Shown here piece after piece: positions 1-64,000 of a DNA stretch of 64,000 nt. Within the stretch, counting starts at the first letter, position 1. Each line of letters opens with the position of its first letter. The translations under genes and the position numbers were made by a program. Source of the stretch: Candidatus Moraniibacteriota bacterium (GTDB taxonomy: Bacteria > Patescibacteriota > Minisyncoccia > Moranbacterales > UBA1568); the NCBI GenBank assembly GCA_016699875.1, contig CP064989.1, forward strand, positions 328,788-392,787, given 5' to 3'. The notes beneath the pieces are model-generated. The model searched no databases. It saw nothing but the letters and a program-made list of their open reading frames with translations, and had not been told where the DNA came from.

Positions 1-65
1 GAATCGCACATGATCGAAGTGTTCGCCGAGCCGTTACCAGAGAGAGCTTCTACTGGTTCTTCCAT

Positions 66-1466
66 GTGTATTTCTCACATTACGTAAAATATGCCACAGC
101 TCCTTTTCAGAAGGAGATGTTTAGCCTACTTGAAAGCGATATCCATCAGACGCTTGTCTTCGTTGCTTTCCGAGGTTCAGGGAAATCGACGATCGTCACC
201 ATGGCCTATGTCCTCTGGGCCATTCTTGGTCGACAGGAAAAGAAATACTCGGTGATTACTGGTCAGACTCAATGGCAAGCCCGTCAGCACCTTCAGAACA
301 TTAAGCAGGAACTGGAACGGAATGATGTTCTACGAGGCGATCTTGGTCCGTTTCGAGAAGAGCGAGATGATTGGGGTTCGCTTTCTCTCGTTCTCTCGAA
401 CTATGGAGCGAAGATCACGGCTGCTTCGACAGAGCAAAGTATCCGAGGTATGCGTCACGGAGCCTATCGTCCGGATTTAATTGTCTGTGATGATGTAGAA
501 GATCTTTCCTCAGTGAAAACCTTGGAAAGTCGAGAAAAGACGTATCGGTGGTTTACAGGCGACGTGGTGCCATCTGGTGATCGAGAAACGAGAGTCATCG
601 TCGTTGGGAATCTTCTGCATGAGGATTCGCTTATTATGCGTCTTAGAAAAAATATTGAACAAGGCAATCTAGCCGGGCTTTTCAGAGAGTATCCGTTGCT
701 TGATACCGAAGATCGTTCTCTGTGGCCGGGGAAGTTTTCTGATGAAGCATCGATCCAAACCGAAAAGAAAAAAGTTGGAAGTTACAATGCATGGATGCGG
801 GAGTACATGCTACAGATTTTGCCGGAAGATGATCAGCTCGTGTTATCCGAATGGATTCACTCCTACGAAACATTTCCGAGCCAAGAAGAGCTCCCATTTT
901 GTTTCACGGTTGCTGCTGTTGATCCAGCAATCTCTAAAGAACAAAGTGCCGACTCTACCGCTATCATCACCGCCAAAGTATATGGGTACGCCGAAAAGCG
1001 CCGTATCTATATCTTGCCGTACCCGACCAACCAGCGTCTCAACTTTTCCGAACAGCTAGAAACAATCAAGAGACTAGCAGAAGAGCATCAAAGAAAGATT
1101 ACTCTTCTCATTGAAAATAATGGCTATCAAAGAGCGCTGGTGGAGATGCTCGAAAAGGAACGCTATCCGGTGAAAGGCGTTCAGAATATTGGGCAAGACA
1201 AACGGGCCCGCATTTCACTTATTACGCCGCACCTCAGAAGTGGGATGGTGCTCTTCCCTAAGAATGGTGCCGATGCTCTCATTCAACAACTTGTTGGATT
1301 TGGTGTGGAAAAGCACGATGACTTAGCGGATGCGCTCGCAACTTTGGTGACGTACTGCGTGGAGAATAACAGGCGGTCAGCAAGAGAGAGTCTGGAACTG
1401 TTTGTTAAGATGAATCCTCATCTGCAAAAGTATGATCCGGGAAGTTTATGGAATAAGCGGTTCTAA
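66..1466 (+). CDS. Phage terminase large subunit (ATPase + RNaseH-like nuclease), possibly prophage/satellite remnant
   Basis: Walker A-like 'VAFRGSGKST' near N-terminus, 'VCDDVEDL' Walker B-like, C-terminal 'AAVDPAISKEQSADSTAIIT' nuclease-fold motif typical of terminase large subunits; true start may lie upstream of window start region. Confidence 0.65.
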   Translation: MYFSHYVKYATAPFQKEMFSLLESDIHQTLVFVAFRGSGKSTIVTMAYVLWAILGRQEKKYSVITGQTQWQARQHLQNIKQELERNDVLRGDLGPFREERDDWGSLSLVLSNYGAKITAASTEQSIRGMRHGAYRPDLIVCDDVEDLSSVKTLESREKTYRWFTGDVVPSGDRETRVIVVGNLLHEDSLIMRLRKNIEQGNLAGLFREYPLLDTEDRSLWPGKFSDEASIQTEKKKVGSYNAWMREYMLQILPEDDQLVLSEWIHSYETFPSQEELPFCFTVAAVDPAISKEQSADSTAIITAKVYGYAEKRRIYILPYPTNQRLNFSEQLETIKRLAEEHQRKITLLIENNGYQRALVEMLEKERYPVKGVQNIGQDKRARISLITPHLRSGMVLFPKNGADALIQQLVGFGVEKHDDLADALATLVTYCVENNRRSARESLELFVKMNPHLQKYDPGSLWNKRF

Positions 1467-1467
1467 A

Positions 1468-2391
1468 CTATTCTTCTGACTTTGCAAGCTCATTTCTATT
1501 GCTATGTGTTTCTGATAAAAACACAGCCAGAGTTGATGCTGCCCCCACTGCTAAACGTGCATGACGCGCCCCTAAACCCTTTGTTCCTGCTACCTTCCCG
1601 TGACCAGTTCCATAATGGTTTCGCAACTCCGCGATACCCTGGGTAATAGTAGCTAAGTTACTAAGCAATCTCTTTATTGTTTCAGCTGCCTTTGCTTTTT
1701 CAGGGATATCTTGAGGAGTAAGTTCCAGTTCCTTGCTAGTAAGTTTTACTAACTCCGGTATGTCAGTATTTTTACCGAACTGAATACCTCGTTCTTCAAG
1801 GACTGTCTTGCAACATGTCTCCACTAATTCTTTAGCGGTTCCAATCGCAAGAGATACATCATTTGTAACCGCAGCTTCCATGCGAGTAATTTGCTGGGCG
1901 ATATACATTGGATCAAGACCTGTCAGTGTTGCACGAGCGGATTGTATACCCGGAGTAATCCCTGTGCCTATAATGGCTCGACCAGTATAGACTGGCTTAC
2001 CTGACATACGAGTACGTTCAACTAATTCAAAGCCATCATTTTTCAAAAATTGATTGAACATTTGATGAAGTTTCTCTGACTCCGTAACGTCAGATCGTAC
2101 AACCGGATGTATCGTCTCGCAGAGAAAACGTAAAAATACCTCATCATCCCCATTTAATAGATTGAGGCGTTCATCAGAAAAAACCCAGTCATCATCCCAA
2201 TCATAGTTCATAACACGATGGCGCCAAATATCTCCAGCTGCATCAGCATGTCTTGGATCGTAAGATGGCAAGGTCTCAAGATCAAAAATTCTCGATAAAA
2301 ACTCCGACTCCTCAAGACGGCCGGCCCATTTCACATTTTCAGCTCTTATTGCGTCGATAATATCCCGACGCGTGATTTGAGATATTTTCAT
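1468..2391 (-). CDS. Abi_C / HEPN-domain abortive-infection-like protein (AbiJ-like architecture)
   Basis: C-terminal 'ELRNHYGTGHG' = R-x6-H HEPN/Abi_C signature; N-terminal helical domain; start codon 2-3 nt after stop of upstream helicase (translational coupling). Confidence 0.6.
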   Translation of the reverse strand: MKISQITRRDIIDAIRAENVKWAGRLEESEFLSRIFDLETLPSYDPRHADAAGDIWRHRVMNYDWDDDWVFSDERLNLLNGDDEVFLRFLCETIHPVVRSDVTESEKLHQMFNQFLKNDGFELVERTRMSGKPVYTGRAIIGTGITPGIQSARATLTGLDPMYIAQQITRMEAAVTNDVSLAIGTAKELVETCCKTVLEERGIQFGKNTDIPELVKLTSKELELTPQDIPEKAKAAETIKRLLSNLATITQGIAELRNHYGTGHGKVAGTKGLGARHARLAVGAASTLAVFLSETHSNRNELAKSEE

Positions 2392-2393
2392 TA

Positions 2394-4115
2394 TTAATTA
2401 TTTAGGTTTTTAAAAAAGTTTGCGTCAACAATTACGTTACTTATTCTACTCGAGTCTATCCGGTCAATAAAAACAGATTGGTTCATACCAAACGTCGTTG
2501 CAAAACTTTTATTTGAAATTAAATAACACTGCTTTCGTGTTCTAGTTAACCCAACAATAAACTGACATATCTCTTTATCAGTTGGTTTTTTCTGTATCTT
2601 AGGAAATTCTGTATTGTTTAAACCAACCAGAAAAACAAAAGATGCAGACAGTCCCTTGCAACCATTAAAGGACGTTATCTTTATTGGACTTTGCTTTTTA
2701 TCTTTGTCTTCAGCCTCTGGATCTTTTTTTAGAACCTTCTTTAATTCTTCTATTGTAATAGCAAGCTTATCTGTAACAACCTCTTCTTCATCTTCAGAGA
2801 GAGATTCATCTTTCTTAACCTTTTTCAGTATCTCTAAAACAGCAAGATGTTCATCTTTAAAGTCGGCAGGTATGAGATCTACTAAAGAAACTTGGTTTTG
2901 TTCCGATTCTACAAGCATTTGCTTTAGAATCTTTTTCTTCATTTCTATCTCCGAAAGAACTCTCCAACCGAGATTTGATTGGTTGTTTTTTAACAGAACT
3001 AAGTATCCATCTAATAAGTTGAGCGTATCGTTGGTAGTCTCTTTAAAATCTATATCTTTGAATTTCTTTGATAAGTATCCGTACACCTGGTTTAAATACT
3101 GAGTCTGACCAGCAATAAGGACGCAAGGGTAGTTACCTTTTTGTGCCTTTACCCAATCCTCCGGAGTAATTTTGTTTATCTCACTCTCAATATATTTTCC
3201 GATGTAATTATAATTATCTGTTTTTCTCTGTAATGAACATCTCGCATGAATAATTTTCGGATACTGAACACTCTCGGCTTCCTTATCAGGCAGGTAGCAA
3301 ACATATTCCTTGTTGATCCTGCCGACGAGCCTACCTACTGCTTGTGCTCTGCCTATTATGTCGTGAACTGCGCTAATAATAACCTCTGTACATCGGCTAC
3401 AAAACGGCAACGAGAATCTTATAAAATTCTTATCCGAAGCCTTGTTTCTAATAAATCTTGGGGAGGCATCTTTTAAGTCCTCGTATACTGCCTGATCATC
3501 ATCTCCCACTATGAGTGTTGGGCTTAGCTTGGAAAGCTCTTCAAGAAAAGAAACTTCTAAAAGATTAAAATCCTGATACTCATCTACCACAATCTGACCA
3601 TATGTAGGGATCACGGAGCTATCCTTCTTGAAAGATTGAAGTACTCGGTATACCGCATCATCGTGCCCAACAGCGTTGTAGTAAGTAGCTCTTGTCAGAA
3701 AAAACTTTAATTCTTCTCCTTTATTAAGATTTTGAAATACCTTTCTAAAGTTTTTATACTTATCTCCCGTTAAGTATTTGTTATCTGACTTTATTACTAG
3801 AGGTAGCTTTGGAAAGTAATAAAAAGATGAGGTAAGCCCATCAATTTTTAAAGTATGTAGAAGCTTTTTGCAATAACCATGAAAAGTGTGGGCTTCCGCT
3901 AATCCAGATAGATCCTTCTTTAGCTCATCAGCTAAGTTATTTATAAAAGTTAGAGCTAGAGATTTTACTTTCTTTTGCTGTAATAAAGATTTAAAAGTAA
4001 AACTTTTTCCGGTACCAGCCCCAGCGATAACAAGCTTAAATCTGTCATCCGACTCGACAAGCTCTTTGGTTAGTCTATCCCTTTCATTCTTTTGAAACTC
4101 TTTAATATCTGACAT
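2394..4115 (-). CDS. UvrD/Rep/PcrA-like superfamily 1 DNA helicase
   Basis: Walker A 'AGAGTGKS', motif Ia 'TFHGYC', motif II 'VVDEYQD', motif III 'GDDDQAVY', motif VI 'VGLTRTRK'; very AT-rich coding sequence; lysine/glutamate-rich insertion near C-terminal third. Confidence 0.75.
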   Translation of the reverse strand: MSDIKEFQKNERDRLTKELVESDDRFKLVIAGAGTGKSFTFKSLLQQKKVKSLALTFINNLADELKKDLSGLAEAHTFHGYCKKLLHTLKIDGLTSSFYYFPKLPLVIKSDNKYLTGDKYKNFRKVFQNLNKGEELKFFLTRATYYNAVGHDDAVYRVLQSFKKDSSVIPTYGQIVVDEYQDFNLLEVSFLEELSKLSPTLIVGDDDQAVYEDLKDASPRFIRNKASDKNFIRFSLPFCSRCTEVIISAVHDIIGRAQAVGRLVGRINKEYVCYLPDKEAESVQYPKIIHARCSLQRKTDNYNYIGKYIESEINKITPEDWVKAQKGNYPCVLIAGQTQYLNQVYGYLSKKFKDIDFKETTNDTLNLLDGYLVLLKNNQSNLGWRVLSEIEMKKKILKQMLVESEQNQVSLVDLIPADFKDEHLAVLEILKKVKKDESLSEDEEEVVTDKLAITIEELKKVLKKDPEAEDKDKKQSPIKITSFNGCKGLSASFVFLVGLNNTEFPKIQKKPTDKEICQFIVGLTRTRKQCYLISNKSFATTFGMNQSVFIDRIDSSRISNVIVDANFFKNLNN

Positions 4116-4221
4116 AGCCCAGAATCCTCTAAAAACTAAACTTTAGGCAATTATAGCAAAAAGTCATTTTAGCCCCTGAAGGCCCCTAGACTTGTTTAGG
4201 GGTACGCGTCATTCATGGGGT

Positions 4222-5547
4222 ATGGATACCATGCAAATTCAAGGGAATACTATCAGACAACACATCCCTACGAATGTAAAGTACTGCCTGTACGCTAGAA
4301 AAAGCAGCGAATCGGAAGAGCGCCAAGTGCTCTCCATTGATTCTCAAATCAAGGAAATGCTACTCCTTGCTGACCGGGAAGGGCTCGAGATCGTTGCCAT
4401 GAAACGAGAATCTCACTCCGCCAAAGAAACGGGAGGTCGTCCCATCTTTAATGAAATCGTCGAAGAGCTTCGAGAAGGAAAATTCAACGGCATCCTGACA
4501 TGGGCACCGGATCGCATTTCTCGTAACGCTGGAGATTTAGGAAAAATCGTGGATCTCATGGATGCCGGAAAGCTAGAGGAAATCAGAACGTATAGCCAGA
4601 GGTTTACTAATAATCCTAACGAGAAGTTTCTTCTCATGATCCTTGGTTCGCAAGCAAAGCTTGAGAATGACAATCGAGGCATTAATGTAAAACGAGGGCT
4701 GCGTACAAGAGTTGAGATGGGTCTCTGGCCAGGCGTAGCCCCTATCGGCTATCTCAACCAGAAACACATCGAAAAGAAATGTCAGATCATCATTGATCCA
4801 GAGCGCGCACCCGTGGTCAAAAAGATATTCGAGAAGATGGCCCATGAGAAGTGGTCAGGCCGCAAGATATATCACTGGCTTAGATTCGAACTCAACTTTA
4901 AGAGTTTAAGCAATCACTATATTGCTCTTGGTAATATCTTCCGGATTCTTCAGAATCCTATTTACTACGGATCCTTCGAATACCCGAAGGGTTCTGGCAA
5001 CTGGTATCAAGGAAAACACGAACCAATCATCGACAAAGAGCTCTTTGACAAAACTCAAGAGCAATTGAAAAGGGACAAGATTGTTCGACAGAGCCGGGAG
5101 TTTGCTTTTACCAAACTCATGGTGTGCGGATTATGCGGATCAGGGATTTCTGCGGAAGAGAAGTATAAGCAGCTTAAAGATGGAACAACAGCCAAGTATA
5201 TCTATTACGGCTGCGGAAGATCCAAGGATCGACACTGCAAGAACCCATACCTGCGCGAAGAAGAATTAACTGAACAATTGATTAAAATAATGGATCAAGT
5301 CGATCTTAATCGAACGGGGGTACAGCACAAGTTTGAAGAGGAGCTAAAACGTTACAACAAGTTCAATCGAGGGGTGCTTGGCATCAGAAACCAAGCGCAA
5401 GAGCACCAAGATCTTGATCTGAAAACATATGCTAAGTATGTCCTTCGAGAAGGAACGAGCGAAGAGAAACGAGATCTCATGGGATGCTTCAAATCTAAGG
5501 TAAAAGTACTAAGAAAAATTATCACTATTGAACCAGAAAACCTATGA
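4222..5547 (+). CDS. Large serine recombinase (integrase/resolvase family)
   Basis: N-terminal resolvase catalytic region 'YARKSSESEERQVLSIDSQ', recombinase domain, C-terminal zinc-ribbon 'CGLCGS...YYGCGRSKDRHC'; ORF track starts at 4192 but ATG at 4222 (MDTMQIQ) gives canonical spacing before catalytic Ser. Confidence 0.8.
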   Translation: MDTMQIQGNTIRQHIPTNVKYCLYARKSSESEERQVLSIDSQIKEMLLLADREGLEIVAMKRESHSAKETGGRPIFNEIVEELREGKFNGILTWAPDRISRNAGDLGKIVDLMDAGKLEEIRTYSQRFTNNPNEKFLLMILGSQAKLENDNRGINVKRGLRTRVEMGLWPGVAPIGYLNQKHIEKKCQIIIDPERAPVVKKIFEKMAHEKWSGRKIYHWLRFELNFKSLSNHYIALGNIFRILQNPIYYGSFEYPKGSGNWYQGKHEPIIDKELFDKTQEQLKRDKIVRQSREFAFTKLMVCGLCGSGISAEEKYKQLKDGTTAKYIYYGCGRSKDRHCKNPYLREEELTEQLIKIMDQVDLNRTGVQHKFEEELKRYNKFNRGVLGIRNQAQEHQDLDLKTYAKYVLREGTSEEKRDLMGCFKSKVKVLRKIITIEPENL

Positions 5548-5656
5548 AACCACCCTAAAATTCAGAGTTGATTTTTGTCCTTCAAAAAGCTATACTTGTC
5601 GTACAATCTGTCCTAACCCTTAGAGGACCTCTGACTCTAAGGTATGGCGCAATAAA

Positions 5657-5800
5657 CCCTAGCTAATAGAGACGGCCTCATGGTCGGCACTTATTAGCTA
5701 GGTCGGTTCCCGAAAGGGTTCCGGGCATTCCGAAAGGTTTGTCGCCGTTCCGTGGGGCTTTTTGTATACCTCAAGAACGGAATTTAAATCCTAGCTAATA
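5657..5800. repeat. Hairpin/inverted-repeat cluster: 'ccctagctaata'(5657-5668) / 'tattagctagg'(5692-5702) inverted pair plus third direct copy 'cctagctaata' (5790-5800); additional 'cccgaaaggg' palindromes
   Basis: Read directly in sequence immediately downstream of the serine recombinase stop; candidate att/recombination or structured RNA region. Confidence 0.4.
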
Positions 5801-5818
5801 AATATAATCAATATAATT

Positions 5819-6361
5819 ATGAGTGAGCAAATTCAGTCTTTGGAACAGATTCAGAATGTTCCAACTAAGCGCCCTTGGTATAAGCGATGGTGGGTGATAG
5901 TTGTTGCAGTATTCATTATCTTCGGTGCCATAGGTGGTAGCGGAGGAGACAAGTCAAAAACTTCATCTACTAGTGAAAATTCAGTTGAAAAACAAGGCTC
6001 CGGCAACACAGTAGAAGAAACTACTGCAAAAACTGAAGAGAAGAAGCCAAGCGTACCAGCCGAATATAAATCTGCACTCAGCCAAGCTACTTCGTATGCT
6101 AATACCATGCATATGTCGAAAAAAGGAGTGTACGATCAGCTAGTTTCAGAATACGGCGGAAAGTTCTCTGCTGAAGCAGCACAGTATGGTATCGATAATG
6201 TAGAGACGGATTGGAATGCCAATGCCCTCGCCAAAGCAAAAACCTATCAAGATTCAATGCACCTCTCACCAGCAGCAATACGTGACCAACTAGTCTCGGA
6301 ACACGGTGAAAAATTCACTCAGACTGAAGCAGATTATGCCATTACAAATCTTAACAAATAG
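5819..6361 (+). CDS. Membrane-anchored protein with two Ltp-family (host cell surface-exposed lipoprotein / superinfection exclusion) repeats
   Basis: N-terminal TM helix 'WWVIVVAVFIIFGAIGG'; tandem ~50-aa repeats 'YDQLVSEYGGKFSAEAAQYGIDN' and 'RDQLVSEHGEKFTQTEADYAITNL' characteristic of Ltp domain. Confidence 0.55.
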   Translation: MSEQIQSLEQIQNVPTKRPWYKRWWVIVVAVFIIFGAIGGSGGDKSKTSSTSENSVEKQGSGNTVEETTAKTEEKKPSVPAEYKSALSQATSYANTMHMSKKGVYDQLVSEYGGKFSAEAAQYGIDNVETDWNANALAKAKTYQDSMHLSPAAIRDQLVSEHGEKFTQTEADYAITNLNK

Positions 6362-6393
6362 TGTGAACCCAAGAAGAGTATAGGGCTATAATA

Positions 6394-6420
6394 AAACTGC
6401 CAATCTGGCAGTTTTATTAT
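6394..6420 (+). terminator. Rho-independent terminator after Ltp-like gene
   Basis: hairpin 'aaactgcca-atc-tggcagttt' followed by T-rich 'tattat'. Confidence 0.55.
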
Positions 6421-6509
6421 ATCTATTGGCTCATTCCCACTGATCGTACAAAATAGGGTGTATCTAGTCTTAGAAGCGTCCTTGGTATAAACGATGGTGG
6501 GTAATAATC

Positions 6510-6737
6510 ATGGGGATAGGCATTCTTGTCATTATTATGGGAAGCTCTGAGGAATCAAATAGGTCGGTAACCCAAGAAACGAACGAAAACCCTGTAAAGG
6601 CGGTTGAATATGCAATAGAAGCCAAGAAGACATCATGGGATGATATCACCGTCTGGGCATATAAAAATAGTGAAAAAGGTTCGGCTATTGAAATGGCTGA
6701 AACGATGGGAATGAAAGAATACTCTACCTGTCATTAA
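6510..6737 (+). CDS. Small hypothetical membrane protein; N-terminal TM segment is a diverged duplicate of the Ltp-like gene 5' end
   Basis: ~27-bp near-identical DNA segment 'ccttggtataaRcgatggtgggtRata' at 5873 and 6480; no in-frame upstream ATG beyond 6510, may be pseudogene. Confidence 0.25.
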   Translation: MGIGILVIIMGSSEESNRSVTQETNENPVKAVEYAIEAKKTSWDDITVWAYKNSEKGSAIEMAETMGMKEYSTCH

Positions 6738-7732
6738 TAATGCAAACATTGGTACTCCAATGATAACCAAAGCCAACGCCTTCACCATTTCTTCAATCAG
6801 AAATGAAAATGAAGACCCCTGACCATCATTACAACAGTCAGGGGTTAATCCTTACCCTTACAAAGTACTCAATATTTCATTGCGCTCAACCCAAGACCAT
6901 AGGCAACACTTGTGAAGGCATCGACTGGAAGTATTTTCCCCTCCCCAAACCGGTCCAGGAAGATTCTCCTGACTCTTGGAATAAAGGAGGAACCTCCTGT
7001 TAAAAGAACGGTGTCCACATCCTGTAAAGAGATCCCAGCCCGAGACACTGTATCGTCCACGCAGACTTCAATCTTCTGAAACTTGTCTTCTGCCAGAGTT
7101 TCAAATGCATCTCTTGTGATTTCCTCCCGGATCACGATGCCTTTCTCGGAAAATTCGATGATGGAGGATTCCCTATCAGAGAGTTCTCGCTTCACCTTCT
7201 CGATAGCTCGGAACAGCATATAGCCAAGATTTTCGATAATCAGAGTGTGAAGATTTTTCACTGCTTTCTGATCCTCGTCGGACACCCCTCGAAGCGAGTG
7301 GATTATTTGAAGCGTCTTCTTGTCGCGAAGCTGTGGAATCATGTGCCACTCACAGAGCGTCATCGGAAGCCAAATTGGAAGCTCAAGAATTTGATCAGGC
7401 AACGATCCGCGAATCTTTGTGTCTCTGCCAAAGTGTTTTGCAAGTTCGTGCCACATGATAGAAGCATCAAAAGCATCGCCCGCGATATACACTCCGCCAG
7501 TTGCGAGAATATCTTTTTCACGATCTTCTCTCGAATCACGTTTTCCACCACGGAGCCGCATAACTACGAAGTCAGACGTTCCACCGCCGAAGTCACCCAT
7601 GAGCACCAGTTTCTCCTCCCCCTTTCGAAGGTCTGACTCATAGGAAAGCGTCGCCGCGATCGGTTCGTACACGAAGTGCACATTTGCAAACCCAGAACGA
7701 AGAGCTGCTGCCCGCAATCTTTCTTCCGCTAA

Positions 7733-8580
7733 GAACCTGTTTACAATCTTCTGGTACACTGAGGACATAATCCTCAAACCAAAAGAACCATGTATCCAAG
7801 CGACATAACCCGAGAACAATTCGAACACATCAGACCATTTCTCGAATCAACCAGGAAGAGAACCAAACCAAAGACACTTGATTCCTATGACGTATTCAAC
7901 GCTCTGCTCTACATTCTGGTCACGGGTTGCCAATGGAGGGCACTTCCCAAGGATTATCCAAAATGGCAGAGTGTCTATCGACACTTCCTTGTCTGGAAGG
8001 AACGAAAAACAAACAGACAGAGAGTATGCTTGAGCAAGTCTTAAAAAAATTGGTCGAACAAGAACGTATGAAAAATGGCAAACAATGCAAAACCAGTTTC
8101 TGCATCGTTGATGCTCAAAGTGTCAAGAATACAGATACGGCTCGAGAAAAAGGTTATGATGCAGGAAAAAAAGTTTCCGGTATCAAGCGACATATTCTCG
8201 TTGACACCAACGGATTGCCGCATGCGTTCACGGTAACCACTGCTAACGTCACTGATCGAAATGGAGCTATCCAAGCCGTCAAGGCAAACAAAAAAACACC
8301 TTTCACGGGTGGAGAAACTCTTGACTGATGGTAGTTATACCGGAGAAAACTTCGCCAAAGCGATCAAAGCATGTATCGGTGCGGAAGTGGGAGTAGCTAA
8401 ACGAAACGAATTGCATACGTTTGCCGTTCTTCCTCAGCGCTGGGTGGTCGAGAGAAGCTTCTCCTGGCTGGAGAAATGCCGAAGGCTCTGGAAGAATTGC
8501 GAACGGACACTGGATTCGAGCTTACAGATGATGGTTTTAAGTTTTGCTCGATTGTTGTTGAAAAGATTGTAAACAGGTTC
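7733..8580 (+). mobile_element. IS5-family insertion sequence (IS1031/ISL2-like), copy 1, with 3-bp TSD 'taa'
   Basis: Terminal inverted repeats 'gaacctgtttacaatctt' / 'aagattgtaaacaggttc'; flanking direct 'taa' at 7730-7732 and 8581-8583; internal DDE transposase reading frames; second copy at 58231..59080. Confidence 0.75.
7790..8572 (+). pseudogene. IS5-family DDE transposase, split into three frames by homopolymer indels (copy 1)
   Basis: ORFs 7790..8044, 7927..8328, 8261..8572 together equal the orfA/orfB of copy 2; A-run lengths differ from copy 2 at three sites (A5 vs A6 at the KERK site, A7 vs A8 at the LKK slippery site, A7 vs A6 at the KANKK site). Confidence 0.65.
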
Positions 8581-9096
8581 TAAGAGATCAAGCTCTCTGT
8601 CTTCTGAAAAGAGTACGGGACGACCCATGACAACCGTGTCCACGACATGTCCCACATGGAGTTCGCCGCGATGCTTGATAGTTTTCAGAATGAGCGCGAT
8701 TAAATCTTCGATTTCATAGCGCCTGCCAAAAACATAGGTTTCTTTGAAGCTCTTACTTGGCAGAAATGCCTTGATGGATTGCATGAGACGACCGTAGGTT
8801 CCGCCGTAATCAACGTATTGGTCAATAGCCTCCTGACCAATATTGATACCACCTTCCTCGTCAAAGAAAAGTACCGATTTGAGGGTGTGTGGCGATGGAC
8901 TCGATGGGTCAATATCAGCAATTGCGACGTTATTTCCCTTCGCTATTGCCAAAACAGAATTTGTGGTTCCAAAATCAAGACCAAATGCTATAGACATGAG
9001 AATATCCTCGTTTCTAATAAGTTTGAAAGGTGCTTCCCGTGTATATCACAAACTCTTCTAAATATCAATGGCTCGAATTTCTGAATAAAAAGAGTC

Positions 9097-9735
9097 TTAC
9101 AAGTTCATGCATCTTCGAATGTTATCAAGAGTCACAATTTTACCATTCAAATTCGTTCCTGGATTCTTGAAAATTTTATCGTGAATGCTAGAGCACCATA
9201 AATCAGTAGGGTTGCTTTCTGTGTTGATAACACAACCGCCCACTGCTAATGCCCATTTGGCATTAAACTTTTCGATAGACTCAAAATACTTGTTCGAAAG
9301 ATAGATATCTTCCGTTTCCTTCCTATTATTCACGCTCAAGCATCTTGCGCGAGAAATATTATACCCACAACGAACCCAAACAAACACATTCGGAAATATA
9401 ATTTCCTCAATTTTCTTCTTAAGGAGATCGAAGTATGCCTCTCTTATATCAGCCAATCCCAATTCATACAGAGCGAATACGTGAGCGCTCACGGAAACAA
9501 AGCTTCTGTCCAAAAGATTGACGCCGGTTTGAAGAAAACTTTTTCGATATGTATCCACTGAGAGATACCGGTCTTGCAAGTTCAGATACTCACTTTTATA
9601 AAAGCTCCTCTGTGGGACACCGTCAATAAAAAGAGAGTGTTCATCAACAGACACGTAGCCGTAGTTATCTGAGAGAAACCGAATGAGCGTTGTCTTTCCC
9701 GTGTACACATTTCCATCGAATGAGATGACTCTCAT
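9097..9735 (-). CDS. P-loop NTPase, nucleoside/nucleotide kinase-like
   Basis: Walker A 'FDGNVYTGKTTL' at N-terminus, ~210 aa, dNK/thymidylate-kinase-like size; 4-bp overlap with upstream radical SAM gene. Confidence 0.4.
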   Translation of the reverse strand: MRVISFDGNVYTGKTTLIRFLSDNYGYVSVDEHSLFIDGVPQRSFYKSEYLNLQDRYLSVDTYRKSFLQTGVNLLDRSFVSVSAHVFALYELGLADIREAYFDLLKKKIEEIIFPNVFVWVRCGYNISRARCLSVNNRKETEDIYLSNKYFESIEKFNAKWALAVGGCVINTESNPTDLWCSSIHDKIFKNPGTNLNGKIVTLDNIRRCMNL

Positions 9736-10604
9736 AAGGCCAATTTACACTTTTTACACAAATCCGTGTAAACATCCGATCCGTTGTTATAAATAGCCTG
9801 GCGGTATTTTTTATACATCTCGGAGTTCCATATATCTTCCATAGAACTCTCCGTCACATTTCCCAGCTTGTGCTTCCATTTCCAGTCCATGCAGCAGAGA
9901 ATCACGTCTCCTCTAAAATTTATGTGCATTCGTTCCAATGGTCTTCTCTGCTCGCAGCCATAGACAAACTCCTTGTTTATGTCGTTCGAAAACCTCTCAA
10001 CATTACCACTTCTATCAAAGAATCCCCAGAATTCGAATTTGATAAATGTCTCCCTGCAGAAATCTCTCGCCAACAAAATGTCTTCTTGGGTTATTTCTGG
10101 ATAATCAACCATGACAAGCGACACCTGTCCTATGTTCGCGCGCAATTCTTTGTTTTGGGAAAGAGTATCCAAATTTTTCTTTGTTTTTTTCCAATTTAAT
10201 CCAGGCATCACTTTCCGATAAGATTCTTCTGTAAAACCGAAAACACTAAGCCGCAATTCTTTTATGGTAAAGGCTTTCAGTTTATTCTGCATTTCCTCGT
10301 TAAGCTGTGAGACATTAGTGGACACTTCTATCTCCACGCCCGGACATTTCTGGTTAATATAAGATAGCCTTTCGAATATGAGTGGATCGAGTAAAGGCTC
10401 ATTATTGAAATACGGGATGATCCGAATGCCCCAGGGATTCTTTATTTGATCAATAATCTTTTTGAAAAGATCCATAGACATAATGCCGCCCGGCAATTTT
10501 CCTGCGACATCCCTATGCGGACAAATAATACATCCGGCATTACAAGACGATATGGTTTGAATCTCTATGGCTGATGGGAACGGATTGTATGACACCTTTT
10601 TCAT
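9732..10604 (-). CDS. Radical SAM enzyme with C-terminal SPASM/twitch-like Cys cluster
   Basis: 'CNAGCIICP' CxxxCxxC motif near N-terminus; C-terminal 'CCMDW...LGNV...EDIWNS...CKKCK' auxiliary cluster region. Confidence 0.7.
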   Translation of the reverse strand: MKKVSYNPFPSAIEIQTISSCNAGCIICPHRDVAGKLPGGIMSMDLFKKIIDQIKNPWGIRIIPYFNNEPLLDPLIFERLSYINQKCPGVEIEVSTNVSQLNEEMQNKLKAFTIKELRLSVFGFTEESYRKVMPGLNWKKTKKNLDTLSQNKELRANIGQVSLVMVDYPEITQEDILLARDFCRETFIKFEFWGFFDRSGNVERFSNDINKEFVYGCEQRRPLERMHINFRGDVILCCMDWKWKHKLGNVTESSMEDIWNSEMYKKYRQAIYNNGSDVYTDLCKKCKLAL

Positions 10605-10610
10605 AGAGGC

Positions 10611-12167
10611 TCATCTAGTTCTCTCGAGACCCGAATAAATCTGGGAAAGAATATCATCCCTGCCTAATCGTGAAACGCCGTTTATAAAGGTAAAATATTC
10701 AATCTTCAGTTTGAAAAATTTTTCAGAAAATTTTTCAGTGAAATCTTTTTGGAAGCAATCATTCATTGAGTCACCTTTCCCTACTTTAGCAATCAAGGAG
10801 GAGAGAAAAACATAAATACTATCCATTAGCTCTTTCTGAGAAAGACAGAATCTTTGATGCTCAAGGCTAAGTTCCTCGCCCAGATGGATATTTTCTTTCT
10901 GAATTAGACCATATAGAATACCCATCGTTGTACAATAATATTCAAACTCGTAAGCAATTCCTCCAAAATTCCCACTAAAAATACTCTTAGCTTTCTCAAA
11001 GAGCCTCCCGACATCGTCATTCAAAAATCTGTAGCCATATGTTATATCTCGGTAGCGCGCTTCAGTACTTATAAGACCACCCTCAAGGAGTTTCTTATGC
11101 ATAAAAGATCCGGGTATCACACGAACTGGTTCAAGTATCACGCCTAATCTGAATAATTTCCCTATTTTGTACAAATATTCTAGATTCATTTGGATGTCAT
11201 CAAGCGTCGAAAATGGCTCAAAGGTTATATATCCAATATGAACATTAACATTCAATCGATTCAGCTTCTCCCGAATCTCAATAAATGAATCTTTTTTAAT
11301 TGGTTTCCTAAATAAAATCTGCGATTTTTCCGAAGCGTTCTCCACACCAAGAAAAACCCTAACAAGACCAGCATCTGCCAGTGCATTTAACACTTCATCA
11401 TGAATAAATGGGTTACATCGTAAATATACATACATTCTTATATCAAGCTTTCGTCTTTTTATTTCCGAACAAAATTTCAAAATGCGATCATTATCTCTTC
11501 CAGACGCCCAAAAAACACTATCATTGAAGATGAAAAGCTTTTTCCCAATTTCCTTGTTTAGGAGCTCCATTTCATCTACAACTTTAACCGGGTCTCGAAA
11601 ATCCATTACTGCTACAGTTTTCTCTTTACGGGTTGCAAGCGGTATATGACAGAATGAACAATTATAGATACAACCTCGAGAAGCTTCTATATTTATATAA
11701 CTTCCTAGCTCTTCTTTCTCCACATCCCTTGCTGGAAATGGCAATTGATTAAGCAGAATATATGCTTCACTCGGCACATATTCCACGATTGATTGATTTT
11801 CCCGCCAAATCCCCCCTTTACATTCTTTTATTGATACGTTTCGTTGAATCATTTCAAGCAACTTCCCAGCAACACTCTCAACCTGATCAATGATGATTCC
11901 ATCTAACCATTCATTTTCCTCCAGCATGGATTTTGCATTCAAAGATGCAAACGGTCCACAGAAGAAGATTTTAGACACTTCGCCACCACCTCTCATGATC
12001 TTAAATAATGGAAACATGATAGCAAAGTCTTTAAAATTTGGCTTTGCAATAATAACGAGTCTTTCATTGGAATTCTCACTCAAAATGCTTCCAAAAGAAT
12101 GGAAATTTTCCTTTTCCAAAAGGCATATATCAACAATGAATCCCTTACCCCTTAAAATAGGCAGCAA
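10611..12167 (-). CDS. B12-binding domain radical SAM (class B) enzyme
   Basis: N-terminal cobalamin-binding-like domain followed by 'ASRGCIYNCSFCH' radical SAM motif, ~520 aa. Confidence 0.7.
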   Translation of the reverse strand: MLPILRGKGFIVDICLLEKENFHSFGSILSENSNERLVIIAKPNFKDFAIMFPLFKIMRGGGEVSKIFFCGPFASLNAKSMLEENEWLDGIIIDQVESVAGKLLEMIQRNVSIKECKGGIWRENQSIVEYVPSEAYILLNQLPFPARDVEKEELGSYINIEASRGCIYNCSFCHIPLATRKEKTVAVMDFRDPVKVVDEMELLNKEIGKKLFIFNDSVFWASGRDNDRILKFCSEIKRRKLDIRMYVYLRCNPFIHDEVLNALADAGLVRVFLGVENASEKSQILFRKPIKKDSFIEIREKLNRLNVNVHIGYITFEPFSTLDDIQMNLEYLYKIGKLFRLGVILEPVRVIPGSFMHKKLLEGGLISTEARYRDITYGYRFLNDDVGRLFEKAKSIFSGNFGGIAYEFEYYCTTMGILYGLIQKENIHLGEELSLEHQRFCLSQKELMDSIYVFLSSLIAKVGKGDSMNDCFQKDFTEKFSEKFFKLKIEYFTFINGVSRLGRDDILSQIYSGLERTR

Positions 12168-12368
12168 GCGACCCTATCGTCAGAGACGCTCCCGATTGGG
12201 AGAATAATGATCTAAAATAAACTAGCTTTATTCTGATTGGCTTTTCCAGAAGAGCGTCTTTTTCCATAGGACAAAATATGCTAGCATTATTAGGACGTTG
12301 CATAGTAAACTGAATATTGTTTAAAGTCAATGTGATCAAGACTAGAAGAAAATATCTAAAGAAACATT

Positions 12369-12812
12369 ATGGATAAGGGACTTATCGTGCACGCACTTCT
12401 CTTCAATGAGAAGCAAGAAGTTCTGCTCATTCGGAGATCGTTGAGTGAGGATGTTTTGCCAGGCGTCTGGGATATTCCCGGGGGCACTCTCCATGATGGA
12501 GAGGATCCAGTAGAAGGTGCGATTAGAGAAACTACGGAAGAGGTTGGGCTTAATATAAAAAATCTCAGTTTATTTCACTACACATCAAACATTGATCAGA
12601 AAAAGAATAAACAGTTTATTCGCCTTATATTTATCGGTACCTGTGATAGCTTCGATGTGGTGTTAAACCCGGAAGATCATGATAAATATCAATGGGTACC
12701 AAGTAGCCATCTTCCGCAGAACATGGAACTAGTAGATTACCTTCCTGAGGTTTTCGATATATTAAAAGAAAAGAAACATCTACTGGCTAATTACTATGTT
12801 CATGCAGAATGA
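12369..12812 (+). CDS. Nudix hydrolase
   Basis: Nudix box 'GGTLHDGEDPVEGAIRETTEEVGL'. Confidence 0.75.
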   Translation: MDKGLIVHALLFNEKQEVLLIRRSLSEDVLPGVWDIPGGTLHDGEDPVEGAIRETTEEVGLNIKNLSLFHYTSNIDQKKNKQFIRLIFIGTCDSFDVVLNPEDHDKYQWVPSSHLPQNMELVDYLPEVFDILKEKKHLLANYYVHAE

Positions 12813-14163
12813 GTGTTTTGCTTTTTCTGATAGGATAGTTGAAAACTACAAAACCAAAATAACGAAAGGTTGATAACCATCCGGAAAGACCATGGAGCAT
12901 ATAAAAGAAGAAGCTTCCCGAAAGCAAATATACGAAAATTACCAGCGTACCAGTAGCATCTTTTCCCCGAAAAATGATCCAGGAAAGAAAATTCGGCACT
13001 ACCAAAAAGCATACGTATACCAAGAAGAAAGATGCCCATGTAGCTGTTGAACCTGAAATAGCGGTACAAAGAAACAAAAAAAGCAAGAATGACGGTCCCA
13101 CGATCCAATAGATAGCATGAGAAAATAACTTCAAAGAGAAAATCAAAAGACGATCCCTTTTTACAGAGGGATCATTTTTTGTTATCTGAAAATAATAGTC
13201 AAATGCCTGCAAAGGCCCGAAAAACCAACTAGCCTTCTGAAAAAACAGACTCTTTATGCTATCCGGAGAATAGGAAACATCAAAAAACGGAATCGGCTCA
13301 ATAACATACCCGTAATAATTCAGTTGCAAACCAAAAATAGCATCTTCGTTATGCATATCTTCGGAAAAACCACCGACCTCCTTGTAAATTCTCTGCGAAA
13401 AGAATAGCCCATGCCCAATGCAATAATTCATGGGAGCAAACAAGGACGGTCGCGCATTTCTCTCTTTGAATTGATCCAAAGAATGCGGAATCTCAAAACC
13501 GATGCTCCACCTATTTTGCCACAGCGACGCGGAAAGTAGGATGGATTTTCTTAAAAAATTAGATATGCGGGAAATGATCGGATAGTTCCCAAGATAATTT
13601 CCGTATTGCTGAAAAACTTGGGGAGGATTTTCTCCCATTCGGACACTACGCACAACTCGCCAGACCCAATAAAACGTCCTGCTATCCGGTCTTGAATCAG
13701 CATTGTAAAGAGCAAAATAATCCCCCGCTTTTAACTGAAAGGAGCCTCTTATAAAATTCACTGCGTAGTTCACCTGATGTGCCATCTTTCCTCCCGTATA
13801 AGGGTAGTGTACACAAATTATGTTGTCATATTTCTTCTCAAGTAACTTTGACATGGCAACAGTATCTCTTCCACTTCCCTTATAATTGAGATTATATTCC
13901 TCTTCCGTTGTCACTATTATCACTTTAGACCCATCAAATGATTGGAGGATGCTAGAAAAGTATTTTATTGTATTCTCCAGAATATCTATTTCATCAAGTA
14001 CTGGTATCAGAACAAAAAATCGAACACCGTTATTCCCATTAGCAGACGATATATTTTCAGATACATTCAACCTCAACCAGAGAACAGTTCTAAAGATTCT
14101 TAGTATCCATAATGCTGATACAAAGAGAAAGCCTATTGCAACTGCAATAAAAAATCCATTCAT
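12787..14163 (-). CDS. Processive family 2 glycosyltransferase with C-terminal multi-TM region
   Basis: GT2 fold start 'VLIPVLDEIDILENTI', 'QNRW' (QxxRW) motif of processive GT2 synthases, several C-terminal hydrophobic helices. Confidence 0.6.
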   Translation of the reverse strand: MNGFFIAVAIGFLFVSALWILRIFRTVLWLRLNVSENISSANGNNGVRFFVLIPVLDEIDILENTIKYFSSILQSFDGSKVIIVTTEEEYNLNYKGSGRDTVAMSKLLEKKYDNIICVHYPYTGGKMAHQVNYAVNFIRGSFQLKAGDYFALYNADSRPDSRTFYWVWRVVRSVRMGENPPQVFQQYGNYLGNYPIISRISNFLRKSILLSASLWQNRWSIGFEIPHSLDQFKERNARPSLFAPMNYCIGHGLFFSQRIYKEVGGFSEDMHNEDAIFGLQLNYYGYVIEPIPFFDVSYSPDSIKSLFFQKASWFFGPLQAFDYYFQITKNDPSVKRDRLLIFSLKLFSHAIYWIVGPSFLLFLFLCTAISGSTATWASFFLVYVCFLVVPNFLSWIIFRGKDATGTLVIFVYLLSGSFFFYMLHGLSGWLSTFRYFGFVVFNYPIRKSKTLILHEHSN

Positions 14164-14210
14164 AAATATCCAACTTTTTTAAAAAAGCGTTTGACCATCA
14201 CAGCCAAACG

Positions 14211-14879
14211 CTACTCATTCTCCGCAGAGCAACCAACTAGCTTGATTAGCTCTTCCACTGAAAAAAATATAATTGCTTCTCGGATCGCTTCTACCTGTGA
14301 GTCCGAGCAATGAAACAGATTCCTAATCGGATGCTCTTTAGGAATCCTATAGCTCGATCGTATCTTCCTTCTTAACTCAAGAAGCTTGTCGGTTACAGAT
14401 TCACCTGCAAGAACTATAAATAATGTCGGACTTGAACAGAAATACTCAATAAGAACAGTCTCCCATTCCGGCTCGAAAAAGTACGGGTAGAGACGAAATA
14501 GATTTGATTCCTCGATCAGCACTCTCTTCTCACCAACAATTCTCCCAATCGACTCCAGCTCTGTCCGGATAAACCCATCAAGATTCCTTTCATAGGCATC
14601 TGGTTTGATAGAACAAAATCCAAATTTTTTCAGCCTACTTAGCCTTGAATCGTCAGGAAGTGGGTCCAAAACTCCTCTCCACCATCTTTTCTCATTCCCA
14701 ACTTTGATGTATTCACCATTCTCATCCTCAAAAATAAAACCATGTGCATCTGGTCCAACATAAAGCCTTAATTTCTGGCCATCAACTCGGACTAGACAAA
14801 TTGGCCTATTCTTTGAATCAAGAATTTGATTTTTGCGAATCTCATCTTCACTAGTGGGATATGCTACTAAACCAATCAT
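14211..14879 (-). CDS. Hypothetical protein
   Basis: Long ORF co-oriented with the GT2 gene; no motif recognised. Confidence 0.3.
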   Translation of the reverse strand: MIGLVAYPTSEDEIRKNQILDSKNRPICLVRVDGQKLRLYVGPDAHGFIFEDENGEYIKVGNEKRWWRGVLDPLPDDSRLSRLKKFGFCSIKPDAYERNLDGFIRTELESIGRIVGEKRVLIEESNLFRLYPYFFEPEWETVLIEYFCSSPTLFIVLAGESVTDKLLELRRKIRSSYRIPKEHPIRNLFHCSDSQVEAIREAIIFFSVEELIKLVGCSAENE

Positions 14880-15400
14880 GCTATACCTCCCAAATAGAAT
14901 TCGAAAGAACTGATATTATCCAGATATAAACCAAAACTGGACTTTACAATATACACATATACTATGATTCCGTCAAGAGCCGTGCCAATGATAACACTAC
15001 CTCCCCATCTCCAAAAACGGATCCGCGTTACGAAACACAAACTACGCTATATTCGACGGATTATCGAACAATTTTGTCAGATTCTGACGCCATCAGGAGA
15101 ACCCCTCCTCCTTATCGCTACTAGAAAAAGAGCCCTTCCAAATACTTGGCTAGTTAGTCCGTAATCGTTTTAATGTCTAATCATCCAGCTTTTTCTTTAT
15201 GTCGATAAAAAGCACTGCTAGTTACCCGCCAAAGATCCCAACTGCGGAGGGTATTCGGATGACAGCTTAGTAATTCACACGCCTCTCTCGGAGTGTGAGA
15301 ATCTCTGGATATTCCCCAATTTTTTGATTTCTCTTTCAAGGGCATAACTTACTATAAGTTTACATAAGCAAAAGCTCTCAGTAAAGAAATACTGGATACC

Positions 15401-15428
15401 AAAAAACCACCAATTTGAGTGGTTTTTT
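15401..15428 (-). terminator. Hairpin terminator downstream of tRNA-Ser
   Basis: 'aaaaaaccac-caatttga-gtggtttttt' palindrome. Confidence 0.5.
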
Positions 15429-15479
15429 GCAGTACCCGTTACTAAGGCACTCGGGTCATCCGATACTAAATATACAGTG

Positions 15480-15566
15480 CGGAGAGGCAGGGATTCGAAC
15501 CCTGGAAGGGGTTTCCCCCTTAACACATTAGCAGTGTGCTGCTTTCAGCCGCTCAGCCACCTCTCC
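15480..15566 (-). tRNA. tRNA-Ser (anticodon GCT), long variable arm, CCA not encoded
   Basis: Reverse complement folds as GGAGAGG-acceptor, D-arm 'GCTGAGCGGCTGAAAGC', anticodon loop 'CTGCTAA', long variable arm, T-arm 'GGGTTCGAATCCC', discriminator G. Confidence 0.8.
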
Positions 15567-15954
15567 AGACTCCCACGTATTTTCAAACAACCATTCCCGG
15601 TCATTTCATGCTTCCGCGCCCATACGGTATATACGAGAGGAGCAAAAAACAAGGAATACATACACTGAGGAAGCGCCACGTGCGCCTAGGAAGAGTGTAT
15701 CATTGCCAAACGCCCTCTGGCAAGGCAATTGCCCCGAGGATATCCGACAGCGCCAAGCCTTGCATAGAAGCAAAAAGTATGCTACACTCGCGACAGTAGT
15801 AAGTTTTCTCTCAATGAGTTTCTGGCGGAATCTCTCGATAAGTCGGGAGACGTTCTAAGGGCGAGATATTCGAGCTTTTAGGGAAAGCGGGAGCAGGTAG
15901 AGGAGAAAGAAGGTCGGCTTACTCGCGTTACTCTTACCTTAGAATCTGAATTCT

Positions 15955-16266
15955 ATGGCACAGAAGCTCTACGTCGGGAACCTCTCATACGGCACCACGG
16001 ACGACGGTCTTCGAGAAGCTTTCTCGGAAGCGGGATCCGTGACGTCGGCGAGCGTTATTACCGATCGTGCCACCGGTCGTTCGAAAGGCTTCGGCTTTGT
16101 CGAAATGGCCAGTGATGCGGATGCCGAAAAAGCCATCTCCATGTGGAATGGGAAGGATCTCGATGGTCGCACCCTCGTGGTAAACGAGGCTCGTCCGTTC
16201 GAACCCCGCCCACGCCAAGGTGGAAATGAAGGCGGTTACGGTAGCAGCAACAAGCGGGACTGGTAA
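15955..16266 (+). CDS. RNA-binding protein with RRM domain and Gly-rich tail
   Basis: RNP-2 'LYVGNL', RNP-1 'KGFGFVEM' motifs. Confidence 0.85.
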   Translation: MAQKLYVGNLSYGTTDDGLREAFSEAGSVTSASVITDRATGRSKGFGFVEMASDADAEKAISMWNGKDLDGRTLVVNEARPFEPRPRQGGNEGGYGSSNKRDW

Positions 16267-16435
16267 TTCTCTCCGGCATTTGCTCTGCAAACAGAAACAC
16301 CTCTCGAACTCTCGGGAGGTGTTTTCTATCGGCCGACAATTGACACCACCCGAATACCATGTCATACTCGCCCCGATTCGTATATTCCATGCGAGCGTGT
16401 TTCTTGGAACCCATGAGAGCAACATTTAAAGAGGA

Positions 16436-16651
16436 GTGAGCGAAATGACACCTACAGAGCTCTTTGAGAAATACAGTGATCGCCTACTTGATGGCGCGAG
16501 AGGAGGTCAAGGGATTAGCTCTTGGCAAAAGGAGATTTTCAATCGAATACAGCAAAGAAATGAAGATGCGGGTGACGAGGAAGCTGTAGCGTTACTAGAA
16601 CACACTCTCGAATTTGTCGAGGAGAAAGCAACGTCTGCCGGCTTCCCGTAG
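16436..16651 (+). CDS. Hypothetical small protein
   Basis: ORF followed directly by a strong bidirectional terminator. Confidence 0.3.
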   Translation: MSEMTPTELFEKYSDRLLDGARGGQGISSWQKEIFNRIQQRNEDAGDEEAVALLEHTLEFVEEKATSAGFP

Positions 16652-16675
16652 CCACCGAGTCGCTGAAAACAAGAA

Positions 16676-16711
16676 AATGCCACTGAACCTAGCTAGGTTC
16701 AGTGGCATTTT
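16676..16711. terminator. Bidirectional rho-independent terminator between convergent genes
   Basis: perfect palindrome 'gccactgaacctag/ctaggttcagtggc' flanked by 'aaaat' and 'atttt'. Confidence 0.7.
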
Positions 16712-16726
16712 AATATACTTTCAAAT

Positions 16727-17935
16727 TCAATGCACCGTAACGGGCGTGCCGATATCGGTCCAGGTGTAGACGCGCGCGGCGGGACCGACACCGAGACGGA
16801 CACAGCCATGCGAAACCGGTGTGCCGAGATGATTCGCCCCCTCTTTGTAACCGCCCGGCCATTCGGGCAATTCGTGTATGCCATACTTCCCACTCGCAAC
16901 AAGCGCCATCCAATACGGCATATAGAGACCATATGCTTTGGACCAGGCGCGCGGCGTTTTGTTTTGGATCGTATAATTCCCCTTCGGCGTATCCATTCCT
17001 CGCTTGCCGGACGATACCATGAAGGCGTCGATCGCCTTCCCATTTTCAAAGAGCGTCATGACCTGCGTCTCCACATTGATATCGATGTACTTCCCCGCAG
17101 TCACAACGGGCACCGTATAGCGCTTCGCGTTGAGGAGTCGTGTCGGGAAATCCTTTGCTATAGTAGTCGGTTCCGGCGGAAGCGTCTCAAAGCTTCCGGT
17201 GTAGATTGTTTCAAATGAATCATCGGACGATTCTCGGTTGCGTACGCGAACCATGAGCACATATTTCACCCCCGACTGAATATCCGGTGGCAGAATACGG
17301 AATTCCTGTTTATCCGAATCAATGCCATACACAACTGCCTTTTCACCATTGAATGAGAAATCCAGAAAAGAATCCGCCGCCGGACGATCAAGACGCACCA
17401 CTACCGGATCCTCCGCACCAAGCAACGCATCCTTTGCGCCATTGCTCGGAGAAACCGATTCTACCTCCGGAGGGGCCCACGTTTCGAAAGAAAGTGTCGT
17501 TTCCGGAATCGACCCGAGCCAGACGGTTTTCCCCGTTGGCAAAGAAATCGCGTAGCGCATCCCTGACAACCACTGCTTCACCGGTTTCACCAAGAGTTTC
17601 CGATCATCATCAGTCCATTCGAAAACAACCGGCGTATCCGGTATCAAACGAACACCGTCGGTAAACCCGTCCGTATCAACCGCAGTGGGAAACGTCACTC
17701 CGAGAGAGCTCTCCGGCTTTACGCCGGCAATCATCATATCAAGCGACGGACGAGCTTCGAGAATTCGAGCATACGCGCGAAATCCATATATCCCGGCCGA
17801 TGCCAAAAAGAGCCCGATAACCAAAAGAGGTAAAACGCCCCATTTCGTCTTGCGACCCCGGCGAATCCCCAGCTGTTTCTCTCCCGATGAAAAGTTGAAA
17901 TGCATACAAAACCGAAGTGTTTCCAATAAAAACAA
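16727..17935 (-). CDS. L,D-transpeptidase (YkuD family) with N-terminal membrane anchor
   Basis: C-terminal catalytic 'HLGTPVSHGCVRL' motif. Confidence 0.7.
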   Translation of the reverse strand: MFLLETLRFCMHFNFSSGEKQLGIRRGRKTKWGVLPLLVIGLFLASAGIYGFRAYARILEARPSLDMMIAGVKPESSLGVTFPTAVDTDGFTDGVRLIPDTPVVFEWTDDDRKLLVKPVKQWLSGMRYAISLPTGKTVWLGSIPETTLSFETWAPPEVESVSPSNGAKDALLGAEDPVVVRLDRPAADSFLDFSFNGEKAVVYGIDSDKQEFRILPPDIQSGVKYVLMVRVRNRESSDDSFETIYTGSFETLPPEPTTIAKDFPTRLLNAKRYTVPVVTAGKYIDINVETQVMTLFENGKAIDAFMVSSGKRGMDTPKGNYTIQNKTPRAWSKAYGLYMPYWMALVASGKYGIHELPEWPGGYKEGANHLGTPVSHGCVRLGVGPAARVYTWTDIGTPVTVH

Positions 17936-18009
17936 TATCTCCGCCCAACGACTAACAAGGAGTCATTCCGAACAAACATCCGGAATGACTCCCGAGAGAA
18001 AGATTTTGA

Positions 18010-18255
18010 CTACATCTGCGACAAAGACGGCGCGCCCGTACTGGATTCGCATGTCCGACAATTCTTCTTGTGCGTCGCAATTTCATAGATCGCCGCCACG
18101 CCTACCAGCACATAGACCAGTCGCGACATCGCCGAATCCATCCCGCCAAAAAGAAAGTCGCCAATATCCATGCCAAATACCCCGACAAGCAGCCAATTGA
18201 TTCCCCCAACGATGAGGAGAATGAAGGCTACCATATGCACCATCTTCATACGCAT
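18010..18255 (-). CDS. Small membrane protein (DUF378-like)
   Basis: two hydrophobic helices; 'GGINWLLVG' motif. Confidence 0.45.
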   Translation of the reverse strand: MRMKMVHMVAFILLIVGGINWLLVGVFGMDIGDFLFGGMDSAMSRLVYVLVGVAAIYEIATHKKNCRTCESSTGAPSLSQM

Positions 18256-18329
18256 GCGTATAAATAATTATGCTTGCACCTACTGCAAAAATTATACCAC
18301 GAATACGCAATCCTCGGGAGAAGTGCTAT

Positions 18330-19211
18330 TTACCTTGCCTGATGAATCACTCGCTGCGGAAACGGAATATCAATACCCTCTTTATCAAAAGCTATTTTGA
18401 GACGCTTGCGAAGCTCGCCTGTCACGTCCCATTGCTTGATCGGCTGCGTATCTCCGAGAATCTTGATCACGATCGCCGAATCGCCAAAATCGTCGACGCG
18501 AAGGAATTGAGGTGGCGCAATAATCATATCTTTCCAATCCGGATCCTCGGCAAGTTCCGCGCCCACGCGATTCACCACCGAAATCACCTGTTCCAAATCG
18601 GAGTTGTAAGCAATGCCGATATTGAGATTGACACGAGAGAAATTCTTGGACATATTGGACACCTGTTTCACCTCTCCATGCGGCACATGATGCACGACAC
18701 CGTCAAGATCGCGAAGCGTCGTCATGCGCAGACTGATATCCTCAACCAGCCCGCATGTCGTATCGAAACACACCACATCGCCGATGCGATACTGATTCTC
18801 CATGATAATAAAGAGTCCGCTAATAAGATCGCGAATGAGATACTGCCCGCCAAAGCCGAAGGCAATGCCCGCAACCCCTGCCGCCGCAAGGAGCGGCCCA
18901 ACAGCAAAGCCAAGCTCAGAGAGCATCATCAGCCCGACCAAAACCCAGAGCAAAATACCAGCCGATGTCGAAAAGATACGAATCAACGTGTCCTCTCGCT
19001 TCCGTTCCGCCTCTTTGCTGAGAAATCGACTCGGCACTACCAGCTTTCGCACCGACTTCTCAATAAATACCCCGACAAATCGCTGAACCAGCAGCGCCGC
19101 AAAAACGATAGCCACTATCTTCACCCCATGATCCACAAACCACGGCGCAACACTTCGCACGATATCGTGAGTAAAATTTTGCATAGAGAAGTCCGTATTC
19201 TTAAGAATCAA
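18330..19211 (-). CDS. Mechanosensitive ion channel family protein (MscS-like)
   Basis: three TM helices followed by beta-domain 'RIGDVVCFDTTCGLVEDISLRMTTLRDLDGVVHHVPHG'. Confidence 0.7.
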   Translation of the reverse strand: MILKNTDFSMQNFTHDIVRSVAPWFVDHGVKIVAIVFAALLVQRFVGVFIEKSVRKLVVPSRFLSKEAERKREDTLIRIFSTSAGILLWVLVGLMMLSELGFAVGPLLAAAGVAGIAFGFGGQYLIRDLISGLFIIMENQYRIGDVVCFDTTCGLVEDISLRMTTLRDLDGVVHHVPHGEVKQVSNMSKNFSRVNLNIGIAYNSDLEQVISVVNRVGAELAEDPDWKDMIIAPPQFLRVDDFGDSAIVIKILGDTQPIKQWDVTGELRKRLKIAFDKEGIDIPFPQRVIHQAR

Positions 19212-19237
19212 TAACAGGTAAAGAGGATGAAGGGAGG

Positions 19238-19597
19238 TTAGAACATTTTCGATCCGTTAGGAACCTGTCTCTCCGGTTGAGCCAGTATCACATCGCCATG
19301 CTCATCAGCAAAACCAGTAGTAAGGCACTCCGAAATAAAAGGCCCTATTTGTTTTGGAGGGAAATTAACGACGCATATCACCTGTTTACCTAACAGGTCT
19401 TCTTTTGTGTAATGCCGAGTAATCTGAGCGCTTGATTTCTTTATTCCAAGTTCCCCCAAGTCAATCCGTAATTTGTAAGCAGGCTTGCGAGCTTCAGGAA
19501 AATCAGCTACCTCAAGAATAGTGCCGACACGCAATTCTACTTTTTCGAAGTCGGACCAATTGACCTCTTCCATAGGATCTGTCAGGAAAGTAGCCAA
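19238..19597 (-). CDS. tRNA-binding protein (CsaA/EMAP-II-like OB fold)
   Basis: '[14 protein letters not shown]...KLRIDLGE' pattern typical of CsaA/MetRS C-terminal tRNA-binding domain. Confidence 0.6.
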
Positions 19598-19610
19598 TTA
19601 TCTCTCGTTG

Positions 19611-19697
19611 CGGTGGGGGTGAGATTCGAACTCACGGTACCGTTTCCGGTACGGCAGTTTTCAAGACTGCTACCTTAAACCACTCGGTCACCCCACC
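19611..19697 (-). tRNA. tRNA-Ser (anticodon TGA), long variable arm
   Basis: RC: acceptor GGTGGGG, D-arm, anticodon loop 'CTTGAAA', long variable arm 'CCGTACCGGAAACGGTACC', T-arm 'GAGTTCGAATCTC'. Confidence 0.8.
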
Positions 19698-19774
19698 ATA
19701 TTGCAAACATTTCCAGACTAACAAGAAAGAAACGGCTTGTAAAACCGTGCTATACTGTACGCATCCGCAAAGAA

Positions 19775-20254
19775 TTGCACTCCTCCATGACAAACAATCC
19801 GCCACAACTCACATGGACCGCGCCGGAATTCGACGAATCGCCGGCTCATTCGCGCGCGCTTCTCCTCTTGCTCGGAGTGTTTCTCGCTATTATTGTCTAT
19901 GCTCTCATCGAGAATAGTTCCATCATGGCCATCACCTTTGTCCTCCTCGGAACCGTCACATTCCTTCATAGCCGGAAATCTCCCAAGACACTCAGGTGCG
20001 CCATCACATCCGAAGGCGTCGTCGTTGAAGAAGAAATCTATGCGTTCGACAACATAAAGTCGTTCTGGATTATATACGAAGAAGACGAGCGAAGCCTCTT
20101 CCTCAAAACACGAGGGTCGCTCATAGCTTCCGTCCGCATCCCACTCGGATCCGCAAACCCGGTCGCCCTACGAGAGGCGCTCCTCACATCGGTCCGGGAA
20201 GTGAAATACGAGCCGACGGTAGTTGACACTCTCTCTCGTTTCCTGCATATTTAA
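19775..20254 (+). CDS. Hypothetical membrane protein
   Basis: ORF with two predicted TM helices; precedes tRNA-Arg. Confidence 0.35.
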   Translation: MHSSMTNNPPQLTWTAPEFDESPAHSRALLLLLGVFLAIIVYALIENSSIMAITFVLLGTVTFLHSRKSPKTLRCAITSEGVVVEEEIYAFDNIKSFWIIYEEDERSLFLKTRGSLIASVRIPLGSANPVALREALLTSVREVKYEPTVVDTLSRFLHI

Positions 20255-20264
20255 ACGAGGCTAC

Positions 20265-20337
20265 GCGCTCGTAGCTCAGTGGATAGAGCGTCTGGTTGCG
20301 GTCCAGAAGGTCGCAGGTTCGATTCCTGCCGAGCGCA
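20265..20337 (+). tRNA. tRNA-Arg (anticodon read as GCG)
   Basis: Cloverleaf: acceptor GCGCTCG, D-arm 'GCTCAGTGGATAGAGC', anticodon arm 'TCTGG-TTGCGGT-CCAGA', T-arm 'GCAGGTTCGATTCCTGC', discriminator A. Confidence 0.75.
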
Positions 20338-20474
20338 CACGAAACAGGAAGCAGAAGAGTTACCTTCCCATCGAAATCTTTTCCCAAAAAAGTCAAAAGA
20401 CAGGCAATTCGCCTGTCTTTTCCGGTTCACGAAAACACTTAAGATCCGTGTCATAAACAACGCAACCTCTTCTT

Positions 20475-21038
20475 TTACGCGCCGCTCCAGAAACTCATCA
20501 TGATGCCAAGGTCACGCGTATTCACCACATTGTCAGTATTCACATCCGCCGAGAGTCCCGATCCCGTCTGAAGCCACTGAGTGACCAGCGCGGTAAAGTC
20601 AGAAAGCGAGTAGGTCTTGGTTTGCGTGTCCACTTCGACACTGGTCGACTGAGCTGACTCGCCAAACCCACTATACGCCGTCACAGCATACACATAGGTT
20701 CCCGACGAAAGTCCGGTATCAGAGTACGTCGTCGTCGTTGAATTCGTCGTCCCGACTTGCACCGTGGGCGTACATCCGGCACCGCCGCATCGATAGACGT
20801 TGTACCCGGCAAGCCACCCGTCTGAAACCGCATCCCACGATAGGTTAATCTGTGTCGTCGAAGGAGACGACGCAACAAGACTTGTTGGCGTGGGCGGCGC
20901 ACTCGATGGTGGTGGTGGCGGCGGCGGAAGTTCCGCAAAGACTGTTGGTACAGAGAGTATTGCGAGAGAAAGAGATCCGAAAAACAATCCTCTCAATACT
21001 CGACTTCTCCATAAAGAGATGTTCGATTTTTGTTTCAT
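20475..21038 (-). CDS. Secreted protein with Pro-rich linker, fibronectin-III-like domain and dockerin-like C-terminal segment
   Basis: signal/TM 'LFFGSLSLAILSVP', 'PPPPPPPSSAPPTP', FN3-like 'INLSWDAV...GYNVYR', C-terminal 'DVNTDNVVNTRDLGIMMSFW' dockerin-type Ca-binding repeat. Confidence 0.45.
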   Translation of the reverse strand: MKQKSNISLWRSRVLRGLFFGSLSLAILSVPTVFAELPPPPPPPSSAPPTPTSLVASSPSTTQINLSWDAVSDGWLAGYNVYRCGGAGCTPTVQVGTTNSTTTTYSDTGLSSGTYVYAVTAYSGFGESAQSTSVEVDTQTKTYSLSDFTALVTQWLQTGSGLSADVNTDNVVNTRDLGIMMSFWSGA

Positions 21039-21062
21039 ACGATTCTAGAAGGGTTTAATGCG

Positions 21063-22934
21063 TTATCGAACACGAATCAAAATCGTCTTTGAAGTGCTAT
21101 TGCCAACATCGTCATAGACCTTGAGCTGGAACATATGGAGACCAACCGGGGCATCTGCCGGAATATTGAACGATTTGCTCTTTGTCGTCTTCCAATAACC
21201 GAGGAACTGATAGCGATAGTGATCAATATCCTCGTTGTCTTCTGCATCCCACCACACCTTTTCACCACGGGATTTCGTAAGAAATCGGGGAAGATCGGTA
21301 ATTTCCGGATCTTTATCGTCAACGAAAATATTGTAGGAAGCAGACTTGTCCACCTCATTTCCATCCGCATCAATATAGCGCACCGCATACCGGGAAGTGC
21401 CATTTTCTTTTTCAGTCACTTTAATCGACCAGTCACCATTACTATCCACTTTTGTACTGTCCTTCAATTTTCCCTCGCGATAGATCTCGACTTTGCCGTT
21501 TTTGATATCCGCATCCGACCCCTTGAAAGAAAGTTTCGAATCATCAGTCATGAAATCTTCTCGCTTCCCAAACTTCGCTTTTTCACCAATCACTTTAATA
21601 GATTCTCGCGAGAGCTCTCCCTTTCGGGTAGAAGCATCCGCCGCACACGACCGCTCGATATCCGGACTCCCGCCACTGCACCCCGCAGGAACACCCTCAG
21701 CATCGCGAGTCTGTACCTCGCCGAGACACCGCCCCCAGCTACCATAGGAGAAGCTTGAGCAGGTAACAACCGTCGGCACATAGGTGCAACTCTGACTCGA
21801 TGAAGGTGGCGTACCGCCGGAACAACCAGCGGGAACACCCGTCACTGTGCGTGTCTGCGTATTGTCAACCTGGCATACTCCCCAATCAGACACATCGAAA
21901 CTCGTACAGGTTGTACTCCCGCCAGTATACGTACACCCCTGTGTCGACGCCGGAGGATTTCCACCGGAACAGCCCGCAGGAACACCCGTCACTGTCTGTG
22001 TCTGTGTGCCGTCTGGCTGACATTCACCCCATCCGGATTCGGTAAAACTCGTACAGGTCGGGGGCGTATAAACACAGGACTGTGTCGTATCCGGAGTAAC
22101 CCCACCGGAACACACATCGGGAACCGTCGAAACAACTGTCCGGGTCTGCGTACTGTCCGACTGGCACGCTCCCCAACTTGAGTAAACATAATCCGTGCAG
22201 GTCGGTGCACCGACGAGCGCCCGAATACCGGAGACATTGGACAACAAATCATTGCCAAATCCACCTTCTTCGATAACATCGGAATCCGTATCGTCATCCG
22301 GACCAACAAAAGTATAGCGAATATTGTTCGTCGTCGCAGAAACCGAGCGAAGCGCCTTAAAAGTCAGCGTTGCCACAAGTCCCGAATTATTCTTTACTCC
22401 GGGCGACGGTTTGGCAAGTGTCAATGAAATCGTCCCACCAGCCGTATCATTATCCACGATCTGACATGGGTTCCCCTGATACATACAGGTATTGTCGACA
22501 CCGAATATGGATCCGCTCGTATCCCATCCGGTCAGTTGAAAATCCGCCGGATCATACGTCACGATAGCTCGCGTCGCAACAACATCAACTCCGCCAGTAT
22601 CGACCACTAAGTCCACAGAGAACGTATCGTCTTGTGCAACATTGATCGTAGTGCCGTCCCCAGTCGCATCAGGCGATGTCATGGAAAGCGTCGCTGTTCC
22701 ACTCGCCTTAGACAAACTTTCAATTTCCACAGACACGCTCCAGACAAACGACACAAATGCGCCAGATATAAAGGCGAGCATGAAAAGCCCTTGCCAAGTC
22801 TTCACGCGCGTGCGAGACACAAAAACCCAAGACTTCCCCAGAAATGGCAACGTATCACTTGCAAGATTGTCAATATGCCGACTCATGGTCCCTCCCGTCT
22901 GAAGGGGATCTTTCTTTTGTTTTTCTTCAGCCAT
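21063..22934 (-). CDS. Large secreted protein with four tandem thrombospondin-type-1-like Cys/Trp repeats
   Basis: four repeats of pattern 'TC(T/S)..(S/D).WG.CQ.D.TQTRTV.GVPAGCSGG.P....Q.CTY'. Confidence 0.5.
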   Translation of the reverse strand: MAEEKQKKDPLQTGGTMSRHIDNLASDTLPFLGKSWVFVSRTRVKTWQGLFMLAFISGAFVSFVWSVSVEIESLSKASGTATLSMTSPDATGDGTTINVAQDDTFSVDLVVDTGGVDVVATRAIVTYDPADFQLTGWDTSGSIFGVDNTCMYQGNPCQIVDNDTAGGTISLTLAKPSPGVKNNSGLVATLTFKALRSVSATTNNIRYTFVGPDDDTDSDVIEEGGFGNDLLSNVSGIRALVGAPTCTDYVYSSWGACQSDSTQTRTVVSTVPDVCSGGVTPDTTQSCVYTPPTCTSFTESGWGECQPDGTQTQTVTGVPAGCSGGNPPASTQGCTYTGGSTTCTSFDVSDWGVCQVDNTQTRTVTGVPAGCSGGTPPSSSQSCTYVPTVVTCSSFSYGSWGRCLGEVQTRDAEGVPAGCSGGSPDIERSCAADASTRKGELSRESIKVIGEKAKFGKREDFMTDDSKLSFKGSDADIKNGKVEIYREGKLKDSTKVDSNGDWSIKVTEKENGTSRYAVRYIDADGNEVDKSASYNIFVDDKDPEITDLPRFLTKSRGEKVWWDAEDNEDIDHYRYQFLGYWKTTKSKSFNIPADAPVGLHMFQLKVYDDVGNSTSKTILIRVR

Positions 22935-22994
22935 AGCGCTGCAAAAATATGCTTAAACGTAAAGGATATCTATTTTCGTGATGGAGAACACGGG

Positions 22995-23507
22995 CTATAT
23001 CACTTCCTTCGAGGAATCAAATGACTTCAATATATCGGCGATAGCAACAATGCCAACCATGCGCTGCATGTCATTCGTTACCGGAAAAACACTTAATCCC
23101 GTCTCCTTGAACTTTCCGATAAGATCCCGAACTGCCATACTTTCGGAAACCGTTTGGCACGGCGAACTCATAATATCTTCGGCTTTCGCTTGCATCAGTC
23201 GATCAACCATTTCGCGGCGACTTCCGCTCATCTCACTCGAAACACGCATCTTCCTCATAAAGTCTATATATGACGGAAGATAAATATTCGACGAATCTTT
23301 GGTAAAAAAATCCGTTTCCGTAATAATACCGACAATAGCTCCGTCATCAAGGACGGGAACACCATGAATCCGATGTTCGGTAAGAAGTGCTGCCACTTTC
23401 TGCAAAGGATCCGATGGACTCACGGAAATAACCGATGCCGTCATGATATCGCTCACCACTGAATCACCCATAAAACACAAAAGGAGATAAAGAGAAACAC
23501 CTCTCAC
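22995..23507 (-). CDS. CBS-domain pair protein
   Basis: two CBS motifs 'IHGVPVLDDGAIVGIITETD' and 'LSVFPVTNDMQRMVGIVAIAD'. Confidence 0.7.
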   Translation of the reverse strand: MRGVSLYLLLCFMGDSVVSDIMTASVISVSPSDPLQKVAALLTEHRIHGVPVLDDGAIVGIITETDFFTKDSSNIYLPSYIDFMRKMRVSSEMSGSRREMVDRLMQAKAEDIMSSPCQTVSESMAVRDLIGKFKETGLSVFPVTNDMQRMVGIVAIADILKSFDSSKEVI

Positions 23508-23611
23508 AGGAAACGCCCTTAGTATAAATCATTCTGTTCGTATTCGCAAAATGATCAGAGTCGCTCGACAAATCTCTTTACAAAGCCGGATAAAAACGTT
23601 CTATTGGATAT

Positions 23612-25693
23612 ATGCTTTCCTCTCAAACATATCTCAGTGACATTGCAACGATCAAAAAGAGTTTCATCCCGAAATTCTCAGCACTTGGCATACGCACCGT
23701 TCAAGATCTCTTGTTTCACATTCCTTCTCGATATGAAGATTTCTCTCACATCAAGTCGATTGCGGACGCCATCGAAGGAGAAAAAGCGACATTCGAAGGA
23801 ACTGTCGGACATTTCCAAGAAAAAAAGACGTGGAAACGGCGCATGAGCATATTTGAGACAGATCTCACCGACGATTCGGGAACCATTCGATTGATCTGGT
23901 TCAACCAAAAACTGATTACCGGAAACCTGCCGCCTGACACGCGAATCCGCGTTTCCGGAAAAGTCGCCCGCGACCGCGACGGATTTGCCATGACATCGCC
24001 GGCGTTTGAGCGGTCCAGTCGCCGCCCGACACATACCGCGCGCCTCGTCCCCATCTACCCGGAGACGTACGGGCTCACATCAAAGTTTATCCGATGGCAA
24101 ATTGAGATGCTCTTCGAAAAAAAAGTGGGCATCCCTGACCCACTTCCGGAATCGCTCGTGGAAAAACTCCATCTGCCGACACTCCCCCGAACGCTTCGCA
24201 TGATTCACTTCCCAAAATCTCCGGAGGAAGTCGAGATTGCACGGAAACGCCTCGCTTTTGACGACATGTTTCTTGCCCAGCTCAAAAGCCTCGAACTGAA
24301 ATCGATTTGGAAACAGTCGTCCGCCGTTTCTTTTCCAAAAAACGAGAAATTCTTCACGGAAAGCGCACGTTGTTTTCCCTTTCCGCTTACCGCTGCACAG
24401 ACAAAAGCTATCGAAGAGATTCTCAACGACCTCGCCCGCGACATTCCGATGAATCGCCTGGTGAACGGGGACGTTGGGTCTGGAAAAACAGCAGTTGCCG
24501 CAGTTGCCGCACTTCGCGTCGCACAAGCCGGATTCCAAGTAGCACTTCTTGCTCCGACAGAAGTACTCGCTCGCCAGCATTACGAAACCCTCTCGAAATT
24601 CTTCGCGCAAACTTCGTTTCAGATTGCTCTGCTTACTCGATCTTCACACAGACTCGCCTCGGAAACCGTCGCCAAAGAAACACTCAAAAACGCCGTGAAA
24701 AGCGGACTTGCCAGCATTGTTATCGGCACGCACGCACTCATCCAAGAAGACGTGTCGTTTCGAAACCTGGCACTGGTTATCGTTGACGAACAGCACCGCT
24801 TCGGCGTCTCCCAACGAGCCGCACTCCAAGAAGCGACACGGCATTCGAAGGACGGGATGCCAAAAACAACGCCTCATCTCCTCACACTTACCGCAACACC
24901 GATACCGCGAACGCTTGGCATTGCCCTCCTTGGCAATCTGGATATTTCCATACTCGACGAAATGCCGAAAAATCGCCTCCCTATCGTCACCAAAATCGCC
25001 GCCACACGCGACGCCAAGGAAACAGTCTTCCGATTCGCTCGCCAAGAGATAAAAAAAGGGCGGCAAGTCTTCATCATCTTGCCGCTCGTCGAAGAGTCGG
25101 CCACGCTCTCCGAAGTCAAAGCCGCCAAAACGGAGCACGAGAAACTCTCTAAAAAAGTATTTCCCGAATTTTCCGTCGGACTGCTCTATGGAAAAATGAA
25201 ACCTGCCGAAAAGGAGAAAACGATGCGTGACTTCAAGGAAGGCGCCCTGCATGTCCTCGTCTCCACATCTGTCGTCGAAGTGGGCGTCGACGTGCCCAAT
25301 GCCACCGTTATGATTATCGAAAATGCCGATCGATTCGGACTCTCTCAGCTCCACCAATTCCGCGGCCGAGTCGGTCGAGGCGCGCACCAATCCTATTGTT
25401 TCCTCCTTCCAGGGAAAAACAGCACCAATGATCGCCTCGATGCTCTTGTCGAAAGCAATAACGGTTTCTCCCTTGCCGAAAAAGATCTGGAAATCCGCGG
25501 CCCGGGAGCGTTCTTCGGACTCCGCCAGTCCGGTATCCCCGATATCGCCATGAGCCACCTTGGGAACACCCGCCTCATAAAAATCGCCCAAGAAGAAGCT
25601 TCGACACTCCTCCTCGACGATCCATCCCTCGAAAAGCACCTATATCTCCGTGCCGCCCTCACTGAAATGACCGAGAACGTGCACTTGGAATAA
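23612..25693 (+). CDS. recG: ATP-dependent DNA helicase RecG
   Basis: wedge/OB N-terminal region, Walker A 'GDVGSGKTAVA', 'VDEQHRFGV' DEAD-like motif II, 'QLHQFRGRVGRG' motif VI. Confidence 0.85.
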   Translation: MLSSQTYLSDIATIKKSFIPKFSALGIRTVQDLLFHIPSRYEDFSHIKSIADAIEGEKATFEGTVGHFQEKKTWKRRMSIFETDLTDDSGTIRLIWFNQKLITGNLPPDTRIRVSGKVARDRDGFAMTSPAFERSSRRPTHTARLVPIYPETYGLTSKFIRWQIEMLFEKKVGIPDPLPESLVEKLHLPTLPRTLRMIHFPKSPEEVEIARKRLAFDDMFLAQLKSLELKSIWKQSSAVSFPKNEKFFTESARCFPFPLTAAQTKAIEEILNDLARDIPMNRLVNGDVGSGKTAVAAVAALRVAQAGFQVALLAPTEVLARQHYETLSKFFAQTSFQIALLTRSSHRLASETVAKETLKNAVKSGLASIVIGTHALIQEDVSFRNLALVIVDEQHRFGVSQRAALQEATRHSKDGMPKTTPHLLTLTATPIPRTLGIALLGNLDISILDEMPKNRLPIVTKIAATRDAKETVFRFARQEIKKGRQVFIILPLVEESATLSEVKAAKTEHEKLSKKVFPEFSVGLLYGKMKPAEKEKTMRDFKEGALHVLVSTSVVEVGVDVPNATVMIIENADRFGLSQLHQFRGRVGRGAHQSYCFLLPGKNSTNDRLDALVESNNGFSLAEKDLEIRGPGAFFGLRQSGIPDIAMSHLGNTRLIKIAQEEASTLLLDDPSLEKHLYLRAALTEMTENVHLE

Positions 25694-27170
25694 TCTCCAA
25701 CTCAGCGTCAGCATTCGCCCGCACACATACTCCGAGAAGGAATCCAAGGAATATCACGCCGAAGTGTCCGCTCCAGAGCCAGTGATCAAGAAAGAGAACA
25801 GGTAGAAGCGCGCAAAACACCGCGAGCGAAAGTGCATTCCTGCTTTTCCATGCTGAAAAGAGCCAGATAAGAAGTATGCGTGAAAAGAGCAGAAACCCAA
25901 CCAAACCGAGCTCAGCACATACCAGAATCGGCACAACATGCACCGGCTGAAACGCACCGACAAAATCCCCGACATCCGGAAACCGCCACATCGAAAACGC
26001 CGTGAAATTCCCGCCACCGACACCAAGAATCGGGTGTTCGCGTATGGTCCTAAATGCCTGATCAAGGAATATTTCTCGGTCCGAGAGAGAACCTTCACGC
26101 ACAAGCGTCGCCTCCGAAAATCGGCTTAGGGCGATATCGCGAACAAGAAAAAACGCCACCGAATAAGAAATGAAGGTCAAAAGAACTACAATAACTACAC
26201 TGCTTACCCATCCCCTTCCGTCATTCCCGCGAAGGCGGGAATCCAGATACCACAAGACTCCGGATGAATTGAAGCAGGATTTTCTCGGAAAATTATCAGC
26301 AATATCAACCGTCGAAAGGCGCGTTTCGGAAAAGTTTTCTCTTGGCACATCCGAATCTTGGTAAAGCGTAGATTCCCGCCTTCGCGGGAATGACAAGAAA
26401 AGAGAGCACTTCAGACATCGAATGAATCCAAAAAACAATACTCCCGTCCCAAAGAAAAACCCCATCCATCCGCTCCGTGAAAACGTGAGTACGAGCACAA
26501 AACTCAGAAGCGCGGTCGCCCCCAAAGAAGCAGCTCGAAAAGAAACCTTTTTCGCAGTCACTGAGAACCACCCGCCAAAAAGCGCCGCGACCGCAAGCGC
26601 TCCACCGAGCACATTCGGATGCTCGAATCCGCCGTAGGCGCGGAGGAATCGCCCGTTCTCGGTTTTCAAGACAAATGTCCCCCACCGCGAAGGATCATGT
26701 TCCGCCATACCAAGCAGCGTCGACAGCGCAACAAACTGCCCGACCCACTGCGAAAGCGCGAGCAGTGCCTGAATCGACATCGAGAGGAGGAAAACCGAAA
26801 TCGTCTTTCGAATAGAAAACCCGCCATATCGCGCAAGCACAAAAGCAAGCACCAGAAGCAACACTCGCCACGCAGAAAGGAATGCAAGACTCTCATCAAC
26901 CGCCCAGAGAGCAGACAAAAGCGACCACAGAAAGAGCGTGCTTATCGCAATGAACAGGCGATCGCGCGCAAGAGTGCGCCACACTCCCCGCTTTGCTCCA
27001 AAAACGAAAAATGCCGCGCACGTCAGAAGCGCCGCATCCGACAAATAGAGACCAATCGTCGCATACTGCCATTTCTCACCCCTCACAAACACTTCGTGTA
27101 CTATCCACACCGTCTGCCACGGCAAGAGAAAGACAAACGCGTACCACGAAAGTTGTCGTGCCGATTTCAA
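25659..27170 (-). CDS. O-antigen ligase/polymerase-family polytopic membrane protein; reading frame passes through a palindromic-repeat insertion
   Basis: many TM helices and O-antigen-ligase-like loop region; residues 'LSFPRRRESTLYQDS...DSRLRGNDGRGW' are translation of the REP-like units at 26220..26394; annotated N-terminus (27209) lies inside second repeat pair so true start probably near 27170 (MLKSARQ). Confidence 0.45.
   Translation of the reverse strand: MKSARQLSWYAFVFLLPWQTVWIVHEVFVRGEKWQYATIGLYLSDAALLTCAAFFVFGAKRGVWRTLARDRLFIAISTLFLWSLLSALWAVDESLAFLSAWRVLLLVLAFVLARYGGFSIRKTISVFLLSMSIQALLALSQWVGQFVALSTLLGMAEHDPSRWGTFVLKTENGRFLRAYGGFEHPNVLGGALAVAALFGGWFSVTAKKVSFRAASLGATALLSFVLVLTFSRSGWMGFFFGTGVLFFGFIRCLKCSLFLSFPRRRESTLYQDSDVPRENFSETRLSTVDIADNFPRKSCFNSSGVLWYLDSRLRGNDGRGWVSSVVIVVLLTFISYSVAFFLVRDIALSRFSEATLVREGSLSDREIFLDQAFRTIREHPILGVGGGNFTAFSMWRFPDVGDFVGAFQPVHVVPILVCAELGLVGFLLFSRILLIWLFSAWKSRNALSLAVFCALLPVLFLDHWLWSGHFGVIFLGFLLGVCVRANADAELEIIPSARSRSFQ
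26220..26394. repeat. Pair of inverted 24-bp palindromic units 'gtcattcccgcgaaggcgggaatc' flanking ~127 bp (MITE/REP-like), located inside a CDS
   Basis: left unit 26220-26243, right unit (reverse complement) 26371-26394; each unit itself a hairpin attcccgc-gaagg-gcgggaat. Confidence 0.7.
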
Positions 27171-27204
27171 CATAGCGCCAGCATAGCACCCATTACCCAT
27201 TGCC

Positions 27205-27334
27205 GTCATTCCCGCGAAGGCGGGAATCCAGACTCCACTTACCTCATGGAAAGATCATTGCAAGCTTTGTTCACAAAGTAAAAGTAATCGTCTCGAATTG
27301 GTGGAACAGAGATTCCCGCCTTCGCAGGTATGAC
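27205..27334. repeat. Second pair of the same palindromic units (right unit degenerate 'gattcccgccttcgcaggtatgac') with different internal sequence
   Basis: left unit 27205-27228 identical to copy at 26220 including 5' flank 'ccgtcattccc'; internal sequence unrelated to first pair. Confidence 0.65.
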
Positions 27335-27748
27335 AAAAAGGAAAATACTTCCCGTCAAGCACAGCTGAAATTTCCAACCAAACAAAAAAGCCCCCATATA
27401 TATAGAGACTTCAAAAAAAATCGAGGGCGGAGGGAAATTTATTTCCACACCCGCCCCAACTCACTAGCTTATCCTCGCTGTCCAACACGAACGACGCTAT
27501 TTGTGCTTCGAGAAGGCAGGTACCGCCCCTTACAGGTCCTATCACTCCACTGATGAGAAATACTCCCAAAATCGACAGGAGTGATAACAACCCGCGATCC
27601 ATCATTAATGGTCAGTTGCCTGACCTCGATCCGACGGCGATGAAACACACCATCCGCATCGCGGAAGCCATGGCGAATGACAGTTACTTCTACTATCTTA
27701 CTCATTCTCACTTTCTCCCGAGTAGGTCGCCTAGCGACCGGTTAGTTT

Positions 27749-28042
27749 TCAGTCTTTCCCAAAAAATACATCTACAGGAATCGCATTACCTGGGATTCCC
27801 TGAATCAACGCCCCGAACACGTAACGCTTGTGAGCAGGGACAACGAAACATTTCACATCTCCATCCCAGATGATAGTCCACCCATCGTGAGACTGTGTAT
27901 CCATGGTAGACTCGCAAACAAATACCTCTCCTGGAATGCCCTTCCACCAAAATAATGCGTCACAACTGAAATAATACGACTTCCATTTGGAATTTCCGGC
28001 TGCCAACGAATAGCCCCCGAAAGGTACCATTTTAATTGCCAT
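27749..28042 (-). CDS. Hypothetical small protein
   Basis: ORF only; no motif recognised. Confidence 0.2.
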   Translation of the reverse strand: MAIKMVPFGGYSLAAGNSKWKSYYFSCDALFWWKGIPGEVFVCESTMDTQSHDGWTIIWDGDVKCFVVPAHKRYVFGALIQGIPGNAIPVDVFFGKD

Positions 28043-28285
28043 CTCCGTTGATCGAGTTTACCTCTGTTTACCATTTTCTTCCTCCTCAATGAAGACTATA
28101 AACAAAACAAGAAACCACTTTCCGATACGACGGAGAAATTTCCACGGACACAATCAGATGCCTGAATCAGCCGTAAAACCACCTCTCCGCCGTATCGGGT
28201 GAATTGTCAAAGATCCACACAACCGGGATGATAGCATATCGCCCATGTTTTGTCAATATATTCGGACAAATACAACAAGAAACAA

Positions 28286-28309
28286 AAAACGGCTCTTTCA
28301 AGCCGTTTT
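28286..28309. terminator. Palindromic terminator downstream of typA
   Basis: 'aaaacggctc-tttca-agccgtttt'. Confidence 0.55.
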
Positions 28310-28335
28310 CAATAAAAAATCACTGTTTTAACACT

Positions 28336-30135
28336 TTACTTGCCTTTCCTCCCCGCTTTCACACGGTCATTCTCGGTAAGGTATTGTTTGCGAAGTCGGA
28401 CACTTTCCGGAGTGATTTCGAGATACTCGTCGCTTGCCATCACTTCGAGCCCGCGCTCGATCGAAAGCGTCCATGCCGGCGTGAGCTGGATCGCATCGTC
28501 CGAGCCCGAGGCACGCATATTGGTAAGCTGCTTGCCCTTGGTTGGGTTGACACTCATGTCATCGCCCTTCGAGGCATTGCCGATTACCTGCCCCTCATAT
28601 ACATCCGTGCCGGCGCCAATATAGAGCGTGCCGCGTTCCTGCAGATTCCAGAGCGAGAAACCGAGCGCCTTTCCGGTTGCCATAGAGATCATCGAGCCGA
28701 CGCTCCGGTGCTCGATATCGCCCACATGCGGACGAAATTCCAAGAACCGCGACGAGAGAATGCCCTCGCCCTTTGTATCCACGGTGAATTGCCCTCGATA
28801 CCCCAGAAGTCCGCGCGTCGGAATCTCAAAAAGAAGCCTCGAATCATTGCCCTGACCCTGTTTCATATCCGCCATAATACCCTTGCGCTTCCCCATTCGC
28901 TCGATCACCGCGCCCGAATATTCCGTCGGCACATCCACCGTCACTTCTTCAAATGGCTCGCATTTCTTGCCGTCAATTTCCTTCATGATGACTTTCGGCT
29001 GAGAAACCTGGCACTCATAGCCTTCTCGACGCATCGTTTCAAGAAGAATGGCAATGTGGAGTTCGCCACGTCCCGAGACAACAAAGTTCTCACTCGAATC
29101 AAAATCTATTTTGAGCCCCACATTTATCTCAAGCTCGCGGCGCAAACGCTCGCGAAGCTGCTCGCGTGTTACAAACTTTCCTTCACGTCCGGCAAACGGC
29201 GAATCATTCACCAGAAAATGCAGGGTGATCGTCGGCTCGTCAATCGCGATCGACGGAAGATTGTCCGCTTCTTTGGTGTGCGCTATCGTGTCACCGATAT
29301 ATACATCGGCAATACCGGCAATAAGCGCAATGTCTCCCGCAGATACCTCCGGCGACTCCTCGCGATTCATACCGCGAAAGGTGAATATTTTGGTAATTCG
29401 CCCCGAAGATACTTCGCCGGTCGGCTTCTTCGCGAATACCGTATCGCCCACCTTTGCCGAACCCTCATAGACGCGACAAATAGCAAGACGTCCCAAGAAA
29501 TTATCGTACCCGAGATTGAAAGGCTGGGCGCGGAAAGGAGATGTCGTATCTTGCGCTGCGGCCGGCACCGCCTCAAGCACCGTATCGAGAAGCGGCGAGA
29601 GATCATTTGAATCGTCCGTCATGTTTCGCTTCGCAATTCCCTGCTTCGCAATCGCATAGACGGTCTTGAAATCAAGCTGTTCGTCCGTCGCCCCGAGATC
29701 AAGAAAGAGTTCGAACACCTGATCAAGCACCCACTCCACGCGCGCCGCCGGCTTGTCTATCTTATTTACCACCACAATCGGCTTGAGCCCCAGTTCGAGC
29801 GACTTCTTGAGCACAAATCGCGTCTGCGGCATCGGGCCCTCCTGCGCATCGACGACGAGCAATACCGAGTCGATCGATCGGAGCACTCGCTCCACCTCGC
29901 TTCCAAAGTCGGCATGTCCCGGCGTATCAACAATATTGATTTTCGTATCCTTGTAGAAAAGCGCCGCGTTCTTGGAATAAATCGTGATGCCGCGCTCTTG
30001 CTCGAGCGCATTGGAATCCATGCTTGCCCCCTCTTCTGTCATGCCCGTCTGGCGCATCAACGCGTCGGTCAAGGTGGTCTTCCCATGATCGACGTGCGCG
30101 ATAATAGCGATATTCCGGATTTCCATAAGCAGCAC
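28336..30135 (-). CDS. typA: Translational GTPase BipA/TypA
   Basis: '[14 protein letters not shown]', 'DTPGHADF', 'NKIDK' G-motifs, EF-G-like domain layout, ~600 aa. Confidence 0.9.
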
Positions 30136-30227
30136 AAAAAATTAAGAGAAACACGAGGAGCGAAGAGCCAACAAAAAACGGCTCCCGCCGCTCGAAGTCT
30201 TGACAGACTATCAAATAAATCACCATT

Positions 30228-30278
30228 TGTCAAAAAAAAAAAAAAAAACATCCCGAAGCGCATTGCGCACTTCGGGAT
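30228..30278 (-). terminator. Terminator: hairpin 'atcccgaagcgcattgcgcacttcgggat' followed on the minus strand by a 17-nt T-run (A17 on the plus strand)
   Basis: read directly; lies between response-regulator gene end and typA start. Confidence 0.6.
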
Positions 30279-30338
30279 TTACAAGCACAGCCTGGACCGA
30301 TTTCAAATAGACTCAACCGCAGCGCTATACGGAGAGAT

Positions 30339-30743
30339 CTACGAAGAGGTGAGTGCTTTTCGAATGCGCTGCACCATATCGGGAAGCGAGACATTCGATT
30401 TCACGATATAATCAAGCGCGCCCAACTCTTTGGCACGGGCAATATCCTTTCCCTGGCTCAGATTCGACATTACTACCACGCGGATATCCGACAACGCCGC
30501 ATCAGCGTGTAGCTCTGTCAGCACCTGAAAACCGTCTTTGAGCGGAATCATAATATCAAGAAGTACGATATCCGGCTTCCGATCGCGGATCTTCCGAAGC
30601 GCCTCCTCGCCATCCTTCGCAAGATCCATCTCGAACCCCTCCAAAGCCAACTTCTTCATGTAAACATCCGATATAAATTCATCGTCTTCAACAATAAGAA
30701 TGGAATTTGATTTGTCCGATGATTTTATGTCTTTAGTTGCCAT
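30339..30743 (-). CDS. Single-domain response regulator (receiver domain)
   Basis: 'ILIVEDDEFIS...DIVLLDIMIP' receiver motifs; ORF-track N-terminal extension (to 30854) overlaps kinase gene, start set at MATKDIK. Confidence 0.75.
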   Translation of the reverse strand: MATKDIKSSDKSNSILIVEDDEFISDVYMKKLALEGFEMDLAKDGEEALRKIRDRKPDIVLLDIMIPLKDGFQVLTELHADAALSDIRVVVMSNLSQGKDIARAKELGALDYIVKSNVSLPDMVQRIRKALTSS

Positions 30744-30762
30744 AGGAAAATACAAAAAACTA

Positions 30763-32472
30763 TTATTTTTTCGCAAGCGGAAATATAACGAGAAACGTCG
30801 TTCCCTTTCCTTCTTCACTCTCAAATGAAACCCGACCGCCCATCTCTTCGACAAAATTCTTCACCACAGCCAATCCCAAACCGGACCCCTCCGTCTTCCA
30901 ACGAAGCGCATTTGAAGCGCGGAAAAACTTCCCGAAGATTTTCTCGCGCTCCGATTTCGGAATGCCGATCCCCGTATCGGAAACGGAAAGACTCACTTCA
31001 CTATCCGAAAGTCCTTCCAAGGTAACCGTAACGACAGACTCCGGACGGCTGTACTTGACAGCATTGTGAATGAGATTCTCACAGATTTCATGGAGACGCC
31101 TCGGAAAAGACTCTACCTTCCACCGGCTTGATTCTTTCGTCGGAGAGAAATCAATGTGCACACCGGATTTCTCAGCAAGCGACTGCAACTCCCCAATCAC
31201 CGATGTTATTGTCTCAACGATCCCGACGGCTTCCGCCGATTCCGGATCCTGCCCGGAGTCAAGGAGTGCGACATTCAAAAGATCGTTAATAAGCCCGATC
31301 ATCCGAAGCGTGTTCGCATGTATCTTCTTCACCGTGTCGGCAACTTCCGGAGAGATATCTCCGACATCACCGCCCAGGAGCATCTCCATATTCCACCGCA
31401 TCCCCGAAAGCGGGGTTCGCAACTGATGCGCCGCAACAGAAAGAAACCGGTCCTTTGCACTATCCATAGCTCGTTCCTCCGTCATATCCTTGAGAACGAT
31501 CATGCACCCGAGCAGTCGATCGTTGTCGGAGAATATCGGGGTAACGGAATACGCGACCGGCAAAGCCTCCAAATTTTTCCGCACCAGCAAACCGCGCGCA
31601 TTCTCCAGCGGAGACTTCTTCGCGATCACTTGCTCAAGAAAATCTATCGATATCTCCGGATGTCTATCAGTCGCTAGCGAAAAAAACTCCTGACATCGCC
31701 TTCCCAAAAGAGAGCGCGCCTCGGAATCGCCCATGGAAACTCCCAAAATATCTTCCGCTGCCTCATTGAGAAACAAGAAATTTCCTCCAAGATCGACCGC
31801 TATGACGCTATCGCCAATCGATCGCAAAAAACGCAAAACCGAATCGCGCTCTTCCTTCTCTCGAGCGAGCGCTTCATTGGCAATTTTCAGATCTTCGGCC
31901 TGACCGACCAATCGCTGTTCATATCGATGTCGTTCGGTCACATCTCGCTGAACCGCAACGAAGAAACGGATATTCTCCCGTTCATCAAGAAGCGGGGACA
32001 CGCCGATTTCCGCAAAATAGAGATCGCCCGATTTTCGCTTATTCTGTATTTCTCCAAAGAATTTCCGCTTCTGTTCCTTGATAGTCTTCCAAAAATTCTC
32101 GTAAAACACTTTCTCCATCTGATTCCCCCATAAAGACGGAGTCTTCCCAATAGCTTCATCGCGAGAAAATCCGGTAACGCGTTCAATAGCCGGATTTGCA
32201 TACAGTATTATGCCATCCGCATCGGTGATAATCATGGGATCGAAACTCTCCTCCGCTGCCATGCGGAACTTTTTCAATTCCTCGGTCTGATCCCGAAGTT
32301 GTCCCTCGAGGATACGGGCATCGTCAAGAACGTTGAGAATCGCTTTCTCGGTATCTTCCAACTGCCGCACCTTTTTCTCAAGATCGCGCACGTGTTCCGG
32401 AGAAGCGGGGACACTCTCGGAAGCCGATGCGTTCTGCGGTTTCATCGTATGGGTCATAGAAGAACTCATCAA
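30763..32472 (-). CDS. PAS-domain sensor histidine kinase
   Basis: two PAS-like segments, HisKA 'AAHQLRTPLSGM', HATPase_c 'GSGLGLAVVKNFVEEMGGRVSFESEEGKGTTF'. Confidence 0.8.
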   Translation of the reverse strand: MMSSSMTHTMKPQNASASESVPASPEHVRDLEKKVRQLEDTEKAILNVLDDARILEGQLRDQTEELKKFRMAAEESFDPMIITDADGIILYANPAIERVTGFSRDEAIGKTPSLWGNQMEKVFYENFWKTIKEQKRKFFGEIQNKRKSGDLYFAEIGVSPLLDERENIRFFVAVQRDVTERHRYEQRLVGQAEDLKIANEALAREKEERDSVLRFLRSIGDSVIAVDLGGNFLFLNEAAEDILGVSMGDSEARSLLGRRCQEFFSLATDRHPEISIDFLEQVIAKKSPLENARGLLVRKNLEALPVAYSVTPIFSDNDRLLGCMIVLKDMTEERAMDSAKDRFLSVAAHQLRTPLSGMRWNMEMLLGGDVGDISPEVADTVKKIHANTLRMIGLINDLLNVALLDSGQDPESAEAVGIVETITSVIGELQSLAEKSGVHIDFSPTKESSRWKVESFPRRLHEICENLIHNAVKYSRPESVVTVTLEGLSDSEVSLSVSDTGIGIPKSEREKIFGKFFRASNALRWKTEGSGLGLAVVKNFVEEMGGRVSFESEEGKGTTFLVIFPLAKK

Positions 32473-34055
32473 TTATGTTGTTTGCCTGCGAGTCGACGGC
32501 ACTCGCTTATCTCTTTCTTCAATTCAACCATGCGAAGCTCCCGACTCACCATGATAGCGTTCAGCCGCTCCGTCTCTTTTCGCTTCTTTACTTCCGCTTC
32601 TTCCAGCTCCTTCCGATCGGTAATGTCTATAGCTGTATGCAAAAATCCCAAAAAGACACCCGACGAGCTCGAAAATGGAACACTATTATCAAGCACCCAT
32701 CGGTAGTTGCTCTTTGAAAACAAAACGCGATATTCCATACGAAGCGGCTTTCGATTTTCAAAAGCAGACAGACATTGTGCCCTATACCCCGGCTCGTCAT
32801 CGGGATGAATGCTCTTTTGCCATATGTCAGTAAAATGTTCTTTGGAACTTTCACCGATAAGCGAAAGCGTCTGTTTATTCGCATAGAGACATGTCCGATC
32901 ACGATCAATCATCCACAGAAATGCCGGCATCGTATCGGCAATCGTCTGGAATCTCTGTTCGGCGATATCTCCCCGCTCGCGCACCTGAAGAAGAGAGTGG
33001 AGCATGGCATTGATCTCCTCAGCAAGCTTGGCAATCTCATCGCTTCCGGAAAATTCTATTCCCGATTTCGACACACCCTTCTCGCGTGCCCGCTCAAGAG
33101 ATCGACTCAAGTAATTCACACGAGAAAGAATCGTCCAGTGAAGCAGGAAAAAAATAAGCGCCGTCGACACCAAGAAAAACCCGAGCAAAGAAAGAATGAC
33201 GACTATCTTCGATACGCCGAATGCCGTCGGAATGGCACGTTCTATTTTATAGAAAAGAAGCGGGCTACCAAAAACATCGGGAACAAATCCATATCCGGAA
33301 ATAGTCGATTCCCCGACAACTGTTTGAACCTCACCCGAAGAAACCAGACTATTGGAAACACTCAGAAAGTCCGCGGGGAAATTCCTCGAGCCGTACAGTT
33401 CGAACGAAACCGGATATCCGAGAAAATTGGAAAGTCCGTACCGATACGAATCATCGATCGTCTTCACAAAGACGATCGTGCCGCGGGAGGGACCTTCGCC
33501 GCGAGACGTCATGATGGGCCGCGTTGCAATAAACGCAAGTCCCGATGAGAGTTGGACCATGCCCGAATGAACCGCCATCGAAGAATCGAAAGTTGAAAGA
33601 ACCGATCCCGGCTTTACAAGATCTCCGATATCGTCCGGAACGGGAGTCGATTCGCGAGTACGACTATCCATTCCCTGCTGTGCTAATACATTCCCATCCC
33701 GATCGGAGATAACGATAAAATTCACACCGAGAATGTCGAGGGAATCAACCGGAAGGTTCGATTCGACAAACTCTTCCGTCGGCGAATTTGCAAACGAATA
33801 CAAATCGTCCCATTGCGACCAATCAAGAAGCTGCCGATCCATATTCCGAATATCCCGATCAATCACGCGACCGGTCCACTCGACATTTCCCTGAACGGAT
33901 CGCTGTTCATTTTCGATCAATCTCCCCAAGAAGAAAATACCCAACCATGCATAGAGCGCGATCAACACCACTTCCAAAGCATATGCCACAATAAAAAATA
34001 TTTTCTTTCGAAGAGTCATAGGACGAGAGTTTTTGTTTGAGAATGAGTCATACAA
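32469..34055 (-). CDS. Membrane-bound sensor protein with extracytoplasmic domain, HAMP-like region and PAS domain, no kinase core
   Basis: two TM segments, PAS 'FQTIADTMPAFLWMIDRD', coiled-coil tail; 4-bp overlap with downstream kinase gene. Confidence 0.5.
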   Translation of the reverse strand: MYDSFSNKNSRPMTLRKKIFFIVAYALEVVLIALYAWLGIFFLGRLIENEQRSVQGNVEWTGRVIDRDIRNMDRQLLDWSQWDDLYSFANSPTEEFVESNLPVDSLDILGVNFIVISDRDGNVLAQQGMDSRTRESTPVPDDIGDLVKPGSVLSTFDSSMAVHSGMVQLSSGLAFIATRPIMTSRGEGPSRGTIVFVKTIDDSYRYGLSNFLGYPVSFELYGSRNFPADFLSVSNSLVSSGEVQTVVGESTISGYGFVPDVFGSPLLFYKIERAIPTAFGVSKIVVILSLLGFFLVSTALIFFLLHWTILSRVNYLSRSLERAREKGVSKSGIEFSGSDEIAKLAEEINAMLHSLLQVRERGDIAEQRFQTIADTMPAFLWMIDRDRTCLYANKQTLSLIGESSKEHFTDIWQKSIHPDDEPGYRAQCLSAFENRKPLRMEYRVLFSKSNYRWVLDNSVPFSSSSGVFLGFLHTAIDITDRKELEEAEVKKRKETERLNAIMVSRELRMVELKKEISECRRLAGKQHN

Positions 34056-34073
34056 ATCAAATCAACCAAATGA

Positions 34074-36308
34074 TTATTCGTATCGAAGCGCATTCAATGC
34101 CGAGATTTTTGTCGCTCGCCGAGCCGGATAGAGCCCGGTCAATACGCCGACCGCCAACGAGAAAATAAGGATCGTAATGACAAAGAGATTCGGTATGTAC
34201 GCAACATCGAGAACACCGAGATTTTTGTCACGGAAAAACGCAACCGTCGAGATGAGCACGCCGATAGACTTTCCTGCCAAAAATCCCAAAAAAAGCCCGA
34301 GCACGCCGCCAAAGAAAGACATTACCATGGATTCCGTAAGGAAAAGCTCTTGAACCTCAAACGCCTTCATGCCCATCGCTTTCATAAGTCCCACCTCGCG
34401 CGTCCGTTCAAGAAGCGAGACTGTGAGCGTGTTAAACATGCCAAGCGCCGCAACGCCGAGCGCCGCCATCCCGAGAAGCGCCAGCACAATTCTCGCCGTC
34501 CCGAAAAAATTATTGATCTGTTCCACCGTATCCGCAACGGAAGTTGTCACATAGCCCATACCTTCGATCTGTCGCCGCACATTCGCAAGCGATTCCTGCG
34601 TCGCAACTGTCAGTTTTACCTGGGAATAGTTCACTACGCCAAGCGTTCGCGCGTCGATAAACGGCATATAGAATACCGGCGTCTTATCATCCGGAATTAC
34701 CCCGATAATCGAATACTCCGATTCGACGGACTCCGCCTTCTGAGCCTTGCCGCCAAGCAGAGAACCGGATATCACAAAGGAGACATTGAATTTCTTGCCG
34801 ATAGCTTCAGACTCGGACAGCGAAAGCACTTGAAGCATAGCGCGATTCACTACCGCTTCGCGTTTCGCCGCATCGCCGAGTGCGACTCGATCCACCGATT
34901 TATCTCCTTCGGACGAATCGCCGAGATCCAGTTCAACCCACTCTCCGTCCGATGAAGACACCTTGATATTATTCACTGTCGCCGACGTATCGTCTGAACC
35001 GGACGCCGATTCAGACAAAGCGGCGCTTTCGGGCGAAACAACCGCCTCAGTACTCTCACCAAGCACCATTCCGGAAACACTGTCTGGCTCATCGTCAGAT
35101 TGATGCATCAATGAGATCTCAACCTCGTCGTCCACAAGAGCGAAATATCCCTGTTCGACTCGAACGGATCCGCTGGAATTTTTCGCCGGAGAAAAACCAT
35201 CGGAGCACTCACTGACATCACCACAATCGGAAGATTTTTCCCAGAGAGGCATTTCCGATGAAATCCACTTTCCAAATGGCTCCCCGTCCGTACCGCGATA
35301 CGCCTCGCCGGAATCCGGAACCGTGCTTCCGTAGGGCTCCCCGGCAACGAGATCGCCGGAAACAGGAACGCGGGAAATACGACCATAGCCGAGAAGTCTC
35401 GCTTTCGAGTCGGGAGATTCCCGCAAGCGAACCCAGAGAGTCGAATCCGCCCGCACCGAAACCGGCTCAAGAATATCTCCAAATCCCTTGGGATTCACCG
35501 AATCGGAGATGCCAGCAACCGTTTTCACGGCAGGAAGGTTTGCGGAAAGATCATTGCTCTCAAAAATTTTTCCGGAAGACGGCTGAATCGCCGACTGACG
35601 CAGATAGTCCGAAGTAACCGCATACACCGCCATATCCGATACCGAACCCTGATAATTCACTTTGCCAACCACGGCAACAAGCGGCGCAACCGATTCGACA
35701 TTCGGAATTTCACGCATGTTTGAAAGCGTCTCATCGTCTATCTTGACTTTGCCGCCGGCCTGAGGCGACACATCCATCTGTCGCATCTCTTCCAGTCGCG
35801 CCACCTGGGAGACAACCAGCCGTTGAACACCATACCCCAACGAAACCAGAAATACGATTGACGCAATACCAAGCGCCATGCCGCCGATAGTAATCGCGGT
35901 CCGCGTTTTCTTCACCTTCATATTGCGGACAGCGATACCGATAAGACTGATGCGATCGATGGATTTCCGCCGCTCAATACGAAACAGTTTCTCAATTTTA
36001 CTGTAGAGAGCGGCAAACATCTCCTCGCTTGAACGGGGAGACGGGGAGCGAAGAAGCTTCCGAACATGTCCATACACTGAAAATATCCCGCGAGCCACAA
36101 TATAAAAGAGGAGCAGCACGACAAAGAGAACCAAGCGGAGAAATGTACTCTTGAAAAATTCGGGAATCCCGACTATCGAACGCCACAGACGCACGAAGAA
36201 CGGCGCGCGTCGAGCAGCGTCGGCGGTTTCCAGAACAGCAACGCCATGAGCGGCGGCGTCCTGCACATCTTGAGTAAATTTTTTCTTGCCAAAAAATGGG
36301 AAATGCAT
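34074..36308 (-). CDS. ABC transporter permease, MacB/FtsX-like with large extracytoplasmic domain
   Basis: FtsX-type TM helices around the large domain and at C-terminus ('MKAMGMKAFEVQELFLTESMVM...'); paired with downstream ATPase. Confidence 0.65.
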   Translation of the reverse strand: MHFPFFGKKKFTQDVQDAAAHGVAVLETADAARRAPFFVRLWRSIVGIPEFFKSTFLRLVLFVVLLLFYIVARGIFSVYGHVRKLLRSPSPRSSEEMFAALYSKIEKLFRIERRKSIDRISLIGIAVRNMKVKKTRTAITIGGMALGIASIVFLVSLGYGVQRLVVSQVARLEEMRQMDVSPQAGGKVKIDDETLSNMREIPNVESVAPLVAVVGKVNYQGSVSDMAVYAVTSDYLRQSAIQPSSGKIFESNDLSANLPAVKTVAGISDSVNPKGFGDILEPVSVRADSTLWVRLRESPDSKARLLGYGRISRVPVSGDLVAGEPYGSTVPDSGEAYRGTDGEPFGKWISSEMPLWEKSSDCGDVSECSDGFSPAKNSSGSVRVEQGYFALVDDEVEISLMHQSDDEPDSVSGMVLGESTEAVVSPESAALSESASGSDDTSATVNNIKVSSSDGEWVELDLGDSSEGDKSVDRVALGDAAKREAVVNRAMLQVLSLSESEAIGKKFNVSFVISGSLLGGKAQKAESVESEYSIIGVIPDDKTPVFYMPFIDARTLGVVNYSQVKLTVATQESLANVRRQIEGMGYVTTSVADTVEQINNFFGTARIVLALLGMAALGVAALGMFNTLTVSLLERTREVGLMKAMGMKAFEVQELFLTESMVMSFFGGVLGLFLGFLAGKSIGVLISTVAFFRDKNLGVLDVAYIPNLFVITILIFSLAVGVLTGLYPARRATKISALNALRYE

Positions 36309-36348
36309 AAAAAATCAATCCGCAAAAGACCGCTTACACGTAAACGAG

Positions 36349-37239
36349 CTACTTCCCGCCCGATGATCCTCCGTACGAGAATACCACCGGCTCAACATTC
36401 GGATCCTCCTCAATGCCAGCGCCCTGCTGAATGCTTACGCCGCGCTTATACTTCAGTTCTTTTTCCAAATTCGCCTTTTCCTCGCCACGGTAAATACCAA
36501 GCAGATGCCCGTCTCGCATAGAAAGCGCTGTTTTTGCATACGCAAGATATTCGAGGTCGTGCGTCACCATGATCAGAGTTTTTCCATTCTCATTCAAGGA
36601 TCGAAGGAGTTTCAAGAGCATTTCTCCGGCATCATAGTCAAGGTTACCGGTCGGCTCGTCGGCGATAATAACTTCCGGGTCGGTAATGAGCGCCCGAGCA
36701 ACCGCGATACGCTGTTGTTGTCCGCTCGAAAGATCCATCGGATGATAGTCCGCCCAATCGACAAGTTCCACCATGCGAAGCGCTTCGCGAGCGCGTTCAA
36801 ATGCCGCCAGCCGATCCCATCCGAGCAGAAAGAGCGGGAAGGCGATATTCTCCAAGACGCTCAGAGATTTCACCCAATTCGACTGTTGATATACCATGCC
36901 GATATGTTTCTTCCGAAACTCCGATCGAACGTCTTCTTCTATTCCCGGACCATACAAGTTCTCCCCGAGAAAAGTCATGCTTCCCTTCGATGGGCCCTCG
37001 AGTCCGAGAATAATATGAAGCAAAGTCGACTTCCCGCATCCGGACGGTCCGAACACGATAAGAAAATCCGATCGTTCCACTGTAAAACTGATGCCCTTCA
37101 GGACATCGATAATCTGCGTTCCAACATGGAACGATTTATATACATCTGTCACCGTAATGACGGACTCCCCCGCCCGAGGAGACGATTCGTACCCGACGGA
37201 GGACAATTGATTCGAAAGCGGAACGAGAGTATCCATCAT
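36349..37239 (-). CDS. ABC transporter ATP-binding protein (MacB/LolD-like)
   Basis: Walker A 'GPSGCGKST', signature 'LSGGQQQRIAVARAL', Walker B 'IIADEPTGNLD'. Confidence 0.85.
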   Translation of the reverse strand: MMDTLVPLSNQLSSVGYESSPRAGESVITVTDVYKSFHVGTQIIDVLKGISFTVERSDFLIVFGPSGCGKSTLLHIILGLEGPSKGSMTFLGENLYGPGIEEDVRSEFRKKHIGMVYQQSNWVKSLSVLENIAFPLFLLGWDRLAAFERAREALRMVELVDWADYHPMDLSSGQQQRIAVARALITDPEVIIADEPTGNLDYDAGEMLLKLLRSLNENGKTLIMVTHDLEYLAYAKTALSMRDGHLLGIYRGEEKANLEKELKYKRGVSIQQGAGIEEDPNVEPVVFSYGGSSGGK

Positions 37240-37247
37240 AACGATGA

Positions 37248-40200
37248 CTACTGGCCAAAAATTGACTTGAGACTCGAGAACACAATATCAAGCGCATTCT
37301 CGGTCGCTTTGGGCGCAATGGAAACAATATCAATCGACTCGCCGACATTTCCCGCCTTGTCCTTCGAAAGAACACGGAGATGATATACCTTGGACGGTGT
37401 CAATTTCGATATCACTACGGTATGGTTTGACACGAGCGAAGCGTCTTCTTGTGTCTTTTGAGGATAGACCGATCCCGTACCCTCACCGTATTCCACCTGA
37501 GAAGTAGCCGATTCGTCAGTCGTCCAGGTAACTACCAATTGAGCTTCTGCCTCACCTTGGCTTCCGTCCGACGATTTCACGATAAGTCCCTCAACATTCG
37601 CATCGATAATTTGCGGAGCGCGCGTATCAGTTGCCGTAGTAAACTGCAAAGCATCCGACTTGGCTTCATTGCCAAAATTGTCACGCCCTCTCACCACCAG
37701 CGAATACGACGTCTGCGGCAAGAGATCTCGAAGCAGTATGCGATGCTCCCCGACAACCATCTTCGCATCCACTTCATCCCGCGCGTCCCCCGCACCTCCT
37801 TCGGGAGCATACGTAACAATGGAAGACGTCTCCGTGTTCGTCTTCCAGGAAATCAGCAACACGGTCTGCGCCGTTCCCTTCACCTGTTGAATACGAACCT
37901 CTTCGATTTTCGGTCTCGGCAACGTTTCAAAAGAGAGCGTGTTTCCTTCATACTCCTCTCCTTCGCTATCGACAGTGTTTATCTTATAGTAATATTTTGT
38001 CCCATCGAGAAGATCTTCGATACTGGTTGTATACGTTGTCTCCGATGTTGATGTGGATATTTCTTTCACCAAGCCGAACGCCTCCGTAAGTCCGTAATAG
38101 ATTTTCACCTTGCTCGCCCCTTTCGCCGTGAATTCCAAAATGGCATTCGAAAGCCCCGCACTCTTCAAATTCGGATCGACAACAGTCGGAGCCGGATCGG
38201 TTTTGAATGCCTTTTCTCCCGAAAGACCGGTATTGCCATCCTCATCCGTCCAACGCGCGCGATAATGATAGGTTGTCCCCGGAGAAAGATTCGAGAGTTT
38301 AATTTCATGATCCGTCACCTGTTCGGAGTTGCTTGGTTCTTCGGAGTAATAGTCTCCGGAGCCCTTTCCATATTGGACCTTGCTATCAGACGCTCGATCG
38401 GTAGACCATCCGATTGTTGCGCTTTTGGTCGTAATAAGCGAAACCGACGGACCGGAGGCGAGTCCGGCCGCCTCGGTATACTTCCCGGTCGGATACGATG
38501 AAACAACCTCACTGAAGGCGCCGCAATTGTTAACGCTGTCGCAAGCACGAATCTTGTAATAATGCGTCGCCTGCGTCAGTCCCGTATCCACAAAGGCGAT
38601 ACCGCTCGTCGAAGCAACCTTTGCATACGTGCCACCCTCACTCAGCGAGTGATATATCTGATAGGAGTCGACACCGGAACCGATATCCGCGGGTGCTTCC
38701 CATGAGATTGCAAGCTTCCACGACTCGGTATTCTTTACCGAAACGTCGGCAATATCGGTATTGAGCGGAATCCCCGGCGCACTCGTATCAGCAACAAACT
38801 CGACCGTCTCATAGGCGCCATAATTAATCACCCCTCCCAAATCTTCCGGATTCTTCGCCACGACATAAAACGTATTCGCGCCTTTTTGCGTAGCAAACGC
38901 CGACGCCGCAACCGATTCCACTCCGGGAGACGTAAACGTACACGCATCTTCCGACGGTATGGCATTCACCGTATAACAATACGTGAGATCACTCGCTTCT
39001 CCCGAAAAGCTGAACGGCGGATCCCATGTAAAAGCGAAGGAGTTCGCCGTATTTGTCTCTGGAATTGCCTGGACGTTCTGCGGCGCAGTCGGTCCTGACC
39101 CCGCATAGTAGAATGATGTCCGCACATTTCCCGAACTCACATTGCCAGCGACGTCAATCGTGCGCAAATAGAAGAAATTTTCTCCGGTTTGGTAGGCGGC
39201 ATCCGCGATATCAACCTGAAGCGCTGTCGTGGTAGCTGACCAGCTGTCACTCGCCACAGTCGCCCCGATTTGGTACTGATACCCGGCAATCATCGAGTTG
39301 GTTGCCGGATTACCATTCCCATCCACTCCCGCGCTCCACAAAAATGAGAAATCATTATCGGGAGAATACACAGCCGGTGCCGCCGTCACACCAAGAGGAT
39401 TGGTTGGCGCTGTCGAATCAAGCCAGTAGGAGAACGAAACCGGAAACACAACACTCGAATTTTGCGCCACATCTTTCGCTTTTACGATGAGATAATATTT
39501 CTGCCCGCTTACCAAGGCGTTTCCATCCGTGTCCGTTGTCGCCACATAACTATTCCCTGACTGAAAATCCCCCTGCGTCGTCGGTTCAGCACTCGCCGAC
39601 GTGCCGAAATAAACATAGTATCCTGAAACACCCGATCCGCCCGTATCCGTTGCCGCCGACCACTCAAAAGATGGCGCCGAATATGAGTACCACGTAGCTG
39701 TCGTCAAGTCCGTCGACCCGCCATCGGAATCTTTGGCGGTCAGTGTCGGCGTCCCGGACCACGTCGGCGCCGAGAGATCCGCAGTAGCAGTCAAGACAAC
39801 AGAATTTAATCGAACCAACTCATTTCCATTGCCAAGAAACACCGCCTGCCACAGCAACCCGCCCGATCCGGCGGGAAATGTCGATATGTTCGCCGATACC
39901 GTCGAAGCGTCATTCGACTGCGCGTATCCGGACGATGTCGCCCACGCGGAACCGGTCCAGTACTGCCACGTTGATCCGCCATCATCCGAGAGGCGATAGG
40001 TGATGGCACCGGGCGATTCCTCATCCGCAACGAATGAGTCCCACTTCTTCACTCCGGACGTATGCACTGCCGAAGCGAGCGTTACCGTCTCATATCCGCT
40101 CGAATACGGAGTTGACTGGAATGATGTCCTGGCTATGGAACTAATACGAAGCTCATCGAGAGATCCTTGGAAAAACCCTTCCGGCTTTCCATATTCCCGC

Positions 40201-43200
40201 CCGGCATATGTCGTTCCGATCAAAAGATCGCTCGATGAATCCGAAATCGACATGGAAACAGACCGCGAATTATTGAGCGTCCCGTCAATATACAGACTCA
40301 TAGTGGAGCCGTTATACGTCGCCGCCACATGATGCCAACTCGTATTAAAAGAGCTGGTCGCCGACTGAAGAAAAGCATTGTTGCCGAATGACCACACGGC
40401 CGCATCAGCATTCGCAGTGTTTCCGGTACCGGCGTAAAACTTTCCTTTGTACGCACTGAATGCTCCGACTTCCTCAATCGTCGATCCCCAACTTCCACTG
40501 ATATTATCACCGCCGACCTGCGTCCATGATGAACCGACATATCGCCACACCTCTCCATCGCCGGCAGTTGTCCCCAGCCCGGCATAGAGCGCGCCATTGT
40601 AAACGGCAAGCGTCCGAACCCGCTCATATGTTCCACTTGCCCAACTTCCCCCGACATCGTCACCGCCAATCATAGTCCACGATGAGCCGTCATACTTCCA
40701 CACTTCCGCATCATCGGTCGATGTCCCGAGTCCGACATAGAGAAACCCGGCGTAGACAATCATGCTGTCTACCTGTTCATACGTACTATTGGCCCAGCTC
40801 GAGTTGACACCGTCTCCACCAACACGGCTCCACGACGGCGTGCCATCACAGTTCGTACACTCCCACACTTCGGCATCGCCGGCACTCGAGCCGAGACCGG
40901 CATATATCTTTCCGGCATATATGCCAAGTGTCGTCACCCGCTCAAAGTTCGTCGTCCAACCGGAATAGAGACTATCCCCACCAACTTTGGTCCACGTCGA
41001 TCCGTTCCATCGCCACACTTCGGCGTCATTAGCGCTATTCCCCAAACCGGCATAGAGAAACCCTCCATACGAAGCAAGCGAGTTCACCTCTTCGAAATTC
41101 GTCGTCCAGCCGGAGTTCAAACTATCACCGCCGATCTGCTCCCAAGTCGATCCATCCCAATGCCACACTTCGGCGTCATTGGCACTTGAACCCAAACCGG
41201 CATACAACTCACCTCCATGCCCGATCAAGCTCGTCACAGTTTCATACGTATTGGAAATCCAACTATTATTCACGCCTTGACCGCCAATGAGTTCCCAGGA
41301 TGAACCGTCAAATCGCCACACCATGGCATTGCCGATAGTGGCAACGCCTGTCCCCGCATACAGATAGTCGCCGGTCACATTCAAGACCTCGACACTCCGA
41401 AGACCGCGAAAACCCCAACTGAAGTTTATGTAATCTCCGCCGATAAGCTCCCATGATGAACCATTCCATGCCCATTCCTGTGCCGAAACCGTTGAACTTG
41501 AAGTGCTGACACCCGCAAAGAGCGTCGACCCGGATACAGCAAGCGTACTCACAATCGTGTGCGTACTCGAAAAACTCCCATTGACTCCATCGCCGCCGAT
41601 TTTGGTCCATGCTGATCCGTCAAAACTCCACACCTCATTGTCTCCGGCTGTTGATCCGAGACCGGCATAGAGCGTCGTTCCATCATTCGCGAGAGAATAC
41701 ACCATTTCATAGTTCGAACTGTCCCAGCTTGAACTTACGGTGTCACCGCCAATTTTGGTCCATGTTGAGCCGTTCCATTTCCAGACTTCCGCATCGCCAG
41801 CCGTCGATCCGAGACCGGCATAGAGATTCCCGCCGAAGTACGTCATCGAATAGACATACTCGTATGTCGCATCCCAGCTCGAATTCAAGCTGTCGCCGCC
41901 GATTTTGGTCCACGTTGATCCGTTCCATTTCCAGACTTCGGAATCTCCGGCCGTTAAACCCAAGCCGGCATACACATTCGTACCGTCATTTACCAAACTG
42001 TAGACGCCTTCGTAATTCGTCGTCCAGCCGGAGTTTAAGCTGTCGCCGCCGATTTTGGTCCACGTTGATCCGTTCCATTTCCAGACTTCCGCATCATTTG
42101 CTCCCGTCCCAAGTCCGGCATAGAGCTCTCCGCCGACAAACGTGAGCGCATTGACCGCTTCAAACGTATTGATTTGCCAGCTCGAATTGAGCGCATCACC
42201 ACCGATTTTTGTCCACGTTGATCCGTTCCATTTCCAGACTTCCGCATCGCCAGTTCCGCTTCCGAGTCCGACATAGAGATTCGTCCCGTCATTCGCCATG
42301 ACATACACCGCTTCAAACGTATTGATTGTCCAACAGTTATTGAGACCGTCACCACCAATCTGTGTCCATCTCGTTCCGTTCCATTTCCAGACTTCCGCAT
42401 CGCCCGTTCCATTTCCCGTCCCGACATACAAATCTCCCCCAAGAACATTTGAGGATTCAATAGTCGGATTCCCGTTCAAGTCCCAACTCCCGTTTATATC
42501 ATTTCCTGCCTGCTGCGTCCATCCGGATGCCGAATCATTTGCCAGCTCATAGGTGAGCTTGCCCGTTTCATTGTCGTAGTACAATTGATAGTCGCCCTTA
42601 TCAACAATTCCCTGGCGCTGAGCATGGCTTCCTGCCGAAAATGCCGAAGAGAATTTCGTCCACGCTTCAATCGTATTCGCCTGCGACAGAGAATTTTCAG
42701 CCGAATCCGGCACCGATGCAAACGCCGTTGTTCCATTGAAAGAGAGTGCATTGTTGAGATTTCCGGCTACGAAACTTCCACCCGATACCGTCGCGTGATT
42801 TGCGTTCGACGAACTGTCATTCGCCGTCGATCCACTCGATTCATCGAAATGGTAAAGTGCCACCGTATTGTCATCATCGGTGTAATTCTTAACCGAGAGA
42901 CGAGATTCCGTATTCGCGCTATCAATCGTAACTCCGCTTGAAGAGACGTACTCGCTTGATGTTGAAAAATCCCATGTCTCGCTGATTTCTCCGTCAGCGA
43001 GAATACTGTGGATCCGACCGGAAAGAAACAAAAATGCGCCTGCTGCCACGCAAGCGGACAAGACAGACAGACCGATATATCTCGGCTTCAGACTCCATAA
43101 AAACCGCGCAGTCCACACAAAGACTCGCGCCACAGAAACCGCGCCCGAAGCAAAAAGGCGATAGAAATTATTGTATTTTCGCATAGCATCCAAACGACGG

Positions 43201-43214
43201 GAATTCCCCCGCAT
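37248..43214 (-). CDS. Giant (1988 aa) secreted/anchored protein: N-terminal anchor, LamG/ConA-like region, ~14 beta-propeller-like ~50-aa repeats, C-terminal FN3-like domains
   Basis: repeat consensus 'GGDxxNSSWxxxxYExVxSLxxxGxLYAGLGSxAGDAEVWKWNGSTWTKIGGD'; FN3/purple-acid-phosphatase-N-like segments near C-terminus; underlying ~150-bp tandem DNA repeats (e.g. 41760-42250). Confidence 0.6.
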   Translation of the reverse strand: MRGNSRRLDAMRKYNNFYRLFASGAVSVARVFVWTARFLWSLKPRYIGLSVLSACVAAGAFLFLSGRIHSILADGEISETWDFSTSSEYVSSSGVTIDSANTESRLSVKNYTDDDNTVALYHFDESSGSTANDSSSNANHATVSGGSFVAGNLNNALSFNGTTAFASVPDSAENSLSQANTIEAWTKFSSAFSAGSHAQRQGIVDKGDYQLYYDNETGKLTYELANDSASGWTQQAGNDINGSWDLNGNPTIESSNVLGGDLYVGTGNGTGDAEVWKWNGTRWTQIGGDGLNNCWTINTFEAVYVMANDGTNLYVGLGSGTGDAEVWKWNGSTWTKIGGDALNSSWQINTFEAVNALTFVGGELYAGLGTGANDAEVWKWNGSTWTKIGGDSLNSGWTTNYEGVYSLVNDGTNVYAGLGLTAGDSEVWKWNGSTWTKIGGDSLNSSWDATYEYVYSMTYFGGNLYAGLGSTAGDAEVWKWNGSTWTKIGGDTVSSSWDSSNYEMVYSLANDGTTLYAGLGSTAGDNEVWSFDGSAWTKIGGDGVNGSFSSTHTIVSTLAVSGSTLFAGVSTSSSTVSAQEWAWNGSSWELIGGDYINFSWGFRGLRSVEVLNVTGDYLYAGTGVATIGNAMVWRFDGSSWELIGGQGVNNSWISNTYETVTSLIGHGGELYAGLGSSANDAEVWHWDGSTWEQIGGDSLNSGWTTNFEEVNSLASYGGFLYAGLGNSANDAEVWRWNGSTWTKVGGDSLYSGWTTNFERVTTLGIYAGKIYAGLGSSAGDAEVWECTNCDGTPSWSRVGGDGVNSSWANSTYEQVDSMIVYAGFLYVGLGTSTDDAEVWKYDGSSWTMIGGDDVGGSWASGTYERVRTLAVYNGALYAGLGTTAGDGEVWRYVGSSWTQVGGDNISGSWGSTIEEVGAFSAYKGKFYAGTGNTANADAAVWSFGNNAFLQSATSSFNTSWHHVAATYNGSTMSLYIDGTLNNSRSVSMSISDSSSDLLIGTTYAGREYGKPEGFFQGSLDELRISSIARTSFQSTPYSSGYETVTLASAVHTSGVKKWDSFVADEESPGAITYRLSDDGGSTWQYWTGSAWATSSGYAQSNDASTVSANISTFPAGSGGLLWQAVFLGNGNELVRLNSVVLTATADLSAPTWSGTPTLTAKDSDGGSTDLTTATWYSYSAPSFEWSAATDTGGSGVSGYYVYFGTSASAEPTTQGDFQSGNSYVATTDTDGNALVSGQKYYLIVKAKDVAQNSSVVFPVSFSYWLDSTAPTNPLGVTAAPAVYSPDNDFSFLWSAGVDGNGNPATNSMIAGYQYQIGATVASDSWSATTTALQVDIADAAYQTGENFFYLRTIDVAGNVSSGNVRTSFYYAGSGPTAPQNVQAIPETNTANSFAFTWDPPFSFSGEASDLTYCYTVNAIPSEDACTFTSPGVESVAASAFATQKGANTFYVVAKNPEDLGGVINYGAYETVEFVADTSAPGIPLNTDIADVSVKNTESWKLAISWEAPADIGSGVDSYQIYHSLSEGGTYAKVASTSGIAFVDTGLTQATHYYKIRACDSVNNCGAFSEVVSSYPTGKYTEAAGLASGPSVSLITTKSATIGWSTDRASDSKVQYGKGSGDYYSEEPSNSEQVTDHEIKLSNLSPGTTYHYRARWTDEDGNTGLSGEKAFKTDPAPTVVDPNLKSAGLSNAILEFTAKGASKVKIYYGLTEAFGLVKEISTSTSETTYTTSIEDLLDGTKYYYKINTVDSEGEEYEGNTLSFETLPRPKIEEVRIQQVKGTAQTVLLISWKTNTETSSIVTYAPEGGAGDARDEVDAKMVVGEHRILLRDLLPQTSYSLVVRGRDNFGNEAKSDALQFTTATDTRAPQIIDANVEGLIVKSSDGSQGEAEAQLVVTWTTDESATSQVEYGEGTGSVYPQKTQEDASLVSNHTVVISKLTPSKVYHLRVLSKDKAGNVGESIDIVSIAPKATENALDIVFSSLKSIFGQ

Positions 43215-43396
43215 ATGGAAGATGTTTATTTTCTTTTATTATATAGCACTTCGAGATAACTCCAAAGAGGCAACTCCAAAAAAATTCGAGGAAGAAAGTC
43301 ATATTTCCACCTCCAAAGAATGGGGTTGATTTACTTCTTGTCCTTGCCCGAATGCCCGTTCATGCTAGAGTGATATCGGAAGAGCTTTCCGACACT

Positions 43397-43843
43397 ATGC
43401 CAACTCTCGCCTACAACAAGCGCGCTCGGTTTGACTACGAAATCCTTGAGACTCTCGAGGCGGGTATTGCACTCTCCGGACACGAGGTAAAATCGATAAA
43501 AACCGGGCATGTGAGTCTTCAAGGAAGCTTCGTTACCATACGAGGCTCTGATTTGATGCTTACCAACGCGCTTGTGCCGTTCTATCCCTTTGCGGGCGAT
43601 CCGTCAAACTACGACCCGACACGTCCGCGTCGCCTCCTTGTCAAAAAGAACGAATCCAAGCGACTGATTGGAAAAGTTCGAACGAACGGCTTGACACTGA
43701 TTCCGCTTCGGGTCTATACTAAGAGACACCTCATAAAGGTCGAGTTTGCTTTGGCAAAAGGAAAAAAAGAATACGACAAGCGCGCCACTACCCAAAAGCG
43801 CGAATCTGATCGTAAAATAGCCCGAGCAATGAGAAGATCCTAA
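43397..43843 (+). CDS. smpB: SsrA-binding protein SmpB
   Basis: 'AYNKRARFDYEILETLEAGIALSGHEVKSIK...GSF' SmpB signature; ORF-track start 43352 probably an N-terminal overextension. Confidence 0.85.
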   Translation: MPTLAYNKRARFDYEILETLEAGIALSGHEVKSIKTGHVSLQGSFVTIRGSDLMLTNALVPFYPFAGDPSNYDPTRPRRLLVKKNESKRLIGKVRTNGLTLIPLRVYTKRHLIKVEFALAKGKKEYDKRATTQKRESDRKIARAMRRS

Positions 43844-43887
43844 ACAGCCGCGCAATAATGGGAACCGAAAAAGATTCTCATTATCGA

Positions 43888-44284
43888 GGGGTTGTCTAGA
43901 CTCGACAGGGTGCACTTTGAAAATATGCAAGCCGATTATGAAGGTGATATCGTAAATCTTCCCTTCGCGATGATACCTGCAAACTTCATCACAAAGGCAA
44001 AGCAAGCCTTCGCGCAAGCGTTCCAGCCTGCTTTCGCTTCCGCTCTCGCCTAATTTCGGCAGGAGCCATCGGACTCCCGACTCCCGATAGGGAATGTTCC
44101 GGTGTCATATCATCGGGAAAGCTCGGTTTTCTTGCCCTATGGAAAGCCGATCGCTTCTGCACATAAGGCACGTTGAGCCGTTTTCGCGCACTTCCTGACG
44201 GTTCGACGCATACCAAGTGCGCTATGCTTGTAGACTATTTTTGAAACTCATCACTGGACATGGGTGCAATTCCCATCAACTCCA
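43888..44284 (+). ncRNA. ssrA: tmRNA (ssrA)
   Basis: 5' 'GGGGTTGTCTAGACTCGACAGGG' matches tmRNA acceptor/D-loop consensus; 3' 'GGACATGGGTGCAATTCCCATCAACTCCA' aligns to T-arm/acceptor of E. coli tmRNA 3' end; internal tag ORF ending '...AFASALA*' (gct ctc gcc taa); located directly after smpB. Confidence 0.75.
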
Positions 44285-44305
44285 CATATTTTTTGCAAAA
44301 CCACG

Positions 44306-44854
44306 ATGCGCCGACGTCGATATCGAAGACCCAGACCGAAAGTTGTTGAAACCCCAAAGGCACGTGTCAATGAACATATCCGCGTGCCATTTGTGTTTGT
44401 CGTCGATGCGGACGGAACCGTCAACGAAAACATGCCGATCGAACAAGCTATCGCTCGCGCCAAGGAGCAAGAGCTCGATCTCGTCGAAGTGTCCCCAAAA
44501 GCAACACCTCCGGTCTGCAAAATCCTCGATTACGGCAAGTATCTCTACGCCGAAGGAAAGAAAGAGCAGAAAGCCAAAAGCAAACAGAAGAAGGTTGAGA
44601 CCAAGGGCATTCGCCTCCGTCTTCGCACTGACACGCATGACCTCAACTTCAAGCGGGCGCAGGCAGAGAAATTCCTCACACGAGGACACAAAGTAAAAAT
44701 AGAGATCGTGCTCCGCGGACGAGAAAAAGCGCTTCCGGACAAGGCTCGAGATGCCCTCCGGGAATTCTTCAACAGCATAAAAGCGCCCTTTGGCATTGAA
44801 GAGGATATCAAGCGATTCCCCAACGGCTTCCACATCATTATTGCCCCAAAATAA
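44306..44854 (+). CDS. infC: Translation initiation factor IF-3
   Basis: 'NEHIRVPFVFVVDADGTVNENMPIEQAIARAKEQELDLVEVSP' IF3 N-domain, C-domain 'IRLRLRTDTHDLNFK'; start codon uncertain (IF3 often uses atypical start). Confidence 0.8.
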   Translation: MRRRRYRRPRPKVVETPKARVNEHIRVPFVFVVDADGTVNENMPIEQAIARAKEQELDLVEVSPKATPPVCKILDYGKYLYAEGKKEQKAKSKQKKVETKGIRLRLRTDTHDLNFKRAQAEKFLTRGHKVKIEIVLRGREKALPDKARDALREFFNSIKAPFGIEEDIKRFPNGFHIIIAPK

Positions 44855-44863
44855 GGAAAACCT

Positions 44864-45058
44864 ATGAAGCAGAAAACTCGGAAATCCGTCGCCAAGAAAG
44901 TCAAGGTGACCAAGAGCGGCAAAGTGATTCGCCGCACCACAAAACAAAATCACTACAATCTCCGAGAGACCAAGGAGTCGAAGAGAGCGAAGCGCCGAGA
45001 TATTACCATGACTGGTCGAGATGCCAAGAACATCAAAGCCGCCCTCCCCTACGCCTAA
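44864..45058 (+). CDS. rpmI: 50S ribosomal protein L35
   Basis: Lys/Arg-rich 64 aa 'MKQKTRKSVAKKVKVTKSGKVIRR' between infC and rplT. Confidence 0.85.
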   Translation: MKQKTRKSVAKKVKVTKSGKVIRRTTKQNHYNLRETKESKRAKRRDITMTGRDAKNIKAALPYA

Positions 45059-45105
45059 AGAAAATCACTGCTGTCCGCTATAACCCCTAGAGATCACATA
45101 CGTTT

Positions 45106-45453
45106 ATGCCAAGAGTAAAGCGCGGTGTTTCCGCCAACAAACGAAGAAAGAATGTCCTCAAAATGGCGGAAGGGTTCCGGTGGCGCCGCAAAACCAACTA
45201 TCGCGCCGCCAAAGAAGCGATTCTGAAGGCGGGAAAGTATGCTTACCGTGATCGACGCGCCAAGAAACGTTCGTTCCGAAGCTTGTGGATTGTCCGCCTC
45301 AACAATGCCCTGCGCGAACACGGACTTACCTATGCGCGATTCATCGATATCGAGAAGAAAAAGAACATCGAACTTGACCGAAAGGTCCTCTCCGAGCTTG
45401 CCGTGCAGCATCCGGACATCTTCAAAACATTTGTGACGTCTGTGAACAAATGA
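45106..45453 (+). CDS. rplT: 50S ribosomal protein L20
   Basis: '[29 protein letters not shown]...[22 protein letters not shown]'. Confidence 0.9.
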
Positions 45454-45478
45454 GCGTTTGAAAATCACGACACCACAT

Positions 45479-45512
45479 AAAAACACCCTTGAAAATCGGG
45501 TGTTTTTATGTT
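45479..45512 (+). terminator. Rho-independent terminator of infC-rpmI-rplT operon
   Basis: 'aaacaccc-ttgaaaatc-gggtgttttt' then 'atgttttat'. Confidence 0.65.
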
Positions 45513-45710
45513 TTATCTCTTAAGAACCTGCTTACAATCTCTCTTTCGTCACGAGATTTTCAAATTTTGAGCGAAAAACATGAAGATTGAGAAAGGCTAC
45601 TCGGAGAGTAACCTGACAAAATCTGAATGTTTTGCAGCCAAAATTTGAAAGTCGGAGTAGAATATGGAGATTGTAAACAGATTCTAAGGTACGGATAATT
45701 CGCGCATCCG

Positions 45711-46199
45711 CTACCTCAACAATTCATCTTTTGCATTCCCTTTCCAATGACGAAGTATCCAGAGAGAGAAAACGAGGGCAAGAAAAATACCAAACGCATC
45801 GATAATAATGTCCGAGACCTTCCCTTGCCGACCGGTCACGAAGAGTTGGTGCGCCTCATCAGATATCGAAAAGGGCAAAGAGAGCAGTATGGCACCTGCG
45901 GCCGCTATATGAGAATTCCGAGGAAACAATCGATCAAAGAGCCGAAAAGAAAGAACTCCCAAGATAAAATATTCGGCGACATGCGCCCCCTTTCGCACAA
46001 GAAGATACGGCAATGAAATATGCTGTCCGGCAACACCGAGACTCGGTTGATCCGAGAGCAAGAAAATAACGCTCATCCACACAAGAATCGGGACGATGCA
46101 GTAGTAGAAAACACCCCCACATCGAACCAGCCGCTCCGAAAAAGTATTCATTGATCCGTTTTCAATGTTTCCTGAAACGACCGAGAAGTTCCTTAACAA
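45711..46199 (-). CDS. VanZ-like membrane protein
   Basis: four TM helices, 'RKGAHVAEYFILG' VanZ-like motif. Confidence 0.45.
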   Translation of the reverse strand: MLRNFSVVSGNIENGSMNTFSERLVRCGGVFYYCIVPILVWMSVIFLLSDQPSLGVAGQHISLPYLLVRKGAHVAEYFILGVLSFRLFDRLFPRNSHIAAAGAILLSLPFSISDEAHQLFVTGRQGKVSDIIIDAFGIFLALVFSLWILRHWKGNAKDELLR

Positions 46200-46300
46200 G
46201 GATACCGAATGCGAAAAATGGGAGCCAGAGCCAAAGTATTTTTTTGAGAAATTTCTCGAGAAACTGTCCCATACCGATCATTCTATATGGTTAGACACGC

Positions 46301-47035
46301 TCATTCACGCAGCGGAAGCGCATGATAACACGTGGGATCAATCTCATACACCACATCTTTCTTTTCCACGACAATCCGCCAGCCCTTTTCTTCAGCAACA
46401 GCCTTGAGATTCTCGTTGGGATTGAAAGCGATAGGATGCTCAACGAGTTCCAAAAATTTGATATCGGACTCAGTATCACCAACTCCGTACGAATCCGAAA
46501 ATGACACACGATATTCCTCAAATAGCTTCCGTGCCGCCGTTCCCTTATCGCGACTTGGCTCATACGACGCTATACCGGTATAGCGACCATCATCACTCAC
46601 TTCATAGACACTTCCGATAACAGAATCAAAGTGGAGATAGTCGCGATTGTATGCCTCAACGATCTCAAGAGGCGAACCGGAAATAGCAAAAAGGAGATAC
46701 CCCTCACCGCGAAGCTTTGCGATAAGATTCTCGGCAAATATGTATGTCTGCCGTTCACGAAACGGGACAACACTCTCTGCGGCGCGCGCAACATCTTCCG
46801 GCGTACATCCGCGAACAAATCGCGCATACAGGTCGATAAGCGCAAGACGATAATCCTCATACGTTCCCGTATGTGTAAGCCATTTCGAATACAGATCAAC
46901 CAATGTTTTCCGAACATGTGACGGAAATATCCGCAGCCATGAGAGTTCATTGATAAGCTCGAAATGGAGATTTTTCCGAAAAATTGTCCCATCTATATCG
47001 AAAATTGCCGCTTTGGTCTTCTCCGTTGATTTCAT
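46301..47035 (-). CDS. HAD-superfamily hydrolase (phosphatase)
   Basis: motif I 'AAIFDIDGTIF', motif IV 'GVGDTESDIKFLE'; start set at MKSTEK (47035) rather than ORF-track 47206. Confidence 0.7.
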   Translation of the reverse strand: MKSTEKTKAAIFDIDGTIFRKNLHFELINELSWLRIFPSHVRKTLVDLYSKWLTHTGTYEDYRLALIDLYARFVRGCTPEDVARAAESVVPFRERQTYIFAENLIAKLRGEGYLLFAISGSPLEIVEAYNRDYLHFDSVIGSVYEVSDDGRYTGIASYEPSRDKGTAARKLFEEYRVSFSDSYGVGDTESDIKFLELVEHPIAFNPNENLKAVAEEKGWRIVVEKKDVVYEIDPTCYHALPLRE

Positions 47036-47066
47036 ATGTAAAGTATATCGACTTCCGAAACAGCGG

Positions 47067-48080
47067 TCAACGCGCACGAAACACATCCCGAGCCGCATCC
47101 CACACATCGGAAACGCCGCGCTTTTCTCTGAGCCAGTACCACCACTCCGCCCCCCAGAGATACACATCCGAAAATCCGACCTGTCGAGCATAGCGCACAT
47201 TCTCAAGCAATTGCTCGGCGTTCATCGTTTTCCACTGCTCGTCGAGCGAGACATCCATGAACGAGCCATTTGCCCATGGCTCCGCTTGGAGCTCAATTAC
47301 CATAAAATTCTTCTGACGCGAGAAGATTCGAACCAGCATCTCTTTAAACCGGAAAAAGTTCGGCCCGATCGGATACGTGATATACCCAAATCGATTGCTC
47401 CAGAGCTTCCGGTAGAGCGTCGTTCCGAATACATCCCCGCGACTCGCTGCCGGAATCCACGTCGACAGCTCCCCACTATCCGTCGTCAGAATCGGACGGG
47501 AAGAATCTTCGGCGCGAGCTGCGGATATTTCCCGGTCAAGTGTTGCGCCGGAAAGAGGCGGGCAGATTCCAAACGCCAGGAACGGTTCATTCTCAATTTG
47601 CCACAAAGAAATTTCCGATCGATCTTTGTAGTGCTCGATGGTTTTCCGAATAAACCGTACTGCCGCTTCATTTTTCAAGTCATCCGTATCCGCCCATGTC
47701 GGTACAAAGCACTCCGGCCATCGCGGGACCTTCTGCCCGACAGCAAGAATCACATCGACATCATACTGACGCGCCATATCAAGCTGCCAGTCGATATCGG
47801 AAAAATCAAATGTTCCGCGCTCACGCTCAACCGTATCCCAATACACCGGAATGCGCACTCTCTGCACACCAAGATCTTCAAACAGGGCGCGAAGCACTTC
47901 CGGAGCATCAAGTCCCAAATCACGCGCGAATCGACTCGAGAACGTAATGCCAAACCGCACGTCTTCGCGGGGTTCCGGACCCGGAAGATTGAAATACACA
48001 AAAAGAATCGCCGCCAGAACAAAGAGACTTGCGACAATCCACAGGACAATCTTCAGACATCGAAACAATATAGCTTTCAT
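47067..48080 (-). CDS. Glycoside hydrolase, clan GH-A-like (GH5/GH42-type TIM barrel) with N-terminal membrane anchor
   Basis: 'WQIENEP' catalytic acid/base-type motif, 'RIPVYW' beta-strand motif. Confidence 0.45.
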   Translation of the reverse strand: MKAILFRCLKIVLWIVASLFVLAAILFVYFNLPGPEPREDVRFGITFSSRFARDLGLDAPEVLRALFEDLGVQRVRIPVYWDTVERERGTFDFSDIDWQLDMARQYDVDVILAVGQKVPRWPECFVPTWADTDDLKNEAAVRFIRKTIEHYKDRSEISLWQIENEPFLAFGICPPLSGATLDREISAARAEDSSRPILTTDSGELSTWIPAASRGDVFGTTLYRKLWSNRFGYITYPIGPNFFRFKEMLVRIFSRQKNFMVIELQAEPWANGSFMDVSLDEQWKTMNAEQLLENVRYARQVGFSDVYLWGAEWWYWLREKRGVSDVWDAARDVFRAR

Positions 48081-48088
48081 TTCTCACA

Positions 48089-49111
48089 TCAAAAAAGAGT
48101 CAACTCTCCACGAACTGAGAACCAAATACCAATCGTTATGCAAACGAATGCCGCCATTTTCCACAGCCAGTCGGCACGAGACAATCGCTCGGAGAATACA
48201 TCCGGAAATTTCTTTGAAAGAAAGAGTGCTATGAGAAACACAAAAGCAAATTGCACACCAACCATCGCCTGAACCAACGCAGCCGGTCCTCGATATGTGG
48301 CGAATATGATAAGAATCGCGCCGATACCTCCTATGGTTTTCCCGGAAATAAAGATGAGCCACGTCGGCACCGAGCCCGTCCGTTCATGCAAAGCCATGCC
48401 CGACGCATCTGCCAGAACAGAACGCGAAAAACCCGGCTTCCGAAAAGGAAACTTTTCAAAGAAGAAAGAAAGCATGTCTCGACGATACGCAGGCACAAGA
48501 GCCAAAGACACTCCACCAAGAAACACGCCAAATCGAGACCAAATAAGCCCACTCACAAAATTCGCCCCGCTCCCCTCCCCCACTTTGATAAGAATGTAAA
48601 ATCCCGCGAGCAACAACCCGGAAAGGAATGAGAGGCCGACAACTCGCTTCGAATAGGAAGGACCATCGGAGCAAGAGAAAGAAAGCATCGCTACCCCTGC
48701 CAACAAAAGCGCGAACGAAATCAATCCAAAGACAGGGACATCGCCGGAAAGAAATATCAAAACAATCGAGGGCACAAGCGTTATCATCGCCGAAAAGATG
48801 CCGACAAGCGGCAAGACTCTCGATACTTCTCCCAATTGAAACGCAGTAAACAGAAAAAGCAAACTCCACGCAAAAAGCATTCCCGACGCCAGGAAAATTA
48901 CCATGCCAACCGGAGGCAAAAGTTGCAAACCAAATGGCGCAAGCGCAAACGATGTCAAACTAAACAGCGTCAAAACCAAAACATACGCCGCCGGCTTCTC
49001 GATGCGCCCCGACACCAAGAACTTATCTGCAATACCGGAAAGCGCCGTCGCCCCATACCCCCCAATCGCCGAAAAGAGCCACAGCATAATAAACACGGAA
49101 AAGAAAAACAA
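48089..49111 (-). CDS. Polytopic membrane protein of unknown function
   Basis: ~10 hydrophobic helices; no motif recognised. Confidence 0.35.
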   Translation of the reverse strand: MFFFSVFIMLWLFSAIGGYGATALSGIADKFLVSGRIEKPAAYVLVLTLFSLTSFALAPFGLQLLPPVGMVIFLASGMLFAWSLLFLFTAFQLGEVSRVLPLVGIFSAMITLVPSIVLIFLSGDVPVFGLISFALLLAGVAMLSFSCSDGPSYSKRVVGLSFLSGLLLAGFYILIKVGEGSGANFVSGLIWSRFGVFLGGVSLALVPAYRRDMLSFFFEKFPFRKPGFSRSVLADASGMALHERTGSVPTWLIFISGKTIGGIGAILIIFATYRGPAALVQAMVGVQFAFVFLIALFLSKKFPDVFSERLSRADWLWKMAAFVCITIGIWFSVRGELTLF

Positions 49112-49225
49112 ACAGCTCCATTATACCATCAAAACCTATGAACAAAGCATAAAAAAAGACGACCACTCAAGACGGATCGTCGAAGTCTTCAATATTCAAT
49201 CCTCTTGTCTCACGAAATCAGAAAT

Positions 49226-49888
49226 TTAGAAAAACCGATGATACACGTTTCCCACGTCTGAAATCCATTTTGCAACACTCTCCGGACTATGCCCCTCACA
49301 AGATGAACCGCATTTCCATACAATGAGTCGCGACGGCGAATCCAAATGTTTTTCATGAACCAATTCGGAAATCCGATCACCCACTACCTCAATCGCCTCT
49401 TCCGGACTGGAAAAACAAGCATAGCCCATGCCAGTCCCGCGACTTCCTACTCCTTTGTAGCCCCAGTAGTTGTAGCAGTCAACACCGTCTTTCGTTGGCA
49501 CATGCTCTCCCCACGAGCTTTCCTTTCGGGCAATACTCACCAAGAACGCCGCCGTCTCCCGATCGCGCTTCGCGAGAAATGGCACCATTGTTTCCATCGG
49601 TTCACCCCGGAGCGTTGAAGCAAGCAGCGTACGAAACCGGAAGTCCTCTTCCGATTCCCCCTCCTTCGGAGACATTTCTCCCTCACAAGATGGAGCAACA
49701 GCCTCCTGTCCCGAATCACCCGAAACACTCTCTGGACGGAATTCCAGCAAATCGTCCTGCAAGTGAATATCCGATCCTTCTGCCAAAGCCATATCCCCAC
49801 TCCAAACAAAGAACACGAAAAAGAGGCTCATAAAGCCAAAAACTCGGAAAATATACCGTGTCCCCCGCCTGCATAAAGGAATCTCCAT
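49226..49888 (-). CDS. Secreted protein with C-terminal peptidoglycan-hydrolase-like (glucosaminidase/lysozyme-like) domain; paralog A
   Basis: signal peptide; 'IARKESSWGEHVP...CYNYWGYKG' resembles ESgWG...NNxFGxK glucosaminidase motif; paralogous to next gene. Confidence 0.35.
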   Translation of the reverse strand: MEIPLCRRGTRYIFRVFGFMSLFFVFFVWSGDMALAEGSDIHLQDDLLEFRPESVSGDSGQEAVAPSCEGEMSPKEGESEEDFRFRTLLASTLRGEPMETMVPFLAKRDRETAAFLVSIARKESSWGEHVPTKDGVDCYNYWGYKGVGSRGTGMGYACFSSPEEAIEVVGDRISELVHEKHLDSPSRLIVWKCGSSCEGHSPESVAKWISDVGNVYHRFF

Positions 49889-49938
49889 AGAGAAAAAGTG
49901 TTACCGTTTGATAACACTCATTTCTAGCATATTTAAGG

Positions 49939-50967
49939 CTATTCGTCAATCTCATGAAAGTAGAGATCGACATCCTGAATCCACTTTTTCGTCGCCGCCT
50001 TATCATGTGTCGAACAGTCGTATCCACACTTCCAAACCACCATCATCTCGGCCGGAGTGTCAATTTTCTCCGCATAAATCAGCTTTTCCAATCGACGAGA
50101 GACCGTGTCGACCGCATCTTTCGGACTATTGAAGCACGTATGCCCGCCCGTCCCCATAAATCGACGCTTGCCGCGATATCCCCAATAATTAAAACAATCG
50201 TGACTTTTGAGGAGTGGCACGCGCTTTCCCCACGCGCTTTCCTTCTTGGCAATACCGACCAAGAATGCCGCGACAATCTTGTCTTTCTCCACAATATAGG
50301 GAACCATCTCCTCGATCGGATATCCGGCAACCATTTCCCGGATCTTCGCCTCGAGAGCTTCCTTCTCTTCCACTTCCCGAATACTCTCCAGGTCATCAGT
50401 CACCTCAGCAACAAACCGCTCGTCAGTATGATCGCTCGCACCAAGCACTGTCGGTTCATCCGGCAAAGGCATATCCCGTTCAAGCACCATTCTTGATGAC
50501 ACTGAAGACCCTTCACCGGCAAGCGCATGCTCCCCAAAATACCGATAGGTAAGCACCGTCGAGACAATGCCCAAAAATACTGCCCCAACAAGCGATGTCC
50601 GCAATGCAAAGCGCGGCGAAAGAGCGAAAACAGCGCCAACCTCAATGAGAGACCTTTCAATGGTCCGCCATTGCCATATATATCTAAACCGCGATCGAGC
50701 CCTACCGAATCCAGTCGACGACTCACGCTTGTTCAAGCGAATATCGTCTATGAGATATTGCGTCCGATTTGGGAATTCTCCAGCTCCCAATCGATTCTGA
50801 TAATCAACACGACTTCCCCGAAAAAATACTGTCGACGTAAGCGGCTGAGCAGCAAAATCCCGAGAAGGGCACGATTTGATTCGAGAACCTGCGGACGTCA
50901 CACGCTTCGGAATACCATCGATATATATCCGTTTCCGCACGTGTTGAGCTGTGTGAGATACATTCAT
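49939..50967 (-). CDS. Paralog B of the preceding gene with longer N-terminal region
   Basis: 'IAKKESAWGKRVP...CFNYWGYRG...VVWKCGYDCSTH' aligned with 49226..49888 product. Confidence 0.35.
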   Translation of the reverse strand: MNVSHTAQHVRKRIYIDGIPKRVTSAGSRIKSCPSRDFAAQPLTSTVFFRGSRVDYQNRLGAGEFPNRTQYLIDDIRLNKRESSTGFGRARSRFRYIWQWRTIERSLIEVGAVFALSPRFALRTSLVGAVFLGIVSTVLTYRYFGEHALAGEGSSVSSRMVLERDMPLPDEPTVLGASDHTDERFVAEVTDDLESIREVEEKEALEAKIREMVAGYPIEEMVPYIVEKDKIVAAFLVGIAKKESAWGKRVPLLKSHDCFNYWGYRGKRRFMGTGGHTCFNSPKDAVDTVSRRLEKLIYAEKIDTPAEMMVVWKCGYDCSTHDKAATKKWIQDVDLYFHEIDE

Positions 50968-50978
50968 GAGTTCAAAAT

Positions 50979-51380
50979 CTATTGGATGCCCGCCTTCTCT
51001 CTAAAGAATTTTTCCGCATCCGGTCCGCCGACAAAACACTTCCCTTCAGCCCACACAAACGGCACGCCCAAACCGGATTTCTCTATCCCGCATTCATCCG
51101 CACGCTTTTGCATTTCACCGGAGTTTTTCGGATTATGCCACACTTCCTTCTTAGCAAAAGAAATCTTCTCAGCTATATGATTCTCCTCAAGGAACTTCTC
51201 GAGGTCCTTGCAATGCGGACACTCTTTTCCATAGTAGTACACTATCGGGGCATTCGGATCACCGGAATCATCGGCGGATGGAGCGCTTGCCGACGGAGCA
51301 CTGACAATGCCCCATACAATAAAACCAAGAAGGACTGACACAAGAGCGACAATCAAAGCGGTTTTTGCATATCGAGCCAT
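50979..51380 (-). CDS. Membrane-anchored thioredoxin/glutaredoxin-fold protein
   Basis: 'YYGKECPHCKDLEKFL' CxxC motif; start set at MARYAK to avoid overlap with lgt. Confidence 0.55.
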   Translation of the reverse strand: MARYAKTALIVALVSVLLGFIVWGIVSAPSASAPSADDSGDPNAPIVYYYGKECPHCKDLEKFLEENHIAEKISFAKKEVWHNPKNSGEMQKRADECGIEKSGLGVPFVWAEGKCFVGGPDAEKFFREKAGIQ

Positions 51381-51397
51381 ACTCACAAATAAAGGAG

Positions 51398-52243
51398 TTA
51401 CTCTGCACGAGGGAGTATAGCATTTTCCCGATTTTTTATCCAAAAGAGAAGTGTTGCCGACAAAATCATAACCAGCAGAGATAAAAGTTGCCCCAGGGTA
51501 AAATCATAAAGCACGAACCCGATTTGCGGGTCCGGCAAACGAAAGTACTCAAGCAAGAACCGAATCCCACCATAGAGAGCCAGTGCCCATACCAAGAGCT
51601 GCCCCGGAAACCGATTTCGTTTTGCCAATAAGAAAAGTGCAAGCCACAGCACCAAACCCTCCCCGACCGCTTCATAAAGCTGTGATGGGTGATGAAGAAG
51701 CATGTCGTCTGCGGAGGGAAATACCATGCCCCATGGCAAGGTCGTCACCCGACCGAAGAGCTCTCCGGCAAGAAAGTTCCCAATGCGGCCAAAAAAAATT
51801 GCCAAAGGAAGAGACTGCGCAATATGGTCCAACAACTTCCACACAGGCTTCTGATATCGCCAAGAAAAAAGAAAAGCGGCGAATACTATACCCAACATCC
51901 CTCCGTGAGCACTCATGCCGGCAACACCGGTCCATACGCCGGTCCTCGCATCGAACGGAGATATCAAAGAGAGAGGATGTTCAGCAAAAAAAGCAGGATT
52001 GTAGAACAAGGCGTAGCCGAAGCGAGCACCGACTACCGCACCCACAAGAAGAAAAAGCGAGAAATCCAAGAACGTATCCGGAGAAAACATCAAAGCACGA
52101 TCTCGAGACAATCCTCGCCAAAGAACAGAAAGCGAAATCACTGCCCCACACAGAAATGCGACCCCATACCAAGAGACAGAAAAGCCACCGACAGAAAAAA
52201 GAGTCGGGTCAATACGTTCCGGAAGAGACTGCCACCACATCAT
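51398..52243 (-). CDS. lgt: Prolipoprotein diacylglyceryl transferase
   Basis: 'FFGRIGNFLAGELFGRVTTLPWGMVFP' Lgt signature, 'HPSQLYEA'. Confidence 0.8.
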   Translation of the reverse strand: MMWWQSLPERIDPTLFSVGGFSVSWYGVAFLCGAVISLSVLWRGLSRDRALMFSPDTFLDFSLFLLVGAVVGARFGYALFYNPAFFAEHPLSLISPFDARTGVWTGVAGMSAHGGMLGIVFAAFLFSWRYQKPVWKLLDHIAQSLPLAIFFGRIGNFLAGELFGRVTTLPWGMVFPSADDMLLHHPSQLYEAVGEGLVLWLALFLLAKRNRFPGQLLVWALALYGGIRFLLEYFRLPDPQIGFVLYDFTLGQLLSLLVMILSATLLFWIKNRENAILPRAE

Positions 52244-53316
52244 GACGCCAAACCGCCCTGATTATAGGTATCGAGATCAGCTTTAAATTCCCGCACGTAT
52301 ATCCTCGTCAATGCCAAAAAGAACGAGACAAGCAACGGCCCGATCAAAAGCCCGACAATACCGAAAAGCGCGATACCGCCAAGCGTCGAGAAGAACACAA
52401 GGAGTGGATGAATCTGCGTATCTCGCCCTACCAGCTTCGGACGAACTACATTATCTACCGTCGAAATGATGCTCATACCGAAAACAAGGAGAAAAATCCC
52501 CTGCCACACATCCCCCGAGAAAAAAAGCCACAGCCCCATCGGAAGCCAGACAATGCCAGATCCAACCGCCGGAATAAGTGAGAAGAATCCCATAGCCGCC
52601 CCCCAAATAGCCGGCGACGAAACCCCGGCAACCGCGACACCGATGCCACCGATAACTCCCTGCAAAAGAGCAATGCTGATAGACCCCTTAATCACCGCTC
52701 GACTCATAGAAGAAAAATCACGCATAAGCTCCTCGTCGTCCCTATCCGAAAGAGGACTCATGCGCTTCATGAGTCGGATCACTCGGTCGCCGTCAATGAG
52801 AAAATAGAAGAGCGCGAAGAACAGGGCGAATATCCACAAAACGAGTCCCGCAACACTCCCGTAGAGCGCCTGCAAAAACGATATGAGCGCGCCGCCCTTA
52901 CCAACAACATTCCCCAACAAGTCCGCGATACGAATGTTCTTCTCTGACAAAAACTCGCCGACAACCGGCAACCGAGACAACCAAAGTTGTATCAACTCAG
53001 ACACCTCTCCAAGAGAATGAGTCCCCGATGAAAGAGTCGTGAGAGCACTGGTCGCCTCACCAATCACAAGCGTCGCCAATACAAAAATGGGAATAATCAC
53101 CAAAAACGCTACAAGAAGCAAAACACTGCCGGCACTCAACCCCTTTCGCCCACCGAAGACACGCAAAAAAGACTGGTATCTCCCATAGAACAATGTCGCA
53201 AGAACCGCCGCAACCAGCATGGATGTCAAAAAAGGCTGCATCACAAAAAATACCGCCGCACCCGTCAGAAAAAAAACAAAGAAAAAGAAAATCGTATTGA
53301 AATGTGGAATTCGCAT
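52240..53316 (-). CDS. AI-2E family transporter (PerM/YhhT-like)
   Basis: 8 TM helices; 'VVRPKLVGRDTQIHPLLVFFSTLGG' region typical of UPF0118. Confidence 0.65.
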   Translation of the reverse strand: MRIPHFNTIFFFFVFFLTGAAVFFVMQPFLTSMLVAAVLATLFYGRYQSFLRVFGGRKGLSAGSVLLLVAFLVIIPIFVLATLVIGEATSALTTLSSGTHSLGEVSELIQLWLSRLPVVGEFLSEKNIRIADLLGNVVGKGGALISFLQALYGSVAGLVLWIFALFFALFYFLIDGDRVIRLMKRMSPLSDRDDEELMRDFSSMSRAVIKGSISIALLQGVIGGIGVAVAGVSSPAIWGAAMGFFSLIPAVGSGIVWLPMGLWLFFSGDVWQGIFLLVFGMSIISTVDNVVRPKLVGRDTQIHPLLVFFSTLGGIALFGIVGLLIGPLLVSFFLALTRIYVREFKADLDTYNQGGLAS

Positions 53317-53346
53317 AGCGTCATCAGTATAACACAGTGTCTTTAA

Positions 53347-54438
53347 TCATGTCGCAGAGATATCCGTCCTTGAGAACTCGGTGAAATCATGATTCCCGGA
53401 AAGAATCTGCACATTGACCCGAAGTGTCGGCACACGCGAAATAACAACCTTATCGTGGGGAGGGCGAACTGCCACCTCCAATCCATACCGCTCCCGAAAC
53501 CACTGCTTGATGCCTGCTCGCGTATTGTGCGCCGCATCCAATACAAACGGCCGATACGAAGTCTTGAGCGATGAGAAGTATTTTTGATGATTTTCATGAA
53601 GAGTCGCCTCGACTCGCGCATTCTTCCAGTCAGATCGCAGTCGCTCTTTGACTGGTTTCTCGGTCTCTCCTGTTCCTAGCTCTTGCTTCCCGCCTTCCCT
53701 AAAATACCGACACCTCTCTCGGAGTGGACACGCCGAACACTTCGGCCTTCCCAAACACGTCGCACTTCCAAAATCCATCAGAGCCGCATTCAGCGTCTTC
53801 GTTCGCACAGAGAACACACGTCCAATCGCTTCCGGAGCGCTTATTCTGATATTTCTTTCATTCAAAACACTGCGTTTCTCAAGCTTCTTGACTTTCCGGT
53901 TCCTTGATCTCGAATTGCCGATCGTAAATCTCCATTCATCCGCCCTCTTCGTCCCGAAAAAAAATCGCCCAATGACTCGACGAAGATTCGTGTCCCAGGC
54001 TATTTGCTCCTCGCCGTACGCAAAACTCGAAATCGCTGCTGCCGTGTAAGAACCAATGCCTGGAAGTTTCTGCAAAACACCGATATCATTCGGGAATTTC
54101 CCATCATACTCGTCGACGACCATTTTCGCCGTCCGCAGCATGTTTCGCCCGCGCGCATAATAGCCAAGTCCGGCATAATACGGCAGAAATTCTTCCCATG
54201 ATGCTCGAGCTAAGCTCTGAACTGTCGGGAATTGCTTCAGAAACTTTTCATAGTACCCAATGACACGCGACACCTGCGTCTGCTGGAGCATTATTTCAGA
54301 CACCCATACTTCATACGCCGAAATTCCCTCCCGTCGCCACGGTAAATGCTCCCGCCCGGCCTTCTCAAAAAAGTCCAACAAGACGGATTCGAAGAAACTT
54401 ATTTTTTCCGAAGAAATCTTCGTAGGTAAAACTTTCAT
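53347..54438 (-). CDS. mutY: A/G-specific adenine DNA glycosylase MutY-like
   Basis: 'HLPWRREGISAYEVWVSEIMLQQTQV', HhH 'LPGIGSYTAAAI', Fe-S loop 'CLGRPKCSACPLRERC', C-terminal Nudix-like domain. Confidence 0.7.
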   Translation of the reverse strand: MKVLPTKISSEKISFFESVLLDFFEKAGREHLPWRREGISAYEVWVSEIMLQQTQVSRVIGYYEKFLKQFPTVQSLARASWEEFLPYYAGLGYYARGRNMLRTAKMVVDEYDGKFPNDIGVLQKLPGIGSYTAAAISSFAYGEEQIAWDTNLRRVIGRFFFGTKRADEWRFTIGNSRSRNRKVKKLEKRSVLNERNIRISAPEAIGRVFSVRTKTLNAALMDFGSATCLGRPKCSACPLRERCRYFREGGKQELGTGETEKPVKERLRSDWKNARVEATLHENHQKYFSSLKTSYRPFVLDAAHNTRAGIKQWFRERYGLEVAVRPPHDKVVISRVPTLRVNVQILSGNHDFTEFSRTDISAT

Positions 54439-54488
54439 AAATGTGAGGAATATTCTATCATAAAGCCATATTTCTTTCGAACGTCATT

Positions 54489-55445
54489 ATGGAGAGTTTT
54501 GAAAATTCAATCGATTCAGTTCCGCCAGAAAAATATTCCCGCTCCGAAAGAAACATCGAACGGAAACGAGAAAGCTTCGTTCAAGAGATAGAGGAAAAAG
54601 CTAAGACGCTCGGCATGTCACCCGAAGAATACCTAGCAGCCTATGCAAAAAATGAAAAAAATTCTCGAGAACGAGTAGGCAAGGAGAATACCAACGCCGC
54701 GAAGAAATTATTCGAACTCGGAAGCGCAACCAGTGCAGAGATAAACAATACATTGCACGACAAGACAGGTCTTCAGATCGAACTCGAGCACCAAAGAGAA
54801 CTCGCAACCCAAGATCCGTTGACCGGACTTCTCAATCGCCGCGGCTTCGATGGAGCTCTCAGTGATCTCAACTCAGCTATTCAAAAATACAACAAACACT
54901 CCCAAGTTGGCGCCGAACGACGACGCGATCGACACAGCAAAGAACCTCAGCCGTATTGTCTCCTCACTATCGACATAGATAAATTTAAGTTCGTGAACGA
55001 TACGAAAGGTCATGAAGCCGGAGATATATTGCTTCAAAAAATAGCTCAAATTTTTCGAGAGAACACTCGCCCACATGAAAGCACTCTCGGTCGAATTGGA
55101 GGAGATGAATTCAGTATCTCTCTCGCGATGGATATAGATGCCGCTTGCAAAGTCGCTGAACGCATTCGACAAGCTATCGAACAGGCGTTTCTCATTGCTG
55201 AAGAAAACACATCTCTCGTTACCGCAAGCATCGGCGTCGCTCCCTATGTTCCCAATATCCAAAGTCACGAGAGAAATGCAGATATGGCAGTCTACGCGGC
55301 AAAAGGCGAGTGGAGCTCCATCGACACTGCTACAGATCTCGACGGTCCGATTGACGTGCAAATGGACAAGGCCGCTAAAGGCAGAAACCGAGTATGTATC
55401 TTCAATAACAACACTCTTTCCGAATACCAAGCAGAAAAACATTAG
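54489..55445 (+). CDS. GGDEF-domain diguanylate cyclase with N-terminal coiled coil
   Basis: 'RIGGDEFSISL' active site, 'DPLTGLLNRRGF' I-site-proximal motif. Confidence 0.75.
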   Translation: MESFENSIDSVPPEKYSRSERNIERKRESFVQEIEEKAKTLGMSPEEYLAAYAKNEKNSRERVGKENTNAAKKLFELGSATSAEINNTLHDKTGLQIELEHQRELATQDPLTGLLNRRGFDGALSDLNSAIQKYNKHSQVGAERRRDRHSKEPQPYCLLTIDIDKFKFVNDTKGHEAGDILLQKIAQIFRENTRPHESTLGRIGGDEFSISLAMDIDAACKVAERIRQAIEQAFLIAEENTSLVTASIGVAPYVPNIQSHERNADMAVYAAKGEWSSIDTATDLDGPIDVQMDKAAKGRNRVCIFNNNTLSEYQAEKH

Positions 55446-55463
55446 AGCTCATCTCAAGATAAT

Positions 55464-56531
55464 TTAGATAATCACTCCCCCACCTAAGCACGTTTTGCCG
55501 TCATAGAATACTGCGAATTGTCCGGGTGCAATGCCAGGTTGCGATTCATCGAGATATACACGCCACCCATTATTGCGAAGCAAGCGAATACGACATGGGT
55601 ATCGCGATTCCCCATGGCGGATTTTCGCTTCAAAAGCTCTTCCTTGCGGTACCGCTCCGGCAATCCAATTCATGTTTTCGATATCAAATGTCTTCCGCGA
55701 TCCTTCCGCGCCGCGCCAGGCATTGGAAACGAACACTTCATTCTTCGCCGCATCCTTCCCCACCACAAACCACGGGCCGCCGGAGAGCTTAATGCCCTTG
55801 CGCTGTCCGATCGTAAAATACCAAAAGCCATCGTGCTCGCCGACCTTTCTCCCGGTTTCGTATTCGAGAAGATCACCGCGCTTCGTTCCAAGGTAGTGCC
55901 GCAAAAATTCATCAAAGCGCACCTTCCCCAAAAAGCAGATGCCCTGACTGTCTTTTCGATTCGCATTCGGCAAACCGAATTCTTGCGCCAATTCCCGCAC
56001 GCGTTCCTTTTGATATCCGCCAATTGGGAAAAGCGCACGTGATACCTGCTCTTGGGAGAGCTGCGAAAGAAAATATGTTTGATCTTTCACTGGATCCGGA
56101 GAACAAAGAAGATTCGCCCTTCCCCGAGCAAACACGGTCTGCGCATAGTGTCCCGTCGCAATGAAGTCGAACTCTTTACCAAGGGCATCATAGAATGCGC
56201 CGAATTTCACCCGGCGATTGCAGAGCATATCAGGATTTGGTGTCCGCCCCCGATTCACCTCATCCAACACATACGATACCACTCGCTCCCAATATTCCTT
56301 CTGGAGTGGCACAACCGTGAGCGGCACACCAAGCTTTTCACACACCGCGCGCACATAGTGCAAATCCTCCTCCCACGGACATTCCCCCAAGAATGACACC
56401 TCATCCTCAAGCCAAATCTTCAGATAAAACGCCCGAACATCATGCCCGGCACGTTTCAGAAGCGCCAAAGCAACGGAGCTATCCACCCCACCCGAAACCA
56501 ACACCGCAATTTTCTGCTTCTTTATAAACAT
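55464..56531 (-). CDS. mnmA: tRNA-specific 2-thiouridylase MnmA
   Basis: PP-loop 'KIAVLVSGGVDSSVALALL', C-terminal 'CRIRLL...' ; start set at MFIKKQ (ORF-track extension to 56741 overlaps next gene). Confidence 0.85.
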   Translation of the reverse strand: MFIKKQKIAVLVSGGVDSSVALALLKRAGHDVRAFYLKIWLEDEVSFLGECPWEEDLHYVRAVCEKLGVPLTVVPLQKEYWERVVSYVLDEVNRGRTPNPDMLCNRRVKFGAFYDALGKEFDFIATGHYAQTVFARGRANLLCSPDPVKDQTYFLSQLSQEQVSRALFPIGGYQKERVRELAQEFGLPNANRKDSQGICFLGKVRFDEFLRHYLGTKRGDLLEYETGRKVGEHDGFWYFTIGQRKGIKLSGGPWFVVGKDAAKNEVFVSNAWRGAEGSRKTFDIENMNWIAGAVPQGRAFEAKIRHGESRYPCRIRLLRNNGWRVYLDESQPGIAPGQFAVFYDGKTCLGGGVII

Positions 56532-56545
56532 CACATCACCTCTTT

Positions 56546-57904
56546 CTACCCAAACATCGCGTATTCGGCGCACCAGACAGCGATGCCGGCGATATAACCG
56601 AAAAGTGCCGGAACAAATGCTTTGTCGAAATAATTTCGAAACGAGAGATCTTTGATCATGCCCATAGCGACAACACCCGCCGCCGACCCGATCACCAGAA
56701 GTGATCCGCCCGTTCCCGCCGTAAGCGCGAGCAATACCCATATTGCCGGGTGATGACTCGCCACGATATCGATCGCGGCGGCGGTCAATGGGATATTATC
56801 AACGACCGAGGAAAGAATGCCGAGCGATGTATTCCCAGCAACAAGCCGCCACGTCTCCGGATTCGGTCCGAATATCGCCGCGGAAATATCAGCGAGCACT
56901 CCCAAATGCCGGAGCGCACCCACGGCCAAAAGAATACCGACGAAAAAGAGAATACTCGCGTAGTCGACACTCTTCAAAAGCCGCTCGATATCGGCGGCAA
57001 GGTGCGTCTTCGGATGCCTCGCAATTCGAGCAAAAAACGCAATGGCGATACCGGTTGTCCCAAGTCCCAAGAGAAGCCCCATATACGGAGGAAGTCCGAA
57101 GAAATGCGACACAAGTGGCAAAGAGAAGGATGAAAGTGCAATCGTCACAATGATTCGCTCCGACCGCGTCAGATGGAACGATTCCTGACCGGATTCCTCG
57201 CTATCAGCCGTATCGTGCGCAATCCGCTTCGAAAGAAACCAGACACTCACGAGCATAATCGCGAGAGACGGCAGAAAACCCCAAGCTAAGATATTCCCCG
57301 CCGAGAACTTCCCGGCGAGCCAGAGCATAATCGTCGTAATATCGCCGATCGGAGAAAACGCGCCGCCCGCATTGGCGGCAATCACGATAGCGGCTGCAAC
57401 GACCAAAAGGTTATTACCCCGAAAGAATCGCCGAGCTATCTGCACCATCACAATAGTCGTCGTCAGATTGTCGATAATCGCGGAGAGAAAAAATGCTACC
57501 GACGCCAAAAGCCAAATCTGCCCGGAATCCGTCAAATGAAATCGTTGAATTTTCGTCCGAACAAAATCAAAAAATCGATAATGAATGAGAATCTCAACGA
57601 GCGTCATCGCCGCCAAGAGAAAGGCGACCAATTCAAACACCTCACGCCCAATCTCGCCCAGCACTACGTCCAAGTCGTGCTCGCCGGAAAAAACAGCGAT
57701 AAGCGCCCAAAGCGATGCACCCAGGAAAAGCGCCGTATGCGTCTTATGCACATGCCACCGATGTTCCATAACAATCGCCGCATATCCAAAGACAAAAACC
57801 GCACCGACAAAAAAGACCAACATAAAAGAGGAAAGAAAAAAATAAAATGACTCCGCCGAAGCGCAACCGAATCCCAGCATACCCCGACTGCATAGTTTTG
57901 ACAA
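56546..57904 (-). CDS. ArsB/NhaD-superfamily ion transporter permease
   Basis: ~12 TM helices, 'NAGGAFSPIGDITTIMLW' motif of ArsB/NhaD/citrate-transporter family; start uncertain. Confidence 0.55.
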   Translation of the reverse strand: MSKLCSRGMLGFGCASAESFYFFLSSFMLVFFVGAVFVFGYAAIVMEHRWHVHKTHTALFLGASLWALIAVFSGEHDLDVVLGEIGREVFELVAFLLAAMTLVEILIHYRFFDFVRTKIQRFHLTDSGQIWLLASVAFFLSAIIDNLTTTIVMVQIARRFFRGNNLLVVAAAIVIAANAGGAFSPIGDITTIMLWLAGKFSAGNILAWGFLPSLAIMLVSVWFLSKRIAHDTADSEESGQESFHLTRSERIIVTIALSSFSLPLVSHFFGLPPYMGLLLGLGTTGIAIAFFARIARHPKTHLAADIERLLKSVDYASILFFVGILLAVGALRHLGVLADISAAIFGPNPETWRLVAGNTSLGILSSVVDNIPLTAAAIDIVASHHPAIWVLLALTAGTGGSLLVIGSAAGVVAMGMIKDLSFRNYFDKAFVPALFGYIAGIAVWCAEYAMFG

Positions 57905-58230
57905 TATCCGCTGAATTTTTCTACAAAAATCAAAAAAACCGGCTTGTGCCGGTTCTTTTTATTGATATTTCAGAGACAACAGTTTTCAGCAAACAGCGAA
58001 TCCGCTCAAAGAAATCCGCTTATTGCGAATCCGATTCACTTTCGGAATCAGATCCCGAATCGGTCCCAAATGCCGCTTTCAAATCAGCTCGAGCCTGCTC
58101 AAGCGCCAGCTTGAAATCCGAGAGCGCCGTTGCAAAAGCCACCTTTTTTGTCTCAGCGAGCGTCTTTATCTGTTCGCCGACTGTGTCCGCATCTTTCCGC
58201 TCACTCTCCATAGAAGTTCGAGCCGCTTTG

Positions 58231-59080
58231 AGAACCTGTTTACAATCTTTTCAACAACAATCGAGCAAAACTTAAAACCATCATCTGTAAGCTCGAATCC
58301 AGTGTCCGTTCGCAATTCTTCCAGAGCCTTCGGCATTTCTCCAGCCAGGAGAAGCTTCTCTCGACCACCCAGCGCTGAGGAAGAACGGCAAACGTATGCA
58401 ATTCGTTTCGTTTAGCTACTCCCACTTCCGCACCGATACATGCTTTGATCGCTTTGGCGAAGTTTTCTCCGGTATAACTACCATCAGTCAAGAGTTTCTC
58501 CACCCGTGAAAGGTGTTTTTTGTTTGCCTTGACGGCTTGGATAGCTCCATTTCGATCAGTGACGTTAGCAGTGGTTACCGTGAACGCATGCGGCAATCCG
58601 TTGGTGTCAACGAGAATATGTCGCTTGATACCGGAAACTTTTTTTCCTGCATCATAACCTTTTTCTCGAGCCGTATCTGTATTCTTGACACTTTGAGCAT
58701 CAACGATGCAGAAACTGGTTTTGCATTGTTTGCCATTTTTCATACGTTCTTGTTCGACCAATTTTTTTTAAGACTTGCTCAAGCATACTCTCTGTCTGTT
58801 TGTTTTTTCGTTCCTTCCAGACAAGGAAGTGTCGATAGACACTCTGCCATTTTGGATAATCCTTGGGAAGTGCCCTCCATTGGCAACCCGTGACCAGAAT
58901 GTAGAGCAGAGCGTTGAATACGTCATAGGAATCAAGTGTCTTTGGTTTGGTTCTCTTCCTGGTTGATTCGAGAAATGGTCTGATGTGTTCGAATTGTTCT
59001 CGGGTTATGTCGCTTGGATACATGGTTCTTTTGGTTTGAGGATTATGTCCTCAGTGTACCAGAAGATTGTAAACAGGTTC
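58231..59080 (-). mobile_element. IS5-family insertion sequence, copy 2, TSD 'tga'
   Basis: same terminal inverted repeats as copy 1; flanking 'tga' at 58228-58230 and 59081-59083; carries orfA (59023..58700) and orfB (58761..58240) overlapping at an A8 slippery run. Confidence 0.75.
58240..59023 (-). CDS. IS5-family DDE transposase, orfA/orfB (putative programmed -1 frameshift at A-run)
   Basis: orfA 'MYPSDITREQFEHIRPFLES...CQWRALPKDYPKW' (HTH region), orfB 'DAQSVKNTDTAREKGYDAGKKVSGIKRHILVDTNGLP...' DDE region. Confidence 0.7.
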
Positions 59081-59811
59081 TGAGACTCGCCCGCAGCGTC
59101 TCGCGGACCATCGCCGGGTCGACCCCTGATTCGCAATCACTCTTTGCTGTCGCAAAGGCGGCATCAACAGCCACTTTGAAAGTAGCCAGACTCGAATCAA
59201 CCGTCGTCTTCTTACTGCCGATAGCCGCATCAACCCCGGCGCGGAACGCTTCAATAGCCGCATCGACTGCTTGTTGCCGATTGGAAACTGCCGTTTCCAC
59301 AGCCGCCTTAAATGCGGCAACCGCTGCCTGTTTCTCCGCATCATCCCCCGCTTGTTCAAGCAACTTCGCATACATCTCCTCGCGCTTCGTGTCGCGCTCA
59401 TTTCGATTCGTCTCAAGCGTTGAGTCGCGCTCATCGCGGTTCTCATCAAAAATATTCCGACGCGTCGATTTTCGTTCCAATATTCCTTTCTGGGCATCAT
59501 TCAGGCGCACGCTTAATCTCTCATTCCGTTCGATCATAGCTGCGCATGTGTTCTGCTGGCGATCCAGCATATTCTCTTCTCGATTCGCTTTCCGATCCCC
59601 GGCATTTCCATCCATAAAAGCGCGCTTCTGTATGCTATCGTTCTCAACCTGTGTCTTCCGCTCCGTCGCAAGATCGTGCGCTCGCACCCAGGGAGCTCGC
59701 TTCCCTCCACCATCTGTACTCCCGTCAGCATTTTCATCGGCGCGTACCGAAACAATGCCCAAAGAGAACACGATCGCACAGACGGCGAATCCGATCGCTC
59801 CAAACGAAAAT

Positions 59812-60165
59812 TTAGCGTTGCGTGTCATCATAAGCATTGGTTATAGCATCAATGGTTTGCACATTTTCCTTTGCTGCATTCGTTTCACCATCAGCTTCGT
59901 TATCGAGCGCCGATGTATCAGAATCATTCTTCAAAATATCATCGACCACAGCATCCGGAGTCCCGGGAGTCACATCGGAATCCTGCATTATCTCTCCCCT
60001 CATAGCAGAATCGCCTGGTGCGGACGGTGGCTCAGGAGGCATCATCGTCGGCGCTCCATTCATCGGGACGACCCGCTGACCGGAAAACTGCCGATAAATA
60101 AACGCAAATGCTACAACCAAAAAACCGACACCGATAGCAACGGCAATTTTTTGTTTTTCTGTCAT
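59812..60165 (-). CDS. Small membrane-anchored acidic protein
   Basis: N-terminal TM 'IAVAIGVGFLVVAFAFIY', overlaps start of downstream coiled-coil gene by 26 bp (possible operon). Confidence 0.3.
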   Translation of the reverse strand: MTEKQKIAVAIGVGFLVVAFAFIYRQFSGQRVVPMNGAPTMMPPEPPSAPGDSAMRGEIMQDSDVTPGTPDAVVDDILKNDSDTSALDNEADGETNAAKENVQTIDAITNAYDDTQR

Positions 60166-60315
60166 AAAGACATCAACTCAAAGAGTTAACAATATTTCTA
60201 TTGTATCACGATATTTCAAGAAAGAAAAAACGGTTTACACTCGATGGCTTTCACCGAGAATGTAAACCGCACTAGAAAATATCGGGACACAATTATCCCG
60301 AGGACTCCTCTTCAT

Positions 60316-61605
60316 TCAATGCATTCTCCGCTGAAACAGATCTCGAAATACCGGATAAATATCGGCAGGACTGTCAATCTGCCGCATCGCGAAATTCGGA
60401 TGTTGTTCTTTCACTTCCTCGTATGCCTCCCAGAGAGTCTGATGGCGATCCGGCGTTATTTCAATATACGCGTAGTAGCGTACAAACGGTACGATTTCCT
60501 TGAGGAGGATATCTCTGCAATGAGGCGAGTCATGATTCCAATTGTCGCCATCCGATGCTTGCGCTACATAGATATTCCAACTACCCGCCGGATAGCGATC
60601 CGACATGATTTCGCACATCAATTCAAGCGCGCTGGATACAACTGTGCCACCTGTCTCCCTCTCATGGAAGAAAGTGTGTTCATCAACTTCCTTTGCTACC
60701 GCATGATGGCGAATAAAAACCACATCGATTTTTTCATAGTTCCTCTTCAAGAAAAGATGGAGCAAAATAAAGAATCGCTTCGCCAAGTCCTTTCGTGCCG
60801 CATCCATCGACCCAGACACATCCATGATACAAAACATCACCGCCTGTGAAGATGGTTGTGGCTGCTTCACCCTGTTAGTGTAACGCAGATCGAACGTATC
60901 GATAAACGGCACAGCCCGAAGCCTGGCTTGCTCGCGAGAAAGCTCCTTCAGGAGAGCCTGAACGAGAGAAGAACTCTCCGGTACGCCGTTTTCGCGAAAA
61001 CATTCGAGAACCTCTTCGATTTCCGCGATGCGTCGCTTGTGCGGATTGCCAAGCGCCATGCGTCGAGCCATCGCGCCTCGAAGAGATCGGACAATATCGA
61101 TATTCGACGGATTCCCCGCACTGCTAAACCCGGCGCGAACCGATTTGAACTCCGTCAGTTTGGCAAGCTGTGTCCGGACAAGGTTGGGCAACTCCAAATC
61201 CTCAAAGAACAGATCCAGAAACTCCTCCCGCGACAGCTCAAAAACAAAATCATCTTCGCCCACACCTTGATCACTTGCCGATCCGCTACCGGACCCGTTG
61301 CCACCACCCCCACCCTTCGGGCGCGCCATCCTGTCCCCCGGTACAAACTCTTTGTTGCCCGGGCGGATCACCTCGCGTCTTCCGCCAGGACCGTGCCTAA
61401 ATTGCGGCTCGGACAAATCGCGAGCAGGAATGTTCACCTTTTCGCCATTGTCAACATTGGTAATACTCCGACCTCCCAGGGCTTTAGTCACTGCCTTCTT
61501 GATCTGAGTCTTGAATCGCCGAATGAATCGCTGTCGATTCACCGTGCTCTTGTTCTTCCCATCCAACCGCCGATCGATAAGTTGCGCCATCTCACACCTC
61601 CGCAC
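60316..61605 (-). CDS. yeaH: YeaH/YhbH family protein (DUF444, vWA-like)
   Basis: N-terminus '[27 protein letters not shown]...[13 protein letters not shown]...GGGGGNGSG...[25 protein letters not shown]' closely matches E. coli YeaH. Confidence 0.8.
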
Positions 61606-61898
61606 TTCTCAATTTTTTAAAAAACTCCCCGCCGCCTCATATGCGACCGGGTTCTCTTTTCGCATTCCGTTTACCACTCCTCTTACTATTCCCTTTTTCA
61701 CAAAGAGATCTGCCAACCAAACTGCGCCAACCTTGCCTCCATAGAAGCTTCATCGGAGAAACAGATCTGCGCGGTATGCTTTTCTCTCTGTACGATACTT
61801 TTGTATCACATTTTATAATAAAACACAAGGACTGCCACTATAAGTAGTGGCAGTCCCGAACAAATACAGAAGAATAATGCTGGAAAGCCAAGAGATCC

Positions 61899-63212
61899 CT
61901 ACCGGCGTCTTCGCCCGGAAGATGCGAATGACCGCGACGACGAACCGCGAGAGTCGACTTCGGTACTGTCAACAAAAGTAAAAGCGTGACCGATTTTCGA
62001 GCCGCGACCGGTTCGGCCGATGCGATGGATATAGTCTTCGTACGTCATCGGAAGATCGTAGTTGATCACATGCGTGACGCCATCAATATCGAGTCCACGA
62101 GCCGCAACATCGGTCGCCACCAAAATACGAACATGGTCGTCACGAAACTTTGCAAGTGAGCGCTCTCGCTGTCCTTGCGACAAATCACCATGAATCGCCC
62201 CCGTCTTGAACCCGCGATCAAAAAGCGTCCGAGCAAGTTTTTCCGCGCCATGTTTCGTCTTGCTGAATACGAGCACTTTCCGAAACGTTTCCTGGAGGAG
62301 CATCTCATGAAGCCGCTCGATTTTCTCTTCGCGACCATTCACATGTACGACATCCTGATTGACATTCTCCGACGTCGCGCGCGATTTGACAAACACCGTC
62401 ACCGGATTGGTAAGAAATGATTTGGCAATCTCGCGGACACCCGCTTCCATCGTCGCCGAGAAAAAGAGTGACTGCCGCTCTTTCTTCACGAGTGACAAAA
62501 TATGCTTGATATCCCGCACAAATCCCATATCAAGCATACGGTCGACCTCGTCGAGCACGATATTGTTCACGCCTGATATGTCGAGAAGCCGCCGTTCGAT
62601 CAAATCCTTGATACGACCCGGCGTCCCGATAATAAAGTTTGGACGCGCACGCAGATCGCGCACCTGCGAGTGCATGTGCGCCCCGCCGATCACAACCGCA
62701 GACCGAAGTCCTGATCCCTTGGAAAACGCGAGAAATTCCACCTGAATCTGGAGCGCGAGCTCGCGTGTTGGGACGAGAATAAGCGCAAATTCATACTTCG
62801 ACGCATGGAATATTTTATTGATAAGTGGAATAAGAAATGCCGCTGTCTTTCCCGTTCCGGTATTCGCGATACCAATCACATCACGCCCGGAAAGAACAAA
62901 TGGTATCGCCGAATCCTGAATCGGCGTCGGATTTTCAAAATTCCGATCGGCAATTATTTTCTTCAATTTCTCATGTATGGAAAAATCCGAAAACGAATGT
63001 TCCGGCTGAAAGGTTTCCGTCTCCGCAGAGACAACGGCCTTTTTTACAAATTGTGAAATATCAAAATTTCTCTCAAGCGACGATTTCCCTCGACCGCCCT
63101 TTTTGGTCACGCGTTTCGGCGCGCTCCACTTCGGTCGCGAAGTATGCGATCGAAAACTTCTCTCCTGAAACATAGGCAAACTCTCTAATAAATTATGTCC
63201 CGTTTTGCGCAC
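61899..63212 (-). CDS. DEAD-box ATP-dependent RNA helicase
   Basis: Q-motif 'FENPTPIQ', 'ANTGTGKTAAF', 'VLDEVDRMLDMGF' (DEVD variant), 'SAT', 'HRIGRTGRG'. Confidence 0.85.
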   Translation of the reverse strand: MRKTGHNLLESLPMFQERSFRSHTSRPKWSAPKRVTKKGGRGKSSLERNFDISQFVKKAVVSAETETFQPEHSFSDFSIHEKLKKIIADRNFENPTPIQDSAIPFVLSGRDVIGIANTGTGKTAAFLIPLINKIFHASKYEFALILVPTRELALQIQVEFLAFSKGSGLRSAVVIGGAHMHSQVRDLRARPNFIIGTPGRIKDLIERRLLDISGVNNIVLDEVDRMLDMGFVRDIKHILSLVKKERQSLFFSATMEAGVREIAKSFLTNPVTVFVKSRATSENVNQDVVHVNGREEKIERLHEMLLQETFRKVLVFSKTKHGAEKLARTLFDRGFKTGAIHGDLSQGQRERSLAKFRDDHVRILVATDVAARGLDIDGVTHVINYDLPMTYEDYIHRIGRTGRGSKIGHAFTFVDSTEVDSRGSSSRSFASSGRRRR

Positions 63213-63607
63213 GCTTCATTTCGAAAAACGAAGCGTGCCAAACAAAAACGGAATCCTCCGAAAAGGATCCCTCGAACATACGAACAGAGAGCGCCGTTTC
63301 AGATGATGATGTGTAGCCTCGCTGCACTTTTCTTCCCTTGCGCGACGTCGTTCAAATATGACGCCTGTGTCTTTCAGTGGGAAATTGATTTCCCAAGACT
63401 CTGCACAGCGAGAAACATGCTGCGAGGAAACTTCTTTTGGACCAGACTCGAAAACCCTTCCGAGAAAAAAGCTTCTACCGTATTCGAAACCGACATACCG
63501 GACCTTATCGCATCCCAAAAATACTACTGACGGATCGAAAGGAAAAGAATGCCGGAAAACCGAATAGGCACTACAACGCCCAATAATAGCAGATTATGTA
63601 CATGACG

Positions 63608-64000
63608 TCAAGACCCGAGCTCGATAGCTTCAGACAATGGCTTATCTGAAGCTTTATCAGAAGATTGACCAGAAAATTCTCGCGCGATCTCAGCAATCGT
63701 CTCTCGCATAAGAAGAAGACTCTGATCATCAAGTATAGAGAGCGTAAGCACTTTCGAATTCTTCCGCGAAAGCGCTTTTGCAACCTTCGCCACCAACTCG
63801 GGAATTCGCTCATCGGCGCGCGACACCACTATCCACTCCGGCTTCTCAAGAAGCTTCGGATTGTACCGTTTGAGTTCCCGGCGAATATTCATGTAGTCCG
63901 TCACCGGCGTCTTGCTATCCGCTGCAACAAGGTGGAACAACACCCTCGTCCGCTCGATATGCTGCAAAAACTTGTGCCCCAAACCCTTCCCTTTCGAAGC
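63608..64000 (-). CDS. obg: GTPase Obg, C-terminal part (gene continues beyond window end)
   Basis: 'FLQHIERTRVLFHLVAAD...KPEWIVVSRAD' matches Obg G-domain switch/G4 region. Confidence 0.7.
   Translation of the reverse strand, partial: ASKGKGLGHKFLQHIERTRVLFHLVAADSKTPVTDYMNIRRELKRYNPKLLEKPEWIVVSRADERIPELVAKVAKALSRKNSKVLTLSILDDQSLLLMRETIAEIAREFSGQSSDKASDKPLSEAIELGS

Follow-up and report, generated by a model that had tools for sequence, protein, structure and literature searches.

What kind of element places a phage DNA-packaging gene next to an integrase gene, with no capsid or tail genes beside them, in the chromosome of a Candidatus Moraniibacteriota bacterium (CPR/Patescibacteria)? We examined a 64,000-nucleotide stretch of this chromosome (GCA_016699875.1, CP064989.1:328788-392787), here called the window, with positions counted from its first letter. 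A preliminary description had placed a phage-derived integrative module at positions 1-6500 and read it as either a degraded prophage or a satellite/PICI-like element. It was right to see such a module, and right that an intact prophage would not normally have its terminase next to an integrase, but its right boundary was drawn too early: the element continues to a tRNA-Ser gene at 15479. Positions 1-15482 are the right-hand ~14 kb of a ~20-kb integrative island at the 3' end of tRNA-Ser(GCU), and it is one member of a large family whose islands, 12-20 kb long, reside in CPR/Patescibacteria. We somewhat favor the reading that these are satellite-like integrative islands that package themselves into helper-phage capsids, a mechanism that we infer.

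The gene for the terminase large subunit (TerL; 1..1466, + strand) runs off the left edge of the window, so it cannot start at GTG 66 as had been proposed: the reading frame is open to base 3, full-length homologues have 494-500 residues, and alignment to the closest relative (L001) puts just 28 nt, about 10 codons, to the left of the window. Profile searches, which had been suggested as a check on the terminase call, returned terminase homology (PHROG 38 terminase large subunit, E 1e-84; Pfam Terminase_6C, E 7.5e-9, residues 284-425) and also matched the ATPase domain of T7 gp19 (4bij). Walker A (FRGSGKST), Walker B (DLIVCDDVED), and the acidic residues of the nuclease are intact; G68, S69, K71, S72, T73, D173, D174, and E176 of the ATPase and D317, D409, D450, and D453 of the nuclease are invariant across an alignment of 42 homologues. 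The protein has the packaging ATPase and the C-terminal RNase-H-like nuclease domain of a tailed-phage large terminase, and would, on the satellite reading, pump DNA into procapsids via a portal; no portal gene is linked to its TerL clade. Its dN/dS of 0.063 indicates strong purifying selection. The nearest TerL in sequenced phage records is only 28% identical, and no near-identical DNA was found in those records.

The integrase is a large serine recombinase (LSR; 4192..5547, + strand), with an ORF beginning at TTG 4192 and a first ATG at 4222, the start given originally. This identification, also made in the preliminary description, rests on the Pfam domains Resolvase (1.9e-19), Recombinase (1.9e-15), and Zn_ribbon_recom (1.2e-8), and a match to PHROG 95 integrase (2.6e-63) agrees with it. 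Among relatives of solved structure, SprA/YokA, the integrase of SPbeta, comes closest (E 8e-16). The LSR is also under strong purifying selection (dN/dS 0.033), and pairwise distances among TerLs and among LSRs are correlated (r 0.58, 0 of 999 permutations), a correlation that shared host phylogeny could explain in part.

The right-hand boundary lies at the tRNA-Ser(GCU) gene (15479..15566, - strand), the integration target, where similarity to related genomes stops exactly at the tRNA 3' end. A 35-bp sequence that we call motif M (15448..15482) overlaps the last 4-5 nt of this gene and is a candidate attR core; a second copy, identical at 32 of 35 positions, sits at the element's left end in L001 (4366-4400). 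The search for direct-repeat att sites by comparison with insertion-free relatives, as had been suggested, therefore yielded a candidate repeat, seen as attR in the window and as attL only in L001, but no insertion-free relative: the empty site was not recovered among contigs from YkuD relatives, of which three (L176, L180, and L183) end at or just past the tRNA-Ser/RRM region and one (L182) runs on into unrelated sequence, nor among more distant relatives, which have no synteny. The Moraniibacteriota copy begins outside the window, and its left end and its total of ~20 kb are placed by comparison with a relative at 95% nucleotide identity. The arrangement recurs across the family. Going downstream from the LSR, the first tRNA gene met is encoded on the other strand, both in the window and in 22 of 22 genome loci. 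Relatives carry direct repeats of 13-51 bp, with one copy overlapping the 3' end of a tRNA and the other lying 12-17 kb upstream; islands with both boundaries measure 12-17 kb. Repeats of 18-51 bp exceed the short cores of most characterized LSRs. No second recombinase was recognized, and a tyrosine integrase beside the tRNA-Ser was ruled out, the two adjoining ORFs encoding a GT2 glycosyltransferase and an NDK-like protein.

Relatives of TerL number at least 492 in GTDB species genomes, mostly CPR, and 350 in IMG/VR. Those in genome contigs were found with an alignment as query, the TerL sequence alone having given no match, and about 23 of 80 genome records bear non-CPR labels, as given in the records. 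Related contigs share a conserved, co-oriented backbone of a ParB-N6/N4 methylase, the small terminase TerS, TerL, and the LSR, which is kept in the relatives L001-L005 and L007/8 (TerL 97% and 69% identical); in L006 (TerL 71% identical) a type I restriction-modification system follows TerL. Only four families are widespread among 165 loci, namely TerL (164), the methylase (146), TerS (121), and the LSR (109), and every other family occurs in at most 34. TerL and LSR are adjacent, preceded by the ParB-methylase and TerS, at more than 100 independent loci in different CPR species, with a spacer of just 12-90 bp in 47 of 102 loci and of 25 bp in L001 (9991-10015). Island copies occur in tandem in two loci (L117 and L129), and one contig holds two copies. 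No replication genes were recognizable or conserved among the 165 loci, and family searches with the recurrent ORFs fam5, fam19, fam21, and a zinc-ribbon protein of 324-362 aa gave no match.

Variable cargo occupies fixed slots: in the TerL-LSR gap, downstream of the LSR, and upstream of the methylase. Across the family this cargo is mostly anti-phage, comprising restriction-modification systems, reverse transcriptases/DGRs, helicases, membrane proteins of Sie-like type, and Abi, TIR, and PLD proteins. A LexA-like S24 repressor gene diverges from the backbone in 34 of 165 loci; none is present in the lineage of the window (L001). In the window, the TerL-LSR slot holds a cassette (1467..4185) that replaces the 25-bp spacer of L001 and has a GC content of 0.36, compared with 0.45-0.47 in the backbone. 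It is a cargo insertion of two adjoining, co-oriented genes 2 nt apart, encoding an AbiJ-family abortive-infection protein (1468..2391, - strand; AbiJ_NTD3 5e-60, Abi_C 1e-27) and a UvrD-like SF1 helicase (2394..4115, - strand; UvrD-helicase 4e-15, with AAA_19 and UvrD_C). In keeping with the host, this AbiJ is 100% identical to a protein on a Moraniibacteriota contig, and the RRM protein encoded in the window is identical to QQS16059.1. The 'defence pair' of the preliminary description is accurate in that both genes are present, but the pairing is not kept: homologues of AbiJ with 70-78% identity are spread over many phyla, and those sampled have other, non-helicase neighbors, so that we rejected a conserved two-gene system. 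Gabija was also rejected because GajA is absent; the weak GajB-like PADLOC matches of the helicase are partial (best 5e-20), and its neighbor is AbiJ.

More cargo lies between the second slot and the tRNA. An HSP70-like gene (6869..8997, - strand) is split into ORFs at 6869-7828 and 8434-8997 by an IS4/IS5-family insertion sequence (7729..8584, + strand) with 22-nt inverted repeats and a transposase broken into three ORFs. A low-GC cluster (0.37-0.40; 9097..14879, - strand) follows, with genes for a dNK-like kinase, an rSAM-SPASM protein, a second radical SAM protein, a GT2 glycosyltransferase, and an NDK-like protein, together with a NUDIX gene on the + strand (12369-12812).

The absence of capsid and tail genes downstream, remarked on in the preliminary description, holds throughout the 64 kb when searched with HMMs built from structural genes of the nearest true phages, which also found no portal gene. 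These HMMs matched in only 1 of 80 genome loci, and portal, capsid, tail, and lysis genes were likewise not found in the 10 kb upstream in relatives; the structural and lysis genes that would be contiguous with the terminase in an intact temperate prophage are missing. Could the island then be a temperate CPR phage that lost these genes by deletion and now persists only as decaying genes for packaging and integration? The backbone genes are of phage type, contigs bearing distant TerL relatives also have genes for methylase, portal, protease, and capsid, and the insertion sequence and split gene attest to some decay in the cargo. But TerL and the LSR are under purifying selection, with dN/dS of 0.03-0.06 and invariant catalytic residues, and therefore do not belong to a decaying prophage; the capsid-less layout and its short spacers recur at more than 100 loci of different species, and bounded copies are uniform in size. 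The TerL phylogeny also separates the two kinds of element. Among TerLs of 50% identity or more that have 9 kb or more of downstream sequence, an LSR is present in 46 of 54 and a portal in 0 of 54, and at 41% identity or less the LSR is found in 0 of 11 and the portal in 9 of 11; a neighbor-joining tree places 19 of 19 portal-linked TerLs in one clade with 0 of 107 LSR-linked TerLs, and portal and capsid genes occur only beside this separate, distant clade. We regard the degraded-prophage reading as largely refuted and very improbable. We consider it about equally improbable that the island is itself a small autonomous virus or similar element, with a capsid gene so divergent that it goes unrecognized among the unannotated ORFs. 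Several recurrent ORFs do lack a family match (fam5, the zinc-ribbon protein, and fam21), and IMG/VR lists many copies as viral contigs, but a capsid gene should be universal while no non-backbone family exceeds 34 of 165 loci, and only 7-12 kb is left beyond the backbone, mostly occupied by recognizable defence cargo.

For a satellite-like island, the life cycle might run as follows. The LSR would integrate and excise the island at a tRNA gene, and in the many relatives with a divergent LexA/CI-like S24 repressor, the backbone operon would be silent until it is induced, probably at the time when a helper phage infects the cell or is itself induced. The terminase encoded by the island (TerS and TerL), with the ParB-methylase, would then select island DNA and load it into procapsids that the helper provides; filling helper procapsids in this way would amount to satellite-type spread, and the cargo would protect the host. 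The sequences examined contained no helper phage, packaged form, or pac/cos site, and no circular or terminally redundant contig, contig with terminal repeats, or excised form. Some of the same observations fit a mobile defence island in which the LSR serves integration only and the terminase module is a weapon or transduction device instead of a means of self-packaging, which we consider unlikely but well worth weighing. TerS/TerL and the ParB-methylase might disturb the packaging of an infecting phage by competing for or cleaving its DNA, or might start headful packaging in situ while the island is still integrated, so that cargo and adjacent host genes are transferred much as in lateral transduction or by a GTA. 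The overwhelmingly anti-phage cargo, the lack of conserved replication genes and of excised forms, and a backbone operon directed towards the cargo slot, LSR, and tRNA all suit this alternative. Co-inheritance of TerL with the LSR and clean att-like boundaries instead speak for an element whose parts move together, and a complete TerS and TerL under strong purifying selection across phyla exceed what interference would need. Since known satellites also interfere with their helpers, this alternative overlaps with the satellite reading that we prefer.

Among known systems, the satellite/PICI-like label of the preliminary description remains the best-fitting reading of how the island lives, but the island falls outside PICIs and cf-PICIs proper. 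Like PICIs/SaPIs and PICMIs, the CPR islands are 10-20 kb long and site-specifically integrated, have their own small terminase, accessory or defence cargo, and, in many members, a phage-type repressor, and lack tail genes; the capsid-hijacking life style is a presumed likeness. Unlike PICIs, they have an LSR where PICIs have a tyrosine integrase, carry a full TerL and a ParB-methylase, lack a primase/replication module and capsid-remodelling genes, and reside in CPR bacteria. To our knowledge, classical PICIs carry TerS or Rpp only. The PICI/SaPI gene set of tyrosine integrase, master repressor, primase-replicase, and TerS/Rpp with no TerL does not describe the family, in which the repressor is found in 34 and TerS in 121 of 165 loci. 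The CPR islands share with cf-PICIs a satellite-type layout with both TerS and TerL, but cf-PICIs have in addition a capsid module (major capsid protein, portal, protease, and head-tail connectors) that is absent here. The island also resembles temperate Firmicutes phages that have an LSR integrase and ltp in their lysogeny module (SPbeta SprA; TP-J34/TP901-1 type): its LSR is homologous to SPbeta SprA/YokA, an Ltp-type exclusion gene adjoins its integrase, and its relatives have a CI/LexA-type repressor. Those are complete phages, however, in which portal, head, and tail genes follow the terminase, whereas in the CPR island the integrase does.

The tycheposons of Prochlorococcus offer a further comparison (Hackl et al., bioRxiv 10.1101/2020.12.28.424599). 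They resemble the CPR islands in their size of 10-20 kb, integration at tRNA genes, streamlined host genomes, tandem arrays, and modular cargo, and some are PICI-like with a packaging gene (bioRxiv 10.1101/2020.12.28.424599); tRNA-targeted integration, cargo modules, and tandem arrays were all found in the CPR islands. Tyrosine recombinases predominate in tycheposons (910 of 937, with LSRs in a minority), and the PICI-like ones have TerS or MCP and were never seen with cargo (bioRxiv 10.1101/2020.12.28.424599). Unlike tycheposons with primase/helicase hallmarks, the CPR islands have the LSR, TerS, TerL, and methylase as backbone and cargo as a rule; tyrosine integrase and primase were absent from the conserved and top cargo families, so that the tycheposon hallmark set, judged by these families, is lacking.

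The full-text literature, subscription-only papers being outside its scope, contained no description of the TerL-LSR island architecture, and the family is, as far as we searched, widespread and undescribed. More tentatively, and with rather less confidence than in satellite-type packaging itself, we propose that it forms a phylum-wide, unrecognized class of CPR satellites, the first with TerS, TerL, and a ParB-methylase but no capsid gene, which uses a tRNA-targeting LSR and is the main vehicle in these bacteria for defence systems, DGRs, and LOOT-RNA-controlled exclusion genes. A large part of bacterial diversity belongs to the CPR, whose members have ~1-Mb genomes in which prophages and mobile elements are thought to be scarce. 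If the proposal is right, one type of island in hundreds of CPR species would serve as an important channel for gene flow and anti-phage immunity and would point to undescribed helper phages, and a satellite with a whole terminase but no capsid protein would represent a different solution from those of SaPIs, P4, PLEs, and cf-PICIs. The LSR clade, with its tRNA-gene targets and fixed cargo slots, is of practical interest for genome engineering, and virus catalogues are affected in that the island copies listed by IMG/VR as viral contigs are without structural genes.

The second cargo slot, occupied in L001 by a DUF4429 gene, holds in the window a gene for a membrane-anchored protein of the superinfection-exclusion family (5819..6361, + strand). 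Its two Ltp repeats (Pfam Lipoprotein_Ltp, two stretches, 1.6e-46; PHROG 4980, 9e-65) bear out the Ltp-family exclusion protein reported at these positions. The protein contains no cysteine and hence no lipobox, and differs from Ltp lipoproteins in having an N-terminal transmembrane segment (KRPWYKRWWVIVVAVFIIFGAIGG) as its anchor. A second copy of the 33-nt anchor-coding repeat, with a short ORF (6474..6737, + strand), is probably a remnant of the neighboring anchored-protein gene of L001 (12085-12564). The 5' leader of the Ltp gene is a LOOT RNA (Rfam RF03000; 5610..5743, + strand) with a covariance-model score of 59.8 bits against a gathering score of 46.4, just downstream of a consensus match to a sigma-70-like promoter (TTGATT-17-TATACT; 5568..5596, + strand). 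Across 38 element copies of the RNA, 89.8% of cells are paired, compared with 67.3% in shuffles, and compensatory cells number 215 compared with 67, so that covariation supports the structure. This orphan motif thereby gains a genomic context: on these islands it forms the leader of genes for membrane-anchored proteins of exclusion type, and its function becomes open to test.

The window is chromosomal DNA of a CPR (Patescibacteria) bacterium, and its left part belongs to a satellite-like integrative island whose backbone comprises a ParB_N-N6_N4 methylase, the small and large terminase subunits (TerS and TerL), and a large serine recombinase (LSR). The AbiJ-family protein of the island is 100% identical to a Moraniibacteriota protein, the RRM protein encoded at 15955-16263 has an identical counterpart, QQS16059.1, in a Candidatus Moraniibacteriota MAG, and GC content is 0.36-0.47 to about 15 kb and about 0.50 thereafter. 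The ORF list and family searches recovered every gene named in the preliminary description: TerL (PHROG 38, E 1e-84; Terminase_6C, 7.5e-9), the AbiJ-family protein (1468-2391, minus strand), a UvrD-like SF1 helicase (2394-4115, minus strand), the LSR (4192/4222-5547, plus strand; Resolvase, Recombinase, and Zn_ribbon_recom domains), and a protein with two Ltp repeats (5819-6361, plus strand). The start of TerL had been placed at 66, which we correct: the reading frame stays open up to the left edge of the window, homologues are 494-500 aa at full length, and the GTG at 66 is internal because alignment to the closest relative (L001) leaves just 28 nt of the gene missing at the window edge. The absence of capsid and tail genes after the terminase held up, with nothing resembling portal, capsid, or tail genes detected downstream in the window by annotation or by HMMs built on structural genes from the closest genuine phages.

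Five Logan contigs with a 97% identical TerL (L001-L005) carry a methylase of 449 aa, a TerS of 138 aa with weak PHROG TerS matches, TerL, and then the LSR, with only 25-32 bp between the last two. The window matches L001 from position 1 to the TerL stop at 1466 and again from 4186 onward, so 1467-4185, which contains the AbiJ and helicase genes (GC 0.36), is a cassette in place of the 25-bp spacer. The position of the Ltp gene is occupied in L001 by a DUF4429 gene, and similarity restarts at 6474, extending into an HSP70-like gene. Loci with a 69% identical TerL (L007/8) have the same four backbone genes, and a type I restriction-modification (R-M) system follows TerL in L006 (71% identical). 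The 10 kb upstream in L002 contain UvrA, a CYTH protein, and other non-phage genes.

A tRNA gene follows the LSR in 22 genome loci, and in every one of them the first such gene is on the opposite strand and has its 3' end towards the LSR, the arrangement also seen for tRNA-Ser(GCU) in the window (15479-15566, minus strand). In relatives, direct repeats that overlap the tRNA 3' end have a second copy upstream of the methylase: 19 bp at a tRNA-Gln in L133 (copies 17 kb apart), 18 bp at a tRNA-Lys in L102 (12.2 kb apart), 51 bp at a tRNA-Ser(GCU) in L058 (14.4 kb apart), 28 bp in L116, and 20 bp in L113. A 35-bp candidate attR core in the window, motif M (15448-15482), overlaps the last few bases of the tRNA-Ser and recurs, 32/35 identical, at 4366-4400 of L001, between core-type genes and the first gene of the element; the motif is single-copy in the window and would not be expected by chance. 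Related genomes share the tRNA-Ser at 100% and 99% identity, but similarity is lost precisely at its 3' end or the assembly breaks off there. Because of this divergence and the overlap of motif M with the tRNA, we place the right end of the island at 15482, giving an estimated total of about 19.6 kb, 5.6 kb left of the TerL stop (from L001) and 14.0 kb in the window. The preliminary description proposed looking for flanking att repeats. Candidates are the repeats of 13-51 bp at tRNA 3' ends in relatives, and motif M in the window and L001; the search among related genomes found no insertion-free relative with an empty integration site. Independent metagenome assemblies of related Moraniibacteriota (L176, L180, and L183) end at or just after the tRNA-Ser/RRM region, and L182 (5215-5480) has an identical tRNA-Ser followed by unrelated sequence, consistent with a hypervariable site.

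No tyrosine integrase was found in the window or among the families of the TerL-LSR slot, leaving the LSR as the sole candidate recombinase. Tandem islands occur in L117 (7041-8123 and 19790-20869) and L129 (LSR at 921-2372 and 19123-20442), and two copies share one IMG/VR contig in three cases (L019/L026, L040/L048, and L033/L052), so these tRNA sites seem to be hot spots for accretion.

Searching IMG/VR and one genome per GTDB species with an alignment of 42 TerL homologues identified 350 and at least 492 relatives, respectively, most of the genome records carrying CPR names (Saccharibacteria, Paceibacterota, Peribacteria, Dojkabacteria, Moraniibacteriota, and others). About 23 of 80 genome loci bear non-CPR MAG labels (Gammaproteobacteria, Bdellovibrionales, Methanoregula, Omnitrophota, Nitrospirota; e.g. 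L099, L103, L127, L143, L147, L160); the bins may be mislabelled or contaminated, or else the family extends beyond the CPR. When all ORFs in 165 loci were clustered, only four families were widespread: TerL (164), the ParB/methylase (146), TerS (121), and the LSR (109). The fifth commonest, a LexA/CI-like S24 repressor lying divergently about 3.5 kb upstream, occurs in 34 of the 165. Some Peribacteria-type islands have a second TerL-like ORF directly after TerL and before the LSR (L097, L098, L101, L107, L123, L012, L016; e.g. L098 11545-13104).

Identity to the TerL of the window divides the family sharply. Loci with at least 50% identity, for which at least 9 kb downstream was required, have a same-strand LSR in 46 of 54 cases and a portal gene in none, whereas those with at most 41% identity have no LSR (0/11) and usually a portal gene (9/11), with protease and HK97-type capsid genes. 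TerL and LSR are separated by 300 bp or less in 47 of 102 loci and by as much as 9 kb in others. Neighbour-joining placed all 19 TerLs linked to portal or capsid genes in one clade of 21 that includes none of the 107 LSR-linked sequences, and nearest neighbours agree in class in 126 of 126 comparisons. Among deposited phage genomes, the best TerL match reaches 28% identity.

A terminase beside a recombinase with no capsid genes had been read as a degraded prophage or a satellite/PICI-like element. We reject the degraded prophage on the selection, invariance, and census results taken together: comparison of the window with L001 gives dN/dS values of 0.063 (TerL) and 0.033 (LSR), the Walker A, Walker B, and nuclease acidic residues of TerL are invariant across the family, and the LSR-linked class is portal-free. 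Pairwise TerL and LSR distances are correlated (r 0.58, reached in 0 of 999 permutations), as expected if the two genes travel together, and host phylogeny in common could contribute.

In other family members the TerL-LSR slot, from which 135 ORFs were scanned, mainly contains components of type I, II, and III R-M systems, ResIII/SNF2/PIF1 helicases, reverse transcriptases with bAvd (DGRs), PLD and SNase nucleases, and small DUF4352/tRNA_anti-like membrane proteins; structural and integrase families are absent from the commonest families there. Bounded elements also hold ThsB-TIR and 8xMP genes. The AbiJ and helicase genes had been described as a defence pair. Both are present and possibly co-transcribed, but AbiJ homologues at 70-78% identity, spread over many phyla, have variable neighbours in the sampled contexts, never a helicase, so the two are best seen as separate cargo genes.

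A LOOT RNA (Rfam RF03000, 59.8 bits against a gathering score of 46.4) lies at 5610-5743 on the plus strand, 62 nt downstream of the LSR stop codon and 75 nt upstream of the Ltp start codon; a promoter-like site precedes it (5568-5596, plus strand). Matches at the Rfam threshold occur in 6 of 19 related loci, and a second model built from seven hits, the window included, matches 40 of 165 (L001 11440-11573, L007 12941-13081, L090 3378-3518, L118 8006-8122, and about 35 others). In about 27-31 of these 40 loci the RNA lies 45-95 nt upstream of a same-strand ORF regardless of LSR position, and the products of about 29 of those ORFs are small proteins with an N-terminal anchor (Ltp, DUF4352, DUF4429, or a zinc ribbon with a transmembrane segment). 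The structure has good support, with strong covariation: in the alignment, which is model-fitted and so favours pairing, 89.8% of cells are paired, whereas shuffles give 67.3% and sliding gives 25-43%, and there are 215 compensatory cells, compared with 67 in shuffles. These observations point to LOOT as the 5' leader of the exclusion-type 'moron' cassette carried by the islands, apparently acting in cis and not as a free-standing sRNA. LOOT was reportedly published by Weinberg et al. in 2017 as an orphan metagenomic motif. The main text of PMC5737381 contains no discussion of LOOT. A 33-nt direct repeat (5867-5899 and 6474-6506, 91% identical) codes for the membrane-anchor start KRPWYKRWWVI in two adjacent genes, the second without a start codon upstream of the anchor, and may be a recombination point for swapping ectodomain cassettes (Ltp, DUF4429, DUF4352).

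We have high confidence in the descriptive claims, namely the architecture and its conservation, purifying selection on TerL and LSR, the tRNA 3'-end association, and the cargo slots. In the mechanism we propose, the LSR would integrate and excise the island at the tRNA gene, a repressor (LexA-like in many members, with none of that type seen in the L001 lineage) would control an operon running from fam5, a recurrent unmatched ORF family, through methylase, TerS, and TerL to LSR, and TerS and TerL would package island DNA into helper-phage capsids. We know of no role for TerS and TerL beyond packaging into procapsids, and the packaging step is proposed on this basis, together with the absence of all structural genes and the analogy with PICIs, cf-PICIs, and PICI-like tycheposons. 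Against it, we saw no helper phage, excised circle, or virion evidence, found no conserved replication gene among the families of the 165 loci, and note that att-like repeats of such length are unusual for LSRs. The chief competing explanation gives the terminase module a role in phage interference or in packaging in situ, akin to lateral transduction. We consider the satellite mechanism about equally apt to prove right or wrong.

Phage satellites are the systems that work most like the island, but it differs from PICIs in having an LSR in place of a tyrosine integrase, a TerL, and no replication module, and from cf-PICIs in lacking a capsid module. Like tycheposons, it targets tRNA genes, forms tandem arrays, carries cargo, and is of similar size, but it lacks their hallmark genes. 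Full-text literature searches found no description of this architecture.

Further right in the island, the HSP70-like gene (6869-8997) is split by an IS4/IS5-family insertion sequence (7729-8584) with 22-nt inverted repeats, whose own transposase is broken into three ORFs. A low-GC (0.37-0.40) cluster at 9097-14879 encodes deoxynucleoside-kinase-like, radical SAM-SPASM, second radical SAM, NUDIX (12369-12812, plus strand), GT2 glycosyltransferase, and NDK-like proteins, and could be a nucleotide-modifying or novel defence module. PADLOC gave weak matches only, to PDC-M51A for this cluster and PDC-M61B for the HSP70-like gene. Outside the island, a tmRNA gene absent from the ARAGORN output for the window lies at 43888-44287 on the plus strand (Rfam, 102 bits).

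Follow-up and report, generated by a model that had tools for sequence, protein, structure and literature searches.

A UvrD-like helicase gene and an AbiJ-type abortive-infection gene of Candidatus Moraniibacteriota bacterium (NCBI name; a MAG) are best read, at a probability of roughly 0.6, as two functionally autonomous cargo genes packed head-to-tail at the accessory ('moron') end of a T7-type prophage, and not as a new two-gene system. The window, that is, the whole stretch of DNA that was analysed, was 64,000 nucleotides long (contig CP064989.1). A first-pass annotation had proposed the two ORFs (2394–4115 and 1468–2391, both on the minus strand) as a two-gene anti-phage module. The adjacent ORFs were found at these coordinates with their domains and motifs, and the module itself was not upheld: the recurrence of the pair in other genomes, which had been named as the check, was looked for and was not seen. 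Loci were sampled as the best 80 per scan (~180 related loci in all). Even at E ≤ 1, none of the 80 helicase genome loci, 69 of which had at least 1 kb downstream, gave a match to AbiJ_NTD3 or Abi_C, and neither did six loci that hold the nearest helicase relatives from metagenomes (helicase total 0/86). In the other direction, the UvrD-like helicase was absent from all 80 AbiJ-NTD3 metagenome loci (63 with at least 400 nt upstream), from 8 viral contigs and from 5 loci of AbiJ relatives with 76–78% identity (total 0/~93); in these closest relatives the nearest called upstream gene lay 54–239 nt away, and no helicase was found. A literature search for a described UvrD + HEPN/Abi_C system returned none. 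Because helicase and AbiJ were never found together in the ~180 related loci, they are taken to be two neighbouring cargo genes. The best relatives were 52% (helicase) and 78% (AbiJ) identical, which would argue for different histories of the two genes. Counting against autonomy are the shared strand, the 2-nt spacer, the missing Shine-Dalgarno and terminator-like sites, the equally low GC3, the documented couplings of UvrD-like helicases to toxins and the fact that the loci were only samples, the best 80 per scan.

Features of the helicase–AbiJ locus, in window coordinates
Feature	Position	Strand	Basis
T7-type large terminase subunit (TerL)	1..1466	+	PHROG 38, 286 bits; NCBIfam termin_lrg_T7
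AbiJ-NTD3 + Abi_C (HEPN) protein, 307 aa	1468..2391	-	Pfam and homologues
Abi_C HEPN domain, residues 212–292	1516..1758	-	Pfam and motif
AbiJ_NTD3 domain, residues 2–170	1882..2388	-	Pfam
2-nt spacer	2392..2393	-	helicase stop TAA (2396–2394), then AbiJ ATG (2391–2389); TAA-ta-ATG
SF1A UvrD/PcrA-like helicase, 573 aa	2394..4115	-	ORF, Pfam, NCBIfam, family motifs, AF2/Foldseek
Lys/Glu-rich stretch, residues 441–475	2689..2793	-	helices 441–451 and 455–463 of 2B-like subdomain, and linker start
Shine-Dalgarno-like AGAGGA	4125..4130	-	sequence; 9 nt 5' of helicase ATG
Extended -10 element TGcTATAAT, promoter-like	4150..4158	-	read from sequence; in 76-nt gap between helicase and divergent recombinase gene
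Large serine recombinase (integrase)	4192..5547	+	Resolvase, Recombinase and Zn_ribbon_recom; PHROG 95 integrase, 216 bits
Ltp-type lipoprotein (superinfection exclusion)	5819..6361	+	Pfam Lipoprotein_Ltp, E 1.6e-46; PHROG 4980, 219 bits

The terminase and serine recombinase flanks given in the first-pass annotation were confirmed by Pfam, NCBIfam and PHROG, which places the pair in the cargo position of a prophage. The called TerL gene (497 aa) begins ~28 nt left of the window and is convergent on AbiJ; the recombinase gene is divergent from the helicase gene across a gap of 76 nt (4116–4191), with its true start probably at the ATG at 4222. When AbiJ was looked up in the contig index, one identical Logan contig of 4.8 kb (L161) was retrieved, which extends 1131 nt leftward and encodes, upstream of TerL, a 138-aa HTH protein (TerS-like) and an N6_N4 DNA methylase; the exact helicase protein was not found in this index. 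The gene order is thus DNA methylase, TerS-like protein and TerL, then AbiJ and helicase on the opposite strand, followed by the serine integrase and Ltp, which gives the element a second immunity gene. As expected of a moron cassette, the pair has phage core genes to one side and the integrase to the other and differs from them in GC3 (0.32 versus 0.47).

Helicase and AbiJ genes had been described as translationally coupled; adjacency and both ORFs stood, and the two genes do not overlap but are separated by a 2-nt spacer. The 18 nt before the AbiJ ATG were read for a Shine-Dalgarno sequence and contained none, and a consensus scan showed no terminator at the junction. Co-transcription, as previously claimed, is probable. 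The extended -10 element in the 76-nt gap is a candidate promoter for the transcript, and one promoter in this gap probably drives both genes; this element is absent from the list of the consensus scan, which demands a -35 hexamer, and the promoter-like sites in the list were fewer than in shuffled sequence. AbiJ expression at the locus would then probably depend on the helicase transcript and possibly also on helicase translation. Tight packing is a regional trait (TerL and AbiJ stop codons lie 1 nt apart, 1466/1468), and because it characterises the whole region, spacing alone says little on functional coupling. The helicase gene is AT-rich relative to the window, as had been remarked (GC 0.352 versus 0.479), but AbiJ is equally AT-rich at third codon positions (GC3 0.325 for AbiJ, 0.322 for the helicase, 0.465 for TerL and 0.473 for the recombinase). 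A separate origin of the two genes, considered from overall GC (helicase 0.35, AbiJ 0.43), was rejected since GC3 is equal; their shared low GC3, unlike that of the neighbours, may mean that both arrived together as one cassette.

The product of 1468–2391 is predicted to be a single-polypeptide RNase of the abortive-infection type. The Abi_C/HEPN assignment of the first-pass annotation was borne out by Pfam, with matches to AbiJ_NTD3 (PF18860; 202.1 bits, cut-off 32.5, E 5e-60, profile positions 1–167 of 167) and Abi_C (PF14355; 96.4 bits against a gathering score of 24, E 1e-27, positions 1–81 of 83) and to no other Pfam family. The R-x6-H motif RNHYGTGH that had been pointed out lies at residues 257–264 (window 1623–1600), and R257, N258 and H264 were invariant in 55 homologues. 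More than 6000 homologues were found, the top ones 70–78% identical across phyla (Lysobacter, Cyanobium, Rhodocyclaceae); no neighbour gene was recurrent among stand-alone homologues, and GenBank phages contributed three weak or partial matches in unannotated records. The NCBI label of the protein is 'abortive infection family protein'. In the AF2 model NTD3 was alpha+beta (pLDDT ~84 at residues 1–130) and followed by a flexible linker (139–162); the model was mediocre overall (pLDDT 71, pTM 0.45). Foldseek against the PDB gave nothing significant (best match a de novo designed helical protein, E 0.2), and a profile search of PDB sequences gave no match. Given the mediocre model and the Foldseek result, the HEPN assignment is based on the motif together with the Pfam profile and not on structure. 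The AbiJ-NTD3 + HEPN architecture was described in 2013 (Anantharaman et al.) as a self-contained sensor and suicidal RNase (PMC3710099), from which NTD3 is predicted to be a sensor and autoinhibitory module; NTD3 is carried by 510 of 2815 Abi_C proteins (PMC13590631). No experimental test of the AbiJ-NTD3 subclass was reported in the literature searched. Work from 2026 established the Abi_C protein SadR as a defence encoded by one gene, an RNase that acts on ssRNA and depends on Mg2+ (PMC13590631), and phage protection by the lactococcal AbiJ, a single-gene Abi, is known phenotypically (PMC13064643).

For the helicase, the first-pass annotation had listed the motifs as present and had named a grouping with housekeeping UvrD/PcrA as a refutation; the motifs are intact, and the protein is not a housekeeping one. 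Walker A (GAGTGKS, 4025–4002), DEYQD (3584–3570), GDDDQ, R241, KG 487–488 and R525 were invariant across 67 family members. Pfam matches were UvrD-helicase (56.5 bits), AAA_19 (52.2 bits) and UvrD_C (27.0 bits), and with motifs I–VI and a 1A/1B/2A/2B fold the protein belongs to the SF1A UvrD-like helicases; the AF2 model (pLDDT 94.2) had UvrD and PcrA as best Foldseek matches (E 1e-24). Housekeeping PcrA, UvrD and Rep were rejected by the curated NCBIfam equivalog cut-offs (60.2 versus 911, 47.4 versus 1144 and 44.4 versus 951 bits, respectively). The Lys/Glu-rich stretch, previously singled out as an unusual insertion, is not an insertion: its residues were present in 67/67 family members (occupancy ~1.0), it maps to the 2B subdomain, and the segment W385–K487 has 102 aa (family median 106). 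Its charged fraction is 0.53 (family median 0.38), and the linker after its helices reaches ~residue 477 (pLDDT 68–78 at residues 461–480 in the AF2 model). The helicase belongs to an uncharacterised family of ~570 aa that is scattered through restriction-modification/defence islands and mobile elements without a fixed partner. Its distribution is patchy (Patescibacteria, ANME-1, Dadabacteria, KSB1 and others), C239, C242, C273 and C293 are family-specific conserved cysteines, and on conjugative elements some members occur by themselves. Neighbours were highly variable, 121 immediate neighbours matching 134 Pfam families.

As autonomous genes, the two proteins would work as follows. AbiJ would be a self-contained single-protein abortive-infection system, in which AbiJ-NTD3 restrains the HEPN RNase at the C-terminus and releases it on sensing a phage component; the HEPN domain, presumably as a dimer joining two R-x6-H motifs by analogy with other HEPN enzymes, would then degrade RNA and so arrest the infected cell. 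The helicase would be a catalytically intact 3'-5'-type SF1A DNA helicase of a family that travels alone through such islands and elements; its most likely target is foreign or replicating DNA, on which it would act alone or with host factors, without need of AbiJ.

A true two-gene system, in which the helicase would follow or detect phage DNA or replication intermediates and would switch on the HEPN RNase or be required to license it, is considered unlikely; the locus would then be one instance of a helicase family pairing with interchangeable downstream effectors. The operon-like junction and the matching GC3 fit it, as do precedents in which UvrD-like helicases are coupled to toxins, namely type II Gabija (GajB + MazF-like GajC) and DarHTG (PMC13069673). 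In ~10% of the helicase family (~8/79) a co-directional downstream gene follows within 10 nt, several of these genes being of nuclease type: Cas4-like PD-(D/E)XK (L027, L055), PLD (L028), HNH + zinc finger (L038) and GmrSD (L079). This tight succession, too, counts against autonomy. The two-gene system is contradicted by the absence of co-occurrence on either side, and the closest helicase relatives (48–52% identity) mostly lack a coupled downstream gene; AbiJ of the locus has lost none of the residues invariant in its family and shares 78% identity with copies that stand alone, close packing is found throughout the region, and the nuclease neighbours could merely reflect residence in defence islands. 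A broader form, rated quite unlikely, would make the ~570-aa helicases an unrecognised modular defence family with interchangeable downstream effectors or upstream type IIG/ISP-like methyltransferases, of which the present locus would be a rare helicase-licensed HEPN variant. The effectors would be the Cas4-like PD-(D/E)XK, PLD, HNH and GmrSD proteins and, here, the AbiJ-NTD3 HEPN RNase.

The helicase could instead serve the mobile element, for instance by helping it to replicate or recombine after excision or by counteracting restriction by the host, with AbiJ as an unrelated neighbour; this was judged improbable. The helicase gene adjoins the integrase gene, divergently, and matches PHROG 1967 'DNA helicase' (104 bits); on one conjugative element a solitary relative (51% identity) adjoins genes for type IV secretion (VirB4/TraC-like, TraG-like), and some family neighbours have resolvase, integrase or transposase domains. 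However, no close relative was found in 2.9 million viral contigs (best ~25% identical, partial, UvrD-like), and 72,556 plasmids gave no match at E ≤ 1e-20 (tblastn). T7-type phages have a different replicative helicase, the GC3 is unlike that of the prophage core genes, and the commonest neighbours are not replication genes but restriction-modification and nuclease genes (Eco57I 7, N6_Mtase 6, ResIII 5, GmrSD_N 4). A toxin-antitoxin pair, with the HEPN protein as toxin and either a repeat RNA (type III, like AbiF/AbiV) or the helicase as antitoxin, is highly improbable: AbiV and AbiF are HEPN Abi proteins and type III toxins (PMC13064643), but just two tandem repeats occur in 1–7000 (383–398 and 5796–5817), both short and with no relation to the gene, no Rfam family adjoins the AbiJ gene, which led to rejection of the type III form with repeat RNA, and stand-alone homologues have no conserved neighbour, which fits autoinhibition by their own N-terminal domain.

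If helicase and AbiJ are autonomous cargo genes, the locus is an ordinary prophage end on which immunity genes have accumulated (AbiJ-type RNase, Ltp exclusion protein, stray helicase), of modest note solely for its host. The AbiJ-NTD3 subclass could be worth pursuing for its extreme conservation across phyla and its size. The helicase family is widespread and stands repeatedly beside restriction-modification methyltransferases and nucleases, and it could be a missing part of some restriction-like systems. Operons of the family combine an MmeI-like MTase, the helicase and a Cas4-like nuclease (L027) or an MTase-S fusion and the helicase (L165).

Compared with known systems, AbiJ of the locus has the same two-domain architecture, over the full length of both Pfam models, as the AbiJ-NTD3 + AbiJ/Abi_C HEPN proteins (PMC3710099). 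It shares the R...H motif with the AbiJ-NTD3/Abi_C proteins and SadR (PMC13590631), which likewise occur alone in mobile elements and defence islands; unlike its AbiJ-NTD3/Abi_C relatives, it lacks a separate intergenic region upstream. SadR, which is distant, and the lactococcal AbiJ differ from it in their N-terminal regions, and the lactococcal AbiJ profile (PADLOC PDLC02347) was matched in part only (residues 164–295 on profile positions 150–276 of 281, 50.5 bits). With UvrD/PcrA/Rep the helicase shares the four-subdomain fold (TM 0.70–0.74 to DNA-bound UvrD) and all ATPase/helicase motifs, but it is 16–18% identical, ~150 residues shorter and far under their equivalog cut-offs, and its family is set apart by the patchy distribution and the four conserved cysteines. 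GajB of Gabija is likewise a UvrD-like helicase in a defence setting, and type II Gabija (PMC13069673), with its helicase and RNase-type toxin, follows the same logic as the module first proposed. Gabija was rejected, no GajA-type (ATPase + TOPRIM/OLD) Pfam match being present in the flanking ORFs from the window start to 14.9 kb; GajB itself was rejected on its best PADLOC match (69.5 bits, weak and partial, best stretch residues 428–555), and no GajB chain was among the matches listed at E ≤ 10 in a family-profile search of PDB sequences (PcrA 99 bits). Type II Gabija was rejected because the downstream partner is an AbiJ_NTD3 + Abi_C HEPN protein and not a MazF-like GajC. Temperate phages and satellites have defence hotspots with immunity genes next to the integrase, and Ltp is known from Streptococcus phage TP-J34. 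The present locus likewise has Abi and superinfection exclusion genes beside the integrase at a prophage end, here in a Candidatus Moraniibacteriota MAG and in a T7-type prophage with a serine integrase.

The helicase, a 573-aa UvrD/PcrA-like SF1A protein, and the downstream 307-aa HEPN protein AbiJ (AbiJ_NTD3 + Abi_C) are encoded exactly where the first-pass annotation had placed them (table). They are probably cargo genes that function autonomously while sharing one transcript (probability about 0.6), and not the two-gene anti-phage module that it had proposed. The helicase TAA (2396–2394) is followed by the dinucleotide ta and the AbiJ ATG; no terminator was found at this junction by consensus scan, and no Shine-Dalgarno sequence was seen ahead of the AbiJ ATG on reading the sequence. 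Of the earlier claim of a co-transcribed and coupled pair, co-transcription stands as likely, on a shared strand with no junction terminator; the genes are separated by a 2-nt spacer and do not overlap, and they may plausibly be coupled in translation. In the consensus scan, promoter-like sites showed no excess here over shuffled sequence.

Features of the gene pair and its surroundings (window coordinates)
Feature	Position	Strand	Basis or detail
AbiJ ORF, 307 aa	1468–2391	-	ORF call
Helicase ORF, 573 aa	2394–4115	-	ORF call
Helicase C239, C242, C273, C293	~3399–3235	-	includes CxxC
AGAGGA ahead of helicase ATG	4130–4125	-	read from sequence
Extended -10 element TGcTATAAT ahead of helicase ATG	4158–4150	-	read from sequence
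Large terminase, T7-type (TerL)	flank of AbiJ	+	PHROG 38, 286 bits; NCBIfam termin_lrg_T7
Large serine recombinase	flank of helicase	+	domain/family matches
LOOT RNA (RF03000), full-length	5610–5743	+	59.8 bits (gathering 46.4), E 1.4e-9, model 1–121/121
Hsp70-like gene, overall	6869–8997	-	two pieces
Hsp70-like gene, C-terminal piece	6869–7828	-	
DDE_Tnp_1 transposase	7790–8572	+	three overlapping ORFs
Hsp70-like gene, N-terminal piece	8434–8997	-	
Deoxynucleoside-kinase-like, radical SAM/SPASM and second radical SAM genes	9097–12167	-	three genes, one direction
Largest ORF in window, 1988 aa	37248–43214	-	

An identical 4.8-kb Logan contig (L161) continues for 1.1 kb beyond the left edge of the window. 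The combined gene order is N6/N4 DNA methylase, 138-aa HTH protein (TerS-like, a putative small terminase), TerL (497 aa as called), AbiJ and helicase on the opposite strand, serine recombinase and Ltp-type superinfection-exclusion lipoprotein, followed by an Hsp70-like gene interrupted by an insertion sequence and then by ordinary cellular genes. The suggested cargo position was upheld, both flanks being confirmed by PHROG, NCBIfam and Pfam; with methylase, TerS-like gene and TerL on one side and recombinase, Ltp and cellular genes on the other, the pair lies in accessory DNA at one end of a T7-type prophage, adjoining the integrase. The helicase and AbiJ genes have GC3 values of 0.322 and 0.325, whereas TerL and recombinase reach 0.465–0.473 and the window 0.488; this sets the two genes apart from the prophage core as foreign, and they may have come in together. 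TerL and AbiJ are convergent with stop codons 1 nt apart (1466/1468), which leaves no room for a terminator between them, and in L161, at the TerS-like gene (3745–4161), the TerS-like and TerL genes overlap. Tight, phage-genome-like packing is a property of the whole region, so that the close spacing of helicase and AbiJ is weak evidence for a functional link. The LOOT RNA occupies the 271-nt gap between recombinase and Ltp genes, and the three genes at the far side of the Hsp70-like gene might together be a cluster for nucleoside or peptide modification.

For the recurrence of the pair, the best 80 helicase loci (one-genome-per-species contigs, 31–53% identity, at least 1 kb of downstream sequence in 69) were searched with phmmer and with HMMs of both AbiJ domains, and no ORF matched at E<=1; AbiJ was likewise absent from six further loci with the closest metagenomic helicase relatives (48–51%). 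Conversely, no ORF in the best 80 metagenomic AbiJ loci (47–78% identity; at least 400 nt upstream in 63, at least 1.7 kb in 41) matched the helicase or its family HMM, nor was the helicase present on eight viral contigs carrying AbiJ relatives or in five loci of 76–78% identical relatives, where the next gene called upstream lies 54–239 nt from the AbiJ relative, whose neighbours are a serine recombinase with ParB, or SIR2 and Mrr genes. Comparison of the AbiJ loci yielded no recurrent neighbour. Among these loci the adjacency was seen in this genome only (the window and its identical contig), an outcome that counts against the module by the criterion of the first-pass annotation itself, absence of the pair elsewhere; the best relatives are 52% identical for the helicase and 78% for AbiJ, and literature searches found no described UvrD + Abi_C system.

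Pfam assigned UvrD-helicase, AAA_19 and UvrD_C to the helicase, and the SF1 motifs noted earlier are intact (GAGTGKS, DEYQD, GDDDQ, R241, K487-G488 and R525 invariant in 67 family members). Housekeeping PcrA, UvrD and Rep were ruled out, with NCBIfam scores of 44–60 bits against cut-offs of 911–1144. The AlphaFold model (pLDDT 94.2, pTM 0.90) superposed on DNA-bound UvrD and PcrA with TM 0.70–0.74 at 16–18% identity. GajB was also rejected: PADLOC GajB models matched weakly and partially (at most 69.5 bits), and among PDB sequence matches to the family profile listed at E<=10 there was no GajB chain, PcrA reaching 99 bits. The lysine/glutamate-rich stretch, previously called an unusual insertion, occurs in 67/67 relatives, the W385–K487 segment measuring 102 aa against a family median of 106; it is modelled as two 2B-like subdomain helices with a lower-confidence linker, and its higher charged fraction (0.53 versus 0.38 in the family) is expected of an AT-rich gene. 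Four cysteines, conserved in at least 90% of the 67 members, have to our knowledge no counterpart in UvrD or PcrA and may form a metal site. An exact-protein look-up of the helicase in the contig index gave no match. The helicase belongs to a UvrD-like family that is uncharacterised but looks ordinary.

Neighbourhoods of this family are highly variable (121 immediate neighbours, 134 Pfam families), restriction-modification families being commonest (Eco57I 7, N6_Mtase 6, ResIII 5, GmrSD_N 4, MmeI_Mtase 4); methyltransferase-specificity fusions lie directly upstream in L003 and L165, and AlwI endonuclease, HsdR and a DUF499 protein also occur. One solitary relative adjoins type IV secretion genes. 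In six loci (L027, L067, L079, L165, L003, L043) the gene immediately ahead of the helicase is type IIG/MmeI-like, type ISP-like or a methyltransferase-specificity fusion, and in L027 a Cas4-like nuclease gene comes behind it as well; in such loci the helicase could provide the motor function for a split restriction enzyme. In L162, the locus of the closest metagenomic relative (51%), two overlapping genes downstream (5719–8690) encode proteins of 555 and 435 aa that match nothing in Pfam or PADLOC; a DUF2779 protein comes before them and a small weak-HEPN protein after.

A real helicase-effector pair, comparable to GajB with MazF-like GajC or to DarHTG (PMC13069673), is unlikely, though the best-surviving alternative. 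Swappable effectors are conceivable from a co-directional gene at most 10 nt downstream in ~8/79 loci, those annotatable being nuclease-like: Cas4-like PD-(D/E)XK (L027, L055), PLD (L028), HNH with zinc finger (L038) and GmrSD (L079). Most copies, including most closest relatives, however lack a coupled partner, and nuclease neighbours are to be expected anywhere in defence islands; that the family as a whole works in modular fashion with interchangeable effectors is quite doubtful. Still less probable is a helicase serving the mobile element itself. In its favour, transposase, resolvase and integrase domains occur among family neighbours; against it, the family is nearly absent from scanned viral contigs and no PLSDB plasmid matched at E<=1e-20. 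A toxin-antitoxin reading of AbiJ is very improbable; no tandem-repeat RNA or Rfam family was found adjoining it, which speaks against a type III arrangement. N-terminal AbiJ residues 30–138 match PADLOC candidate model PDC-M01A (E 5.7e-9) and, in the distant locus L038, the HNH + DnaJ-type zinc finger gene directly downstream of the helicase (7737–8939) matches PDC-M01B (E 4.5e-12), which may be a shared-domain coincidence or a hint linking the helicase family to that candidate system.

As two autonomous genes, the helicase would work as an active SF1A DNA motor from a family of defence islands, and AbiJ, by analogy with its family literature, as a self-restrained RNase that is set free once a phage component reaches its N-terminal domain, leading through RNA degradation to abortive infection. 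The earlier Abi_C/HEPN assignment was borne out by full-length Pfam matches (AbiJ_NTD3, residues 2–170, 202 bits; Abi_C, residues 212–292, 96 bits), with RNHYGTGH at residues 257–264 and R257, N258 and H264 invariant in 55 homologues. One NCBI entry, on a 1.09-Mb contig and named "abortive infection family protein", is 100% identical; among more than 6000 detectable homologues the best 120 (70–78% identity) came from Lysobacter, Cyanobium, Rhodocyclaceae, Acidobacteriota and many metagenomes. A fold search of the PDB gave nothing significant, a profile search of PDB sequences no match, and GenBank phages nothing beyond three weak or partial matches in unannotated records. The gene is a further member of an already-described family. 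The AbiJ-NTD3 + AbiJ-type HEPN architecture has been known since 2013, when the N-terminal domain was proposed to sense a phage component and restrain a suicidal RNase (PMC3710099). SadR, an Abi_C protein described in 2026, is a single-gene defence and Mg2+-dependent ssRNA RNase, and 510/2815 Abi_C proteins bear NTD3 (PMC13590631). Lactococcal AbiJ is likewise a single-gene Abi, with escape mutations in an ssDNA-annealing protein (PMC13064643); the PADLOC AbiJ model covers the C-terminal half of the present protein alone, which places that protein in the family but not as an orthologue of the lactococcal one.

Follow-up and report, generated by a model that had tools for sequence, protein, structure and literature searches.

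In one of the closest described pathways, that of oxetanocin-A, OxsB contracts the furanose ring of dAMP, dADP, or dATP and is partnered by a phosphohydrolase and an unspecific alcohol dehydrogenase (PMC13331322). The 4'-thiothymidine genes thmABC encode a radical SAM enzyme, a nucleoside kinase, and an NTPase that confers resistance, and the albomycin pathway, like the cassette described here, has two radical SAM enzymes (AbmM and AbmJ), together with the kinase AbmG (PMC12691670). Formycin biosynthesis involves ForT, a PRPP-dependent C-nucleotide synthase (PMC8183095). Within the window, by which we mean the whole stretch of 64,000 nucleotides that was analysed, a low-GC island carries a cassette of six to seven genes that is rare and has spread horizontally; the copy here is damaged. 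The genes encode two sugar-ring radical SAM enzymes, two nucleotide kinases, a Nudix hydrolase, and a membrane glycosyltransferase (GT2). No product of the cassette has been described. With a probability of about 40%, we read it as a pathway for a sugar-remodelled nucleoside or nucleotide analogue, in which the Nudix enzyme would serve as dephosphorylase or in self-protection.

The genes of the cassette keep together in about 30 loci from candidate-phyla-radiation (CPR) bacteria, DPANN-type archaea, Bacillota, Bacteroidota, and Verrucomicrobiota, with flanking regions that are unrelated to each other, and its carriers make up about 25 of 185,579 species representatives. We counted genes in a clustered set of 26 loci (the window and L001-L025); further loci with family members were found one by one. 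The B12-like and twitch radical SAMs, the dNK-like kinase, the GT2, the Nudix hydrolase, and a second kinase occur together, in general in 22-26 of these 26 loci, with the Nudix hydrolase in 19. Both the GT2 and the NDK-like gene belong to the core of the cassette and are no bystanders. The L064 cassette is cargo of a conjugative element, and L069 and L071 are decayed copies. That the cassette is rare, mobile, and in places decayed is consistent with an accessory trait. The first-pass annotation had considered housekeeping glycan synthesis, with the cluster universal in its lineage beside cell-wall genes; its distribution is rare and patchy, and it is not consistently placed beside such genes.

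The island is AT-rich, as initially described (GC 0.385 over 9097..14879 vs 0.50 over 16-64 kb), and is flanked by prophage and defence remnants on one side and a tRNA on the other. The tRNA-Ser(GCU) gene (15479..15566, minus strand; ARAGORN and composition profile) has its 3' end toward the island and forms the right-hand edge of the low-GC region; a search for a second copy of this tRNA end found none. Coordinates and strands of all six ORFs had been given correctly, as had the two tight junctions (a 4-bp overlap at 9732..9735 and a 6-bp gap at 10605..10610), and Pfam backs the earlier radical SAM plus SPASM, radical SAM, P-loop kinase, Nudix, and GT2 assignments. The GT2 gene and a gene for a 222-aa protein, previously placed downstream of the radical SAM genes, are actually upstream of them on the minus strand.

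Within a Moranbacteria-like subclade, a seventh cassette gene encodes an Hsp70-like ATPase (YegD-type, nucleotide-binding domain only), which comes after the dNK-like gene in L001, L002, L062, L067, and L069 and sits at the opposite end, upstream of the NDK-like gene, in L071. In the window, this gene (6869..8997, minus strand) is split by an 856-bp IS5-family insertion sequence (7729..8584, plus strand; Pfam DUF4096, DDE_Tnp_1, and DDE_Tnp_1_2) with 22-nt terminal inverted repeats (7729-7750 and 8563-8584) and a transposase that is broken into three ORF pieces. Two pieces of the Hsp70-like gene remain, 8997..8581 (coding for aa 1-139) and 7735..6869 (coding for aa 138-425), and each shares 80% identity with the 425-aa orthologue that is intact in L067. 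With this gene split and the class-B radical SAM gene frameshifted, the pathway in this Moraniibacteriota genome is probably dead.

The frameshifted gene (10611..12303, minus strand) encodes a class-B-like, OxsB-like radical SAM enzyme, recognised by Pfam on 10611..12167 and bearing the CX3CX2C motif as CIYNCSFC. About 50 N-terminal codons (12303..12148) lie in one frame and the remainder, down to 10611, in another, because the T4 run at 12154..12157 contains one extra T; DNA alignment with L067 reveals this 1-nt insertion. If intact, the gene would run from 12303 to 10611 and encode about 563 aa. Homologues are 540-563 aa long and start with the sequence encoded by a 64-aa ORF (12145..12339) that had been proposed as a precursor peptide. 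Given the extra T and the alignment of this ORF to residues 1-50 of the homologue P0002, we reject a separate gene here and read the ORF as the enzyme's own N-terminus, put out of frame. Strand 1 and helix 1 of the Rossmann-like domain are missing from the truncated product. Among solved proteins, OxsB is the best match to the family profile (6e-22), and the AF2 model of an intact orthologue is nearest in fold to OxsB (TMq 0.66), then TsrM, AprD4, and MgmA. The original designation as a B12-binding radical SAM holds for the radical SAM part but not for a B12-binding domain, as the window's protein has no match to PF02310. The B12 label reflects architecture alone, and cobalamin binding is putative; AprD4, also a close fold match, is Cbl-free.

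The second radical SAM (9732..10604, minus strand; 290 aa; Pfam Radical_SAM and SPASM) is a BtrN-like twitch enzyme. BtrN, the 2-deoxy-scyllo-inosamine dehydrogenase of butirosin biosynthesis, is itself a twitch radical SAM. In the PDB, the family profile matches BtrN at 2e-24, followed by YydG (3e-8) and viperin (6e-6). The cysteines C21/C25/C28 and C217/C237/C283/C286 are invariant, and the gene is the most conserved of the cassette (93% identity to L067). Judged by sequence similarity, both radical SAMs thus have sugar-ring enzymes as their nearest relatives, and neither scores high enough to pass as a member of a curated cofactor family, a relationship that the first-pass annotation had thought conceivable.

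These relatives also bear on RiPP maturation, the alternative offered earlier. In such a cluster, the B12-type radical SAM would C-methylate a ribosomal peptide, the SPASM-type enzyme would crosslink or epimerise it, the GT2 would glycosylate it, and the kinases would phosphorylate it. The large enzyme has the RiPP enzyme ApyD as its best NCBIfam match (3.5e-21, far under cutoff), YydG ranks second among the PDB matches to the small one, and in Bacillota-type loci the cassette is surrounded by PqqD, CPBP-protease, NTP_transf_5, and HPrK/ScmC-like genes, which hints at a peptide-linked product in the Bacillota branch. For the cassette at large, however, we regard this as very improbable: the supposed precursor is part of an enzyme, no small ORF is conserved across cassettes beyond those in near-identical loci, and RRE, leader protease, and exporter are absent from the CPR and DPANN cassettes. 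BtrN outscores any peptide maturase by 16 orders of magnitude for the small enzyme, and NDK-like, dTMP-kinase-like, Nudix, and ForT-like partners are foreign to RiPP logic.

The modified-nucleotide reading, in contrast, was strengthened by the kinases, the NTP pyrophosphatase-like Nudix enzyme, the proximity to OxsB, and a ForT-type variant of the cassette. The first kinase (9097..9735, minus strand; 212 aa) is a P-loop enzyme of the deoxynucleoside kinase family (Pfam dNK 37.8 bits, cutoff 27), whose profile matches NDUFA10, deoxynucleoside kinase, deoxyguanosine kinase, and thymidylate kinases in the PDB. Its motifs DGNVxxGKT and D-R-S are invariant, and all but one of the 26 clustered loci (25) have its gene. 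The 222-aa protein (14211..14879, minus strand), formerly listed as unknown, is an NDK-like kinase (Pfam NDK 5e-10, 39.8 bits, cutoff 27) with its domain at aa 88-210 behind an N-terminal extension of about 85 aa. NDKs are its best PDB matches; it retains the catalytic His (NLFHCSDS) and the IKPDA Lys, and about 10 Kpn-loop residues are deleted. This gene occurs in 11 of the 26 loci, all CPR-type, and the second kinase is interchangeable among loci: it may be NDK-like, dTMP-kinase-like, or, in gut Bacillota, a tandem double kinase. The Nudix hydrolase (12369..12812, plus strand; 147 aa; Pfam NUDIX 4e-21) has an intact Nudix box, GGTLHDGEDPVEGAIRETTEEVGL, and is nearest in NCBIfam to MutT, NudB, NudI, and NudG-type NTP pyrophosphatases, all under cutoff. 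Its gene, divergent from the radical SAM gene and overlapping the GT2 gene by 26 bp at their 3' ends, is found in 19 of the 26 loci, mostly on the opposite strand.

Three loci (L014, L016, and L064) lack the GT2 and the twitch enzyme and have instead a protein of the β-RFA-P-synthase family (TIGR00144 160-169 bits vs cutoff 113.5), whose PDB relatives are ForT entries only (1e-13). In a further locus, L015, the two radical SAM genes are separated by an inserted Zn-ADH gene.

The enzyme families and the comparison among loci allow a pathway to a nucleoside or nucleotide analogue to be proposed. The dNK-family kinase would phosphorylate a (deoxy)nucleoside-like substrate, and the second kinase, NDK-like in the window and dTMP-kinase-like elsewhere, would take it on to the di- or triphosphate. 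The OxsB-like and BtrN-like enzymes would perform radical chemistry on the sugar ring, possibly a C-C rearrangement or C-methylation along with an oxidation or dehydration. The oppositely transcribed MutT/NudI-like Nudix enzyme would hydrolyse the triphosphate for product release or producer protection, roles filled in known pathways by OxsA and ThmC. The hyaluronan-synthase-like GT2 would form a glycosidic bond at the membrane, by which the analogue might be glycosylated and exported or the pathway product passed to a surface glycoconjugate. The product may be an antimetabolite that is secreted or an antiviral nucleotide that stays in the cell; both are candidates.

The strict conservation of the GT2 is the weakest fit to the nucleoside reading, and a polymer or glycolipid product would explain this enzyme better; we know of no nucleoside pathway with a multi-pass synthase-type GT2. 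The dedicated membrane GT2 (12787..14163, minus strand; 458 aa; Pfam Glyco_trans_2_3), encoded in 22 of the 26 clustered loci, belongs to a small subfamily (165 representatives at E<=1e-30 among 1.84 billion). Its AF2 model (pLDDT 90.5) has a single TM helix at the N-terminus, a GT-A domain with interface helices, and three long TM helices at the C-terminus, and Foldseek matches it best to Chlorella virus hyaluronan synthase (TMq 0.58-0.62), PcManGT, and BcsA; by sequence, no solved relative was found at E<=1. The enzyme had been typed as QxxRW: an invariant QNRW is present (aa 216-219), but in the AF2 model it lies in a family-specific helix, and the canonical position, about 36 residues past the ED motif, reads Q309-K-A-S-W313.

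A surface glycan or glycolipid module is accordingly a possible, if unlikely, alternative. The GT2 would then polymerise or transfer a sugar that the two radical SAMs tailor at the NDP-sugar stage, a methyltransferase, where present, would help tailor it, and the kinases and Nudix enzyme would merely manage nucleotides that are released or needed. Besides the fold and frequency of the GT2, whose invariant residues lie in part within TM helices, this agrees with the sugar-like rings that are substrates of BtrN, AprD4, and OxsB. The L070 island fits as well: it lacks radical SAMs and retains the GT2, the Nudix enzyme, and two kinases; therefore, the radical SAMs may be tailoring enzymes rather than core. 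Left unexplained, however, are two to three nucleotide-type kinases and an NTPase-like Nudix enzyme, rated more conserved than the GT2, and the ForT-type C-nucleotide synthase of the GT2-less variant. Moreover, other glycan genes, such as those for a sugar-1-phosphate nucleotidylyltransferase, a flippase, or a polymerase partner, are missing from the cassette, cell-envelope loci are absent from the flanks, and the GT2 lacks the canonical QxxRW Arg at the homologous position.

The same chemistry as in the nucleoside-analogue reading could also serve anti-phage defence, with a viperin-like logic in which infection leads to conversion of a cellular nucleotide into a chain-terminating or toxic analogue and the Nudix enzyme limits self-damage. 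Several neighbourhoods would fit this: AbiJ, a UvrD-like helicase, a serine recombinase, and Ltp in the window, an Mrr-like nuclease near the L001 cassette, restriction-modification and reverse-transcriptase genes on the L064 conjugative element, type I restriction-modification beside L065, a reverse transcriptase and an HTH protein beside L067, and a helicase and AbiEii beside L071. Prokaryotic viperins also pair a radical SAM with one or more nucleotide kinases and may yield a modified NTP, and solved viperins are weakly related to the twitch enzyme (6e-6). Yet the latter scores only 1e-3 with the PADLOC pVip model, has a twitch-domain architecture, and is closest to BtrN; no cassette component obtained a meaningful PADLOC score. 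The 104 flanking genes surveyed are heterogeneous, many of them housekeeping, a conserved sensor or regulator is absent, the viral contigs searched do not contain the cassette, and known nucleotide-based defences have no role for a membrane synthase GT2. We therefore consider a defence function doubtful, more so than a glycan module.

Compared with known systems, the GT2 resembles hyaluronan synthase, BcsA, PgaC, and PcManGT in packing a GT-A domain against interface helices and a TM bundle and shares with membrane-integrated GT2 synthases a DxD-like NADS motif and the ED motif; with only 4 TM helices, it has a minimal fold resembling PcManGT. Unlike known synthases, it has a family-specific 30-residue helix with an invariant WQxRW, carries an Arg-less QKxxW in place of QxxRW at the canonical position, and is always co-encoded with nucleotide enzymes. 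The twitch enzyme is similar in size to BtrN (290 vs 250-270 aa), and both combine a radical SAM core with a single auxiliary-cluster twitch domain; they also share the four-Cys spacing (20/46/3 here, about 18/45/3 in BtrN). Unlike BtrN, it has no aminoglycoside context and is partnered by nucleotide enzymes. The GT2-less variant shares with the formycin and pyrazofurin pathways a ForT/β-RFA-P synthase family member above the NCBIfam subfamily cutoff, adjoining the same B12-like radical SAM and kinases as in the cassette, whereas the window's own cassette has neither this gene nor other formycin or pyrazofurin genes. The thmABC and albomycin thionucleoside genes, from Enterobacterales and Streptomyces, match the cassette in uniting a radical SAM, a dNK-type nucleoside kinase, and a producer-protecting NTP hydrolase; they lack a GT2 and any NDK- or TMPK-like second kinase, and the likeness meant here is one of gene logic. 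In the oxetanocin-A and albucidin pathways (OxsB/OxsA and AlsB/AlsA), known from Bacillus or Streptomyces rather than CPR bacteria, DPANN archaea, and gut Bacillota, the class-B radical SAM is only remotely related to that of the cassette (about 16% identity to OxsB, whose N-terminal domain the cassette's family lacks), and the phosphohydrolase is an HD-domain protein instead of a Nudix enzyme; the cassette adds the twitch radical SAM, two kinases, and the membrane GT2. As in those pathways, a radical SAM of class-B architecture is central and has a dedicated phosphohydrolase partner, the alcohol dehydrogenase required for oxetanocin-A has a counterpart in the Zn-ADH of L015, and the nucleoside mono-, di-, and triphosphates used by OxsB are consistent with the kinases co-encoded in the cassette.

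Pfam searches of the AT-rich island at 9097..14879 (GC 0.385, versus 0.50 at 16-64 kb of the window) recovered all six ORFs of the first-pass annotation. Five are on the minus strand: a dNK family kinase (9097..9735, 212 aa; 37.8 bits, cutoff 27), a small Radical_SAM + SPASM protein (9732..10604, 290 aa), a large Radical_SAM protein (10611..12167, 518 aa), a membrane glycosyltransferase of family Glyco_trans_2_3 (GT2; 12787..14163, 458 aa), and a 222-aa protein (14211..14879) that had been called unknown and in which aa 88-210 form an NDK domain (39.8 bits, cutoff 27). A Nudix hydrolase (12369..12812, 147 aa) is transcribed in the opposite direction. None of the six proteins reaches an NCBIfam equivalog cutoff, and HpnI/HpnJ-like (hopanoid), ladderane-lipid, BzaD, BchE, and PhpK identities were discarded, as their NCBIfam scores were all 5-10 times under cutoff. 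A promoter and terminator scan returned site counts at chance level; its best promoter-like site (14976-14948) precedes the NDK-like gene, and between that gene and the GT2 is a strong hairpin with a 12-bp stem and a following T-run (14212-14186, minus strand).

The large radical SAM protein contains the CX3CX2C motif as CIYNCSFC (Pfam Radical_SAM 1.4e-13), and its homologues comprise 540-563 aa, with an N-terminus matching the one encoded by a 64-aa ORF at 12145..12339. This ORF had been proposed as a precursor peptide; alignments to homologues and to the DNA of L067, the closest locus, identify it instead as the N-terminus of the enzyme itself. The window sequence reads ...EKPIRIKLVYFRSLFSQSGASLTIGSLAAYFKG and then a stop, versus ...EKPIRIKLVYFRTLFSQSGASLTMGSLAAYLRNKGFIVD in P0002, an intact orthologue. 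The DNA alignment to L067 places one surplus T in the T4 run at 12154..12157; deleting it gives AAYLRGKGF (AAYLRNKGF in L067) and a repaired gene that spans from an ATG at 12303 down to 10611. A programmed +1 frameshift at GGG-TAA was considered; the surplus base falls in the T4 run, which makes a simple indel more parsimonious. Elsewhere in the window, overlapping ORF pairs proved to be distinct genes, not frameshifted halves, which gives no sign of indel errors throughout the assembly; at the T4 run alone a homopolymer error is possible, in which case the gene would be intact.

Maturation of a ribosomally synthesized peptide (RiPP) by the radical SAM pair is, with the candidate precursor reassigned, very improbable. 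No conserved small ORF recurs among the 26 clustered loci (the window and 25 others), and the window contains neither an RRE or PqqD nor a leader protease, exporter, or other transporter. PqqD is confined to Bacillota-type loci (L012, L065, L066, and L072), where the cassette sits among genes for PqqD, a CPBP (Rce1-like) protease, NTP_transf_5, and HPrK/ScmC-like P-loop proteins, the last bordering it on either side. A threonine-aldolase-like PLP enzyme is encoded there as well, and L065 adds a BpsA_C aminopropyltransferase-like protein. Given the PqqD, protease, NTP_transf_5, and HPrK/ScmC surroundings, a peptide-linked product such as a peptide-nucleotide conjugate is possible in this branch.

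Modeling of P0002 with AlphaFold2 (pLDDT 88.5) predicted strands at residues 23-30, 56-63, 81-87, 111-114, and 135-137 that alternate with helices and form an N-terminal Rossmann-like domain ahead of the radical SAM domain. According to the model, strand 1 (residues 23-30) and helix 1 (41-52) of this domain are both missing from the window's remaining product owing to the frameshift. The family profile matched OxsB best among solved structures (6e-22; next best 6e-11), in an alignment that covers the cobalamin-binding and radical SAM domains at ~16% identity. OxsB also topped the fold ranking of the model (TMq 0.66), followed by TsrM, AprD4, MgmA, TokK, and CysS. Motif and modeled fold fit a class B (cobalamin-dependent) architecture and the enzyme may use cobalamin, although AprD4, an equally good fold match, has the same fold and is not known to use cobalamin. 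PF02310 did not match the window protein at E<0.1 and matched another homologue (P0087) weakly.

The small radical SAM protein (Pfam SPASM 2.2e-15) has a Cys-rich auxiliary Fe-S domain at its C-terminus. In its family C217, C237, C283, and C286 are invariant and C183 is nearly so; the seven-Cys motif of a full SPASM domain with two auxiliary clusters is not present in the family, and the enzyme is therefore of the twitch type. Its profile matched BtrN (2e-24), in which the C-terminal Cys residues are similarly spaced, and, more distantly, the peptide epimerase YydG (3e-8) and viperins (6e-6).

The dNK-like kinase belongs to PF01712 by its Pfam score, from which a nucleoside-type substrate would be expected. 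The P-loop GNVxxGKT and a D-R-S (ERS-like) motif are invariant in its family, and its profile matched deoxynucleoside kinase, deoxyguanosine kinase, NDUFA10, and thymidylate kinases in the PDB. The NDK-like protein retains the catalytic His in NLFHCSDS, has a 10-residue gap in the Kpn-loop region when aligned to 2cwk, and carries an extra N-terminal domain of ~85 aa. In the Nudix protein (Pfam 4e-21) the box GX5EX7REUXEEXGU is intact as GGTLHDGEDPVEGAIRETTEEVGL, and the nearest NCBIfam models are MutT, NudB, NudI, and NudG-type NTP pyrophosphatases.

The AlphaFold2 model of the GT2 (pLDDT 90.5) has one N-terminal and three C-terminal transmembrane helices plus interface helices, with a GT-A domain joined to the membrane bundle. 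NADS at 154-157 (DxD) and ED at 273-274 are present, and Foldseek ranked Chlorella virus hyaluronan synthase (TMq up to 0.62), PcManGT, which is minimal cellulose-synthase-like, and BcsA highest. The earlier description as a processive GT2 of the QxxRW type agrees with the fold and the GT-A/ED motifs, which are those of membrane synthases (HAS/CesA/PgaC type), but not with the residues at the canonical QxxRW position, where the interface helix begins behind the ED finger helix: there, as located by motif spacing rather than superposition, the family reads Q309-K-A-S-W313 with only Q and W invariant. An invariant WQxRW (WQNRW in the window) is found ahead of that position, at 215-219. It lies in an inserted helix of ~30 residues (203-233) with the invariant pattern WQxRW...E. 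The subfamily is small and dedicated, with 165 representatives at E<=1e-30 among 1.84 billion. The GT2 may glycosylate and export the cassette product, or it may supply a surface glycoconjugate. As a rival to a nucleotide-analogue product, the cassette as a whole could serve to tailor a surface glycan, which the synthase-like fold would suit; we regard this as unlikely. Wherever it occurs, the GT2 accompanies nucleotide enzymes.

Scanning 185,579 species, each represented by a single genome, returned 61 loci, ~25 of which have true family members. By tblastn and ORF clustering over 26 loci including the window, the large radical SAM gene is present in all 26, the dNK-like kinase in 25, the twitch enzyme in 23, the GT2 in 22, the Nudix gene in 19, and the NDK-like gene in 11; loci without the last encode a dTMP-kinase-like P-loop kinase in its stead. 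The dNK-like gene takes the form of a tandem double kinase in gut Bacillota, where a third kinase lies close by. A class I SAM methyltransferase is a frequent additional gene, and one locus (L015) has a Zn-alcohol dehydrogenase between both radical SAM genes. His_Phos_1 genes adjoin the cassette in CPR loci (L004:6804-7421, L006:5710-7504, and L071:6780-7355) and may provide extra dephosphorylation steps. The host labels are CPR phyla, Saccharibacteria, Woesearchaeota, 'Methanosarcinales' bins, Paenibacillus tyrfis, gut Bacilli and Clostridia, Prolixibacteraceae, and Verrucomicrobiae. A 6.3-kb stretch is collinear between the window and L067 (81% nucleotide identity), and among the proteins the twitch enzyme is the best conserved (93%). 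Flanks vary between loci, and the 104 flanking ORFs surveyed were heterogeneous, with no dominant family, neither defence nor cell-wall. The cassette is a conserved, mobile unit. IMG/VR contained no relatives of the large radical SAM protein or the GT2, and plasmid and phage records contained only generic class B enzymes of ~25% identity. We found no description of this gene combination in the literature, NCBIfam, or PADLOC.

To the left of the window cassette are genes for a terminase large subunit (66..1466), AbiJ (1468..2391, minus strand), a UvrD-like helicase with a GC content of just 0.36 (2394..4115, minus strand), a large serine recombinase (4192..5547), and an Ltp-type surface lipoprotein (5819..6361). 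The stretch at 1-6400 looks like the remnant of a prophage or integrative element with defence genes. A tRNA-Ser(GCU) gene lies to the right, its 3' end toward the island, and together with the left-flank genes it places the cassette in a mobile, defence-rich region. We found no att-type repeat of the tRNA-Ser end and no direct repeats at the borders of the island. Within the left flank, the segment encoding the N-terminal KRPWYKRWWV of the Ltp-like protein recurs at the start of the next small ORF as a 33-nt direct repeat (5867-5899 and 6474-6506; 91% identity). Farther along the window, 37248-43214 (minus strand) encodes a probable giant surface protein of 1988 aa that combines fibronectin type III, laminin-G/concanavalin-like, and purple-acid-phosphatase-N domains.

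Such surroundings raise the alternative that the same chemistry has an intracellular role in antiviral defence. Defence-like neighbours also occur in L001, L064, L065, L067, and L071, but they are not systematic, and a PADLOC 2.0 scan of the cassette components gave no meaningful score, its sole matches being pVip (1e-3), PDC-M51A (5e-8), and the generic Nudix model PDC-S07 (2e-15). We consider a defence function distinctly unlikely, less so than RiPP maturation.

Directly after the dNK-like gene, the window encodes an Hsp70-like ATPase consisting of the nucleotide-binding domain only. The gene holds the same position in L001, L002, L062, L067, and L069 and is upstream of the NDK-like gene in L071. 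In the window it is split at residue 138/139 by an 856-bp IS5-family element (7729..8584) with 22-nt inverted repeats. L067 has an intact orthologue of 425 aa, to which each half shows 80% identity. The transposase itself lies in three ORFs (7790..8044, 7927..8328, and 8261..8572), which implies at least one frameshift besides the usual programmed one. With the frameshifted radical SAM gene and the IS insertion, the window's cassette copy is probably non-functional. Decay is recurrent: another Moranbacteria genome (L069:8374-13258) has lost the large radical SAM gene, its twitch enzyme lacks the first 165 residues, and its NDK-like gene is truncated, and in L071 the large radical SAM gene is split into ORFs of 327 and 210 aa (L071:9791-11421), followed by genes for a helicase and AbiEii.

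Variant cassettes were informative. Three loci from Verrucomicrobiae and Prolixibacteraceae (Bacteroidota) retain a dTMP-kinase-like gene, the large radical SAM gene, the dNK-like gene, and the Nudix gene; where other cassettes have the GT2 and twitch enzyme, they encode a β-RFA-P-synthase-family protein instead (L014:12274-13218, L016:12265-13215, and L064:12274-13224; 160-169 bits, cutoff 113.5), whose sole PDB relatives are ForT entries. ForT makes the C-glycosidic bond of formycin 5'-phosphate from PRPP (PMC8183095). A conjugative element carries the L064 cassette as cargo and also encodes a relaxase, TraG, a group II intron reverse transcriptase, and a giant restriction-modification helicase. 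A further island (L070:8543-16461), inserted between the genes for ribosomal proteins S8 and L6, has a Nudix gene, a GT2 of the same subfamily (in a cluster of 150 member sequences), and two P-loop kinases (one of 183 aa and one dTMP-kinase-like) without any radical SAM gene; it also encodes an ABC-F ATPase, UDG, a second Nudix protein, and a Ham1-type NTPase. The product of a 314-aa gene in this island was considered as a ForT-like protein and has no similarity. Nucleotide-type kinases and a Nudix hydrolase are common to all cassette versions, which add an enzyme that forms a glycosidic bond (GT2 or ForT-like) as well as tailoring by radical SAM enzymes.

Family assignments and the comparison of loci lead us to suggest, with a probability of roughly 0.4, that the cassette yields a nucleoside or nucleotide analogue whose sugar has been remodelled. 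The kinases would phosphorylate a nucleoside-like substrate as far as the di- or triphosphate, radical chemistry on the sugar ring would fall to the OxsB-like and BtrN-like enzymes, and the Nudix hydrolase would dephosphorylate the product or protect the producer. A more specific proposal, which we put forward as speculative and rather doubtful, is a cross-domain pathway not recognised before, in which OxsB-like and BtrN-like remodelling of a kinase-activated nucleotide is coupled to glycosylation and export by the GT2. If true, CPR bacteria, DPANN archaea, gut Bacillota, and Bacteroidota would make secreted glyco-nucleosides of a new class or a chain-terminating nucleotide with antiviral action, with interchangeable scaffold-forming modules (GT2 and twitch enzyme, or a ForT-like C-glycoside synthase). 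To our knowledge, radical-SAM nucleoside-analogue pathways are few (oxetanocin, albucidin, albomycin, 4'-thiothymidine, and viperin products), and ultra-small symbionts such as CPR and DPANN are not viewed as natural-product makers. Several of these pathways yielded antiviral or antibiotic leads. The cassette would add a distinct architecture in ultra-small symbionts and give a testable function to an OxsB relative of the non-methylating type and to a minimal synthase-type GT2. The exchange of NDK-like for TMPK-like kinases, and of GT2 plus twitch enzyme for a ForT-like protein, offers experimental handles. Because the window copy is frameshifted and IS-disrupted, its value for this genome is lower, and the family level counts more.

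The gene logic mirrors that of two known systems. In the oxetanocin pathway, OxsB acts with a phosphohydrolase and a dehydrogenase; it contracts the furanose of dAMP, dADP, or dATP and depends on OxsA, the phosphohydrolase, as well as on an unspecific alcohol dehydrogenase (PMC13331322). OxsB has an extra N-terminal domain I without equivalent in the cassette enzyme, the alignment starting at OxsB residue 138, and OxsB and AlsB have an HD-domain phosphohydrolase partner, whereas the cassette has a Nudix hydrolase and no HD protein. The large radical SAM protein falls outside the OxsB family and would be OxsB-like in action at best. The second system is the 4'-thiothymidine cluster thmABC, which encodes a radical SAM enzyme, a nucleoside kinase, and a resistance NTPase (PMC12691670). 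The cassette is best called a putative member of the radical-SAM nucleoside-modifying gene clusters, with an unusual architecture and host range.

Follow-up and report, generated by a model that had tools for sequence, protein, structure and literature searches.

Two short elements in a 64,000-nucleotide stretch of a Candidatus Moraniibacteriota genome (contig CP064989.1, positions 328,788 to 392,787, hereafter the window) can be identified with high confidence as non-coding dimers built of CGTC-1-type REP hairpins (a family that also goes by the names dRS3, NTS/SRM and RPE-6), and one of them, E1, as an in-frame insertion in a gene for a membrane protein of the Wzy_C / O-antigen-ligase family. 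The other, E2, lies upstream of the same gene. The explanation that serves best as a whole, and which we regard as probable, combines CGTC-1 dimers and the in-frame insertion of E1 with a link to an Ssn-type nuclease. The hairpin family itself is already known and very widespread, and E1 is a clear but ordinary fresh case of a behaviour described before.

Anatomy and arrangement of the hairpin units

An earlier note on this DNA had reported a 24-bp unit, itself a hairpin, that occurs four times in two convergent pairs, and both the count and the hairpin are borne out. The 24-mer GTCATTCCCGCGAAGGCGGGAATC is found without mismatch at 26220-26243 (+), 26371-26394 (-) and 27205-27228 (+) and with two mismatches at 27311-27334 (-), and was matched in none of 100 dinucleotide-preserving shuffles; these four are all the units in the 64-kb window. 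The gap between the arms is 127 nt in the first pair and 82 nt in the second, and the ends that the pairs share reach beyond 24 nt, the left ones agreeing at 94% over 36 nt and the right ones at 81% over 42 nt. Each unit consists of a tag (CGTC or TGTC), an 8-bp stem formed by ATTCCCGC and GCGGGAAT around the loop GAAG, and a tail CCA (CTA in unit B of E1). Read on the strand of the unit, the tag is CGTC at 26219 and 27204, and TGTC at 26395 and 27335. The CGTC-1 REPs have been defined by an unpaired 5' tag CGTC (variants TGTC and CCTC), an 8-bp stem, a 4-nt loop and a tail near CCA, and have been equated with dRS3 of Neisseria and RPE-6 of R. conorii (Di Nocera, De Gregorio and Rocco 2013, PMC3733652).

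The NTS is the single-stranded DNA (ssDNA) target of the Ssn GIY-YIG nucleases, of which SsnA cuts only NTS-bearing ssDNA, with three nucleotides 5' of the palindrome critical for cleavage and a C just 3' of it for binding (PMC11893778). The published 28-nt NTS consensus CGTCATTCCCGCGMAVGCGGGAATCYRG is matched exactly by two units (unit A of E1 and unit A of E2), and three units in the window match the degenerate SRM pattern, where shuffles would give 0.3. The bases critical for SsnA are kept in all four units, i.e. GTC before ATTCCC (ATACCT in the decayed unit B of E2) and C after GGGAAT. Both dimers have the same plan: two 28-nt units in inverted orientation, the CGTC tags pointing outward, a 10-nt extension CCAG-NNN-CCAC that is lineage-specific, and a variable A/T-rich spacer. 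As read from the sequence, the unit contains stops in only one of its six frames, the other five giving peptides. An Rfam scan returned only a miRNA-precursor match on the long hairpin, which at 31 bits lies below the gathering score of 130.

An in-frame dimer in a Wzy_C membrane protein gene

The gene that carries E1 extends over 25659..27173 (-) and encodes 504 aa from its conserved start; the NCBI product has 513 aa (start 27200), and the mechanical open reading frame (ORF), 25659..27209, has 516 aa. Its assignment as O-antigen-ligase-like in the earlier note is supported by a match to Pfam PF04932 (E 9.4e-12, 45.4 bits against a curated cut-off of 31.7) and by a WaaL-like fold, the best match to a solved structure being WaaL 7tpg_B (E 4.8e-6, TM-score 0.60 on the target). 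The protein is 100% identical to QQS16069.1 (Candidatus Moraniibacteriota).

E1 is a dimer of 177 nt (26219..26395) that is read through on the minus strand as 59 codons, corresponding to residues 261-319 of the Wzy_C protein. Unit A (26219..26246, +) has the tag CGTC and the tail CCAG. The spacer (26244..26370, 127 nt) is an imperfect palindrome starting with the lineage-specific end extension CCAGATACCAC. Unit B (26368..26395, -) contains the exact 24-mer with the tag TGTC, the tail CTAC and the same stem and loop as unit A, and fits the SRM pattern. On the gene strand unit A reads ...LDSRLRGNDG and unit B reads LSFPRRRES, and the peptide encoded across 26219-26395 includes, e.g., ESTLYQDSDVPR; the peptide quoted in the earlier note was correct, as was its statement that the first pair lies inside the ORF without breaking the frame, for there are no stops over the 59 codons. 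The whole dimer is predicted to form one long hairpin, both as ssDNA (-43.3 kcal/mol, z -5.9) and as RNA (-85.2 kcal/mol, z -7.0).

The peptide had been placed in a loop of a polytopic membrane protein, and the AlphaFold2 model agrees, with residues 261-321 disordered (pLDDT < 50) between the helices 233-260 and 320-351. The insert has hydrophobic segments on either side and 10 K+R within, and the loop is probably cytoplasmic. Purifying selection acts on the gene both before and after E1: omega is 0.23 on the 5' side and 0.15 on the 3' side in comparison with the orthologous locus L121, and 0.27 and 0.22, respectively, in comparison with L123. Furthermore, all the invariant positions of the Wzy_C family that flank E1 are retained.

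The second dimer and the start of the gene

E2 (27204-27335) comprises unit A (27204..27231, +), which matches the NTS exactly and adjoins the gene start, a spacer of 82 nt (27229..27310) that starts with CCAGACTCCAC, and a decayed unit B (27311..27335, -), GTCATACCTGCGAAGGCGGGAATC, with two stem mismatches and the tag TGTC. It too is predicted to fold as one hairpin in ssDNA (-30.6 kcal/mol, z -4.8). The overlap of the second pair with the start of the gene, as reported earlier, turned out to be an artefact of the mechanical ORF: the ATG at 27209, which falls within the E2 unit, is merely the first start of that ORF, and the start of the NCBI product (27200) lies 5 nt outside the unit. Across the orthologues it is the ATG at 27173 that is conserved as the start; E2 is therefore intergenic and upstream of the gene, not part of it. 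Beyond E2, two terminator-like hairpins with T-runs (27387..27457, -) close the upstream transcription unit, and are kept in orthologous loci whether or not these carry E2 (sequences compared in L121-L127); a terminator scan flags 27412-27387, and the second hairpin was read from the sequence. A promoter scan gave nothing above shuffles, and no promoter was placed relative to E2.

The unit family in other genomes

The unit is far from unique to this locus, occurring in at least 120 stretches of GTDB genomes and at least 120 of metagenomes. Among the 240 loci listed, 114 of the 129 adjacent pairs closer than 250 bp are convergent. The spacer of E1 is not a conserved multi-copy sequence: when 42 dimers are compared, similarity to it is confined to the orthologous copies, and the others share the ends alone.

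The likeness to Rickettsia palindromic elements (RPEs) that the earlier note had drawn is in essence correct. In its favour, the family has been equated with RPE-6 (PMC3733652), and the exact 24-mer forms in-frame dimers in the isoleucyl-tRNA synthetase (IleRS) gene of a Rickettsia endosymbiont (L058); it is also present in a Tisiphia genome (L084). On the other hand, the idea that the family is built for read-through, as suggested for RPEs, is rejected: a whole dimer has on average 0.52 open frames, and 24 of 42 dimers have none. As more than half of these dimers lack an open frame, the in-frame copy E1 is to be seen as a survivor of selection; only 4 of 45 dimers in the metagenome sample lie within long ORFs, against 66% of random positions. 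Phage integration at dRS3 was also considered, and nothing in the window points to such an event.

History of the insertion sites in orthologous loci

In an alignment of 24 proteins, the E1 insert is found in the window, P0002 and P0009, and 11 orthologues (including P0012, P0013, P0017, P0020-22 and P0025-28) have instead a loop that is only 19-29 residues long. On this alignment the 59 codons of E1 were inserted into the loop, as had been proposed. A further orthologue, L166, has a 175-bp dimer at the same site; in general, the dimer occurs in orthologues of 59-73% identity, and more distant ones are without it. The earlier note had regarded a shared segment as a sign that it is native; it is indeed shared by the close orthologues (P0002, P0009 and L166), and absent from the 11 others. 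Since the close orthologues share the insert, it is old or was exchanged, rather than being recent.

Dimers have collapsed to single hairpins in relatives at both sites. At the E1 site, an in-frame deletion of 156 nt sets L122 apart from L121 and has left it with one hairpin. At the E2 site, a lone hairpin of 26 nt is present in L121, and nothing in L126 and L127. Such singlets may arise by deletion between the 8-nt direct repeats made by the palindromic stems. No direct repeat indicative of a target-site duplication flanks E1 or E2, and the empty sites are too diverged to define the junctions.

There is a substantial, if minority, chance that the dimers of the window and P0002 on the one hand, and of P0009 and L166 on the other, are independent insertions or exchanged cassettes at a permissive loop that captures elements repeatedly. 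In a quick neighbour-joining tree of the 24 proteins, which carries no support values, the dimer-bearing genes are split over two clades and mixed with insert-free genes and genes bearing other inserts. The loop that holds E1 in the window contains a different hairpin element in L127 (P0014), the core of which recurs at 95% identity between genes of L166, at a site unoccupied in the window, and a third kind of palindromic insert in L125; in addition, P0011 joins a P0002/P0003 backbone to a P0005-type loop cassette. However, the dimers of the window and L123 occupy the same codon position and have spacers of 127 nt that align without gaps at 52.8% identity, and this combination of equal length and position with such spacer identity fits the prediction of simple descent with neutral drift. 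A single old insertion is nevertheless not established, because the distribution over the gene tree is patchy and some alleles are mosaic.

It has also been considered, as an unlikely reading, that the units are signals kept by the host and more than remnants of a selfish element, with E2 and E1 at the two ends of a ~780-bp stretch that opens a surface-glycan gene, serving as control sites for recombination or transformation, by analogy with the NTS-gene-NTS arrangements that surround surface-protein genes in Neisseria. Both E1 units are identical between the window and L123 (48/48) though the spacer is at 52.8% and third codon positions are at 44-51%; perfect units would also be expected if other copies had converted them or if an element had re-inserted at that site. 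The E1 spacer is 89.8% identical to that of L121, with a dS of 0.24 against 0.73-1.36 in the flanking gene, and identity along the locus peaks at E1 and next to E2. The mosaics P0011 and P0010 have their breakpoints beside the insert, but come from contigs of 1.6-2.0 kb that could be chimeric assemblies. A role in transformation would be in line with the finding that SsnA reduces transformation by NTS-bearing DNA (PMC11893778); yet decay is already under way in unit B of E2, dimers have been lost in relatives without apparent harm, and most dimers of the family are intergenic and lack such an arrangement.

Possible relation to GIY-YIG nucleases

The 240 loci listed include 12 convergent unit pairs at a spacing of 250-600 bp, and a GIY-YIG ORF lies inside 11 of them (the twelfth, L120, was left out of the check). 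On other Moraniibacteriota contigs, a single-domain GIY-YIG gene of 96-97 aa is bracketed by 34-nt ends, GTCATTCCCGCGAAGGCGGGAATCCAG-NNN-CCAC, which are common to E1/E2 and to these elements of 377-409 bp; the nuclease-carrying elements in L155, L170, L175/L220, L228 and L234 end in ...GGGAATCCAG-NNN-CCAC, as do E1 and E2, and in L170 and L228 short dimers and nuclease-carrying elements are found on one contig. Unit-flanked GIY-YIG proteins are on record as Candidatus Moraniibacteriota / Moranbacteria (MEI8103358.1, MEI8104070.1 and OGI18589.1). Given the common 34-nt ends that bracket the nuclease gene, E1 and E2 therefore look like miniature derivatives of unit-nuclease-unit elements, and may stand to them as MITEs do to insertion sequences. 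Derivation by internal deletion is not demonstrated, because the spacers of the dimers have no clear sequence in common with the nuclease-carrying elements beyond the ends. Taken together, these observations make a link of E1 and E2 to an Ssn-type nuclease plausible, though it remains tentative and falls somewhat short of probable.

Under this link, each unit would fold in ssDNA into its 8-bp hairpin and be bound by the Ssn-type nuclease, which would nick a few bases 5' of the hairpin, as has been demonstrated for SsnA of Neisseria. E1 may have survived because its length is a multiple of three, it is stop-free, and it entered a tolerant, probably cytoplasmic loop. We know of no case in which transposition by an Ssn nuclease has been shown. 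That unit-ssn-unit elements are insertion-sequence-like has already been suggested in print.

No Ssn-type gene was found within the 64-kb window, and the only GIY-YIG protein found for the source genome is QQS16009.1 (P0138), of 81 aa and a different subtype. It was rejected as the cognate Ssn, being 29% identical to a unit-flanked protein, without the KKWNRxWKIRLIE stretch, and with relatives that are not unit-flanked; on the contig of a close relative (L128), no units adjoin that relative's copy of the gene. A PDB sequence search with the Moraniibacteriota GIY-YIG protein gave only a spurious WD40 match.

The dimers could instead be REPINs moved in trans by RAYT, an IS200/IS605-like Y1 transposase, with the GIY-YIG gene as a mere passenger or a user of the repeats. 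Bertels and Rainey assign ATTCCCGCGCAGGCGGGAATC, as its REPIN, to a Group-2 RAYT of Neisseria, and the inverted-dimer layout, seen in the prevalence of convergent pairs below 250 bp, is REPIN-like. We nonetheless rate this as quite improbable: the tag is CGTC, against GTAG for RAYT-linked REPs, Di Nocera et al. saw no RAYT flanked by CGTC units (PMC3733652), and 11 of the 12 longer convergent pairs in the 240 loci enclose a GIY-YIG ORF, and none a larger gene. Finally, that E1 is native coding sequence, or the gene a pseudogene open by chance, has next to no probability, and the presence of the peptide in close orthologues notwithstanding, is refuted by the loop of 19-29 residues in 11 orthologues, by segment ends that are a repeat of hundreds of unrelated loci, by omega of 0.15-0.25 downstream of the insert, and by the invariant Wzy_C positions kept on both sides.

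Implications

With the dimers read as CGTC-1 elements, the range of this hairpin-repeat family and its suspected nuclease partner is extended to the candidate phyla radiation (CPR), and E1 provides a clean, datable case in which a membrane protein carries a CGTC-1 repeat in frame. The miniature dimers, whose lineage-specific 34-nt ends are common to GIY-YIG elements, lend comparative support to the published insertion-sequence-like suggestion. A bolder synthesis, which we offer as speculation and do not expect to hold, is that CGTC ends and a small GIY-YIG nuclease form an autonomous/miniature mobile pair in CPR, with the host using the perfectly conserved units within and next to this surface-glycan gene as recombination or transformation control sites for the exchange of loop cassettes; if true, this would be an insertion-sequence-like system run by a site-specific ssDNA nuclease, not by a transposase. 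For annotation, SFPRRRES, DSRLRGND, VIPAKAGI, HSREGGNP and IPAFAGMT are translated repeats, not protein motifs, and a start codon placed on the unit's ATGAC is suspect.

Comparison with known systems

The CGTC-1 REPs resemble E1 and E2 in a stem that opens with A-T and then T-A, a 4-nt loop, a CCA tail and a CGTC/TGTC tag. They are mostly inverted homodimers with spacers of 20-100 bp, with some in-frame copies in known genes, and their survey found no dedicated enzyme (PMC3733652). The spacers of E1 and E2 are longer (82-127 nt), and their CCAG-NNN-CCAC ends are common to GIY-YIG-carrying elements; the hosts in the survey were Proteobacteria, Chlorobi, Bacteroidetes, Spirochaetes and Thermotogae, whereas the host here belongs to the Patescibacteria (CPR). 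With the NTS/Ssn system the window shares two units identical to the 28-nt consensus, and the unit-GIY-YIG-unit layout occurs in the same candidate phylum. The role described for that system is in transformation, not mobility, and neither intragenic copies nor CPR hosts come up in the main text of the paper (Nat Commun 2025, PMC11893778).

As in the REPIN-RAYT system, an inverted REP pair and its spacer form one hairpin and singlets are decay products, but the tag is CGTC instead of GTAG, and the bracketed gene encodes a GIY-YIG nuclease instead of a Y1 transposase. In the NIMEs (Neisseria intergenic mosaic elements), RS segments lie between dRS3 repeats in arrays next to surface-protein genes. 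E1 and E2 are likewise variable segments bounded by dRS3-type hairpins, with hints of cassette exchange, but they stand alone as two dimers, of which one lies within a gene. Like MITEs, they are short and non-coding, with terminal inverted repeats common to a longer enzyme-coding element; they differ in that no transposase and no target-site duplication were seen, and their mobility is putative. As to the RPEs of Rickettsia, the classic RPE-1 is a longer and different palindrome. Many Rickettsia genes carry an RPE, whereas here one gene in the 64-kb window does so and only 4 of 45 metagenome dimers lie in long ORFs; what E1 has in common with them is that a palindromic repeat is read through in frame and the gene remains functional.

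Two convergent pairs of a known hairpin unit

The 24-mer GTCATTCCCGCGAAGGCGGGAATC occurs three times in the window without mismatch, at 26220 (+), 26371 (-) and 27205 (+), and a fourth time, with two mismatches, at 27311 (-), while no match was found in 100 dinucleotide-preserving shuffles. Repeat comparison within the window arranges the copies as two convergent pairs, as an earlier note made from the sequence alone had described, and the similarity between the pairs exceeds the 24-mer, extending over 36 nt (94%) on one side and 42 nt (81%) on the other. With their one-base tags counted, the pairs, or dimers, span 26219-26395 (E1) and 27204-27335 (E2). Each unit is built of CGTC (or TGTC), ATTCCCGC, GAAG, GCGGGAAT and CCA, and fits the definition of the CGTC-1 REP class, i.e. 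a CGTC/TGTC tag, an 8-bp stem starting with A-T pairs, a 4-nt loop and a CCA tail (PMC3733652). The 28-nt 'Neisseria transformation sequence' (NTS) CGTCATTCCCGCGMAVGCGGGAATCYRG is matched exactly at 26219-26246 and 27204-27231, and a third unit conforms to the degenerate Ssn-related motif, giving three matches in total versus 0.3 in shuffles. The 94-aa GIY-YIG nuclease SsnA targets the Ssn-related/NTS motif specifically in single-stranded DNA; it cleaves on the 5' side of the hairpin, at a distance of a few bases, and requires the three bases before the palindrome and the C after it (PMC11893778). All four units in the window keep these critical bases. E1 and E2 are members of a described family, and the earlier reading of them as elements resembling Rickettsia palindromic elements is supported with corrections: Di Nocera et al. 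regard Neisseria dRS3 and the RPE-6 of Rickettsia conorii as equivalents of the CGTC-1 class (PMC3733652).

Uniqueness of the unit to this locus would have spoken against that reading, but the genomes of GTDB species representatives contain the exact 24-mer in at least 120 stretches. Among the matches listed, the hosts include Pseudomonadota, Bacteroidota, Chloroflexota, Planctomycetota, Nitrospirales, Myxococcota, nine Patescibacteria genomes, a Rickettsia endosymbiont and a Tisiphia, and conservation across these stretches ends directly after ...ATC-CAG. Metagenomes searched for the lineage-specific end ...CCCGCGAAGGCGGGAATCCAG-NNN-CCAC likewise gave at least 120 stretches; those listed include 45 scorable dimers, mostly of 145-175 bp. 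Units of Sphingomonadales (loci L028, L067, L048, L011 and L037) have a common extension of their own, ...GGGAATCCATCACC..., seen at solo units as well as on the ends of a GIY-YIG-carrying element in L028, the same co-variation of ends with lineage as in Moraniibacteriota.

The window also holds other repeats. An insertion sequence of ~858 bp with 22-bp terminal inverted repeats (CTAAGAACCTGTTTACAATCTT) is present in two inverted copies, 99-100% identical and 50 kb apart (7729-8586 and 58226-59084); judged from their sequences, the ORFs resemble a transposase of the IS5 family with a frameshift. An Hsp70-like gene (minus-strand ORFs 6869-7828 and 8434-8997) is interrupted by the first copy, and a 167-bp miniature with the same ends lies at 45523-45689. 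A long array of ~150-153-nt repeats with 60-89% identity (40486-42530) is presumably a repeat-domain protein gene.

An in-frame insertion in a WaaL-like protein

As the earlier note had stated, the minus-strand ORF 25659..27209 holds E1 without a stop; its 177 nt make up 59 codons (residues 261-319) and encode the odd peptide quoted there. With 100% identity, the encoded protein corresponds to QQS16069.1 from a Candidatus Moraniibacteriota MAG, which is named 'O-antigen ligase family protein', and it matches Pfam Wzy_C; its AlphaFold2 model (mean pLDDT 71, pTM 0.74) has WaaL (7tpg_B) as its only significant solved-structure match. In an alignment of 24 orthologues, the loop at the E1 site has only 19-29 residues in eleven, and therefore E1 is an insertion, as had been proposed. 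The peptide itself is not private to the window: SFPRRRES...DSRLRGNDG stands at the same site in P0002 (73% identity) and P0009 (59%), and a further orthologue, in L166, carries a 175-bp dimer there. Orthologues with the same segment, which the earlier note had named as evidence against an insertion, do exist, but the eleven with short loops lack it.

Residues 261-321 have pLDDT below 50 and lie between helices 233-260 and 320-351, a placement with which hydropathy agrees; the loop carries 10 K+R. The N-terminus of WaaL lies inside the cell, and counting helices from such an N-terminus, we infer that the E1 loop is cytoplasmic, which would put the conserved GEKWQYAT, GGFEHPN and post-helix 345-400 loops outside. 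A pseudogene is ruled out by omega on both sides of E1, i.e. 0.23 (5') and 0.15 (3') versus L121, the contig of P0002, and 0.27 and 0.22 versus L123.

The earlier note had E2 overlapping the annotated gene start. The ATG at 27209 belongs to a unit, as part of its ATGAC end, and the 513-aa NCBI product implies a start at 27200; however, the N-terminus common to the orthologues starts at 27173, and therefore E2 lies upstream of the gene, with the start codon on one side and, on the other, two conserved terminator-like hairpins that belong to the upstream unit. The E2 site holds a single 26-nt hairpin (GTTATCCCTGCGAAAGCAGGAATGAC) in L121, only a remnant in L125, and nothing in L126 and L127. At this position, upstream of its orthologous gene, L123 has five tandem CCCCATT heptamers (3930-3975), similar to two motifs in the window, (ACCCATT)2 at the flank of E2 and ATGGGT beside E1.

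In-frame copies elsewhere

Five of the six reading frames of the unit are open (VIPAKAGI, SFPRRRES, HSREGGN, DSRLRGND, IPAFAGM). Pfam-confirmed hosts are a Mur ligase with a dimer within its middle domain (L012), IleRS of the Rickettsia endosymbiont (L058), PrmC of a Patescibacteria genome (L071), HsdM (L110), a restriction-modification methylase (L118) and UvrA (L023); verified metagenome cases are the Wzy_C orthologue (dimer) and a FemAB gene (singlet, i.e. a lone unit). Nevertheless, only 44 of 137 units in the GTDB loci listed fall in stop-to-stop ORFs of at least 150 aa, versus 84% of random positions, and in the metagenome sample listed 4/45 dimers and 16/68 singlets are in long ORFs, versus 66%. 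Dimers have 0.52 open frames on average, and 24 of 42 have none, which rejects in-frame carriage as a designed property; together with the long-ORF deficit, it makes the in-frame copies rare survivors.

History of the two sites

L122 (the contig of P0003) matches L121 in the aligned flanks shown and lacks 156 nt, leaving one hairpin formed from the outer half of each unit, with the frame kept. The palindromic stems place ATTCCCGC and GCGGGAAT as direct repeats within a dimer, and deletion between them would yield both singlets, i.e. in L122 and at the E2 site of L121. In P0002/P0003 the unit matching window 26371-26394 has a 21-nt insertion (CCATGCCTACCGGCAGGCAGG) in its hairpin loop (L121 insert region), itself hairpin-forming and translated as PCLPAGR.

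Between the window and L123 both units are 24/24 identical, while the 127-nt spacer is 52.8% identical without gaps and the gene 63-66% (third codon positions 44-51%). Versus L121, the spacer is 89.8% identical with dS 0.24, the flanking gene has dS 0.73-1.36, and identity along the locus reaches its maxima at E1 and next to E2. Selection at the locus may have kept the units perfect, as may gene conversion from other copies or re-insertion.

In a neighbour-joining tree without support values, dimer-bearing genes fall in two clades, both of which also include insert-free genes and genes with other inserts, these being different palindromes. P0014 (L127 2245-2397) has an element with a 21-bp A/T-rich stem in this loop; its hairpin core is found again, with 95% identity, between genes of L166 (13847-13908), where the window (34020-34075) is empty with only a ~55-bp gap, which suggests that these genomes carry a second mobile hairpin family. 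A third palindromic insert of ~70 codons occupies the same loop in P0004-P0008, P0010 and P0011 (L125 4796-4972), its left edge bearing a faint likeness to a decayed CGTC unit. P0010 and P0011 are mosaics whose breakpoints flank the loop: the latter joins a P0002/P0003 backbone (96-99%) to a P0005-type loop cassette, and the former a P0005 backbone to a P0003-type stretch directly after the insert. Recombination at the insert may account for them, as may assembly chimeras, their source contigs being 1.6-2.0 kb. Thus the loop is at least a permissive site, which E1 may have entered once or several times.

Possible link to GIY-YIG nuclease genes and relation to known systems

No GIY-YIG ORF was found in the 64-kb window. 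The source genome encodes an 81-aa GIY-YIG protein, QQS16009.1, ~60 protein accessions from the ligase; it was rejected as the unit-linked nuclease, being of a different subtype with relatives that are not unit-flanked. Among the 120 GTDB loci listed, six from Pseudomonadota have small GIY-YIG ORFs bracketed by or abutting units. In the metagenome loci L155, L170, L175/L220, L228 and L234, a 96-97-aa GIY-YIG gene sits between convergent units with a spacing of 377-409 bp. Such a gene is enclosed in 11 of 12 convergent pairs spaced 250-600 bp among the 240 loci listed; the sole pair without a detected GIY-YIG ORF (L120 1474-2009, 536 bp) may hold a decayed nuclease gene. Exact look-up assigned the proteins of the 377-409-bp elements to Candidatus Moraniibacteriota / Moranbacteria MAGs. 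The terminal 34 nt of the Moraniibacteriota elements are the same as those of E1 and E2, proteobacterial elements have other end extensions, and short dimers and gene-carrying elements occur together on single contigs (L170, L228). No target-site duplication was visible.

In-gene copies, the dimer architecture and the RPE-6/dRS3 equivalence (PMC3733652), as well as the GIY-YIG nuclease link (PMC11893778), are already in the literature. Added here are a CPR host for CGTC-1-type units, an in-frame copy, characterised in detail, in a WaaL-like protein whose relatives show singlet, dimer and empty states, and lineage-specific ends common to miniature dimers and GIY-YIG-carrying elements. On this comparative evidence, the dimers appear to relate to the GIY-YIG-carrying elements as a MITE does to its parent element, which fits the IS-like reading raised by the Ssn authors (PMC11893778).
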